From: Eledone cirrhosa
Taxonomy: Eukaryota
Direction: 5' to 3'
DNA length: 64,000 nt
Assembly: GCA_964016885.1 (NCBI GenBank)
Contig: OZ024743.1
Span: forward strand, 30,814,001 to 30,878,000
In this document: positions 1 to 64,000 of the stretch, in pieces
Position numbering within the stretch: position 1 is the first letter of the stretch
Layout: each line of letters begins with the position of its first letter
Notes under the pieces: generated by a model
What the model was told of the DNA's origin: nothing
Databases searched by the model: none
What the model saw: the letters and a program-made list of their open reading frames with translations, nothing else
Position numbers and translations under genes: made by a program

Positions 1-3000
1 CGACCCGAAACAGAGGAGGTTGCTGTTTTGCTTTGCGATCCCAATGCAACTCTTTCCGAAAGAGATATCATCCTAGAGTGGCTTGACTCCCGTCTTAAGA
101 GAATCAATAAATTAAATCCAGCCTATGACGCCCTTCAATACCCCTTATTATTTCCCTATGGAAAGGATGGATACAGTCCTGATATCCCTACAATTGTACC
201 TAGAACACACCAAACAGCACAGCCTCCAAGCATTGTTTCCCATATGAACTTCTACAGTTACAGATTGATGGTTAGAACGAACAACTTCAACAGTCTTCAC
301 AGAACAGGGGCTCTTTTGGATCAGTATTGTGAGCATATGTATGCTAAGGTAGTATTTACTCCCCTTTGAGTCATGTGTACATATACTTTTTATTAAAATA
401 TTTGCATAACCATCCTATTCCTTACACTTGCAGATTGATTCAGAACGACTCCTTTGGATTCGCCATAATGAAAAGCAACTCCGTGCAGAAGAATATGCTA
501 AGGTTGGAGACGAGGTTAATAGCAATGACAATGTAACTGCTTCTGAATTTGGTATTCGAATCATCCTGCCATCGTCCTATACAGGCGGCCGAGGTATATG
601 AATGAACAGATGCAGGACGCTCTCACATACGTTCGTCTTTACAACCACCCTGATCTTTTCATAACGTTCACATGCAACCCCAAATGGGAGGACATCCAAA
701 TGAGCCTACTTCCAGGCAAATGACAAGCATATCGCAATGACATCACTGCTCGCGTTTTTCATCTTAAAGTTCGTAAAAGGATTGATTTGTTTAAATATGG
801 TGAAATTTTCGGGCTGATCAAATGTTTTATGTATACTGTTGAATGGCAAAAACGAGGTCTACCTCACGCCCACATCTTACTCTGGCTACAAAGCAAACTT
901 CGACCTTCTGACGTGGACACAGTCATAAGAACAGAATTTCCAAATCACAATGAAGACCCCCAGTTGTACGAAATCATTCGAAGAAATATGGTTCATGGGC
1001 CATGTCGGCACTTTATTTCTACGTCTTCATGCATGGCAAACGGAAAATGCACTAAGAAATATCCACTAAAGCTTTTGGCTGAGACGATCACAGGTAACGA
1101 CGGTTACCCATTATATCGCAGAAGAGCTCCTGGACATGGCGGTTTCACAGCAACAATCAAACATGGATCTAACCGAGAATTTACAATTGACAATCAATGG
1201 GTTGTTCCACATAACAAGATGCTCTGCAAGACATTTAATGAGCATATTAACGTTGAATATTGTAACTAAGTTAAATCTATACGTTACTTTTGCAAATACG
1301 TCACTAAGGGTTCCGATAGAGCCCTATTTCAAGTGGCACAAACAGGAACAACAGCTGCACCAACAGATAAGGTAGAACTGGTTCTAATATGGCGTTATAT
1401 ATCAACCAATGAGGTCGTTTGGAGAACGTTTGGTTTCCCTATACACGAGCGATTCCCCCCCTGTTCAACATCTAAGTGTTCACTTGGAGGACACGCAGAG
1501 AGTTTACTTCACTGAAGAAAACTTACGTCAACATGTTCTTGCCGTAGGACAACTTTGACTGCATTTTTGGAACTATGTATGGTTGACTCCTACGCAAAAA
1601 CTCTTCTGTCTGTATATTGATGATCCTCATTATTATTCTTGGAACCACTCAACTTGCTTATGGCAAAGAAGAAAACAGTACCGACATATTGATTCAGATC
1701 CTGTCATTTTTTTTAAGTGACACAATAGGACGCGTCTATACTGTTCATCCTTTGAACATCGAATACTTCCATCTTCGATTGCTGCTTCACGTTGTACGTG
1801 GACAAAAATCCTTTGCAGCCCTTCGCACAGTGGACGGTCAATTATGCAACCATTATGAGAGTACACTTGAGGAAGCGTCTCTCATCAATCTCCGTCACAG
1901 CTTCGGCATCTATTCGCTATTATGCTGGTTTTTTGCAACTTTGTTGTGGAATAAATACAGGGACCACATGTGCCACGATATATGGCTTCAAACCTATCAA
2001 GCTACCGAAAATTCCACCACTGCTTTTACCCCCTCTATGTATAACGCTGATCTAATTATCTTGGAGGACTTAGTTGTGGCAATCGCAGGCCAACGTTTGG
2101 AGGCATACTGCCCCCCTTCTCCGGATAGAAACCAAGAGGAAACTTTTAATCGACTCCTCTTTAGAGAAACCAGCTCCGACAAAATCAAGCTTCGACAATA
2201 CGTAGCCTCTCCTTAATCCAGATCAAGAATCTGCATACAAATCCGTTCTAAACAAGGTATACAGCACTACTGGCGGGATTATCTTCATAGATGCACCTGG
2301 AGGGACCGGTAAAACATTTCTGCTTAATCTTACTCTTGCTAAGGTAAGGCAGAATGGCGACATTGCGCTTGCTGTTGCCTCTTCCGGTATAGCTGCGACT
2401 CTTTCAGAAGGTGGGCGCACAGCACACTCGACCTTCAAGCTGCCACTGAAGAGAATCCCATCTGCAATATCTCACATAGTTCTGACGAAGCTGCTCTGTG
2501 GAAAAGCTGTAAACTAATTGTGTGGGATGAGGCAAACATGTCCCATAAAGGCTCTCTTCAGGCACTAGATGCTACAATGAAAGATCTTAGATCTAATGAC
2601 AATATATTTGGAGGAGCCATTCTTCGTCTCGCAGGTGACTTCAGACAGACACTTCCCGTGGTACTGCTGATGAAGTGGACGCCTGCTTAAAAACGTCCTC
2701 TTTTTTGGCAGTTTGTTGAGGTACAAAAACTAACAATTAATATGCGATCGCTATTACAAACTGGTCGTCCGTCTACGCCATTTTCCACTCAATTCCTCCA
2801 AATCGGTGATGGTCAACTTGAGTCCGACGACAATGGGTACATTGACACTTCTAGCATTGGCCACTCAGTCTCAACGCGCGATGACTTATGTTCTTCAGTT
2901 TATCCACATTTTTCAACTGAATTCATGAATCATGATTGGCTTTGTGAGAGGGCTATTGTTGCACCCACAAATGCTGCAGTTAAGATGATCAATCACGAAA

Positions 3001-3892
3001 TAGTTGGTCAGTTGCACTCTATTCAACGCTGTTACAAGTCAGTTGACAATGTTACAGACTTTGATCAAGTGCCCAACTTCCCAACAGAGTTTCTTAACTC
3101 AAAAGATCCTCCAGGACTATCCTGCTACGTAATGTAACTCCCCCCTTCTTTGTAATGGAACAAGACTGGTGGTAAAGCAACTGATGAACCTTGAATTGAG
3201 GCAGAAATAATCACAGGACGCGGGCGAAATGTATCTGTTTTTATTCCCAAAATTCCTTTTAACCCTTCTGATTGCCCATTTCCCATGAAAAGGTTACATT
3301 TCCCATTCAACCTTAGTCTTGAATGACCATAAACAAATCTGAAGGCCAATCTCTTAAAGTTATTGCACTGGATCTTCGAACACATTGCTTTTCACATGGT
3401 CAGTTTTACGTTGGCTGTTCTCGAGTTGGTAATCCTGACAACCAGTTTATGTATGCTCCTGACGGGAAACCCGAAAATGTTGTGTATAAATCTGCTTTTC
3501 AATAATCCAAAAGACAATGAGTGCTCCCAACCAACACCCACCTCTTTTTATAACGATTTTCTCATCCATCAGTTCCCCTCTGTTATGTCCAATCTGTATT
3601 GTTATTCCAACCTATGTACATAATAGTGTCTATTATTCACTTCACTTCTTTATTTCATGATGCGCTTTTACTGTTGTCAAAAGAATTTATACCTAGACTG
3701 GATTTCTGTCGTTACATGGGATAACGGATGACACCGAGCTCCCATATTAATTATTTCGCTGGAATAGTGCCAAAAGTTTTCATGTTTACATAAATTACAT
3801 TTTTCTTCTATGTATTCAAATTTACATTGTTTAGTTAAATGAGCTACATCGAAAGCTATTTGAACCGTCCAAAAGACGGGTACTTTAGGTAG
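1..3892 (+). mobile_element. Helitron (decayed Rep/PIF1-helicase), 5' end outside window
   Basis: Rep motifs YDALQYPLLFPYG and VEWQKRGLPHAHILLW; helicase motifs [10 protein letters not shown] (2289), [10 protein letters not shown] and MTINKSEGQSL...FSHGQFYVGCSRV. Many stops and frameshifts. 3' hairpin ccgtc-caaaa-gacgg (3865-3879) then GTAG|T (3889-3892) next to (TA)n. Confidence 0.93.
349..433 (+). other. 85-nt GT-AG intron inside Helitron Rep
   Basis: atgctaag|gtagta...cacttgcag|attgattcagaacga; removal restores MYAK-IDSERL in frame, matching DMAAKMESER in the second Helitron. Confidence 0.8.
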
Positions 3893-3908
3893 TATTTATA
3901 TATATATA

Positions 3909-3965
<57 letters not shown>

Positions 3966-4883
3966 ATATATAGTATATATATACATATATATAGTGCATT
4001 TCATTCTTAGATGTTAAAAAAAAACAGAAAGCTATATCAGATAGTTTGTAACATTAATACACTTGTCGAGAATAATCTATTGAAACATATCGCAATGAAT
4101 ACGTGAAATTTAATTAGCTCCCTTTGAGGCTCCACTTTTTTAGAATTATCGCTTAGTTCTTTCCAGATGAATGTTAGATTGACGTTATCACTTGGTTATA
4201 TATATATTCATATTAATTTTGATATTGATTTCATTTATGTCATTAACCATTTCATAAGTTATTGAATAATACGTATCAAAATAGTTAATATTTCTTTTGA
4301 ATAGTCATGATACATTTTCAGAAGCGATCCCCCAACAGATTGATCATTAGTAAGTAAATCAATTTCAAAACGCTTTTCTTACAGGTAATTACATAATGAT
4401 AGATTGACTGTATATATCCGCTTTCATTACATTATGTGAAACACTTCTGAAGAGATTTGCGTCTACTTTAAATTACTGTCTTATTCCCATAATAAAACAC
4501 AACACAAAGCCAAATCTTTCCGTGGCTGTCTCTTATAGCAATTGTTCTTCCCTGAAGTAGGAGAAATATGAATATACGATTACTCTTGCTATGGGTTGGG
4601 GCCTTACAGGTGGGGGAAGCTCTTTAGCCAACTGGCGCAATTGCTCCAAATTGGCCCTCGCAGCGCTCGAGTTATCTAATCTCTCTCGATTCCTCAATTA
4701 CTCAACACATTTCAATATATATGTAACACAGAGTATTGCTCCACAACTAAGACCAGACTAAAAAGGATTTAAATAATTTAAGATAACTGTGTAACGGTGT
4801 TTCCTGGATGATTAAACTGATCTGTTGAGAGCTAAATTATAGATTTTAACATAAACACGATTTTTGTATATATTTTAAGGTTA

Positions 4884-4921
4884 CTAGCAGAAAAACCACC
4901 CGAAGGGTGGTTTTCTACTAG
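4884..4921 (-). mobile_element. Orphan Helitron-like 3' terminus (hairpin plus CTAG)
   Basis: Minus strand reads ccaccc-ttc-gggtgg-tttttctg-CTAG|T, the canonical Helitron 3' end layout. Confidence 0.5.
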
Positions 4922-5996
4922 CATGTGTAGTGTGCATATTGATATTATATATGCATGTAGATATGATAAATCAAATATAATCGCAATTGACAATATACAG
5001 AGAAATTGAACGAAGACTGCGTTACATTGTCTTATGTAATCAGTAAAGTAATCCATGATACATTTAAAAAAGACAATATTATATATAAACTGCATTAGGA
5101 GAAAATTATTGACGGAAATATATAAATGTTTATTTAAGCGATCGCTAATCGGAAGTGTTGACATTTGAATATTTTAAAGAAGTGAATCTTTAAATAATCA
5201 ATAAAATATATTTAATCAAAAGCTACGAAATTTAGCAGATAAATCATGTAATATTAAGTCCTTACTTATTCAAAGTAATCCAACTTATTTTACAAACAGG
5301 GTATAAAAAAATGATATTCTTGCACACCTTTCTTTATTATAGTTAAGATTTGCTGTGATAAATTCCATAAGCTTAAGCTATATGTTAATACCAACCTCTA
5401 TTTAAATTATATGATATCATTTTTGATACAATATAAGTGATGGGGTTCATAAATATTTCATGGTGTTCATAAATATTAACAAGTTTCCAAGTCAAATTAG
5501 AAATATTTCATGTTAATACCTAACTTAAATGAATGTAAACAGTTAATATTTTGCAATACTTCAATATATATTGGTTTATATAAACAAAAATCATTTTTTT
5601 AAAGTTTGATGTTAATGATTTTTATTTAACTAACGCAATGGGATCCATATTACTAACTTATGCGAAAACTGTAATCATGCTGCTTCTTTTCGTATTCCCT
5701 TTGCTTCTAATAGATGTCTCATATATATTTCCCTTGACAGATGGTGGGAATGGAATTCAGAGCCCACAGAAATGGACACTTTAAACTTCCCGCCACTCCA
5801 TCTTGTCCTATTTTAACGACTCCGAATGAATATATTGCAAAACTGATCTCAGTGCGACTGATAGCACAAGACGCTGAAACAAATATGGAAGTAATTAATC
5901 CCATGCGGATTAATTATAGAATATAACAGTCAGGTTTATGTTAATTATATTATCTGTAAGTATATATTTTTATAATGAGATCATTGTTGGCCACTG

Positions 5997-6405
5997 ACAG
6001 TGGATTGGCAGTATCGGTAGAGGGTCGGACGCCATGCTTTACGATCTGAGTTCAAATCCCGCCGAGGTTAACTTTGCCTTTCATCCTTATGGGATCGATA
6101 AAATAAAGTACCAGTAATGAACTGGGTATTTGTTGGCCTTGTGCCTAAAGTAGAAACAATTATTTATATCGTATTGGATATATAGTGGATTGGAAGTATC
6201 GGTAGGGCGTCAAGCACATACTTTGCACAGTAGAGTTATGTCCCTTTACGTTCTGATTTCAAATCCCGCTGAGGTTAGCTTTGCTTTTCAAACTTACGGG
6301 TTCCATATATAAAGCCCCTGTAATGCACTGGGGTCGATTTAATCGACATCCCACTCCCCTTCGAATTGCTGGCCAAGTGCCTAAAGTAGAAATAATTATT
6401 TATAT
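5997..6405 (+). mobile_element. Two tandem cephalopod-type tRNA-derived SINEs (5997-6170, 6183-6405)
   Basis: B-box-like gagttcaaatcccgccgagg, body ctttgcctttcatcc...tcgataaaataaagtaccagt and 3' end ggccttgtgcctaaagtagaaacaat, shared with many copies in the window. Confidence 0.85.
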
Positions 6406-6732
6406 CTTATACTGATTGTTGCCTATGTGTATTAACTAAAGAATGTTGGTTGTTTATTTTGATAATTTCAGATACCTTATTCTCTGATATTCATTTTATT
6501 ATATACATTGTTCTTTGTGTGATTTTTATTTTCATATACCCGGTATTCAATGCACGAGGTGCATATACATGATATTAATGTTGTGTTAAGATAAATGATT
6601 TAGATATGTTATGCCCTACAATTAGATTACATGCTTCCTTACAATCTGGTATAATAATAAACATGTTCTGGTACTAATAAACATGTTCTATATTTTGAAC
6701 AATATAATTGTTTAGTATCGAATGTACTAACA

Positions 6733-6832
6733 TAATTGTTTCTACTTTAGGCACAAGGCCAGCAATTAACCAGTGTATTACTGGTACTTTATTTTATCGA
6801 CCCCGTAAGGATGAAAGGCAAAGTAAACCTCT
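6733..6832 (-). mobile_element. Truncated SINE, same family
   Basis: aattgtttctactttaggcacaaggcc...ggatgaaaggcaaagt. Confidence 0.8.
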
Positions 6833-7321
6833 AATGTTTACCTCTATTAGTTCACGTGTTTAATATTTAGATATATTTCTAAAGTATAATGTATATTTAA
6901 AAATGATATACTTACTGAATTCACTGATATTTAATTGCATAGTCTTTCACTTTACGCTATTAATATGAATACGTATGTGGTATTATTTCTAGCCACTTAA
7001 TAAAGGTAAGTATATAGTTCCTTAATTGTTCGAATTACTTTTAATATTTGTTTCATTTCACATTAACATTCACATATGCTATACATGAAAAAACGAAGTA
7101 TAGTTCGATAAACCGTTTGATAATTCCTGCTTACTTAACGTGATTGCATAATATATTCTACCTCATATATATATATATCTCTATATATATATAAATTTTG
7201 AGTATGTATTGGCTGTTTACCGACATCCCAGTATGCAGGTTGGTTTGTTTAGTCCGGAGTAATGTAAAATAAGATATGTAAGTCAAACATGTTAGAGTTG
7301 GCTTCGTTTATTCTAATATCT

Positions 7322-7374
7322 CCGCTACGTATATTTCAGTGACAGCCATTATTGGCTGTGGCCTCATCAGGCAG
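7322..7374 (-). ncRNA. Hammerhead ribozyme motif in a PLE-type non-coding remnant (7195-7790)
   Basis: Minus strand: ctgc CUGAUGA ggcc-acagcca-ataa-tggctgt-cact GAAA tatacg UA gcgg. Homologous to 20181-20345. Confidence 0.75.
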
Positions 7375-10300
7375 TAATTGTTACTGTAGAAAACACAGGT
7401 AAACATGATGTTGTGATGTTTTCTGTCAATTCATCGATATGCCCAGCTCCTAACTGTGTTGGTAGTTCTCAGAGGAACTGGAAGCATACGGGCAAGAGCA
7501 AACGAATTTCAGTGTCAGAGGACACGCTCCCACCTCCTTGGTCAGCTATCATACCACTACCCAGCCGAAAGTCTATAGAAATTCTTCAGAAACTCTTCAG
7601 CCTGTTATAGTTGATATTATCAGAATGTTCATGTCCAGCTGACCTACTTTACCGTGGTGGTAGTGGTAGTGGTGTTAGCAGGTCAGACAGGAGTTCAATC
7701 TTGGTAGGGTATGATGGGAAGAATTTATATCTGTAGACTAACTTTCCCTTAACACTACTTCTTGTAGTGGGGTATGCCAAACAAAATGGATATATATATA
7801 TCGAAATAGACTGTTAGAGCGTTCCTTTATTGCGCGTTATAAGCGTTTCCCTCTTTTCAAGAAAATTGAATTTTTCTAGCAGTTGATAAATAACAAAATT
7901 TGCTCGTTTATATATGATATACATTTGTATTTGTTCCTATGTTCAAGTATTTCTTCTGGAAAAACGTTTAAAATAGTTAACTCGCTATATAATTATATTA
8001 ATAATTTATTGAATACTCTACATGTTCATAGCTATGATATCAGTGTTATAGAATCTACATTCCAAGTACAATTTTCTCGTATCCTATAGTTGTTTTCTAC
8101 GATGTATTTAGTAAAGATTTGTTAGGTGTAAATAGCGATTATTGGATGAGATATATTATCTGGTAGCTCGTACACTATATTTGATAGACCGAATAAATGC
8201 TTCATATATTTCCATTAATATGGTTTTATATTTATTAGAAATAATGCAAACAAGTATAATTTTTGTTATTTATCTGATGAAATTAACGACGTGTACATAC
8301 GAAGTTATATATATATTCAGCATTAGTAACTTGCCAGCATATACTTCTTCAATATAATACGTTTCACTCAAAAGTTTGTGACATTTCACTTCTCAACTGT
8401 CAATCTAAATTGCTGGATCGGGTGCTACTATTGTAAGACTTGACAGATATTATCTAGAATATCTACGTATTCATCGTTATCATAATCTAGACAGATACTT
8501 GACTTATTAATTTCTATAAAATTATAGGATTTCGATTTAAGCGGCATATTCTCATATACCTACATTTATATTATATTACATCTTACGGTTTTTATTGTTT
8601 GCACTTTTACATGTAATATTTCTTTGCGTTTGGAATCTGATGAAATATGTGACGTTCATGGGAAATAAGTATGCTTCTACTATCGATTTGTAATCGATTG
8701 TGATCTATATTGAACTGATTTTAGCGTGGTTGATTGGAAATCACGTCCAGTTATGGTTAAGCTTACCTTTCTTCTTTTCTGTTTTCTCTAAATTATTCTC
8801 CTTCTGCATCCGTTTGAAACAATTATTTATCTCTCCTAGAATGTTGGTTTAATTGTGTGTTCTTTATACTTAATAAAAGTCGAAAGTAGCGTTCTTGTTG
8901 TTTTATTTTATTTATAATCTTCTTGAGTTTCGTTGTGGGAATCGATGTTTTGCTTTTATAATGATGTTTCTCAGTCAATATCGAACTAAGCCTCTTTTCA
9001 GGCCATTTGATTAAGTGCACACTAGTTTACCCTTAGTAGTAACCGTATATAACAAAGTAATTACATAAGGACATTTGTTGTGTTGACACACTCCTTCAGA
9101 TTATAGTTCCTCACTTGCTAGATGTTAAAACAAACGATTAGATGGTAAGTACGAGAACGTCCTCCCTAGCTGCAAAATGTATTAACTATTTTGACGTTGG
9201 ACGAAATTGATATTTTGATAAACATCAAAGGGAAAATAGCTACATATTTTGAAATCAGATCAGTGTACATAGTAAATTGTAATATATATATATATATTAG
9301 TAGTGTTGCATAGCGGAGGGAGATGTTAGAAAAATGAAACCGTATATAACAAAGTAATTACATAGTAATTACGAGTCGGTAGGGAATAATTAAAAGCCAA
9401 AGGATAGTAGTTGTAGGAAATCAAATTTGAAGTGGATGTAGTACGTAGCAATTTCAAAGGCACATTCATTCACATTTAGGCTGGTAGAGGCATTGTTTCC
9501 AGGTCCCTAATACATGCATCTATTATCTTCTCCATTATTATAAAGTCAAACATTTATGTTTGCCCTTTTCATTTTGTTTATCCGGACCATTTTATCCTTG
9601 GGCAGAGTTATGAGATTTTCCACAACTTCAAAACTTTGTAGATAGGTCAAGGAGTTTGCTCATAATCCGGGCGTAGAAATAGTCTCTATAACTGACAGAT
9701 GCATTTAGCTAAATCTTATTGTATTCCGTAGTAAAAAAAAAAATGACTTCAGTAACATCCATTTAAACACGAAGGTCCGTCGGCTAATTCATCAAAGAGG
9801 ATGCAGTCTTTGTTTCAAACAATTTTACTGTTTTAAAAGGCACTTTAAAAAAGTACTTAAGCTATATACAAATCAAGGAATAAGATAAAAGCACTAATAC
9901 TACCGATACAAAAAACAGACAGCTGCAGCATTGTATGAAATACAATACAATATAATGCAAATATATCTTATGGAGATTAACTCCCGCTAAAATACAAAGA
10001 AAATATTTCACATATGATTTGACATTAGAGCAATTTCAACTGACAATGGGTATTAAGTGAGAAATCATATCAAGCAGATATATTACTTTAAATGAAGAAA
10101 AGGCTGTAAATATTTACATCATATGCATGTGAGAACCTGTTTGAAATGGAACCTTATTTAACGTGTTAATCTTCTTTATTATGTGACAAATATTGTAAAC
10201 GTATTTTTCTGAAATATAGCTTGCAATGTTTGCAAAGTCTGTGAGTGGGGGAACACCTTGAAATGTACTTTCTTTAGGCAGTTAACTGAGCCTACAGTTA

Positions 10301-10885
10301 CCTACAATTGAAGCTACAATGCTTGAATGAATAAAACATTTACTAAATATAAAAAAACACAACACGATAATGTATTTTGAATAGAAAGTTCAAACAAAAT
10401 GCTTATGCTACTCAAAGATACAACATGTGAGTTGCGAGTGGAACCGCAACGGTTTTATTTAGTATCATATACTCATTATGCAATAACAACGGGAAAACTC
10501 TGAGTAGCGCAATTATTTTATTTATTTTGCTGTACACTTTAACAAATTAACATTACAGAAAACGTGTTGAACAGAAAGGCATAGAAAAACATAAAGAAGC
10601 AATATAAATCACCTCTGACTAAGTTTAATTTCTTCATATGTTCCTGTCTTTTTTCTGTTTAACTTCTAGCTGTCTGATGAGCTCATAACTGTTGCATAAC
10701 TGTTATCACCGAAATATATATAACAGCGATTATGTATAAATGAAAGGAATTCTAATCTATTGATTTTTACTTCATGATTATAATCATACTCCGGAGTAAA
10801 CAGACCCAATTTGTACATTGTAGTGCTCTCTATCCTGCATACAATAGTGTGGGTGATTAACTTACACACACATATTTTACTTAAT

Positions 10886-10952
<67 letters not shown>

Positions 10953-11273
10953 TTGTTAATGTGTCAAAATGTGTGTGCTCGCATGAATATAAAACTGGAT
11001 GTATCAGCAAAATAAATGTATCGATATCAACACATTACAGCATTTGATCACGTCCGTTTGTTATAAAACATACATACACACAAACAAAATGTTCTAGTAT
11101 TTCTAAATAAATAACTCGGCTGCAAACGCGGAGAATTGTTATGTTCGACTAAATCCTCACCAAGTTCACGCTGCAATTCTATGAATCCAGTAACAGAATA
11201 AAATAACAATATAAAGAACACACGTGATGTTACTAAAGCAGAGACACGATAAAATAAGTACCATGAATATTTA

Positions 11274-11430
11274 ATGATTTCTACTTCATGCACAAGGCCA
11301 TCAATTTGAAAGGGAGGGGCCTCGATTAAATCAATCTCCAGTGCATTACTGGTGCTTTATTTTATCAACCTCGTGAGGATGAAAGGCAAAGCTAACCTCG
11401 GGAACAAATTGAACCCGAACGCATGAGGTG
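11274..11430 (-). mobile_element. SINE copy
   Basis: tttctacttcatgcacaaggcc...ggatgaaaggcaaagctaacctcg. Confidence 0.75.
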
Positions 11431-12276
11431 GGTCGTATCAAATGAAACTAGTTCAAATAAACCTATTGGCATGTTATCGATATTTGTTTGATGATAAACT
11501 ACTCGTATGCTAGCGTTGCTGGAATTTGAACAACATCATTAAAATAATTCTATATAAAACGTCATGTTATTTAATGAGCCACAATACTAGTAATGTTACA
11601 AAGCATTAGTAACTAAACAACACATTTTTATAAGTTTACAAATAACATTCTGGCCATGTTCAATAATAATTCTAGTTCTACGCCGTAACATATATGAGAT
11701 CTATGATGTTTGTATTAATAGAGACATCTGAATGACTTTTATGCGAATAGAATCGTTAATTAAATAGCATTGTAACATAAAATCTTTGTTTTTATTACAC
11801 AAACTCATTCAAAAGCCATTTTATGAAGTATTATTTAAAGCCACAATGCAAAAATTTAAACAGCTTTCCTCAAGTTTCGGAAATAAACAATAAAGATCAT
11901 AAATTATTTTGTATTCTGAACAAAATTATCAGTGTCATACACACAAAAATGTAGAATGAAGTACTAACAAATGTAAATAGAGATTGTCAGCGCCAGCTTC
12001 CAAAACTGAATTTTATGTTATATGATACGATATCATAAAAATATGAGAAAACGATACGTTCCAATAAATATATTATTTGAATTGTGAAATGCAAGCCTTT
12101 GTGAATAGAAGGAAATGAACATTCATGACAAAATATGAAACCATATTAATATGTTCAGCACATTACCAGGGTAGCAAGTCTTTAAAGTAAAGCGTATATA
12201 CACATCTCATACCCAAATACCCCACCCCATATTTATATATACATACGTGTATAGGTATTAGTGTACATTGAATAAA

Positions 12277-12465
12277 AATTGTTTCTACTTTTGGCACAAG
12301 GCCAGCAATTATACCAGTGTATTACTGGTACTTTATGTTATCGACCCCGTAAGGATGAAAGGCACAGTTAACCGGGGCATGATTTAAACTCAGTCCATAA
12401 AGGGACGTAACTCTTTCTGCAAAGCATGGCGTCCGACCCTCTACCGATACTGCCAATCCGCCAAC
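12277..12465 (-). mobile_element. SINE copy
   Basis: Near full length: gtttctacttttggcacaaggcc...ctctaccgatactgccaatcc. Confidence 0.85.
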
Positions 12466-12765
12466 ACTTTATATCCACCACACCTCATGCTTTATGTTTT
12501 ATAGATGACCATCATCATCCCTTTGCTCAAGCGCTGACAGAGAAATAATCAACAATAATATTGTTCCTGGGTTATTTCTGTTTCACACGGATACAACTAC
12601 ATGCACACCTGTCATAATCGAACGGATACACTGATGTACCCGAAGGAAGAATTTCCAAACGTCACGTTCAAGGGTATACCTAAATCACTTATGGACACTC
12701 CGATCACATTACCACTGCTATTCCTCTGAGCCAGCACTCACAGTCTATGTAGCTCCGGATGGAAA

Positions 12766-12803
<38 letters not shown>

Positions 12804-13380
12804 TCACATTCACGTAAATAACCACGTTTTACCGCTATCTGCATTAAAACAATTGCTTTTGTTGGAGCTTCCACAGTCCGTGGTGTTGTAGATGTAATTG
12901 TTGTTATTGATGCTATTGTGTTGTTTTTGTTGTTATTGATGTTGTTTCGGTGTTGTTGTTGTTGTCATTGCTACCGATGTAATTGTAGCAGTAATGGTTA
13001 CTTTATTTTATTCTTTGTATTTTCAGAACTACTTTTTTATTTGTTATCCATGTTTTCCGTCAGTCACTTTTATCTCCTGTCTTACTTTATATTTGTTCAT
13101 TTAATGTCTTAAATTTTTTTTATTTATTCGCGTTTCTAGTCTTTAAATGTAAGTTACTGTTTTATCTATCTTTCTTCCTTCCATTAAATCCATTTACATG
13201 TTTATATAAAGGGATCCCGTGATATTTTTTTTCAAAAATTAGATTGTTTCTTTGCCCAAATAAATTTGCATATATGATGAGACGTTGAGAAAATAGTGGG
13301 CCACTATCATTTCGATTGTTCTATGAGATGGTGGATATAGAAAGTAGTGCAAAATGCCAACATTGATACGATCCTGTTTA

Positions 13381-13420
<40 letters not shown>

Positions 13421-13521
13421 TATGTGAGTGTGTGTATTGTGTGTGTGTGTGTGTGTGTGTTTACATACATATATGCGTTTACATGTATGTATGTAAAAAC
13501 ACACACGCACACACACACACG

Positions 13522-13600
<79 letters not shown>

Positions 13601-13604
<4 letters not shown>

Positions 13605-14212
13605 TGAGATAAGCAGAACAAGCAAAATTCAAACAATTTTTGAAAATAAATTAAAAAATATAATTTAAATATTTACCTACTCCAGTTGCTTTTACCGATC
13701 GGTTTCCCTTCACAAAACATTAGAAATCCATGGGGACCTCCAATGGAAAAGTCAAGATCATCAGAAAGCATTTTCCCTTCCTAGGACAAAAAGTCCCAGG
13801 AACGGCAAAATATATTGCCATCTGCTAGCTAGCAAAGGATCGAATGAGGCCAAAATTTGACCTGTACATGAACCAGTCCTTAGCAAAAGCGGAAGTAAAC
13901 ATAGACGTGTTGTCTACTCCACCACTAAAAATAGCAGCCAAATAGAACAGATTTGTTCTCTACATAACGGAGATATTAAATGAAGTTAATAAGCCCACGG
14001 GTACGAAGTACCCCTGGAAATATATAGGTTGTCTATGATACAGGGTTGTTCAATGGTATTAATTTGACACACCAGAATTATAATATTGAGATAAGCAGAA
14101 CAAGCAAAATTCAAACATTTTTTAACATAAATTAAAAAAATTATTTAAATATTTACCTACACCAGTTGCTTTTTCCGATCGGTTTCCCTAAACAAAACAT
14201 TAGAAATCCATG

Positions 14213-14215
<3 letters not shown>
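13601..14215 (-). mobile_element. Retrozyme-like repeat: ~1.27 copies of a 482-bp HHR monomer
   Basis: 13604-13733 recurs at 14086-14215 (period 482); no ORF; (TA)n on both sides; HHR at 13687-13770. Confidence 0.7.
13687..13770 (-). ncRNA. Hammerhead ribozyme (type I, GUA site)
   Basis: tgcttt CUGAUGA tctt...aagg GAAA ccgatcgg UA aaagca; 6-bp stem I, palindromic stem III. Confidence 0.85.
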
Positions 14216-14272
<57 letters not shown>

Positions 14273-14301
14273 AAAGAATAGAGGTGTACCACACAAGTTA
14301 T

Positions 14302-14672
14302 TATATATTGGTAAACGGAATAGAAAATGCTGACAAATTGTTCACAGTTGAAAAATGGTTTAATTAGGAATAAAAGAGTATTAGTGATTGTATGGGTTAG
14401 TATTTAGTTGTGGTTTTAAGTTTTTAAGTTTTTACCGGTTGCGCATTTCTAAATGCTTTTCAAAAATAATTTTGAGATAGAGTGTCCGTACACTCCGGAC
14501 ACTCTATCTCAAAATTATTTTTGAAAAGCATTTAGAAATGCGCAACCGGTAAAAACTTAAAAACTTAAAACCACAACTCAATACTAACCCATACAATCAC
14601 TAATACTCTTTTATTCCTAATTAAACCATTTTTCAACTGTGAACAATTTGTCAGCATTTTCTATTCCGTTTA

Positions 14673-14682
<10 letters not shown>
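14302..14682. repeat. Near-perfect ~187-bp fold-back of a PLE pseudo-LTR end
   Basis: Arms 14302-14488 and 14496-14682, 7-nt spacer, one mismatch seen; homologous to 32961-33130. Confidence 0.92.
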
Positions 14683-14727
<45 letters not shown>

Positions 14728-14769
14728 ACATATATATATATATATGTATACATATATATATATATATGT

Positions 14770-14843
<74 letters not shown>

Positions 14844-15876
14844 ACATATATAGGTAATCCAAATCTTAATCTAGTCGATTCACTGGAAATGCAATTATTT
14901 AGATTATGCCAAACTATATTATATAAAATATATAAATCTCTTTGAAAAATCCTTTATTTACAGTATGGAACAGTTCAAGAAGAATGTATCTATTATAATG
15001 TAGTACGCATCTATTCAAATAATTTCTTTATTTGTATGAAATAATCGCGTCCACCACACGGAAATAAGTAAGAAGAAATTGTAATCACACTGCACTTAAT
15101 ATAAACTAATTCATATGTTGGTGCTTACAATTATTATAATATCTATAAGCGGTAATATTATTACGATACAATTCAATAAATTGAATATTTTAAGCAAGAG
15201 GAGTTGGTATTGTTATTTGAAAGTAAATGGAATTTCGCACAAAAATCTATGATTTTTTCCTTAATAAATAAAATAGGAATTTCTAAAAACATAGATTAAT
15301 GTCGAATCAATACAAATCAATTTAATAATTGTCTTCTCTTGAATAATTATACATTTAGAACAGTGCAAATGTGAACGGACTTAAAATTAACAGCGCATAT
15401 ATGGTTTATATATTTCGTTATATGCATCCGAATGTACTCTATGAAAATGTCATTCATTTTCAACGGCTAAACAAATATTAAACAATAATTCAGATCTGTC
15501 ACATGAATAACATAATATAAGGAAACATCTATTTACAGTATATCAAAATACCCCATTCAGTATAATGTGACGCCTTATTCAGAGCTGCAGTGTTATATCA
15601 TGGATTTCACTTTTGCTTCCAGCCGTTACAAACGCTTATACTAATGGGCACAATGTCATTTTCAAATATGAAAGTTTAAATATTGACATAAGAACAAAAC
15701 CTCATGCAATGCATGAAGTATAAGAGAACTTGAAATGATTTCCTGTCATATTTATGGAATTTGAAAATAAAAGCTCTGTTACCTTGTCTAATACATAGCT
15801 CAAGCGAACAAGTAAAATTAAGGTTGGATCAAGTCAAATGCTACAAAATACAAACATACTGTTCGGCATAATTACC

Positions 15877-15941
<65 letters not shown>

Positions 15942-15942
15942 C

Positions 15943-15973
<31 letters not shown>

Positions 15974-16210
15974 AGTTTCACTCTTTCGTCGTTAAAATGA
16001 AATTTGTGGAGTCATTATGCAACTATTACTGTAGAAGCAGATTGCTGAATATTTTTCTATACATTTATAATTGAGTTTTGGATTTTACTATTCTACCTAT
16101 TTTTACTATTCACGCCTATTTTCATATTCCAACAATTCACGGAATACATATAAATCAATATGTTAGGAAGAACAGGCAAGGCCTGAATAGAAAAACCTAT
16201 TTAATTACAT

Positions 16211-16320
16211 ATTCTAACACGCGTTTTATCAGCGAGTTACGTCACATCTACGAGAGACGATATTAGTTGATCAAATCACACATTCGATTTATATTGTTAC
16301 TCAATGAATCCTCAGAGAAT
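16211..16320 (-). ncRNA. Decayed HHR with long stem II insert
   Basis: attct CUGAGGA ttcattgag...ctcgctgat AAAA cgcgtg UU agaat (GAAA mutated). Confidence 0.55.
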
Positions 16321-16348
16321 AAAAATAAAATAATTCTATTTTCTAGTG

Positions 16349-16570
16349 GTGGTGGTTTGGTTGCATCGGTAAAGCGTCGATCAACAAGCTTTATAGCATA
16401 GTGTTTTCCTCCTTTACTATCTGAGTTCAAATCCTGCCGTGGTTTGATTTTACTTTCATCCTCATGGGGTCGATAAAATAGAGTACTAGTAAAGCACTGC
16501 GGCCGATTTAATCAACTTTCCCCACTACGAAAAGTATTGGCCTTGTGCCTAAATCAGAAAAAAATAGTTA
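16349..16570 (+). mobile_element. SINE with 12-bp target-site duplication
   Basis: TSD tattttctagtg at 16337-16348 and 16571-16582; inserted in the PLE pseudo-LTR. Confidence 0.88.
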
Positions 16571-19109
16571 TATTTTCTAGTGATACCAGTATAGAAAGGA
16601 AAGAAGAAGTGAGAAGTTAGCGTATGGTCTTACAGCAGTGTATTACAAAAATAAGATATGTCATTGGCTGAGAGATAATTAATCTATTGCTCAACGGGGA
16701 CCATTTAAGATGTGGGAGTGTCTGTTGTGGGGAAAACGAAACGGCCCATAAATTCATTAGTGTCAACCTGACTGTTATAGATAAGGTTGAAACTGAAATG
16801 ACAGACTCGGTGCCATTCGTTTATGTAATAAAACCATCAATTTGAAAGAGATAAAATTAGATAAAAATAGAAGTAGAATAATAGGTTTTAATCATGGGTT
16901 AGTTAAGATTATATTTAGGAAACGTTTTAGGTATTTATGCTTACTGCTGAATATTCTATTCTTAATATTGTGGATGTGCGATTTACATATCTAAATATCC
17001 TATGTCATCGTGTGATATCGCACGGGTACCCGACAGGGTGGAACTAACCGCTTTTCTAGAGTCACAGTGCATATCGATTAAAATCCATATTTGTTCTGTC
17101 CTTTACGTTAGTATCAAAGGACTAGGTAGGCTGCGATATATATGCGCGCTTGCTATTCCTATTATTGGGTTATTGTAGTACAGTGGGTTGAGATGAAGAT
17201 GAAGTTGAGAACGAGTTATTGCTTCGAATTCAGGTTTGATTACTGTCATTGTGTTTTCAGAGGCACTTATTATTTAGTCATGCTATGTAACCCTCTAATT
17301 TCGTTGTAGTTGAGTATGGTAGTATTACCGCCTTACTGTTTAAAACTATGTATGGCGGATATTACTTATCTAGTATTTTGAAGAATATATAAGGTAATTT
17401 TGTCTTAATTAAGTTGTTGTCTGGGGGAGTATACCATACTTCGGTATCTTCCAGTTATTTTAGCTGCCATTCGTTATTTTAATCAATTCATTTTCCGAAT
17501 TGTAGTTCATAGGATGTGTTGGAGTATACGTGGTGTAATCGTCCCTGTTCCTGGGTATTTCAGAAATATATAATGATGGCGTTGAACAACATTCATATTA
17601 GCAATGAATTCTATTCCTTCCTCGTAACCAGCCTTTCGTAGCGCTGCATTGCAGTAATCCGCATGTCTATTCAATGTAACTATGGAGGTTGAAAGCCTGG
17701 AGATTCTAAGTGTTACATCCTCGGTGATGGAATTTATCATAAATTTAGATTCATTCGAGTAGCGGCTAATATATATTCGATTTTAATTAATTTTATGGTA
17801 AAGTTCATATAGATTAGTGTCGAGGTTAAGGGTAACATATAAGGAATTAGCTAGCGTATAATTATGGTTGAATGTTATTTTCAGGCCCATCCGTTCGGAG
17901 AAGAATGTCATAGCTTTCCGTCTCCCTTCTAACTTTCGACCATTACAATACTTAACTAATAGCATAGCATCATCTCTATATACTCCAGCTTGAAGGTCAA
18001 CAATTTCAAATGGGGGCCAAGCGTTAAAAAATCACCAAATACGTCTGAAACCTTTGCCGAGTCACTAGACAACCCTAACTATATCTAATTTATTATTTCA
18101 ATCCGTACGCGTCCAGGACTCGTTATCGAACATTATGACTGAACGTCTGGCAGTTATTAATATGTCAACTTCATCGTTTTTTAAGACGGAGTTCCGCATC
18201 TCAATTGCGAGAGCCTAGTCGAGCAGAACGGGTGGAATATATGTATAATAGTCGTCAATATCAAACTGCATAACCTTAAATGCTTTTTTTTATAATCTAT
18301 CTTAGTAAACCAGACAATAACCGTGTTTATATTGCCCCAAAATTTAATAGAAAATGAATGTTTTATTTGAATTAATATTCTATCTGATATATAGTTATTA
18401 ATACGACCTATAACTGATTTAGAGGGGCATATGTATCTAATAGATGGGTTGGATTGAAACTTGTTTCTAGGGTCCTAAAAAATTAAAGTTAGATATCTAC
18501 GATCAAATGGCTGCGTTAGTTAGGCCTAGATCATTTGCTATAGAGTTTCGTTGTTGATAACATTTATGGTTAATGTTTTAGTTATTTCGTATTTCTACTG
18601 TAGTTCCTTAAGTATAATTTTTATTGTAATTGTTTTTGCCCAGGGAGAAGATATTGCCAGTTTCGTCGACATTGACGAGTATTTCTTCAGAATTTCTAAG
18701 TCTGCTCATCATTGATTGGAGATTTTTTGTAAAATTTACAAGTGTGTTAGCGATTTTTATATCTAATGTTACTGACCATATCCATTAGATCAGATTCAAA
18801 TCCTTTTAGGTGTGGATTATGTGGTGGAATTCTGTGACGCCAACTTTACCATTTCAGCCTCCACTTTAACTATAACAGTTATGTTAACACTACAGAAATT
18901 AATGAATTGGTGGTCCGTTTATTTTTCGCTAAGAAGCCACTCCCATCACTTAAACGATACCCTTTATCTATAGATTAACTAAGACCCAACCAAGGATATA
19001 TGTCATGTATGTAGTATCTGAAATTGCTGGAGACCCATAGGCTATATTGTCACTTTTCGTTTACCCCATTTGTGATTGTATTACTAGAAAATCTAATTAT
19101 TGTATCATT

Positions 19110-19228
19110 ATTCTCTGAGAATTCACTGAGAAACGATGTAATACAAGTGAGTGATTGGAGCATTAATATCTCTAAACAGCTTTAGTAGACATATTGAGGA
19201 AACTTGGTGATGAAACACGTGTTAGAAT
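19110..19228 (+). ncRNA. Decayed HHR with long stem II insert
   Basis: attct CUGAGAA ttcactgag...cttggtgat GAAA cacgtg UU agaat (G8 mutated). Confidence 0.6.
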
Positions 19229-19351
19229 GTGTAATTAAATAAGTTTTTCTACTCCAGCGTTGCCCGTTTTTCCTATTTATTTACACACAAACTCACACAC
19301 ATACACACGCAAACACATAACACACATACACGCGCGCGCACACATACACAC

Positions 19352-19478
<127 letters not shown>

Positions 19479-19486
19479 AAGAGGGA

Positions 19487-19597
19487 TAGGAAAAGAGTCA
19501 GGACCCCGACGGCTAATCTCCGGCCGGTTCTACAGCTAGATCCGGATCTAACTATCGAAACTGAGGTCACCCGTCGGAGTCCTGACACTTTTCCTGT
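19487..19597. repeat. Imperfect ~110-bp palindrome (MITE-like)
   Basis: ggaaaagagtcaggaccccgacgg / ccgtcggagtcctgacacttttcc, centre tagatccggatcta. Confidence 0.7.
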
Positions 19598-19673
19598 TGC
19601 CGACACCACTACCCTAAGTATTGAGTACTCTGGTGCGCTATAGTCCACCAGGTATCTTACCATACCTTCTTTG

Positions 19674-19758
<85 letters not shown>

Positions 19759-20068
19759 CTTATGAAAATTAACAAAGCGATGAAAAGAGAACGGTCGGAA
19801 ACAATGCAAAACGAAAATATGTTTAATAGGAAAAACTTTAATATATTTTTTCAAAGTAACAATACAAACGTAAGACACAGAACTCCAGCTTCACCGGTCA
19901 TTGAGATTTAAATTAGCAGTGTCCACTGCTATTAAAGTTACTGCTGGTCTACCCAGGGTCCCAGTGTCTGACGCAAGTCAAACACTGTCTGGTGGAATAG
20001 GTGACGAAAGAAAAAAACAAAAATTTATAGGAATTATGCTACAAGTACACATATAAGTTCATGTAACA

Positions 20069-20135
<67 letters not shown>

Positions 20136-20180
20136 AAGTTAAATAAAAAGTCAAATGATTAAAATTTAGCTTCGTTTATT

Positions 20181-20235
20181 ACTGCTATATATATTTCAGT
20201 GACAGCCATCTTTGGCTGTGACCTCTTCAGGCAGT
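20181..20235 (-). ncRNA. Hammerhead ribozyme (type I, AUA site) in a solo 215-bp module between (TA)n tracts
   Basis: actgc CUGAAGA ggtc-acagcca-aaga-tggctgt-cact GAAA tatata UA gcagt. Confidence 0.85.
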
Positions 20236-20345
20236 TTGAATTAGTATGGTATAGACAAGTACATATGTTGTTGAGGTGTATAATATTGTCAATACTCTGA
20301 TATGCCCAGTTCCTGGTTGGGTTGTTATTTCATTGAGGAACTGGA

Positions 20346-20420
<75 letters not shown>

Positions 20421-20423
<3 letters not shown>

Positions 20424-23400
20424 CGTTTCTGAATTTGTTTAGCAAGATTCTTTATCTGAAATCGTGTGTAGAAACCGATATTGTTATACTTTGGGAGGGT
20501 CATGTTGTCAATAAGAAACACACGCACCACATGTTTCACTTCAATTTATTATAATAAATTTATAAATTTAGGAATTTATAATTTTTTGGTTGGTTGGTTG
20601 GTTCCACAACCAGATAGTTGTTTATATATTGTCAAAGTTCCTTCGTCACACATTATGTGACCTCTTCAGTGACTGGGGATTATTTTCTTTTTTTTGTGCT
20701 TCTCCTTTGTTCTGTCCTACGCCATTTTGTTTCTGTGTGTGTGTTGTGTGCTCAGTCTGCGCATGCGCCACATCCGGGTGTCTGTGTGTGTTTATATTTG
20801 TTTATTTATTTGTTTATTTACATGTTGCCGGTTGGTTGTTTGTTCTATGTGTGTGTGTGTTTTCATTTTGTCCTTAATTGTAAGTTGTGATGTTGCTGTT
20901 CCACTCATATTTTCTATTTAATTTTGGTTGTAATTCTTTTACGTTTATTGCCTCTGTGATTTGTCTAAACATTGCGTCTTTTCTGTGTGTAGATTCTATT
21001 TTTATTTCTATGTGCTCTAATTTACCCTTATGTTCTATTTTAGCATGTTGGTAGAGTACAGATGATTCTTTACTATCTTGAAGGTCTCGCCAGTGTTCAT
21101 TTATCCGTTCCCCTACACTACGAGCTGTCTCACCTATGTACACTATATTTTTTGTCTCTACATTGTCCTTCAGTACATCTTATGCTATACACGACATTTC
21201 TAGTTTTACAGTTAATATGGGGGCTTATTTTACAGGTTATACATTTCTTATCTATACATGATGGTCTTTGAAAAGGGTTTGTCTTGCTAATAAGTGTTTT
21301 TACGGAGGTACCTGGTCTTTCTACTATCTTAATATTGAGTTATGTTTATCTAGGGCCCTTCTAAATTTGTAAGCTAATTCACCTCTAGGGGTTGTATCGA
21401 TGAACATTACACTCTGGTATTTATTGCTATCATACCATGAGTTTATTCTATCAGCCTTGTTCTTAGTTCTTTCTATTCTATTCCAAAATTTGCTCCTATA
21501 CAAGGGACAGGTCCCATTTGTGTCATTATTTACCATTTTTTCCCATTTGGTTCTGGCTCCTCTATACACCCTGATTCTATCTCTCTGATTGTAACCAGAG
21601 AACTGCATACGGTTGATGAAGTGTTGTATCTGTCTCTCTAGTTCTTCGGGGTTTCACATGCGTGACACGTTTCTCATCACCCGTACCAAATCCGCAATCA
21701 GTATGTTGATTTTGGTATGGTCCGACACAGCCGAGTTTCGGTGGATTAGATGTTTGGAAGTCATGGGTTTGGCATAATGGGAATGGAGGATTTGTTTTTT
21801 GTTATTAATGGTATCTAACCAGAGCTCTGTGTCTAGTACAGGTAATCGATGGTTGGGGTGTTTACTTGGGTAGTCTATAGTAACTCTAATACTCTGGTGG
21901 ATGGAGTTAGCTATTTGCTGGATGCTTTCCATTGTGTTTTTCTCTAGTTCCTGACTGTTCTCTAGTGGGGGTGTCTTAACTACGATGTTTATATCGTCAA
22001 CGTAGCGGGAGTACATTATCAGGGTTAAGGGGTCTTCTAATTGTTCTTTAAGTTTATGTTTAAGTCTACTGTCCCACCATACCATGAATAAGTTAGCTAT
22101 GTCGCCTGCAATGCTAACACCAATGGCTGCTCCTTCCTCTTGGGCATATGTTTTTCCATTAAATTTGAACATATGTTCCTTAAGGGTTAGTTTTATGCTG
22201 GCCCCTACCGCATGTGCAATCATTTTCTTCAGTTCATCGTGGTTTTCGGGTGTCCGTATGGCTCTGGTCCACCCGTTCCATCTATCTGTGTGGGTTTTCT
22301 TGGCCATTGACGTAATGGTAGGTGGTCTGCCTCTTGCTGGTCTTGTAGGGCACAGGTTGCTAAGGTCATATGTGTCTAGGTAATTATTACTATAGGTAAG
22401 TTTAAGTAGGAGTCCCAGCTCACTGGTATCATTCCCACGGAACTCAACATTGCTCTCACTGATCATTTCTACGCATTTCTCCACAGCAAAATCCACGTCA
22501 ATAGATGGATACAGGGACACAACATCCATTACTACCTATTATGCAGTTTGTTAGGTCCCTAGATCGGTTACTCTCGCCAATTCAACTGAGGAGGTACTCG
22601 GTGCTGTCACATACATCTGGGGACATTTCAATGATGGGGCGTATGATCAGGGAGAGGAAGTAGGACAGTCTGTTTTTACTAGCAATGTTAGCCCCACAGA
22701 CTGGCCGTGTTGGTGGTCCCGTGACAGGGTCACTGCCCGTTTTATGGTCTTTTCGAAGCCCATACGTCATTATTCCAGGCCTGGAAGTTGTTGGCACTCC
22801 TTTTGTTGGGCTGCATTATATTCGTCCACATCACCATATGAGCATTGAGGGCTTTTTCTCTATCCTCATGCTCCTGTGGTGTTACCTCCCTTGTGTTAGT
22901 GATGTGGGGTTGCATTGCCTGGGTGTAGTTTGGCAGGCTGTCAACCGACATTCTGCCAGACTTGTTTGTTGGAAAGCATGCTATCTCTCCATTACGTGAG
23001 CGCTGCATGAGCTTACGCAAGCCATTTGCAGATTTTTCTCCCAGTTGCTGGGCCTCCATTCTATTATGCTTCTTTCCATACTGTTCTATAATATTTCTAA
23101 GTTCGGATTTAGCTATACTAAATTGTGCTTCTGTTTGTTCATCGACCTGCGACGACAATTGCGTGGGTTTGTTAAATGGTAAGGTCGTGGCGTGGTCTCG
23201 TTGCTGGTCAAACGACTTATCGGAGGGATTATAAAATGTAGAGTTCCAGGCTAATGCTTTATGTGTACTAGTGCTATTGTTATTGTTAGTCGTGTTGTTT
23301 CTATTTCTATTTCTATTTCTATTTCCACCAACAGCCTCATGGTTGTTTCTATGTCTCTCATAATTACTCCTGTCTCTTTCCACTGGCTCATTGTTATTAT

Positions 23401-23480
23401 GCAACCCCGAAGAACTAGAGAGACACATACAACACTTCATCCACCGTATGCAGTTCATGACCCTCCCAAAGTATAACAAT
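20421..23480 (-). mobile_element. Penelope-like element (RT plus GIY-YIG), frameshifted
   Basis: RT motifs DVVSLYPSI, QEEGAAIG, YSRYVDD, LPVLD (21654-22529); GIY-YIG YIGETARSVGERINEH (20874-21143); pseudo-LTR 20421-20870; (TA)n flanks. Confidence 0.93.
20631..20673 (-). ncRNA. HHR motif in PLE pseudo-LTR (A15.1 to G)
   Basis: gtca CUGAAGA g-gtcaca-taatg-tgtgac GAAG gaac UU tgac. Confidence 0.65.
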
Positions 23481-23493
23481 ATATATATATATG

Positions 23494-23935
<442 letters not shown>

Positions 23936-24195
23936 TATATGTACATATATATATGTGTGCAAGTATGTATACATATATACATACTACTGTACGTCTGTAT
24001 ACATATATATATGTACGTATACATAGTTACATTTAAGTATCAGCCGTACTAAGAGTAAGAAATGAAATTTCATTTCATTCTTTCCCATTTATCGTTTTCG
24101 GTACGCCCGGCCGACTAACTCACTTGATACACAAATTAAGCTGTCCAGCGGTTAATATGCATAAGGAAAGTATATACTTTCAAAGGTTCAACCCT

Positions 24196-24264
24196 CTGAC
24201 AGGAAGGTATACGATGCTGACGATAGCTAATAAGCTTGAAACTAGTTCATCGTTCCTTTGTCAG
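24196..24264 (+). ncRNA. Hammerhead ribozyme (type I, extended stem I)
   Basis: ctgacaggaagg-tat-acgatg CUGACGA t-agct-aata-agct-t GAAA ctag UU catcgt-tcctttgtcag. Confidence 0.9.
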
Positions 24265-25070
24265 TGTTGAACAAAAGGGCAACGATGGTTGCTAAACACT
24301 GTACTGTCATCAGCACTGTATACCTACCTGTCAGTTGATTGAACGTTTGAAAGTATATACTTTCCTTATGCATATTATCGGCTGAGCAGCCTAATTTGCA
24401 TATCGAGTGAGTTAATCGGCCGGGCGCACCAGAAACGATAAATGGAAAAAATGAAACGAAATTTCATTTCTCAATCTTAGTACGGCTGTTACTTAAATAT
24501 AAGTATGTATACGTACATACATATATGTATTCAGACGTACAGTTGTATGTATTAACTCACTCGATATGCAAATTAGGCTAATCAGACGTTAATATCCATA
24601 AGGAAAGTATATCCTTTCAGACGTTCAATCATCTGGCGGGAGGGCATACGTTGCTAAAGATAGCTAATAAGGTTGAAACTATTACATCGTTCCTTTGTCA
24701 GTGTTGAACAAAAGGGCAACGATGGTTGCTAAACACTGTATGGCTTAATTCGGGATGTTTATTTACAAACCGAGCATTATAATAAATGTTCGGTAAATCT
24801 ATACGTACATATATTTATGTGTGCATGTATGTATATATATACATACTACTGTACGTCTGTATACATATATGTATGTACGTATACATACTTATATTTAAGT
24901 AACAGCCATATTAAGAGTGAGAAATGAAATTTCGTTTCATTTTTCCATTTATCGTTTTCGGTGCGCCCGGCCGATTAACTCACACAATATTCAAATTAGG
25001 CGGCTCAGCCCTTAACATGCATAAGGAAAGAATATACTTTCAGACGTTCAATCATCTGGCAGGAAGGTAT

Positions 25071-25113
25071 ACGGTGCTGACGATAGCTAATAAGCTTGAA
25101 ACTAGTACTTCGT
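25071..25113 (+). ncRNA. Hammerhead ribozyme, tandem copy (GUA site)
   Basis: acggtg CUGACGA tagctaataagctt GAAA ctag UA cttcgt. Confidence 0.8.
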
Positions 25114-25384
25114 TCCTTTGTCAGTGTTGAACAAAAGGGAAACGATGGTTGCTAAACACTGTACGGCTTAATTCGGGCTGTTTGTTTACAAACAAACCGA
25201 GCATTATAATAAATGTTCGGTGAATCCATACGTACATATATTTATGTGTGTATGTATGTATATATATACATACTACTGTACGTCTGTATACATATATGTA
25301 TGTACGTATACATACTTATATTTAAGTAACAGCCGTACTAAGGGTGAGAAATGAAATTTCGTTTCATGTTTTCCATTTATATAT

Positions 25385-28300
25385 ATATACTTATCTATAA
25401 AAGGCAGATTGTTGTTGTGTGTGCGTGCGTGCATGCTCCATGTTTATACATTTGCACAATTTCAAACCGATTCGACTCAAAATGTATAAGAATTTTGTAA
25501 ATTGTCAAATGTAGGTCAACGACTATTTATTTATTTCAAAATCACCCACAAATACGGAAATAATCCATAAAACTAATACATGACGCTTTAACCATCTCAT
25601 AGAATCTGATTACCTCTCTCCACTCCCCTTAAAAATCGAAAAAAAAATACATGCTGCACCCTTCTCTTATATACGCTTATAAACCCACTCCTTACTAATT
25701 TCCTTTAGAGAGAGAGAGAAAAAAATAAAGGGGAGAGCCAGAGAGGGAGAGACAGAGACAAACGTTAAATACATGACGCTTTACCCCTCTAATACAAAAC
25801 AAACCCTTCACCAAACTTCACCATTGTCATCGATGCTGACAAAAGGCCTTCTGGGGAGCACGCACGCCGTTTTAACGCTCCTTCGTGCAATGAAGTGGCT
25901 GTATTTATCCATGGTGAACAGCACAATAAGCGAGACATAGTTCTTCAAAGCCGTGAGAGTGGTCTTCGAAGTATTAATGAGACACATCGTTCATACCACG
26001 CCCTGCAGTATCCCCTTCTTATTGTATACGGAGAAGCCGGGTACCATTTGGCATTCCTCAGCGCAAACCAAACGAGCCCACTGCTGCGACGTCGAAAACT
26101 GTTTCATGTATGGCTTTATACTCATACCGCTTCATGACGAGGCCTAACGATTTCAGCCCCCTGCACAGGTCACAGGAACTGTTTCACCAGTTTGCAGTTG
26201 ACATGGCTGCAAAGATGGAGTCGGAGAGACTGTGCTTCATAAAATAGAATCAGAAGCAGCTGCGCTCAGACTCCTACATCCATTTGCGTGACGGCATCAG
26301 GAATGACACTGACCCCCGGAACATAGGCAAAATGTGCATTCTCCCCTCAACCTATACGGGGGGTGGCGCGGTACATGCACGAGTGCACACAGGACGCTAT
26401 GACGTACGTTCGGCATTATGGGCGCCCCGATTTATTCATCACGTTTACGTATAACCCCAAATGGGTTGAGGTTACGCGGGAACTTATCCCAGGGCAGTAG
26501 TACTGCCATCGGCATGATATTCTTGCCAGGGTTTTCAGGCAGGAGCTGTCTAAGCTAATTGATCTAATAAAAAAAGGGAAGGTTTTCGGGCCTGTTAGGT
26601 GCCACATGTATACTGTTGAGTGGCAGAAGGGAGGGTGGCCGCACGGGAACATTTTGGTTTGGTTGGTCACTAAAATATACCCTACAGTTCTAGATGACGT
26701 CATCGCATCGGAAATACCGGAAGCCGTTGTTGACCGGCAGCTGTACGACATTGTGAAGACACAAATGGTGCACGGTCCGTGCGGTCCCGGTTTTCAAGAG
26801 TTCTACTCATACCACAAGGACCCTGTGTGCACTAAACGATACCCAAAGAGGTTTGTTGAGGAGACCGGCCTCAACGGATACCCATTGTACAGACGAAGGC
26901 GGCCTGAGAACGGTGGATTCACTATGACGCTACGGGGTCATCAAGTTGATAATAGGTGGGTTGTCCCGTACTGTCCATTTCTGATGAAAACTTTCAATGC
27001 TCATAGAAATGTGGGGTTCTGTCATTCAGTGAAGTCGATAAAGTACATATGTAAATATGTTAACAAGGGTTCCGATGCTGCTATGTTCGGCCTTCAAAAC
27101 GACAATAGCCGGGACGAGGTCTCAGAGTTCTTGGCAGGACGATATATCAGCGGCGGTGAAGCTTTTTGGCAGATATTCGGGTTTCCACTTCGCAAAAGGC
27201 ACCCCGCCATCATACAACTAGCGGCTCATTTGGAAAACGGCCAGAGGTCTTACTTTATTGTACAGACTGCTGCTCATTTGGCGGCCAATCCAAAAGAAAC
27301 AACTTTGACTGTTTTTTTACGCTTTGCCAACTTGACACATTTGCAAAAGACTTTCATATCCGCAGGTCCCGTCCTACTACGTGTGGTCAAACAACACATG
27401 GGCGCGTAGGAAATCAGGTTAGGATGTTGAAGTACATCCTGGTGTCAAGTTTGACAGTTGTCTAGGAAGAGTGTACACTGTACCTCCCAACCAGCATGTG
27501 TGTTTTCACCTGCGCCTTCTTCTCCATTAGGTTTCTTGGCCCACAAAGCTTTCGAGACATAAGAAATGTTTATGGTGAATTATGTGGTACTTTCCGGGAA
27601 GCCTCCTTTTGGAGGATGATTCACAATTGGTCGCCACTCTGGCAGAGGGCGTTTTGTTGAAATCTCCTAAAAGAATAAGATCGCTCTTCGTTATTCTACT
27701 CCTATGGAGCGACTTGGGTGATCCGGCCTCTTTGTGGCTTAGCTGCAAATATTACATGTCTGAAGATTTCCTGCGTCACGCTCAGTTGCTAAACCCATCG
27801 ATGGAGGTCGGGTACTGTGACCTCATTTACAACAGGGCGCTGCTTGAAATCGAAGATACTGTTCTCGATGTGGGCGGTGTATGGCCTACCTTCCACAAAC
27901 CAGGAAGGCGCAAACACTCTGTCTTCGCATTTGCTGCGTTAGACATCTTATAATGTTGAGGAGCTTACCCTGTACATAGCGGAGAATGAGCCAAAGCTCC
28001 TTCCAGAACAGAAATTCGCTTACATATCCGTTGTTAATTCTGTCCGGGACAAAGCTGGGGAGATCTTTTTCCTGGACGCTCCTGGGGGAACTGGGAACAC
28101 TTTTGTCACCAAATTAATATTAGCTGAGATTAGGCGAACAGAAGGCATTGCCTTAGCTGTGGCATCATCTGGAATTGCGGATACTTTGTTGCCGGGCGGC
28201 AGGACAGCTCACTCATATTTCAAGCTCCCGCTTGATTAGCGAAGACTAAGACACCCACTTGCATTAACAGTAGACCTCGGATCAGGCAGAAGTGTTCAGA

Positions 28301-30091
28301 CGATGCAAGCTTATCGTTTGGAACGAATGCACGATGGCCCACAGAGGTGCCCTTGAGGCGCTAGATAGAACTCTGAGAGACATCAAAGACTCTACGGCTC
28401 CCATGGAAGGCATAACACTTCTTCTTTCAGAGAACTTCAGGCAAACGCTTCCCGTTATTCCCAAGGCGACTAGAGCTGATGCAGTACGTGCGTGTCTTAA
28501 GTCATCCGCATTGTGGCCCCTGGTGAAGACTCTGAAACTCCACAATAACATGCGTGCTCATATGCGAGGTGATATCGCATCAGAAGCATTTTCTCACACC
28601 CTTCTTGCACTTGGCGAACGCCAAACGCTCGGGGATGAAAAGGGTAATATTGCCATCGACTCACTTTGTACCGTTGTTAGTACGCCTTCTGATCTCAGGG
28701 ATGCAGTGTCCCAGATCTGAAAGCAAATTATCAGAATATCGATTGGCTTGCCCAAAGGGCTATTCTGGACCCGAGGAATAAAACTGTTAACCATATTAAT
28801 GATCATTCCTGGGGATGGCTACGTATATGTCTATCGATAGAACTCCTGACCCCAAGGACTATCCAATAGAGTTACTAAATTCCTTTGAGCCTCCCGGATT
28901 ACCTCCACATATTTTGAAACTTAAAGTCTCAAAATTTGGTTCCGCCGAAACAATGCAATGGCACACATTTGGTCGTTAAGTCCTTAGCTCCCAATCTGAT
29001 TGAGGCAACGATAATCACAGGGTGCGGTTGGGTCAAGGTTGTGCTCATACCGAGGATTGATCATTTCCCATCAGGAGCAGACCTACCTTTCACATCCCGG
29101 TCAGGCCATGCTTCGAAATGTCAATTAAAAAAGCGCAGGGGCAGACACTGTCTGTCGCGGGAATATATTTCGGGGGAGCCGTGTTTCTCTCATGGTCAGC
29201 TTTATGTTGGCTGCTCGCGTATCGGCAGCAAGAGTGATGATTTCGCGTTCGTTTCGCAAGGAAAAACAAAAAACATTGTGTACAAGGAGGTTTTATAGGA
29301 TTACGTCCTAATTTTAAAACGTTTTTATTTTTTTATTTTCTAAGTAGGTTAACCTTCACTGCAGTGCACTGGATACTCCGCAACATGGGTCGTACAAAGG
29401 CTGATTCTCGCGGCATTACAAAGCTTCGTTGCAACTCCGACCCTACTCAAATATCACGCGTTTCTCCTCACCAACCCCCGTTTGGTGGGCCTCAGAGGAC
29501 CGTCGACAGGTTAGTATTTCACATCCGTACGACTGTCAAAAGGTGAACAATGCTTTAATGACGGGATTTACATTTTTAGGCGGTTCCCTGCAATTACTTC
29601 ACACTTCACCAACACCTGGCCTCCGCTCAGCTCTATTTCCATCCCTCCGTCGGCACAGCAGCAGGCTTATCTTTTGCGTCCGACGTACATGATGCACCAA
29701 ACATACAATGACCCCACTTCCTCTTTGTTGGTTGTCATAATTCGACAATGTTTTCAGGCCGCTGTTTGCGGTTACCTCATTCCACCCCGTCCCCCGTTAA
29801 AACATTTCATGCAGAACAACTCCATCGCAGATATGTTGTTCGGCTGGCATCGTCTACGCGCGTGTTGCGCAAGTACTGTGAAACAATAAATTTCAACACT
29901 TCTTTGCACAGAGATAATACCAATAGGCGAAACTACAATTGTCACTGCTGGCGCAGCTCCTACTTCGGCAGCCCAGGTCTGCAATTCATTCAACCAGTGC
30001 CTGGCAGACAAAAAGTGCTGCCATAAAATGGGTGGTACAACCTAACTTTGGTAACATACTGAGCCCGAGCAACGCCGGGCTTTAATGTTAG
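25385..30091 (+). mobile_element. Helitron (decayed Rep/helicase), second family, both ends present
   Basis: HARRFNAP (25859), YHALQYPLL, VEWQKGGWPHG, KSIKYICKYVNKG, DAPGGTG, FSHGQLYVGCSR. 3' hairpin gcccg-agcaacgc-cgggc (30063-30080) then TTAG|T. 5' tctataaaaggcag near 25394. Confidence 0.93.
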
Positions 30092-31754
30092 TATATATAT
30101 GCTCAATCACCTCCCTAATATGCCACTTTCTGAACAAACCCTCCTAGTAACGTTCGATGTAGTCAACCTATACCCCAACATCCCCCACAACCTAGGAATA
30201 GAAGCTATCCAATTCTGGCTGGATAATTACCACAATGAACTTCCACAACGAATCAAAAAATAATTCGTGATAGAGGGACTCAAATTTATTTTGGAGAACA
30301 ATTACTTCGTTTTCAATAACAAACCCTACAGGCAGAAATCTGGGACCGCTATGGGAACGAAAAGAACCCCCACTTATGCCAACCTAGTCATGGGATACCT
30401 GGAAATGACCCTCTACACTAAAGTTCTAAACAAATTTGGAAACACTCTCCACTTACACATAGAAAGGAACTGGAAGCGATATCTAGATGACTGCTTCATC
30501 CTTTGGCACGAAAACATCGAGAAACTTAAATAATTTCACACCCTTATAAATGGGCTCAACACGAATATTAACTTCACGATGGAATACAGCCATCAACAAC
30601 TCCCCTTCCTCGACATCCTCATTAAGATCCATAACAAAAAAATAGAAACAGTCATATACTACAAACTCACAGACTCCAAGCAATATCTTCCTTTCAACTC
30701 TTGCCACCCTAGACACGTTAACATTAATATTCCCTACAACTTAACCAAGAGAATCTGTACTATAGTCTCCAATAAAAACACCTGCTACTTACGGCTACAA
30801 GAACTAAAGGACACACTCATAGGTAGGGACTACCCTGCATCACTAATTGACAATGGAATCCAACGTGCCCTAAAATTCAGTACCCAGGACCTTAGACACC
30901 CTAAAGTAAATCAACCGAAACTAAAAGCTCTTCCATACATCTCCACACACAACCCCCCCAACAATGAGGCCTTTGACACCATCCTCCAGAACATCCGTGT
31001 TGAAAAAGGACCATAGAATGAACCAAATCCTACGAACACACGATATCATAAAGAGCAAAAGACAATCTAAGTCAATGGAAAAGATCCTAACACATGCCAA
31101 AGTACTGCCAACCACAACAACGAAACCCACAGTAAAAAAATGCGATAGACCCAACTGTGGCATTTGCATCAACCTAATAGAGGGTTCGGAATTCTATTTC
31201 AAAGAAGGACAACGTTTTATAGTAAAACACAATTTCACATATGCATCGGAAAATCTAATATATGTATTAACTTGCTCAGGTTGTCGAGAACAATACATAG
31301 GCCAGACCAAAAACAGCCTCCGCCAACGCATGACTGCCCATAGATCCCAAATTAAAATACGGGAATACAGGAAAATTCTACTGAGTGAACATATTGATAC
31401 CTGTGCCGCCCAAAATCATCCCATCTTCAGAATCTTTCCCCTCTACAAATTTAAAGATAATGCCACCCACACCTAGCGCATCAGCAAATAATCTTACTTT
31501 ATTAACAAATACGGACCCCGTCTAAACACTTCTCCCTAAGACGAACCCACAACATACACACGTCAGCATACATATCTACATCAGCACACATCTCTACCCA
31601 CATATAAACACAATGACATACGTAAACACACATGTTCTATTATGCAACACAAATATACACCAATTTGCATACCTTTTGATGTCTATAGATATAAACGTGC
31701 CGACACACACACATACATAAACGCACACATGCATTGCACAGTGATGGGCACATA

Positions 31755-32195
31755 CATTTTTGTGCACAGGTATTCCAATACGGCAAAGCCTAATGAATTC
31801 CCCTTGCAATACGTGCAATCTGGACACACTCCAGATAATATTTGTACACAGGTATACCATTTCTGGACTCACTCCAGATGCATGTGTACAATTTGTGCCC
31901 AAGTGTACAATTTGTGCACAGGTATACCATTTCTGGACACACTCCAGATACATATTTGTGCCCAGGTATTCCAATACGGCAAGGCCTTACAATCTGAACA
32001 CACTCCAGATACATATTTGTGCAGAGGTATACAATTTCTGGAGACACTCCAGATGCATGTGTACAATTTGTGCACAGGTATACAATTTGTGCACAGGTAT
32101 ACAATTTGTGGACACACTCCAGATACATATTTGTGCACAAGTATTCCAATGCGGCAAGGCCTAACGGATCCCCCTTTCAGTACGTACAATCTGGA
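31755..32195. repeat. Complex minisatellite in the PLE 3' region
   Basis: Interleaved tttgtgcacaggtatacaa (19 bp) and tctggacacactccagat modules. Confidence 0.85.
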
Positions 32196-32577
32196 CATAC
32201 ACGCTCACACACACCTTGGTATTATGCCAATACTATATTTCATTTCACACCTTTTATTATTAAGGTTTTTGATGTTCTATTGAGAGAATCGATTTTACTG
32301 AAAATAATGTATAATGTACACCATTTCACCAGAAAAAAATTATGATCCACCCACACACACACGCATACATTCTCACACACAGACTCACATATATACACAC
32401 ACACATACACACGCGTACATTAACATACAAAGAGACATATACACACACACACACACACACTTCTCCGTATAAGACAAGAGCTGAAAAATATGATTTAACG
32501 TGTTAAAATATCCCCCACTCACTTACAGACACATTCCCACTGACCATCCCTCTACCAGGAATTACTCTGCTACACAC

Positions 32578-32618
<41 letters not shown>

Positions 32619-32981
32619 TCTTAATAGGCATTTGAACTGTCAACAGGCTGCGGTTCGCACACACATCCCTGCTGACCATTATCACAACAACGAACACTTT
32701 ACTAATACTACACACACACACATACACACATATTTGTTGTGAAAGAGTCATTTCTCAGTCAGCCGACACGAACCTACATTTGGCGCAAAATCAATTTTTT
32801 ACATTCACATGACCTCTACCGACCAATCAAAATTGTTTTGACCACAAGAATTTTTTCAACACGAATTGGCGCAAAACTTATTTTAATACCGATGGAGCCA
32901 CTTTTTTAAACATAAAAATAGGTAGAATTCCCAAAACGAATCAGATCAGAGCAAACATCACGGACGCTCTATCTCAAAATT

Positions 32982-33019
32982 ATTTTTGAAAAGCATTAGA
33001 AGTGCGCAACCGGTAAAAC
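32982..33019 (+). ncRNA. Variant HHR-like motif (U3-A8, C13)
   Basis: ttt UUGAAAA gcat-tagaa-gtgc GCAA ccgg UA aaa; same core at 14517-14555 (+) and 14429-14467 (-). Confidence 0.55.
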
Positions 33020-33126
33020 TTAAAACAAAAACTGAATACTAACCAATACAATTACTAATTCTCACTTATTCCTAATTAAACTATTTTTCACTGTGAACAA
33101 TTTGTCAGCATTTTCTATTCCGTTTA

Positions 33127-33169
<43 letters not shown>

Positions 33170-33172
<3 letters not shown>

Positions 33173-36100
33173 AATATCTTTAAGTCGTTTGGAAGCCTCG
33201 ACAATGCAAATGGGTAAATCTCCGGGTAACAAGATCCGGTGGTGGAGAGAGAGATGTAATTGGGTGTACGTTGAGATGCGTGGTGTGTATAAGATGTGTA
33301 GAAGAATGAAGGGAAGAGTATAAAGGATAAAATAAAAATAACAACACAAGAGAGAGTTACCTTGGGAGAGATTTAATAGTCCCTATATATTTCGGATTCA
33401 CATCCATCAACTGGGGTTTTTTCCGGGGTGGGGGAAAGGTTGTCTGTCGGACAGGTGCGAAACGCGTCCTCCGCTGTTTGTTGTTTTGAATATCTGAGGT
33501 ATTCGGCAGAGCGCTCGTGCGCGTGAAATGGGGTCGGTCGGGCAGAGGTCAGCGGCTGAATGAGGGAGTGGGGTGGCGCTAGCTGTCATCCATTCTCTGC
33601 CTGTTTGTTAAATGTTACTGTGTGTGTGTGTGCGTGTGTTGTTGCCTCGCTTGAGTGTGTGTGTGTGTGCGTGTGTTGTCTCGTTCCTCTGTATTGGCAG
33701 TGTAGTATGTTCGTATGGTGGAATGCTACTGTGTGTGTGTGTAGTTCTCTCGTTTGTGTGTGCGTGTGCGTGTGTTGTGTGTTGCTGCATCGTTTGTTAA
33801 CTTAAACCAGCCATCTCATTTCGCTTCTCTCTGATCGGTTGTTTATTTGCGGTTGCAGGCGTTTGATTAAAAGCGCTTCCCTGATACGTAACGTGCCGAT
33901 TTTTCTTTCAGTCGCTAGAATTGTGACAATGGGCCTTCCGTCTTTGTTTCCGCATTTGTCTATGTGTTTCCGGAAAGACGAGGCCCTGGTTTTAGTATGT
34001 TCCTGGATCCTCTATCTTATACACGACGTATGTGCGTAGGCAACAGTTCGCATGGCGTATCGGGCAGTCTCTGAGGGAGAATGCGTCAGTAGATTTCCCG
34101 GGTTTCCTGGAGCGGCATCTTTACAGGGAGGGGCCCGAGTGGGCCAGGTGGATGTCGAGGCCCTCCCTCCGTATAGCGTTGCGGATAGCGTTGGTGGTAT
34201 TCTCGCCCAGGTGTGGCATTTTAAGGAAGCACTTGCCTTGGGTTCCTCTCTGTCTCTTGTGTCTGGTGTCTCCTATTCTGTCTGTGATCGAGGTAGGGTA
34301 CCCGTTTGTCTCCAGCACCTCGATGAATCGCTTGGTATGAGTGACACCACCCGCGGGATCGCTGCATCTGTTTTTGATTCGCGCGATCTCGTTAGTGATG
34401 TATCCTCTGTTGGCAATGTTAGGGAGGGCGGACTTATAGTGAACGAATAGGTCCCTGCAGGCTGCCTTTCGGTAGAAGTTGCAGTGAACCCTTCCATGTT
34501 CCGTGATGTTGATTCGGAAGTCGAGGAGGGCAAGTGACCCGTCTTCGTTGGGGTGTTCAACACTGAAGTCAATGTTCTCGTTCGTGTTGTTGAACGTCTC
34601 ATAGTTTCTGTTCGCCGTGTCTTGGGAAGATGTGAGGATGAGGATATCGTCCACGTACCTTGAGAAAAAGTCTACGGCGTTGGGGTGGCAGGCGTTGAGT
34701 GACTTGCGTTCGAGGTTGTCCATGTAAGAGATCGCTAGCACACCTGATAGGCTTGATCCCATGGGCAATCCCGAGGTTTGTTGGTATGTTTGGTCAAGGA
34801 ATCCGAAGTAGGTGTTGTCGACGACGATGGATAGGAGTTGGTGGATGTCAGTGGTGGTGAGCCCGAATCAGTGTAGGTCGGTGGATTGGACGCGTTCCAT
34901 CAGTATATTGACGGCCGGGAGTGCCGGGACCGAGGTGTAGAGAGCGACTACATCAAGGCTGAAGGCATATCTGTTATTCCTTCTGGTGTCGGGATCCATT
35001 TGATGCAGGCACTTCAACACCTCCTCGGAGCTGTTAACGTGTCCCGGCAAGGTGTCTAAGATGGGTTTGAGTATTCTGGCTAGGAGCCATGAAATTTTGT
35101 AGAGTGGTCCCTCCACGCTCGATACGATGGGCCTGATCTTCAGGTCGGGTCCCTGTTTGTGTGTTTTCACGAGGTGGTAGAAGGCGGGTAGTCTGCTGTT
35201 CCTCGTGAGGAGGTTGTATCTCAGCTTCTTCGGGAGCTTCCGCCGGTCGCAGATGTTGGTCCAGGCATCGTTGATGAGCTCTTCTATCTGCGCGGGAGTG
35301 ATTCCCGTGACCTTGGAGTAGAGGTTGTCATCGTCAAGGTGTTGGAGGGCCAGGGTGTTGTAGGCCTCTCTGCTGATGACGCAGAATTATTTTCCCTTGT
35401 TGGAGGGGAGATAGATGAGGTTCTTCGATTTTAGGTTGGAGAGAGTGGTGAGTTTAGATTTGGTGAGGTTATGTGTTTGTGTGTGTGTGTGTGTTTGTGA
35501 AGTATATCCGAGATGGAGTGTTTTAGCCTGATGAGTTTAGTGTCGAGTTCGTGGTTGGTGGGTGGGGGGCGGAGTGGGGTGTCGGGCTGGTAAGTGGGGA
35601 ACTTGGGATGGGTTGCGTGGGCGCTGTTATTTTCTGTGGCGCTGTTGATGGCGGTCACCCATTTAAGTTGGTAAGCGGCTCGACAAAAGTTGGCCTCGAT
35701 GTTGAGTTTGAGTCTGTCTTCGAGACGTTGTGAGACGATGAACTTGGGTGCGAGGTGTAGGAGTTTCAGCTCGTCGCTCGTGAGAGTGCCGGTTAGGTCG
35801 GTGACCAGGTGCGTCCCATCGTTGAGGTATGGCTCGGTGTTGGTGGATGCGGCGGTGGCGGTTGTTAAGTTGTTGTTTGCCACGTGGTTCTGGTCCGTCT
35901 GTTCGTTAGTGTCGATGTTCTCGTTGTGGCGTTTCGACAAGATCCACTCATATTTTCGCTTGTGCCGTTTTTTCTGGTATTGCACTCTGGAGTGGTAGCA
36001 CTGGTCGATTGCTTTAGTGATTTTCAGGAGCAAGTCCCCGGGTTCTATTGGCAGTCGATGTGTCCTGTCTGAGAGTGTCCGCTTATGGACGTGTAATTGG

Positions 36101-36255
36101 CGGTTGAGATGTCTCAGGATCTGTTTAATACACGTGCGATGTATGCGGTTAGTGGTGTTTTGCAAAGCTGGTGTACGTAGGCTTACTGGTAAGTGGATGT
36201 TCCTGATGTTGTTGGGGATGACATCGTTTTTTAGGCAGCGTTTCAGGAAAATAAT
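33170..36255 (-). mobile_element. GC-rich PLE, decayed
   Basis: KTHK..IRPIVS, SLDVVALYTSVP, GLPMGS, SRYVDD, LALLD; endonuclease CPI..CC..VVYKI with the YIG segment deleted, then RIQEH...REALLIKRLQPQIN; decayed HHR at 33380-33416. Confidence 0.92.
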
Positions 36256-36259
36256 ATAC

Positions 36260-36331
<72 letters not shown>

Positions 36332-36440
36332 TATTATATGTATGTGTGTGTGTGGAAAAGTTAAACAGAATAACAACACAATCAGTATAGTATATGGAAG
36401 GAGTATATTAAGTAAACGATTGAAATAGCAGGAAGAGGGT

Positions 36441-36475
36441 CCTAACTTTACGGACGCAAGTCCTTCATCAGAAAG
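36441..36475 (-). ncRNA. Decayed HHR motif in a remnant at 36360-36995
   Basis: CUGAUGA a-ggac-ttgc-gtcc GTAA agtt ag; stem I poor. Confidence 0.4.
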
Positions 36476-37013
36476 AAGAATGAGAAATAATAAGATCGAT
36501 TGAAGGGTAGGGCGGTGTGGAATTGGAAGAAAATGGCTTTAGATTAAAATAACAGGTCCATTCAGGTTGACATCTCTTGGATAACCTTTGATGCTGGCGT
36601 TTTGTGTATGATATATATATATTTTCATTTTAGAAATATATATATTCATAAGATAATGGGAAACACTCACCGCAAGGAAGCTGTTAAGACAGCAAAATGT
36701 CATCAATAGCTGACGTCGTCGGATAAAATTTACTTCAAATATAGAAATCACAAGCTGGTAGTCTGTTGGCCCACACAAGGGAGTCTGAAATCTGATGAGA
36801 GTATTAACATGTTTGTTTGTCTGATATCCTCTCGTCCATTTTGTCTCTCTTCTACTTTCTTTCCCAATTGTACCCGAAGCCGCAATTGACTACATTGTGC
36901 TAATGCTGTTATAACAGCTCCCTTACGTTGGGTTGTTCCCGTTACCCTACTAATTCTGATACACTCGCGTTTCAAACTCGATATTTAAGATAACATTGCT
37001 TATATATATATAT

Positions 37014-37244
<231 letters not shown>

Positions 37245-37274
37245 GAATCAAAGAACTGTTCAAAACCTGATTGT

Positions 37275-37319
37275 GCTTACAGCTGTTTCCTCCAAAGCGA
37301 GGTTTGATTTCTTCGGAGC
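37275..37319 (-). ncRNA. Decayed HHR at the end of a pseudo-LTR remnant (37240-37890)
   Basis: gct CCGAAGA aatcaaa...tttggag GAAA cagctg UA agc; palindromic stem III. Confidence 0.65.
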
Positions 37320-37886
37320 GATTTATTAATGCATGGACAGTTATATGACCTTGTTTTCAGCCTAGAGACATACCGATACATATTCAAACATTGATACATA
37401 TTCAAACATTGTGGGTCAACATTCATTACAGAATTTAGAGTGGCAGTATACACTTCGAGATTACATTTATATTAAGAGGTACAATAAAAAATAAAAAATA
37501 CAGGTTAAAATACAACATGAAGATAAGCGGTTATATAGTGCAAATGTTATGTGTGGCACGCATGTGCGTCTTGTTTATATAGGGTGACAGAGAGATATGG
37601 GTGGTAGAGGCACTTAGGTAGGTAAATAAGAGTGTTAGGTTGGTAGATCTGGTGGCAAATTCTTTATATGATTGATATAGTCTGTGTGTGGAGAGATGTT
37701 ATAAGCATTAAACGTTATATTTCATATAACTGCTCTGTAAATCATCTGATGTTTTTACATTGAGCTACGTAACTTACTGGTAATAAGGTAGTAATACATT
37801 ACTGCCTACCACTATTTAGTGTGTGTGTGAAATACTTATAACTGCATAAGTTTTCGTATTTACATAACCATAAATAGTATAACTAA

Positions 37887-37928
<42 letters not shown>

Positions 37929-38089
37929 TGGATAACACATGATTGTTATAGGTAATCTAGTTAGAGGTTGTGAGTACTCTGTATTGTAGATAGTTTTAAC
38001 GGACGGCGTTGGTTGATTCAACAAGAGGTTTCCTTAGTTAAGAGGCGAGTCCTCGCGAATTCCTATGCAGGTTAATCTTGGAGTATTAA

Positions 38090-38265
38090 TAGTGAAAGAG
38101 TGAAGAATAACATGGTCAACAGTACAAAAAGGGCTTTATTTACAATATTAACAATATATTCAAGTGAGTAGTAATTTTAGACACCCTAATCTTTGAAACA
38201 TTTGTTAATACTGTAAATAAACCCGTTTTGTACTGTTGACCATGTTATTTTTAACTCTTTCAGTA
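38090..38265. repeat. Inverted repeat with ~70-bp arms
   Basis: tgaaagag..aataacatggtcaacagtacaaaa.. versus ..ttttgtactgttgaccatgttatt..ctctttca. Confidence 0.85.
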
Positions 38266-38754
38266 TATATATATATATTGTTAGCCAATAAAAATCTTTT
38301 GATGTTGTAGACGCTCTTGTGTTCTTTTTCATATATATATATATTTCAAAATGGAAAATAATTAACGTAAGATGTGGGAAAATAATTCAAACTCAATTAC
38401 AAAAAAAAAATCAAAATTTATCCACAGATTTTGTGAAATCCAGGAAAAAAACCAATAGAGACTTAACTCAGAATAAAATAAAGTTTAAATACTCATTCTT
38501 CAATTTGGAAAAACTACAAATGCTCTACATAATCTTAAAAATAATATTTCACGAAACTTTTCAGTGGGATTTGTCATGGTTGGAGTAGTTCCTCAGTAGA
38601 TTTCAAACACGATAACCTAAAGTTCCATTGCCAAAATATGCCTAAAAGGGAATTTAAAAGCAGGCTAGTTCACCTCGTGCGGAATTATGTATATATATAT
38701 ATATACATATAAATATATATATAAATATATATATATATATGTATATATATATAA

Positions 38755-38820
<66 letters not shown>

Positions 38821-38876
38821 TTAGTTATGTAATAAACAATATAAGATAATTATCTCATGTGGTTTATTACATAACT

Positions 38877-38954
<78 letters not shown>

Positions 38955-39024
38955 ATATGTATATATTTAGTTATGTAATAAACAATATAAGATAATTATC
39001 TCATGTGGTTTATTACATAACTAA
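38821..39024. repeat. Duplicated 58-bp hairpin unit separated by (TA)n
   Basis: ttagttatgtaataaac-N24-gtttattacataactaa at 38821-38878 and 38967-39024. Confidence 0.85.
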
Positions 39025-39104
39025 TAAGGTATGTAGCCTACATAGAGCACATTTCTTTCCTAAACATTTCCGACGGAAATACTTCATATATATGTATATA
39101 TATA

Positions 39105-39154
<50 letters not shown>

Positions 39155-39164
39155 ACTTACATAT

Positions 39165-39273
<109 letters not shown>

Positions 39274-39285
39274 TATATATATATA

Positions 39286-39320
<35 letters not shown>

Positions 39321-39327
<7 letters not shown>

Positions 39328-39484
39328 TTTGACCGTCAGTCAGTCCATGGCAACATTGAGAACCGAATAAATTAGATTACCGATATAAAAGACACAGAAG
39401 CGAACAACGAAAACCAACCAAACAGTGGGTGGTTTCTGTTATTAATTCTGGCAATTTTACACAAATATGACCCTCCCCAAGTAT

Positions 39485-39546
<62 letters not shown>

Positions 39547-39975
39547 ATACTTGGGGAGGGTCATATTTGTGTAAAATTGCCAGAATTAATAACAGAACCC
39601 ACCCACTGTTTGGTTGGTTTTCGCTGTTCGCTTCTGTGTCTTTTATATCGGTAATCTAATTTATTCGGTTCTCAATGTTGCCATGGACTGACTGACGGTC
39701 AAAAATAATACAGATACAATAATACAGATACATAAACACATATATATAGTTTATCAACGTTCTTTCGTTGCACATCTGCAACAACGTCAGTGGTGCTATT
39801 GTTTCCTTCCGTTACATTGTATGTCTACGCCATTTTTATTTAGTCTGTCTATATATTTATTTATTTATTTGTTTGTTTGTTTATTTTATGTTGTCTTCTT
39901 TGCGCATGCGTTTGCGTGTGTGTATAGTGTTTTGTTTCATATAAAAAACCTCGCAAAACTAATTCATCGCCGTTA
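39321..39975 (-). mobile_element. Non-autonomous PLE pseudo-LTR module with 170-bp fold-back around (AT)n
   Basis: 39321-39490 is the reverse complement of 39541-39710; decayed HHR at 39753-39795; 39934-39972 is an inverted copy of the family terminus seen at 23596. Confidence 0.82.
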
Positions 39976-40249
39976 TGTAGATATATATATATATTCAAAA
40001 GTGAGGTTTATTTTACAAAATGAAAAGAAACGAGTTGTACTACACTAGAAGAAGTATAAGGAAAAAGATGAAATCGAAAATGCAACTGGAGTCTTTTTTT
40101 GTTAAATGTATATTTATTTCGTTCTTTACTGGTTTAGCAGTACTTGCTAAAGGGAGAATTGAGATGGAGGGTTTGTGCTTTTTTAAAAAGTCTCCTTTTG
40201 CATTTTCGATTTCCTCTTTTTTCCTTATATATATATATATATATACATA

Positions 40250-40332
<83 letters not shown>

Positions 40333-40380
40333 ATGAATTGACAGGAGGCTGGATTTGTGTAAATCCTTGAAAGGTTTATT

Positions 40381-40438
40381 ATACTATGATCATTTCAATG
40401 ACTGGGTTCCGTATGAATCCGGTGATATCATCAGGTAT
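40381..40438 (-). ncRNA. Hammerhead ribozyme (type I, AUA site)
   Basis: atac CUGAUGA tatcaccggattc-atacg-gaacccagtcatt GAAA tgatca UA gtat. Confidence 0.85.
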
Positions 40439-40609
40439 TCGAAATATAATACGTGAATGTAATAGATAAAATCCATGGGGCTGAAAATCGAGGACCCCAG
40501 GGTGACCGCTATTCTGTTCCTTCAACCTCAGCCGGTCGCCCATATTATTGCATTACGATTGACTATACGGAATAGACCAGCTCTATACAGTGGTGAACCT
40601 CAAACCTGA

Positions 40610-40693
<84 letters not shown>

Positions 40694-40753
40694 AGAAATA
40701 TATATTATACAATAACAGGAGGCTGGACTGGTGTAATTCCTTAAGGGTTTATT

Positions 40754-40811
40754 ATACTATAAACATTTCAATGACCGGGTTCAGTATGAATCCGGTGACA
40801 TCATCAGGTAT
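40754..40811 (-). ncRNA. Hammerhead ribozyme, related second copy
   Basis: atac CUGAUGA tgtcaccggattca-tac-tgaacccggtcatt GAAA tgttta UA gtat. Confidence 0.8.
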
Positions 40812-40949
40812 TCGAAATTTAATAAAGGTATATAATCCATGGGGGTAAAAAGGCAGAGACAAGAAGACGGCCACAAATTTAGCAGATTCTAGTTCGGTCG
40901 GCCGCCTTCCAGAATACATATATACATACATACATATATATATACATAT

Positions 40950-40980
<31 letters not shown>

Positions 40981-40982
40981 AT

Positions 40983-41995
40983 TTTTACTCCCTTATTATT
41001 TTACCTATTCCAGCCATCCGCTGAGGCGATGGTGTGGCGGCGCTCTTCTTGCTACACATTATATCGCCAGCCCGGGTTGGCGGCCATTGGTGCAAGATTG
41101 AGTTCGTTGCTGCTTCCCTTACGTTACCCTCGTGCCTTGCTGTGAGCTCTTCCGGGATCCTGGATAGCAGGGTGTCGAGAATTTTCTTGAAAACATCCAC
41201 AGCCACACCTTGCGAGCTTGTTGAAGAGTTGAGAGCCTTTGAACCCCAGACTATTGTAATATCTGCTCCTTGTACTAGATGTGGAAGAATGACGTCCTGT
41301 TCGGGAGCTGTTCCAGCTCCCAATGCCAAAGTTTGGTGCTTGTCTCGTCAGGATTTTCCATCTGTATACCACTGCGTATTTCTCCCGTCTTCGTTCCAAG
41401 GAGTAGAGTTTCACTTCTTTTTGCTTCTCCCCGTAGCTTACCTCCTTCATCGTTGTAAACCTCTTGGTGTAGCTTCGTTGGATTGCCGCGAGATCCATGG
41501 TTAGTTTGATACTATGGGCTGATCACAGCTGGTAGCAATAGTCTAGGCGGCTTAGGACAAATGCCCTCCATAGTATCAACATGATCTCCGGTCTCTTGTC
41601 TGGAAAGTCCCCAAGCTCCAGCCAGCTAGTTGTCTGCACGTTTGGCAGGTTAAATTCTCCCTGCAATTGAATGTTGAGACCCTGTTGAGACCTCTTCTAA
41701 CCATCTGAGGCTATCCTCAAATTTACCCTCATAACTAGGGGCATTGGGTGGCCGATATGTGACACATATTACTGTTATTAGTTGCTTCATATGTACTATC
41801 AGTGTGTCATAGGCTGAGTTTGAATATGTCAACTGTACAATGCGTGTGATATCTGCTCCTTATTCTAGATGTGGAACACGGGACATTTCACACCACAGAA
41901 TGACGTCTTATTCGGGGGCTGGTCCAGCTTCCAATGCCAAAATTTGGTGCTAGTCCCGTCAGGATTTTCAATGTGTATAGAGCAGTCCCACCATC
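40983..41995 (-). mobile_element. CR1/L2-group LINE fragments (APE piece fused to ORF2 C-terminus)
   Basis: IQRSYTKR..SYGE..KLYSLERRREKY..WKIL; APE motif VTYRPP at 41650-41832. Confidence 0.8.
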
Positions 41996-42007
41996 AGTTC
42001 TCTCCTC

Positions 42008-42102
<95 letters not shown>

Positions 42103-42110
42103 CGGAGGAA

Positions 42111-42161
<51 letters not shown>

Positions 42162-42239
42162 AATATGTTTATATATATATAAATATGTATATATATATAT
42201 GTATGTATATATATATATGTATGTATATATATATATATG

Positions 42240-42326
<87 letters not shown>

Positions 42327-42330
<4 letters not shown>

Positions 42331-44670
42331 AACAAATTTGGTTTTAGAACGTGTAAAAACCCACCCACTAACCCACTATTAGATGCATTTGAGCAGGACC
42401 TTATGGACTTAATCCTTAAAATTAAATTCAAAGGACGTAACACCAAGAACAAACTGCAGAAAGATATGAAAAAACTACTGGACGACCTTAAAAACACCAA
42501 AGGAATTGTAGTAAAAGCGGACAAAACATCTAACCTGTATACTATGGACTGCACTACATACAACAACTTCATTCGAAAAGAATTACATAAAAAATATAGA
42601 AAACCGAATGAAGTAACTCTTAAGCACATTAATGATGAGGCATGAGAAATGGTGAAAAATCTCGGAATCGAAGATAGGACAGGACCACTCTTACCGGCGG
42701 TACCCACCTTCAATCTTAAGGACCATAAGCTTAACTTTGATAATGACCCTAAAATTAGATTAATCTGCCCCTCTAAATCAGATATAGGTAAAATAAGCCA
42801 ATATATCTTAGATAGAATCATCCCCCAAATTAAGGCTAAGGTTAAAATTAAACTCTGGGTGAAGACCCAAGAAGCAATAAGATGGTTTAATAGCATTAGC
42901 AATAAGAATAAATCTAAGTTTATCCAGTTTGATATCGACGAATATTACTCATCGATATCACCTGAAACTCTGAATAGAGCCATTAAGTTTGCTAAGGATA
43001 ACTCTGACCTTACAAACGAAGAAATTAAGATTATATTAGAAGCTAGGAAAACTATAGTCAAATTTGAGAACAGTTATTGGGTTCGTAAAGATAGACCCTC
43101 TAACTATGACATAACAATGGGCTCTAACGATTCGGCGGAAATAACTGATATTGTGGGGTTATTTATCGCCTTTAGACTTCAGGAAAAATTCAGTAATCTC
43201 CACGGTGGAATATACCGCGACGATGTTCTCCTCCTAGTTAAAAACCTAAATAACCAAAAACTAGAAAAACTACGCAAATATATAAGAAAACTACTACTTG
43301 AAATAGGACTAACTATAACATATGAATACAACCTTAAAGTATTTAACTTCCTGGATGTCACACTCAATTTAAACTCTGGTCTGATTAAACCGTTTCATAA
43401 CTTGAATGAAAATCTCAAGTACGTAAATGTTGGGTCTAACCACCCCATCTCTATAATTAAATCTATCCCTAAAAATATTTCCCTTAGAATCTCGGGTCTA
43501 TCTTCTAACATACAAGTATTTAAGGAACACGCCGAGTACTACGATAGCGCCCTTAATAAAGCAGGCTACCTCAGCAAAATAGAGTATATAGATGAAAACA
43601 ATCAAAACACCCAAAATAAATCCCACATAGGTAGATATAATAACACAACACAAAACCACACTTACTACCATAGTATACACAGCAGTAAACCAGCAAACAA
43701 AGCTAATAGAAAGCGATGCAAAGAGTACTTATGGTATAACCCTGAATACAATAGTTCCATTAGTACAAATTTACCAGTACTCTTCTTTAAAATAGTTAAG
43801 AGACATTTTCCTACATCACACAAATACCACAAAATCCTAAACCCTACCACTATAAGACTGTCATACTCTACAGCGTTAAACCTTGAACAACACATAAAAA
43901 AGATCAATACTAGAAGGTTAAACGAAAAGACTAAAAACTTAAGTACAAAGAACACAAAAAAGACAGTAGACAATACACTACAGAACATAAATAAACCACT
44001 CCTAAGTTCGTCCGCAATACTACTCCAGAGTAAACCTAACTACAAAACCAACGTACACAACTGTAACTGCATCTATCCTGACAATTGCCCCCTCGGCAAT
44101 AACTGCCTTGAAAAAAATATCATCTATAAGTGTACCATTGAATCCGGAGGCAACGAGTGGTATTACGTGGGATCAACGGCAACATCGTTTAAATCTCGAT
44201 TATATAGGCATTCTTACTCAATAAAACACCAGAGCCAAAGAAATGTAACAACTTTAGCAGAAAAAGCTTGGACGCTCAGGGATAGCGATCAAAAGTTTAC
44301 CCCAAAATGGGAGAAATTAGCTAAAACCCAAAGCTTTTCCAGGAGCCAAAACTTCTGCAAATTGTGTAATCGTGAGATTTATTACATAATCACACACAAG
44401 AAGAAACTGCTTAATAACAGAATTGAACGAACATTATTCTGCCGTCACCGAACTAAAACCCTTTTTTTCCCACTACAAGCTGAATATTACATAAAAGAGG
44501 GACATCCCCCAACTATATAAACCTCAATCTAGTTAGAAAAATATAAAAACAATCTCTTCTCAACATATATATGTATATTAATAACCTTAAATTACCACAC
44601 TAATAATGGATAGATAGGCTGATGAGAATAGGTGTTAATATGCTATAATGAATGCGTCTAAAAGCGACCA
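42327..44670 (+). mobile_element. PLE with near-intact ORF (one stop at 42643), YRDD-type RT plus GIY-YIG
   Basis: [39 protein letters not shown]; CNC..CPL..CL linker; IIYKC..YYVGST..FKSRLYRH; decayed HHR at 44612-44662. Clade (possibly Nematis-type) is tentative. Confidence 0.93.
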
Positions 44671-44768
44671 TATGTATATATATATATGTGAAAATGTATA
44701 TAAATAAGTAAATATATGTATATGTTTGATGTGGATAGTTAGATGTATGTGTATTCATGTATTAAAGT

Positions 44769-44919
<151 letters not shown>

Positions 44920-45743
44920 GACAGGAGTATGTATGTATATATGTGTGTGTCTATACGTGTGTATATTAAGATAAGTTGAGTATGAAAATGTATATACATG
45001 AATGCGTATGGATATACATATATATGTGTATATATATGTATATATATATATATGTGCAGGTATATATGTATATAGGCATGAGCATGTAAGTATGTGTATG
45101 TGAGTGTATGTATTTTGTAGAGGTGTGCATATATGTTTGTGTGTGAATGTGTGGGCGAACGGATACGTACACTTGAAAGAAAAATTTAAGTCTGTATGTT
45201 AATTAAGTGCAAACACAAAACCAACCATGCATATTTTTACTGTCTCTAATCTTTCTATAGATTTAGAAAAATAACCAACGCCAAATAATGTATTCTATAA
45301 AAATGTCAAAACAACAGATGGGAATCTAATTACTCACTGCTACCAAAAATTCTCACTGCTACCAAAAATTCTCACTGCTATCAAAAAAATATCTATCCAC
45401 TCCCTTAACTATTCTTCTAACAACTTCACCCCTCCCTCTTAATATTCTCTATAAAAACCAAACAGGTTCTCAATAAAATTATTCTGATGAAATGATAGTT
45501 GATAATAACATTGAAATATTGAGTGTCTGCATAATTAATACTTTGTAGATAGCAGCTGTTTTCAGGTTGTGTAACTGACATTGAAACACGTATCAATAAA
45601 TTCCTTTTAACTGAACTGTATCCATTTAAATCCTTCTCTTTTCTCCGGATTACTTTTGAAACTACAACTGGAACCGTCGAGCAAACTCTACGTGAGCTGT
45701 CCATCTACTGTGTGTAATATTTATATTACAACACTACAGAAAA

Positions 45744-45865
<122 letters not shown>

Positions 45866-46094
45866 TAGAGAGAAAAGGTGTTATCTTAAATATCTAGTTT
45901 CAAACGCGAGTGTATCAGAATTATTAGGATAATGGAAAAATAACGATGAAAGTGTGCTGTTAAAACACCACAAAACAATGGCGTAAAATTGAGGAAGAAA
46001 GGTGAAAAGAAATAATATCCCAAGAATTTTAGTACCGATAGAGTGTCAAACAACATGCTTAGATTAACATAGATACGGCGCTTTATGTTCTGAG

Positions 46095-46232
46095 TACAAA
46101 ATCCCATAAGCTTAGCTTTGCATTTGCTCTCTACGAGGTCTATAAGAACGTATCATCAACGCACGGGATCGATTTAAACGATTTCCGGCTCTTCTTCAAA
46201 TTGATGGCCTAATTTCAAATGTACAAACAATT
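46095..46232 (+). mobile_element. Degenerate SINE
   Basis: aaatccc..agctttgcattt..gggatcgatttaaacga..aaattgatggcct. Confidence 0.55.
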
Positions 46233-47893
46233 ATCTATATGTGTCATCCAAAATACGATTTTATTGATGAAGCATGTAAATTTCCATTATAACATCTTCA
46301 TAATGTATAAATATTTTTCTTTTATCGTAAAAGAAAAGAAGTTCAACAGCTAACCCGTAGATCACAGATGTATTTTTATTATGTGTATTTTGAAGTGTAG
46401 TGTTCTCATTAAATAATATGAATTTGAATTAATGATTGCTACGTTTATAGCTTATATTATGTTTAATTATCAGTTAATTAAACTTATTATATATAATTAG
46501 AATATACATTTCAATTTTAATGCATTCAGTCAAATGTTAAATGACATTTATTTCGGTGAATATAATGAATTAGACATTTAATATGTTTGCTATTATGTTT
46601 GAATAATTCTATGAGAATAAAACGTACTCATCATATATGAGGCGGAAGGTATTTAGCAAGATAAATAATGTTGATTCAGATGCCTATGAATACTCGAAAA
46701 CCAGTCAAATTTCAATCGATGTTTTATAGTAATTATAATAGTCCATCAAGTTATCTCCTTTCTGAAGAAAAAAAGTTTGTTAATGAAAAATACAGTCGTA
46801 ATACTGCAAGGTTTCAACGAAATTCTTTTTAATTACTTCCTTATTTGCGTGGTAGTGGCTACGTTTGGTAATCTCTTGTGGTAGTTAATCAATGTGTTTT
46901 CAGAAAACTAGTAAAGGATAGATAGTATAAGGAACTCTTCACAGAAATGGGTGGAATTCAATATTTTACTCCGAATTTCAGCAGGGCTGAGGAGATTGTA
47001 GAACTATTTCGACTGAACGTATTAAGACTGCTTTAGAAACCCTCATTTTGCAAACCTTTTCCTCTATTACTTTTATTAAAAAAAACAATATTATAGGAAT
47101 GCAAGTTTATCAAGTATGTATACCTCTCTCAGGAATTTGGATGATGTCATTCATAAATTGTTGCATTGTTATTAGTTAAGAAACTTGAATATTTCGTAAG
47201 CACTTATCGAAAAATATGGAAACAACAGGAACTTGCATATGAATATTAGAAAATAAACACGAACACGTAATATAAATTGGAATAAGAATAAATGTTTATA
47301 TAAATCTCAACAAACTAACAATCAGAAACGTTCAATGATTTTATAAGTGGCAGCATTCCCAGGAAATGATATCCCTTGAAAATGAAATGAATGCAACCCA
47401 CCAAAGAGGAAATATACTTTGTTTTGCTGAATATTACATTGAATTAATGAATACAATTATGTAAACAAATGATGTGCTCTTAGATGTTTTAAATTAAAAT
47501 GTTATTACTGTGTCTGGGATTTAGTTTAAAGCAAAATATAGAGGTTTTTTTTTCTAATTTTACAATTGAAACAGTAATCCCAAAATTATTAATTATCTAC
47601 ACAGTATAGAATTCTTGTGTTTAGCCAATTACATTAATTTCATGTTTACTTTGATTCGCACAATATGTATGAGGGCAGTGAATCGGCAGTGTACCAGATA
47701 ACTTACTCTGCAGCATATGGTTACGACTCTGTCGATGCTTATATCTGAGAGGCAGCTGAGAAAATATGCAACGTCAGGTTTGATGACCTTGGATGGCAAC
47801 AGACCACCTTATCTATTAGAAACGGGGCCCTTGATCTCCGGTCTGCATTCTCGGTGGCTTTGCGGGCGTTTCTTTCCTCGGTAACCTTTTGCC

Positions 47894-47930
<37 letters not shown>

Positions 47931-48086
47931 TATAGAATCACTTTTACTTATCTCTGTATCTACGCTGCAATCCCAGAAATATTGGGTGCTTCCCGGATTA
48001 TTCGTTTCCTCGGTCTCGGCACCATGACAATTTCTTTTCATCCCTCCCCTACGGCCGCTCTTTCTCTCTCTGTATATATATATATA

Positions 48087-48181
<95 letters not shown>

Positions 48182-48261
48182 GGAGGTGAGTTTTATTGTA
48201 GTACAATAAAGCAATGCAGATATCGGATAAGAAGCACTCTACAGTTTGTGGGACTGGAGGA

Positions 48262-51227
48262 TAAATCTCTAGGATCACAAAAACAATTTTCGCACTGAAC
48301 TACCTGTTAGATTAATCGCCCCCTCTAAATCTGATCTGGGGGTTGTTAGTAAAGCCATCTTGGATAGGATTATCCCACAGGTTAGTTCTAATTGCTCTTC
48401 TTTAAACCTAAATTTATGGTTTGGTACTTTTGAAGTGATTGGCTGGTTCAACAAATTGGATAATAAAAACAAACTAAAATTTATTCAATTTGATATTGCC
48501 AGCTACTATTCCTCCATTTCGCCTTCACTTCTCAATAATGCTCTATCTTTCGCACTTAAATATTCTGACATCACCACAGATGAACTTCACATCATCCTCA
48601 CCGCACGTAAAACCATCCTAGAGTTCAACAACGAATATTGGACCAGAGCCGATACCTCTAACAACTTCGACATCACAATGGGAGCATCCGATTCATCCCA
48701 ATTGACTGATTTAATTGGTATCTTCATTTTGAACTCTTTGAGTCGGAAAATTCCTCAACTTCGCGGTGGAATTTATCGTAACGATGGACTCTTTACTATC
48801 CTAAATTGCAATATAGTTAAACTTAATATTATTAAGAACAATATACGTAATCTCTTTAACCAACATAACCTAAAAATTGAATTTGATAATAGTATCAAAC
48901 TAGCTAATTTCTTGGATGTATCTCTTAATCTTGACACTGGACTATATTACCCTTACCATAAAAACAATGAGAACCTTAATTATGTTAACTTTAAATCTAA
49001 CCATCCTACCAATATCATGAATGCTATAGTTAATAATATTGGAAATAGAATATCTAACATATCTTCTAATAAAAACATCTTTGATGCTAACGCCAATTAC
49101 TATAATAACGCACTTTCTAAAGCCGGCTATCCAGATAAAATCAAATATAATAAAGAAACAAATTCTAGGAAAACTTACAGTAGAATAATTAATCATGACC
49201 ATTCCAATAATTTTAATAAAAGACCTAGATACAAAAACATAATCTGGTATAATGCTCCTTTCTCCATCTCTATTAATAACAATATTCCTAAATTATTTTT
49301 TAGTGCCTTAAATAAATGCTTCCCTCCCTCACATATCTATAGTAAAATATTTAACAAACACACCATCAAATTTTCGTATTCTACATCCTCCAATATTTCC
49401 AACATCATCTCTAAACACAACAACAACATATTAAATACTAAATCTCTTCCTTCCAATATTGAATTTCATAATAAGAGTAATAGTACTCCCGACGTCATTG
49501 TAAACCCTAGGCTAACTTCTGTAAACCCAAATACAACGTCAAACACAACTTCGCTAAATGTTCATAATCCAACTCTAAATCAAGAAACTATTATTCCTAT
49601 TATTCCTATCGCAAACAACTTCTCCAATCCAATTCCTTCTATAGATAACACTAGATCACTCATTAATAATCTCTCTAATTGCAACTGCCGCATTAAAAAT
49701 AAATGTCCTCTCAACAACCATTGCCTCGATAAAAACTTAATTTATGAATGTAAAATTATAACTAGCACCAATTCCTTCACCTATTTTGGCTCCACTTCCA
49801 CCTCTTTTAAAGCTCGTCTCTATAATCATCATCATCTTTCAAATACAAACTTAAAAGAACTAACACTGCTCTCTCAGAACTCATATGGTCCTTAAAAGAC
49901 AAAAACATTAAATATACCATCTTTTGGAAGAAGACTTCTTCTGCATCCTCATACTTGAACAGCTCTCTATCTAAAATCTGTGATCTCTGCCTAAATGAAA
50001 AATTTACCATTATCTCTAACCTAGATTCTATAATAAATAGACGCTCAGATTTGTTTTCTATCTGCCTGCATAAATTCCATAGAACTTTTCACAAAGTATA
50101 CAGTTAATATTCAATTCTTTATCAATTTAGAATCTTTTCTCAAAGGCACATATACATACACCTCTTTAAAATATACCCATCTACCTTACTTTAAAGGGCA
50201 TTATACACTCTATAATACTCGTTTACTCATTACCCTCATTCTATCTTCTCGTAAAATAATAACATTTGTTTTTGACATTTTGAATATTCATCCGCAATCA
50301 TTATTATTTTTTCTCTCTATCATAAATCTTTTTAATCTCAATTTCATCCTTAATTTATTATTATTTTTTTCTCCCCGTCAACGAACTCATTATTAATACA
50401 TATTAACTCTTTATTCGCTCATATTATCAATTCAATATACAAACTTTAACTTCACATTATTTTTCTCAAATCCTTCTACACACAAACCTTAACAATTTTT
50501 CTCTTCGCTAATTTTGAAATTGCCACAATACATACATTTCTTCTTTTGACGTTAGAATATTCACCCACAATTATTATTTTTTTCTCTCTATCTTCATACA
50601 TAATTTCCCTTCGTTAATTTTCAAATTCCTTTAATTTATACATTATCTTCCAACGGTTCCCAACCTCTCTAAATTAAAACAATATATGTTTTTCTCAGTT
50701 ATAAAAACTATCTCTTTCTCTCTATCACCCATCTCTCCCTCTCCACCCTCACTCTCATCTCCTCCCCCTTTTTTTCATCCTGTCCAACCCCCCCCCCTCC
50801 CTAAATAATTTTTTTTTTTTTTCTTTTTTTCCTCGCACATATCCTCCCTTCGTTAATTTTCAAATTTTTTAATTTATACAGTATCTTCCAACGGTTTTCA
50901 ACCCCTCTATGTAAAAAATATATCTCCTCTCAGTTATAAAAACTATCTCTTTCTCTCTATCACCCATCTCTCCCTCTCATCTCCTTCCCTTTTCATCCTT
51001 CCCCCCCCTCTCTAAATAAAATATTTTTCCCAATATCACACATCAATCTAAAACTACTTTTCATATGTTGATTTAAAACTGCACTATCCACAAGTGTTGT
51101 TTAGCCTTCATATCATGTTCTCCTGTTTTATCTGATGAAAACACAAATATTATTGCTTGATGATGATGTTTGTTTTTGAAATGCGCATAATAAAATATAT
51201 GGAACTCCTTTAACCATCTTTTGATCT

Positions 51228-51230
<3 letters not shown>
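48262..51230 (+). mobile_element. 5'-truncated PLE related to the 42327 element, long internally duplicated 3' region
   Basis: DHKNNF..RLIAPSKSDLG, QFDIASYYSSI, DITMGA, YRND (catalytic D lost), CNCRIKNKCPL, YFGST; frameshift near 49830; ~240-bp duplication at 50606 and 50847. Confidence 0.92.
51124..51197 (+). ncRNA. Hammerhead ribozyme in PLE 3' pseudo-LTR
   Basis: tgttttat CUGAUGA aaacacaaata...tgtttgttttt GAAA tgcgca UA ataaaata. Confidence 0.85.
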
Positions 51231-51291
<61 letters not shown>

Positions 51292-51590
51292 TATAGAGTT
51301 AAGCATGTCCAGATAATTATTTCATAATATATATACATCATTTCTACTCCCAATCAGCATAATTAACCACACAAAAAATCAATTAGACCAGGCTATAAGA
51401 ATAAAACGCGTCTATGAAGAATCAGTAAATAAATGCGCCACTACGGCGTCTTCGCGTGCAACCACTATAGAATACTTACCCAACATTTCAACAGCACGTG
51501 GAAATTAATTAAATATACGGTCAACCATACATAATTAGGTAAAAATTAATGTTAGAAATGCTTATATACATACCAGGATTAAATTACTAA

Positions 51591-51669
51591 ATCCCGACCC
51601 AAGGGTTTCGCTCACTTTTCAGATACCTTATTAACGTTAATACCCGAGTTTTAGAGCTCTTCAGGGGAC
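51591..51669 (-). ncRNA. Hammerhead ribozyme (GUC site), left arm
   Basis: gtccc CUGAAGA gctct...agtgagc GAAA cccttggg UC gggat. Confidence 0.88.
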
Positions 51670-52381
51670 AAATTCGCTAGGACATATTATTTTCCGAAGT
51701 GGCCCCCGCCAAACACGAATTCAAAATGGTAGAGAACTGTGACATGGCAGTGGTCAAGTCAGGAGGGGTGTGATTGGTTGCTTACGGCGAGTGGGTTGGT
51801 TGCTAGAAAGCGCAGCCCAATATCGCCCAAATGTTTATCTCAACCTTATGGGAGATTATTAAATATAAATATTTACACATACACCAATTAAACAAAGTCA
51901 CAGGTTTATATGTGTTTTGGCAACTTTTCACGGGGTGGCTCAATGGAGAATTAATAAATTAAATAATCAGAGCAAAATGGTATAGCGTAAAGCATGTCCA
52001 GAGAATTATTTGATAATATATATACATCATCTCCACTCCCAATCAGCAGAATTAACCACACAAAAAATCAAGTATTTTGCTCTCATTATGTAATTTATTA
52101 ATTCTCCATTGAGCCACATCGTGAAAAGTTGCCAACAGACACATATACCCGTGACTTTGTTTAATTGGTGTATGTGTACATATTTATATTTAATAATCTC
52201 CCATAAGTTTGAGATAAACATTTGGGCGATATTCGCTGCGCTCTCTAGCAAACCACCCACTCGCCGTAAGTAACCAATCACACCCTTCCTGACTTGACCA
52301 CTGCCACGTCACAGTTCTCAACCATTTTGGATTCGTGTTTGGTGGGGGCCACTTCGGAAAATAATATGACCTAGCGAGTTT

Positions 52382-52461
52382 GTCCCCTGAAGAGCTCTAA
52401 ATCTTGAGAATTAACCTTTAATAACGTATCTCAAAAGAGAGCGAAACCCTTGGGTCGGGAT
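52382..52461 (+). ncRNA. Hammerhead ribozyme (GUC site), right arm
   Basis: gtccc CUGAAGA gctct...agagc GAAA cccttggg UC gggat; canonical core, all three stems pair. Confidence 0.9.
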
Positions 52462-52871
52462 TTAGTGATTTAATCCTGCTATGTATATAAGCATTTCTAA
52501 CATTAATGTTTAACTAATTATGTATGGTTGACCGTATATTTAATTAATTTCAACGTGCTATTGAAATGCTGGGTAAATATTCTATAGCGGTTGCACGCGA
52601 AGACGCCGCGATGGTGTATTTAGTTACTGTTTCTCCATGGATGCCTTTTATTCTTATAGCCTGGTCTCATTGATTTTTTGTGTCGTTAATTATGCTGATT
52701 GGGACTAGAGATGATATGTATTTATTATCAAATAATTCTCTGGACATGATTTACTCTATAGTACTTTGCTCTGATTATTTAATTTATTAATTCTCCATTG
52801 AGCCACATCGTGAAAAGTTGCCAAAACATATATATACATGTGACTTTGTTTAATTGGCGTACGTGTAAATA

Positions 52872-52919
<48 letters not shown>

Positions 52920-52920
52920 C

Positions 52921-53315
<395 letters not shown>

Positions 53316-53498
53316 CTTCACTGCATATCCCATGGATCGGGTGCTACCATGATTATCCTCCCAGCACCACAGACACACACTCTCCGTCTCTCTCTCTCTC
53401 TCTCTCCCCACCCCTCTCTATATATCTCCCTCCTCCCACCACTCCCTCTCCCCCTCTCTCTCTCTCCCTCTCCCCTCTCTATCTCTCTCCCTCTCCCC

Positions 53499-53548
<50 letters not shown>

Positions 53549-55385
53549 ATATATATACATATGGGAGAGATGACCCATTAGACTTTCTCAAGGCAGAATT
53601 CTAGGAGAAGGAACACTCTGATATAACACCTGCAACCCTTATGGTATCCAATGATGTTGACTTGTTCTTCTTTTTGGTAAATATCATCTTGGTTAAGAGA
53701 GTGGGACTGGCTTTGTGCAGTGCCTTTGCTCACTATAAAAGCTTCACGGCACAGGCATTGCTTTATATCTGGAGATCCATGGTACCATGGGCCCAGCACT
53801 ATGTGTCAATAATTGTCACAAGTGTAGTGTTTGTAGCAGAGTTTTCAAGTCGCTGGCTGGACTAAAAAGTCACACTCGTTCAGCGCATCGGTAGGGGTTC
53901 TCCTACATGGTTATAAAGTAGTGGCCGTACTCGAAAACGAGTTGGCAGCCACCATATATAAATATGTGTGTAAGGGTATGTATGAATGCATGAACAATTG
54001 TATTATTCTCAATGCTTTCTATTCTTCTGTTCTATATAAAACCCTGACGTAACTCTCTATATAAGGGTGAAAATGGAATATTTATAAAAGTAGCAATAAT
54101 TTAAAACTTAATTACACTTCAAGATACACACTGGATATTTTCAGGAATTTATAGATAAGCAATTCTATATCCGCTGTCATACTTCACATGATGATATACT
54201 ACCTATAAGTATGTTGTAACTATAGGCTGTAAAGTATTTGTCAGTGTATTTATAAACGTTTTATAAATATTTCATATTTTTCTCAGAATGTATCAGTCAA
54301 TTGTAGCGTTACACTCTTCTTTTGTCTAGCCCAACATGTAACGTAATGCCTTTGCTTATAATGGTGTTTCTCGATATAACGCACACCAGTCACGCCTCTG
54401 TATGTAGAAACCACACAATTAAGTAACGCAAATAATGTTTAATATGTAAAATGAAGAGTGTTTCAACACAAAACATATATAAGTATATGGAAGGAGATAA
54501 ATGAATAATAATAGGCAGCATATATCTAAAATTCTCAATGGATATGTACCATTTATATTTGTATGAAAATAAATAGATTTTAATTCTTTTGTTAACTACT
54601 GATTTAATGAAAATGATCAAAATAATAAGCACTTATACTCGTTTGCTTATAACGTATGAAGCTTTATAAGTATGAGGAGTAAAACATGACATTTATATTT
54701 TGATACGTAATCAGAATTTGTTCACTATTTCACGCATATTTTCAGGAAAGGCACGACTGATAGAATTCCATTATTCTCTGCAGTTGTTGTCAATAAATTT
54801 GTGAAATAATTGAACTACTTTATTGTATATTTTATAATGTGTCTTGTAATATCTGTTCCAATAGTGGTTTGAATTTCATTAATAATATTTGAAATATTTC
54901 AGTATTTATATACACTTAATTGATATGCTATATGTCACACAATATCTAAAAGTAATGTTTTGAAGAGAAACAGGTCAATACAATCCAAAAAAAAAAATGG
55001 TTTTCAATTTTACTAAGAGCAGAAAGAAAATATAGTTATACGTAGAGTATATTTATTGTTTACAACATGTCGCATTTATTGATTTTCGCATACTCAAGAA
55101 TTATTTTGAAGAATCATTGGTATATCCAAACACCGTTCTATTCAAGAAAACAATGATGCCGTTGCTGAATAAAACCAAGTATGAAGAATTTAAACTGTGA
55201 TGTTTAAATTGTAAATGTTGAAATTTCATTTTAAATATAAGAAAAAATAAAACAACTTTAAAATATTAAACATTGAATTAGCATTTTCTATTCATCACAA
55301 CATAATTATTTTATTTGATTCTCAATTTTCAGTGTTAATTATATTAACGATATTTTAAACATGAGACAGCTTCATAATTCATGAA

Positions 55386-56290
55386 TTCTTCTTCTTCTTC
55401 TTCTTCTTCTTCTTCTTCTTCTTCTTCTTCTTCTTCTTCTTCTTCTTCTTCTTCTTCTTCTTCGTTTGGGTGGAAGGTCAGTGGACAGATTCTTCAGACA
55501 AGATGTCCAATTGGTTATATGGGAAGAAAGACTTTCCATATGAACCGGCTAGATAAGTAATGGAGACCAGCCAGGCTCATGGATGTTATCCAACCATCTA
55601 TTTCTGGGCTGCAAGCCGGTTGGCTTTACACGTAAATTCTGCCCAGCCTTTCCTTAGACATTATAACCACGCGTCTATGGCCGTAGTAACGCAGCGGTGA
55701 TCTCTATATTCCTAGGTGTAGTAACTCTACTTTGAATGAATTCCAAGTAAAGCTACCCCAAATACCTTTCATCGGAAGAACCTTCGTACGACCGTTTGAA
55801 CTCACGCACATATTATTTCGATCATTACCCAAAATTGATGTCCATGAACATCGACCTGAAGATAGCAATTTTAGCTTGTATTCCAACCACCCTTCTTCTG
55901 CATTTAATTTGGAATGCTGTCTTCTATCACCCGTGAAAATTGTCCCTTGATATTTAAAATTCCCCACCTGCGTCAATGGAAGTCCATACAGACGAAGTGT
56001 GCACTGCGTCGGAGTTCTTGAGAGGATGACTAACTAAGTCTAGCCAGAACTCATTTTCCCTTTTGCCTCTCGGCAGTAACTCTACCCAAAGCGGGTTGGA
56101 GATCATGGCTCGACGAGTAAAGTTGTAACTTAACTTTGATAGGTTTCGGCCAGTATTCACCTAGGCCATGTCTAACTTAATAGCACCACGTGTTCCCATA
56201 TCTTCTCTAAATTCCTGCAGATGAATGATACCCCACCGTCTTTGATACCACTCACAACCTGGCAGCGTAGATAACATTATATTTAATACA
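55386..56290 (-). mobile_element. RTE-type LINE 3' fragment with (GAA)n tail
   Basis: QVGNFKYQGTIFTGD motif; (TTC)n at 55386-55463; shares gctcatggatgttatccaaccatct with 60517. Confidence 0.7.
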
Positions 56291-56292
56291 TA

Positions 56293-56505
56293 AGGGTTTG
56301 ACAGTATCGGTAGAACGTCTGTCAACATACTTCGCAGCATATAGTTACGGCCCTTCACGTACTGATTTCATATCACACAGAAGTCAGCTTTGCCTTTCAC
56401 CTTATGGGTTCGACAGAATAAAACAAAAGTTTTACACTACAGTCGATTTAATTGAATTGCCACTTCCCCAAAATTGCTGACCTTGTGCCTAAATCAGTAA
56501 CCATT
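56293..56505 (+). mobile_element. Degenerate SINE
   Basis: cagtatcggtag...ctttgcctttca...ccttgtgcctaaa. Confidence 0.7.
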
Positions 56506-59500
56506 GTATTTGATGCATAAACACAAGAGTTAAATTTACTGGCAGATACTTTAATTTTTGTTATCTCAAGGGTGGATCAGTTGAACGAATCAGATGAATG
56601 CTAATATATTATACATTTAACGTTAATACACCTTCAAATGAAATCGGGATTTTAAACAGGTAAACCTATTTTCCTGTATAATTGAAACGTGTAATAAAAC
56701 TATAATAGAAATTAAATTATTTGAGTCACATTTTCAATGAGAGACAGCAGAAATAATTCTATTTTATATTGCAGCTATTTATTCATGGAGAATATTTAAT
56801 TCGTGTATCGTAAATAGTAACGGTATACAATCGTGAAAATATCATGTTATTAAAAAATTAGGCTTTTAAACATTAATGTTAAACCACATATTTCAAACAA
56901 GAATAACATATATTGATTCAAATAATAACACACTATAACCTACATAGTAGATTTCTCCTGCAAGTTGCGGCATGGCTTTTAATTCATCGTCGTCAATGAC
57001 CTTCACTAGATTCAAGAGTGAATTCTTCACAAGAGCATGTTTTAAACCAACGTATATATATATATATATGCAAATATTAAACTTTACTTGGCTTCAATGT
57101 TCTTGATGCTTCTAGGTGTTTGTATCAAAATGGTGAGTGAGTTTACCAACGGTTTTGAAAGATGTGAAAATTGACAAGGAATCCAATGTATATTAAAAAT
57201 AGATTACATGGATAGAAACGTGTACAATACATTCCAAAATGATACATAAATTTACACATCTTGCGTGAATACTTTTTCTTAAAATGTATTGAAACCAATA
57301 GAAACGTAAAATCTATATTACAGTCTGAACAGTTTAATAACAAGCACTGGAGATGGTTTTAGTGTGCCGCAAATATAGTCAACATCAACGTACATAAAAA
57401 GTTTGCGTTATACAGTAGCGTTGTATGTTGCGTGTATATTGTCTGTTGGGAGTTTCTATTTCCACGGAGATATAAATATTATCCTACTTCAGAATATTTG
57501 TTAATGAATTTCATACATTATGTTTTATTAAAGAGAACCTAAGATAGTAATGGTAAGATCAATTATGAAGGTGTGAAGGCTAATATATTTTGCTCTTCTA
57601 ACCATATATCTTCCAGGATGAATATTAACTGATATAATTAGGGCTTAAAATACTGTCTAACAGTAAAATACCATGCTTTATGTAAATTAATAAGAAACTT
57701 GAATTTTTGTTTTCCTATATTCAACCCCCCAGTTAGAGTGTGATAGAACATGTGTCTGTAATTCTTTAGATATGCAGTTACAATTATATATATAAAATAG
57801 AATTCTACTATACATTTGAATGATTACTTAGGAAATGAGAGGCGGCTGTTTTTCTGCAAGTCCCTCTCTCGTGTTCCTTGGTCTATAAAAATTCCTTTTT
57901 GTCTGCAGGTCGATTCATGAACATGATAATATTTTGATGATATATCTGTGGTTTTCTAAATATGAGGTTCAATTCATAACACATTTAACCCTGCATTGTA
58001 AGATATAGTATATTCTTCCCTCAATAATTTACACTCGTCAATTTAGAGACGTACTGGAAGAATGACCGGTGATGCTTAGGTGAAAACGTACCTATAAATG
58101 ACCCAGAATGTTTTCTTTATCAGAGAAAATATAATTTATCAGTATGCATGTGTGACTTTGTATGAAAATGTATTTTTATCCCAAGAAATTAAATTGTTTT
58201 TCGACATATTTTTCGGCCTCTACTGCTTAAATTCAGTACACACTTAAATTCAGACATAAATTTGGTAAATGGCACAAATTTATCTCATACATGTTACGGA
58301 AAGAGGGAAAAGCGAATAGAAAAACAATTGTAATTCATTTGAAATTATTATTGAACATAACAAATCATTTCTCACATAAGATTTTTGATTCTTAAATTAT
58401 TTTAAAACATAAATAGAAACAGAAGTGACGAGATTTACATTACACATTCACAAATCATAGTTATATGACAGCGGAGGTCCCTTAAAAAAATGCACACGTG
58501 TAAATATTGGCACTGGTCATGTAAAATATACAAAGATAAGATAATCATATAAAGAATTGTGGTAACTCTCAGCTAATATGATATTACATTGTGCTTATCA
58601 TGAACTTAAACATTTTGAACAAAATTATGACAGTAACTCAGGTTGCATAATGTTTCTTGTTTTTTAAGTAGATGAATAAATAAGCAGTTTTAAGAAGCTG
58701 ACAACGTTTTAGCATCTATTCATCCTTTTGCGGCTCAAAGAATAGGTAGAACTTCAAAAGAAATGATGTTACGAGTGTAGGAAACGTCTACAGAGGTTTT
58801 ATTGGTGGAAGTATCATAATTGAAAATAATTAAAAAGCAATTTAAATATTAGAGAAATGTAACTTTAAATAGATATGCAATTTCAAATGCTATGTAAATG
58901 CAGATCAGATGCAAATTTTAACATTGGGAATTCCCTGTGGGATACCAGACTATATCAATATCTAAACAAAGCTTAAAATTGAAGTTAGCTGAAAGAATAC
59001 GAGATAAATGCGAGAGAAAAAGGAGACGTAGAAAGAAATCGGATATTTTTTAGTTGAGAAAATTAAGATATCGTAATATTTTTGAACGGAGATTAATATT
59101 GAGAAAAGTTAAAATAAGTAACAGCAGATTTTGAATTGTATCAGACGTGAGAATGCAGAAATATGTGTGTGTGGGGGTGGGGGGTACAACTATGTAACGC
59201 TTCTCTGTGAATCGCTTGATGGCTTTCATCATACTGAAATTGACTGAATATGTACCAGCTTATATCCACTTCCCTATGTCAAAATTAATAAAAAATAAAA
59301 TTCTACTTCAAACAGAATTTGGATTAATGTAATATCAAATAGAATCCCGAACTTGTATACAGCATTGAGTGTCTGTTTTACTTACAATATATGTCTAAAG
59401 ATTAACATATCATGCAGAACGGCAGTGACCTGGAAACTGAAAAAAAAGTAATAGGAAATGTATGGAAGATAGAAATCAAGAAATGCAAAAAGAATTGGCG

Positions 59501-60141
59501 ATTGAGTGAAAGTTTCAAACGATATTATTATGAGAGAACAAACTTGAGAAACTATGGGGACTTCAGCGTTAAAGAATTAAACCTTTTATTTCAGCAACGT
59601 TGTGGTAACGACGAATACGCGATAATTATATGGAAACTAGAGAAACGTTTGAATTGACTTAAAAACATTCAATCTTCGTGAAATACGGAGTAGGCAATCT
59701 TGCAAAAGATATAATTGTGTAATATTCTCTTTTGCTCTGTAGATCATTATTCTAATTAGCAAGGTTCGTAGTGTAAATTTTAAAATATTTAATACAGTAG
59801 ACAAAACCACTGCACTAAACTACTTCACTCACAACAAAAATAACCTAGCTATTAGAATTCTGAAAGATCGGTTTACGGAAAGGAAATTAAATGCCGATGA
59901 AATTATCAAAAACTGCAAAATGCTGTAGTCGTGTAAAATGTTCAAAGAAAATAGTTATTAGAATAAATAGCTCTCTAAATAAATGCGAATATGTCATTGT
60001 TATTTTTTAATGTTGGTCATAATCACGACAATTCTATTTACCTAGTTACATAATCTCACGACCTATGCGTACTTCTACCTATTGACCTATCTGTTGATAT
60101 ACATACAAATCGACCAAGCTGTTATATCAATGTTGACTACG

Positions 60142-60142
<1 letters not shown>

Positions 60143-60172
<30 letters not shown>

Positions 60173-61900
60173 CTTCTTCTTCTTCTTCTTCTTCTTCTTC
60201 AGAGGTTCGTGGGGGGAAGAATCGTCAAATACTCCCTCCAGCGGATCCCATCAGAAGCAACCATCTCCAACTGATCCGGCTGGATCCCCAAACCATTTCA
60301 CACCCGCCAATCTTGACACCACATCAAACACGGCTGCGCATGTCAATCCTGTTCATGTAAATAATGAACAGGAAAGGTAACAGTACGCAGCCCTCTTCAC
60401 CCACTTATTCCTGAGAGTGTATGGGATCAGATTTCTGAAACACTTCTAGCAGCGGATCATATCAGAAGCAACCGTTTTCAACTTATCCGAGTGGTTCCGT
60501 AAGCGAGACCAGCTGAGCTCATGGATGTTATCCAACCATCTTGATTGGGATCTACACTGAGTCTGCTGCCGATTGGTTTCCGCCCATAAAATCCACACAG
60601 CAATTATTTTCTGGAACAATCTAATTACATGCTCACAGTATCAGAGATGTGATGTCTCAATTCAGAGAACTGGCTCTAACTGGAGTGCCTCACTAATCTC
60701 CGAGCTACGCAGTCTATAAAGTCACATTACTCCTGGGGCTTTCGAAAGAACCCCATTTCGGCTGCTTGTAATCGCGATCATACTTTCGGTAATTACCGCT
60801 CTATAATTAGAGTAATATCCCTTGTCTCTCTTTTTGAAAATTTGGGATTAGCATTTCAAATTGCCATTGTGTAGATGCATTTCCAGAGATCCAGGGCGCT
60901 CAGTACACACGACTTAGCCGGAGAATACCTTCTCTCTATATGGCTATTAATATCACGACCCGAATTTCATCCTCCTTAGTGGCATTGTCACACTTGAGCT
61001 TTTTGATTGCTATAGTGACCTCAGCCTGACAGAGATTAGTCGCTGCTCACAGATGCACCTCGTATGCATAAAACGATGCTATTATGATCAGGTTTAGGAG
61101 GGCGGCAAAGTATTATCTCCACCTCACTAGGATACATCTCTCTGAAGATAGGAGGACACCAGACGGTTTCCAGAGAGTAGGTATAGAGGAGCACTTCTTA
61201 TTACAAAGTCGGTGGATGATCTGCCAGAAAACTTGATTTGTTGATCTGAAGCTGTATTTCAGCTTAACCAGAAGGTCCCCTCATGTTTTAACTTTGGACA
61301 CCGTTAAAATCTCTGCTGTGATCCTACAGGCCTGCTTGTATATTAAGTGCAAGAAGGAGGACCTGTTCCCAAGAAAGGTTTGGTTGCCCAAGTCTTTGCT
61401 CGGATAGTAACTTCGATCTCTTCATTGAACCTAAAGGTCCGCCTACCATTTGACGCTACATCAAGCTCCATTCACACAATTGAACATTAGCAGTTTTGCT
61501 TCACACATGTTTAACCTGCTCAGTTTGCTCAGGGAGTTCTCTGAATTTGGATGCAATAGTATCTGCATACCTGGTCCTGAATTTCTTACTCAGCAGCACT
61601 TTTCACTTTATAGTGTAGGCTGACCTGGACCTGCCATTTTCTGGGCTTCTTTGGCTTTATTTAGTGGAGTTTACGTCGACGTTCCAAATCTACAGCACCA
61701 GTACTACAGAAATATATTGGGAAACCCCAAACATATCTAGCTGGTAACATCTAGCCTTCTTTACTAGTTCTTTCTCCTTATATGTAAAGGTTGTGTTGTT
61801 TAATGTTCCAATTTTCATGATTTTCTTCCTTCCAAGCCCACTGTCATGCCACGGGATAGACAAACGCTGTGCGTCCATCAAATACCTCTCAGAACAGGTC
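60143..61900 (-). mobile_element. Internally deleted RTE-type LINE with (GAA)n tail
   Basis: APE N-terminus KIGTLN..KEKELV..YQLDMFGVS (61690-61881); AIKKLK..DEIR near 60960-61010; (TTC)n at 60143-60200. Confidence 0.72.
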
Positions 61901-62044
61901 GCTGACTATCGCCAGTGTTTACAACATGAAATGGAGAGTGCAATATATTTTTCGAACACACTCCTCCACATAAGACTGTAACGAGTCCCCTGGTAAACCG
62001 TGCAAAGTTTGATGCGGTATGGTTTATTTTCTTAGCCCTCGCAA

Positions 62045-62420
62045 CAATGGTTTCTTATATAGGCACAAGGCCAACGATTTTGAGGGAGGTTAAAGTCGAT
62101 TAAATCGACGCCAGTGCGTGACTGGTACTTTATTATATAGACACCGTAAGGATTAAAGTCAAAGTTAATCTCGGCGGAATTTGAACTCAGACTGTAAAGG
62201 ACCGTAACTCTGTGCTACAAAGCATGGTACCCGACCTTGTACCGATACTGCCAATCCACCACCCTCACAATAATTGTTCTTACTTTTGGCACAAGGCCAG
62301 CAATTACCCAGTGCATTACTGGTACTTCATTGTATCGACCCCGTAAGGATTAAAGGCAAAGTTAACCTTGGCGGGATTTGAACTCAGAATGGCAAGGGCC
62401 GTAACTGAGTTCAAATCCCA
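62045..62420 (-). mobile_element. Two tandem SINEs
   Basis: Copies at 62045-62261 and 62272-62420, bracketed by ccctc(a/g)caa(t/c)aat at 62036, 62262 and 62421. Confidence 0.85.
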
Positions 62421-62639
62421 CCCTCACAATAATGCAATTGTGTTTGTCTTATTCGCGCCATTTATCAATATTGTACTTCTCAAGTCAGCGAATACTAGGT
62501 TGTTATAGTTGCGGGTTCCTGAATCACACCAAGCAACAAACCATCATATCCGGTGGCCTTATCTCTCTTCTCCAACTGCGACCCGTTCTCTAGCAGAACA
62601 TCTCAGCTGAAAATCGGGTAATCAGATTGTTAATATTCA

Positions 62640-62800
62640 TCTATCTGTTGATCTATCTATGGATATATATCTTGATCAATCGATCGATGTATCTGTTGAT
62701 ACATCTATCGATTTATTTGTCGACTTATATATCGATGTCATTGTTTATCCATATCTTGATATATCTGTTGATATATCTACGGAATTTGTTGATCCATCTA
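62640..62800. repeat. Degenerate 12-bp GATA-like minisatellite
   Basis: Repeated gatntatctgtt units. Confidence 0.65.
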
Positions 62801-63394
62801 ACTCATCCACCCTATCGTATCTAGAGGATGTGATTCTGAAAGAATGGATTTAATAATTCCTTTCTTCTCTATATTCCTTTTAACGAATGGTGATTTTACA
62901 AAAAGGAATGTACAAAATAAATAATATTATGAAACAAAAAACAAAGTAATTGAAAAATGCAGTAATTGTGTATATTGCTATACACATTTCTATCTGTTTA
63001 ACCCATATTTCCTATCTTAACATTCCAATCCAATCTCATTTACACATAGCTATTCTATCTACCACTAGCTATTTTATGTATCCTTCATTAACATTTCTAC
63101 CCTTAGATTACTCATTTATTTAACTATCTTGCCTATATGTCTAGTCAACGTATTAAGCACACTTTCGCAATTAGACTATTGTATATGTGTTTACAAATAC
63201 AAATATATTTATGAATGATTACTTGGTTACATTAACATTTTGGGAGAAGAATTACATATATCACTGGATATTTCATATGGACTGCATACAATATCTAAAA
63301 GCAGGGCGCCTTTGACAACATCTAACGTTTATATTACACTACTAGTAATTATATCCGACTCGGCCTCCAACCGTTTCCTCTCACCACAGTGTCG

Positions 63395-63850
63395 CCCACC
63401 TGCCATGCCATGCTGCCGTCAACGAAGTCATAAAGCATGGCTTGGATGCTGCAGCCTTCCCCTCCCAGCTCGAGCCGGTGGGGCTGGATCGAGAGGACGG
63501 CAAAAGGCCAGACGGTATGACCATCTTCCAGTTCCGCTGTGGCAAACGCCTCGTCTGGGATGCCACTTGCAGGAACACTTTCTCTTGCCGAAACCTGGTG
63601 CAGCTTGCCACATACTGAGGTTCTGATGCACGTCAGGCTGAGGAGGCCAATCTCTCCAAGTACCAGTCGCTATCCGACAGGTTCGCGGTCGTGGAGTCTT
63701 CTGGTGTCCTTGACCCTCGGGCTACCTCACTACGCGCCACCATAGGCGCTGAGTTGGTCAGCCGCAGGTGTGAGCCTCGCGAGTTGGAATGGCTCTTCCA
63801 GCGCATATCCATTACCATTATCCGGGGAAATTCATTCTCCATTCTGTCCG
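63395..63850 (+). mobile_element. CRE-clade non-LTR retrotransposon 3' fragment (restriction-like endonuclease)
   Basis: My translation: HAAVNEVIKHGL..LEPVGLDREDGKRPDGMTIF..GKRLVWDATCRNTF ... FQRISITIIRGNSFSIL. Confidence 0.85.
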
Positions 63851-64000
63851 ACGGGGAGGTGGAGATGCCAGCACATGGGACCCAATTTTCTCACCATACG
63901 AAGAGATGGGGAGGGCGAAGAAAGATTCATGTTTACTTAGATTACTATTTTCTATTATATACACACACACATACACACATACACACACACACACACACAT

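What the first reader, a model, noticed from the sequence alone, without database searches (positions are those of the whole stretch)
51291..52880. 689-nt hammerhead monomer inserted as two divergent, differently permuted, longer-than-unit copies: candidate large retrozyme circular RNA
Seen: each arm is one 689-bp ORF-less unit plus a ~90-120 bp terminal redundancy, with one canonical GUC HHR. The arms read outward from 52071/52072 and start at different points of the unit. The 3' end of the left arm (ctctatag|ta) maps to the point where the right arm starts. Known: non-LTR retrozymes of corals, mussels and axolotl are HHR tandem repeats that make circRNAs, with monomers of a few hundred nt, and are thought to use PLE machinery. 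Inference: this is reverse transcription more than once around a circular RNA, with a monomer larger than those I know of.
Basis: partly seen in the sequence, partly recalled or inferred. Interest (0 to 1): 0.88.

Follow-up and report, generated by a model that had tools for sequence, protein, structure and literature searches.

The report
Penelope-type hammerhead repeat, two-primer insertion
This is one of several hundred copies of a protein-free jumping repeat that carries a predicted self-cutting RNA; its copies end at two fixed sites (one per mirror-image arm) and often start at the predicted cut site, which suggests that a borrowed Penelope-type enzyme likely copies cut, linear RNA from both sides of a DNA break, while the proposed RNA circle remains unproven.

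Summary
The anatomy is real: two head-to-head arms (1.14 and 1.18 copies of a 689-nt ORF-less unit, ~91% alike), each with a type I hammerhead, between (TA)n runs. It is one insertion of a dispersed family (~700 segments). The 'different permutation' is not random. 3' ends are fixed at two sites 117 nt apart (A, B), and all 66 of 66 intact inverted pairs have one A and one B end. That is the published Penelope-like (PLE) footprint: an inverted arm with a one-sided tail. 5' ends vary but pile up at the hammerhead cut site (15 of 259 arms, 2.4 expected), and a 485-nt sister family shows both rules. The two arms share source haplotypes, yet in 21 of 52 pairs neither arm contains the other, against simple fold-back. 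Best reading: a non-autonomous PLE derivative (retrozyme type) copied by two-sided priming on largely linear, cut RNA. A circle is neither shown nor excluded; no RNA run or partner enzyme was found. The monomer size is within the published range (51-972 bp), and the circle idea is published. The scan noted similar families in this genome before.

The parts
51228..51290 (.). (TA)n target run on the left; it is also the 3' end of a Hydra-clade-like PLE, so the insertion is nested in that run
51289..52071 (-). Left arm, 1.14 units, 5' start at unit 599, 3' end at fixed site A (no tail)
51591..51669 (-). Predicted type I hammerhead of the left arm; GUC cut between 51596 and 51595
52071..52072 (.). 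Head-to-head junction of the two arms' 5' ends (the 3' ends of the two inferred cDNAs)
52072..52880 (+). Right arm, 1.18 units, 5' start at unit 1, 3' end at fixed site B (carries the tail)
52072..52760 (+). One full 689-nt ORF-less unit (family majority length 687)
52382..52461 (+). Predicted type I hammerhead of the right arm; GUC cut after 52456; the family's 5'-end hotspot is the next base
52753..52764 (+). Site A (TA-like stretch), the usual 3' end of the family; read through in this arm
52764..52880 (+). ~117-nt tail between sites A and B; the only part homologous to the 485-nt sister family (62% over 149 nt, E 1e-8)
52881..53054 (.). (TA)n target run on the right

Best explanation
This is one insertion of a dispersed, protein-free hammerhead repeat whose copies end at two fixed TA-like sites, and it was likely written into a (TA)n run by a borrowed Penelope-like reverse transcriptase/endonuclease that primed from both sides of the break on RNA that was probably linear and partly self-cut. 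Shown by the copies: fixed ends A and B, one per arm; (TA)n targets; shared source haplotype of the two arms; a 5'-end hotspot at the predicted cut site. Inferred steps: (1) a more-than-unit source copy is transcribed; (2) the hammerhead cuts part of the RNA; (3) the enzyme cuts both strands of (TA)n; (4) one 3' OH primes at A and the other at B; (5) each cDNA stops at random, at the cut 5' end, or runs on through an uncut, ligated or jumped junction, which gives the longer-than-unit arms; (6) the two cDNA ends are joined head-to-head. If only A primes, a solo A-ended copy results.
For: 66 of 86 divergent insertions end A+B; the other 20 have one end at neither site; none is AA or BB (200 insertions). 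In the pattern-sampled set, which would favour AA, it is 24 of 28 with 0 AA. Solo A 58 (29 with TA upstream) vs solo B 15 (1 with TA upstream), so B rarely stands alone intact. (TA)n follows 116 of 128 A ends and 73 of 81 B ends. 5' ends at 381-387: 15 of 259 arms vs 2.4 expected; 9 of 112 vs 1.0 in the unbiased set, the top window of ~680 scanned; five arms start exactly at base 384 and one more. The arms of one insertion differ at 20 of 281 diagnostic sites (shuffled mean 36%, minimum 25%) and share 39 rare variants (shuffled mean 3.8, maximum 12). In 21 of 52 simple pairs neither arm lies within the other. Sister family: 13 of 15 divergent insertions A+B, none AA/BB; 6 of 46 arms at its cut site vs 0.85 expected. 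A Poseidon PLE protein cuts and extends both strands, starts at two internal RNA sites that bound the tail, and is predicted to be a dimer (PMC11167929).
Against: No partner enzyme was found: no similarity to three abundant PLE ORF families or to 30 GIY-YIG loci. Cleavage is predicted, not measured; 8 of 9 Xenopus retrozyme dimers did not cleave in vitro, and cleavage was not needed for PAc insertion in vitro. Most arms that reach the cut site go on through it (39 of 112 unbiased arms cross it). RT stalling at the ribozyme fold could add to the hotspot, and a second hotspot at 398-410 (17 vs 5.2) fits TA microhomology instead. Gene conversion between arms could add to their shared variants. 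Two of the six sister-family hotspot arms (L248) were added by hand although their 3' ends are not A/B; without them it is 4 of 44. PAc primes without homology to the target, whereas A and B here are TA-like.
Confidence: 0.6

Rival explanations
1. Rolling-circle template: the hammerhead-cut monomer is ligated to a ~689-nt circle and a PLE enzyme, primed at A and B, copies more than once round it; this insertion came from such a circle.
For: Successive laps in one arm share haplotype (15 of 227 diagnostic sites differ). No long source array was seen: of all 88 exact matches to a 28-mer reading through B, only one pair lies one unit apart, yet L013 looks born as a 2.5-mer (34 of 35 three-copy differences are singletons). 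In the sister family L258 has 10.12 units with no substitution between them plus a 1.88-unit inverted arm, all sharing three variants absent from the other young copies compared. The majority unit folds better than shuffles as a circle (z -2.8, 25 shuffles). circRNAs are shown for coral, mussel and axolotl retrozymes (PMC7229834).
Against: A circle has no 5' end, yet 5' ends pile up at the cut site. The longest arm is 2.51 units. L003's extra unit bears the pattern of a later unequal crossover (0 of 349 two-copy columns differ; shared variants switch sides near 522-541), so multimers can arise in DNA. The window's own monomer folds no better than shuffles (z -0.12).
Confidence: 0.3
2. Fold-back self-priming: one cDNA (or an antisense template) folds back and is copied to make the inverted arm, as proposed for Adineta Penelope elements, and the tail arises by endonuclease resolution.
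For: Proposed from palindromic junctions in PMC3846280. A few junctions here are short perfect palindromes (L051), and the arms share haplotypes.
Against: In 21 of 52 simple pairs neither arm can be a copy of the other. The A arm reaches further upstream in 25 pairs and the B arm in 24, and arm lengths are uncorrelated (rho -0.11, P 0.44).
Confidence: 0.07
3. Ordinary pseudo-LTR debris: 5'-truncated 3' ends of an autonomous PLE, with the redundancy being its partial tandem.
For: The same insertion shape is typical of autonomous PLEs (PMC8557442).
Against: Arms that read through B continue into the same non-coding unit, never an ORF. Among 365 tail hits in 354 loci the nearby ORF pieces belong to different families and are mostly set off by (TA)n runs.
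Confidence: 0.03

Closest known systems
Metazoan non-LTR retrozymes (Cervera and de la Pena 2020, PMC7229834; Li, Clavereau, Pollet 2026, bioRxiv 10.64898/2026.07.22.740005)
   Same: ORF-less unit with a type I hammerhead, head-to-tail when longer than one unit, low GC, size inside the 51-972 bp range, coexisting with PLEs and proposed to be PLE-mobilised.
   Different: Mostly dispersed sub-monomer copies (median 0.43 unit) instead of tandem arrays; a hammerhead with a long helix II extension; fixed A/B ends and inverted pairs, which I did not see described in the parts of these papers I read; no RNA or circle shown here.
EN+ Penelope-like element insertion footprint (Craig et al. 2021, PMC8557442; Arkhipova et al. 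2013, PMC3846280; Schostak et al. 2008, PMC2377424)
   Same: 5' truncation, partial tandems, an adjacent inverted 5'-truncated copy, a tail at one end only, (TA)n targets and a hammerhead (the last two are typical of the Hydra clade).
   Different: No RT or GIY-YIG ORF; the tail is ~117 nt rather than 30-40; no autonomous parent was found.
Poseidon PAc of Anolis, in vitro mechanism (Frangieh et al. 2024, PMC11167929)
   Same: Two internal RT start sites downstream of the hammerhead that bound the tail; AT-rich target; both strands cut and extended.
   Different: There the start site did not differ between strands, priming was without homology, and no reads ended at the cut site. Here the two sites are strictly split between the arms, both are TA-like, and genomic 5' ends mark the cut site.
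L1 twin priming (recalled, from no call)
   Same: Head-to-head inversion made by two primers from one break.
   Different: The second site is fixed, and the two arms often cover the same part of the unit, including pairs whose B arm already reaches the cut 5' end.

Membership tests
Non-LTR retrozyme | Type I hammerhead in the unit | tested here: met
   Core, three helices and compensatory changes; structure predicted only
Non-LTR retrozyme | No protein coding, no LTR/PBS/PPT | tested here: met
   Longest stop-free frame 79 aa; PBS/PPT not searched separately
Non-LTR retrozyme | Tandem of at least two hammerhead-bearing units ('active' in Li et al. 2026) | tested here: inconclusive
   Not met at this locus (one hammerhead per arm); 7 of 209 family arms cross the cut site twice; no long array among 88 exact matches
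Non-LTR retrozyme | Self-cleavage of the RNA | not testable with these tools
   Indirect only: 5'-end hotspot at the predicted cut site
Non-LTR retrozyme | Expression as monomeric linear and circular RNA | not testable with these tools
Non-autonomous PLE derivative | Inverted 5'-truncated copy joined head-to-head | tested here: met
   86 of 200 insertions divergent
Non-autonomous PLE derivative | Tail at one end only | tested here: met
   66 of 66 intact pairs A+B; the tail is ~117 nt
Non-autonomous PLE derivative | Microsatellite/(TA)n insertion bias | tested here: met
   189 of 209 A/B ends followed by TA-rich sequence
Non-autonomous PLE derivative | Homology to the pseudo-LTR of an autonomous PLE | tested here: inconclusive
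   None in 94 PLE loci plus the window; only a few of the genome's PLE families were sampled
Autonomous PLE (pseudo-LTR fragment) | RT + GIY-YIG ORF in the repeating unit | tested here: not met
   Read-through copies close the unit without an ORF

The most novel reading that the evidence does not exclude
The copies record the missing steps of Penelope retrotransposition: a dimeric enzyme holds two hammerhead-cut RNAs from one source (possibly paired through the palindromic helix III loop), one subunit always priming at A and the other at B on opposite sides of a (TA)n break, with end-to-end jumping or ligated circles regenerating the more-than-unit copies (up to ten laps in the sister family). 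This would explain the inverted arm, the one-sided tail and the role of the hammerhead in one model.
Probability: 0.3. Interest if true: 0.72.

Novelty: new member of a known kind. Interest (0 to 1): 0.42.

Why it matters
How PLEs make their inverted arm and one-sided tail, what their hammerheads do, and whether retrozymes use PLE enzymes and circular templates are stated as open in PMC8557442, PMC11167929 and the 2026 retrozyme preprint. A short ORF-less family with hundreds of copies gives counts that bear on each: a strict A/B split between arms, independent copying of both arms from one source, and 5' ends at the scissile bond. It turns those questions into specific bench predictions. The element itself is an ordinary member of a known class, and the scan has noted similar families in this genome.

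Tried and rejected
RNA evidence: no RNA holder listed; three coded contig runs of one sample were laid on the unit and showed diverged relatives but no branch into an ORF. Partner search: three abundant PLE ORF families, 30 of 150 GIY-YIG matches and a tail profile over all 354 loci gave no partner. RNA-editing scar (lead from earlier scan notes): none here, A>G 8.0 vs T>C 7.4 per 1000 sites. A preferred 5' end in hammerhead loop II (335-348): 7 vs 4.2 expected, P 0.13, not kept, although both 2.5-mers start there. Free folding of the hammerhead regions gave z -0.95 and 0.10; the active fold lies 0.9-2.7 kcal/mol above the minimum. My working label 'Naiad' for two window ORFs was wrong (C-terminal endonuclease, CxCX5C in both, DKT upstream of one = Hydra clade). 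The bacterial promoter scan does not apply. A sequence look-up in earlier findings returned nothing. Rows dropped before counts: arms under 84% identity to the majority (older subfamily; 79% for the sister family), duplicates, and clusters touching a locus end. Literature searches for a twin-priming or cut-site account of PLE copies listed none, but only open-licence papers are searched.

Full report
Observation. The region 51289-52880 holds two arms that read outward from 52071/52072. With unit position 1 at 52072, the right arm is 1.18 copies and the left arm 1.14 copies of a 689-nt unit; they are about 91% identical, have no frame over 79 aa, and lie between (TA)n runs. Each arm has one type I hammerhead with an intact core, a GUC cut site, a long helix II extension and a short helix III. 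Rfam misses it at gathering score and gives a weak HH9 match on one arm. Compensatory changes against an older subfamily support the helices (4 of 12 pairs; 8 hand-picked sequences).

Family. The genome (3.0 Gb, animal; earlier scan notes call it octopus-type, which I did not test) gave 3611 first-look candidates and 485 exact matches to an 18-mer just upstream of site A. As 99 of 144 covering segments carry that 18-mer exactly, about 700 segments exist. I mapped 200 distinct insertions from loci gathered by length-biased BLAST, a tail query, a hammerhead pattern, a hammerhead-region query, the first 100 of the 485 pattern hits (86 insertions, the least biased set) and the not-yet-held loci among all 88 matches reading through site B. 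Copies average 95% identity to a 687-nt majority unit and fall into several haplotype groups. In the unbiased set the median arm is 0.43 unit and 14 of 112 arms exceed one unit. No long array appeared.

Fixed 3' ends. Arms end at site A (unit ~4) or site B (unit ~121), both TA-like and followed by (TA)n in 189 of 209 cases. Of 86 divergent insertions, 66 have one A and one B end, 20 have one end at neither site, and none has AA or BB. Solo copies are mostly A-ended (85 vs 15). In the first 153 insertions solo B copies almost never kept TA upstream (1 of 15, vs 29 of 58 for solo A), so they look like damaged pairs. This is the known PLE footprint: an inverted 5'-truncated copy and a tail often present at one end only (PMC8557442, passages; PMC3846280, passages; PMC2377424, passages). 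The abutment of the left arm's end with the right arm's start occurs in 3 of 52 simple pairs.

5' ends. The strongest stop window is the predicted cut site: 15 of 259 arms start at 381-387 against 2.4 expected, 9 of 112 against 1.0 in the unbiased set, and several start exactly at the first base of the 3' cleavage product with no TA microhomology. This suggests that hammerhead-cut linear RNA served as template (inference; stalling at the fold is the alternative). Still, 39 of 112 arms cross the site. Arms that reach the second hammerhead upstream stop there at least as often (10 of 14 vs 27 of 61, P 0.08), which a pure circle would not predict; the sample is small.

Origin of the two arms. They share subfamily alleles (20 of 281 differ; shuffled 36%) and rare variants (39 vs 3.8), so they come from one source, barring later conversion. 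In 21 of 52 simple pairs neither arm is contained in the other, and their lengths are independent. Simple fold-back copying (the model in PMC3846280) cannot give these. Two RNA-templated syntheses from the two sides of the break can, and this matches the Poseidon PAc protein, which cuts and extends both strands, starts at two internal sites bounding the tail and is predicted to dimerise (PMC11167929, parts 1-2 of 4; supplements not read). In pairs whose B arm starts at the cut site (L047, L050, L072, L132) the A arm overlaps it, so either two RNAs or displacement on one RNA is needed.

Sister family. A 485-nt unit shares only the tail region (62% over 149 nt), has 1181 exact matches to a degenerate tail motif that also catches older relatives, and follows the same rules: 13 of 15 divergent insertions A+B and a hotspot at its own cut site (6 of 46 arms, or 4 of 44 without L248). 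It includes L258, ten units with no substitution between them plus a 1.88-unit inverted arm. This is the best case for a circle, but local expansion cannot be excluded: L003 shows an unequal-crossover pattern, whereas L013 looks born as a 2.5-mer.

Partner and RNA. The window and genome are rich in PLEs, including Hydra-clade-like ORFs (PMC8557442 section 11), a clade with hammerheads and (TA)n targets. None sampled shares the tail or hammerhead, so the partner is unidentified; a PLE enzyme is inferred from the footprint. Expression and circularisation were not examined.

Comparison. It works like a PLE passenger and fits the non-LTR retrozyme definition except that tandem organisation is rare and RNA is untested. 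Monomers of 51-972 bp, averaging 650 bp in ray-finned fish, are reported (bioRxiv 10.64898/2026.07.22.740005, parts 1-3 of 5; its supplements could not be seen and may list comparable families). Circular templates for more-than-unit copies were proposed in PMC4209133 (passages) and PMC7229834 (passages, abstract, Discussion). L1 twin priming and end-to-end template jumping are recalled, not looked up. Earlier scan notes describe similar families in this genome; they are unchecked and not counted as support.

Verdict. Real; new member of a known kind; interest 0.42. Two-sided priming on largely linear cut RNA 0.6, circle for this insertion 0.3, fold-back 0.07, pseudo-LTR debris 0.03.

Noticed in passing
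L258 1528-7349 (G000:C1:149.205-149.211 Mb): Very young insertion of the 485-nt sister family: 10.12 units with no substitution between them (B end) plus a 1.88-unit inverted arm (A end) between (TA)n runs; best candidate for rolling-circle copying.
   Followed up: partly
window 13380-14250 (-): Another ORF-less hammerhead element, a little over one unit long, between (TA)n runs; it starts inside hammerhead loop II. Similar elements in L019 (two hammerheads 485 nt apart) and L183.
   Followed up: partly
window 48273-51228 (+): Hydra-clade-like PLE (540-aa frame, CxCX5C linker) with its own hammerhead at 51132 just before the (TA)n run that the studied element entered.
   Followed up: partly
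window 42163-44520 (+): Second Hydra-clade-like PLE (DKT, CxCX5C, C-terminal endonuclease-like motif), 624-aa frame; no Pfam hit.
   Followed up: partly
window 21654-23647 (-), 30534-31476 (+), 34121-36330 (-): Fragments of three abundant PLE families; two have near-identical copies with long frames (about 1240 aa and 784 aa) and look recently active. My scan found no canonical hammerhead tied to their ends.
   Followed up: partly
L003 929-2656: 2.5-unit copy whose extra unit bears the pattern of a later unequal crossover (switch near unit 522-541).
   Followed up: yes
L067, L105, L114, L162, L313, L317, L333: Older subfamily at 70-80% identity with a compensated hammerhead; it seems abundant among the laid contigs.
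   Followed up: partly
window 20230 (-): A further hammerhead motif of a type also seen in L008 and L086.
   Followed up: no
window 724-3137 and 26501-29298: Helitron Rep/helicase fragments (PF14214).
   Followed up: no
window 53085-53170 (+): Looks like a tRNA-derived SINE head after the (TA)n(AG)n run (impression from the sequence, not tested).
   Followed up: no
family unit 335-348: Both 2.5-unit copies and several 1.5-unit copies start in hammerhead loop II, a possible transcription start; not significant overall (P 0.13).
   Followed up: partly
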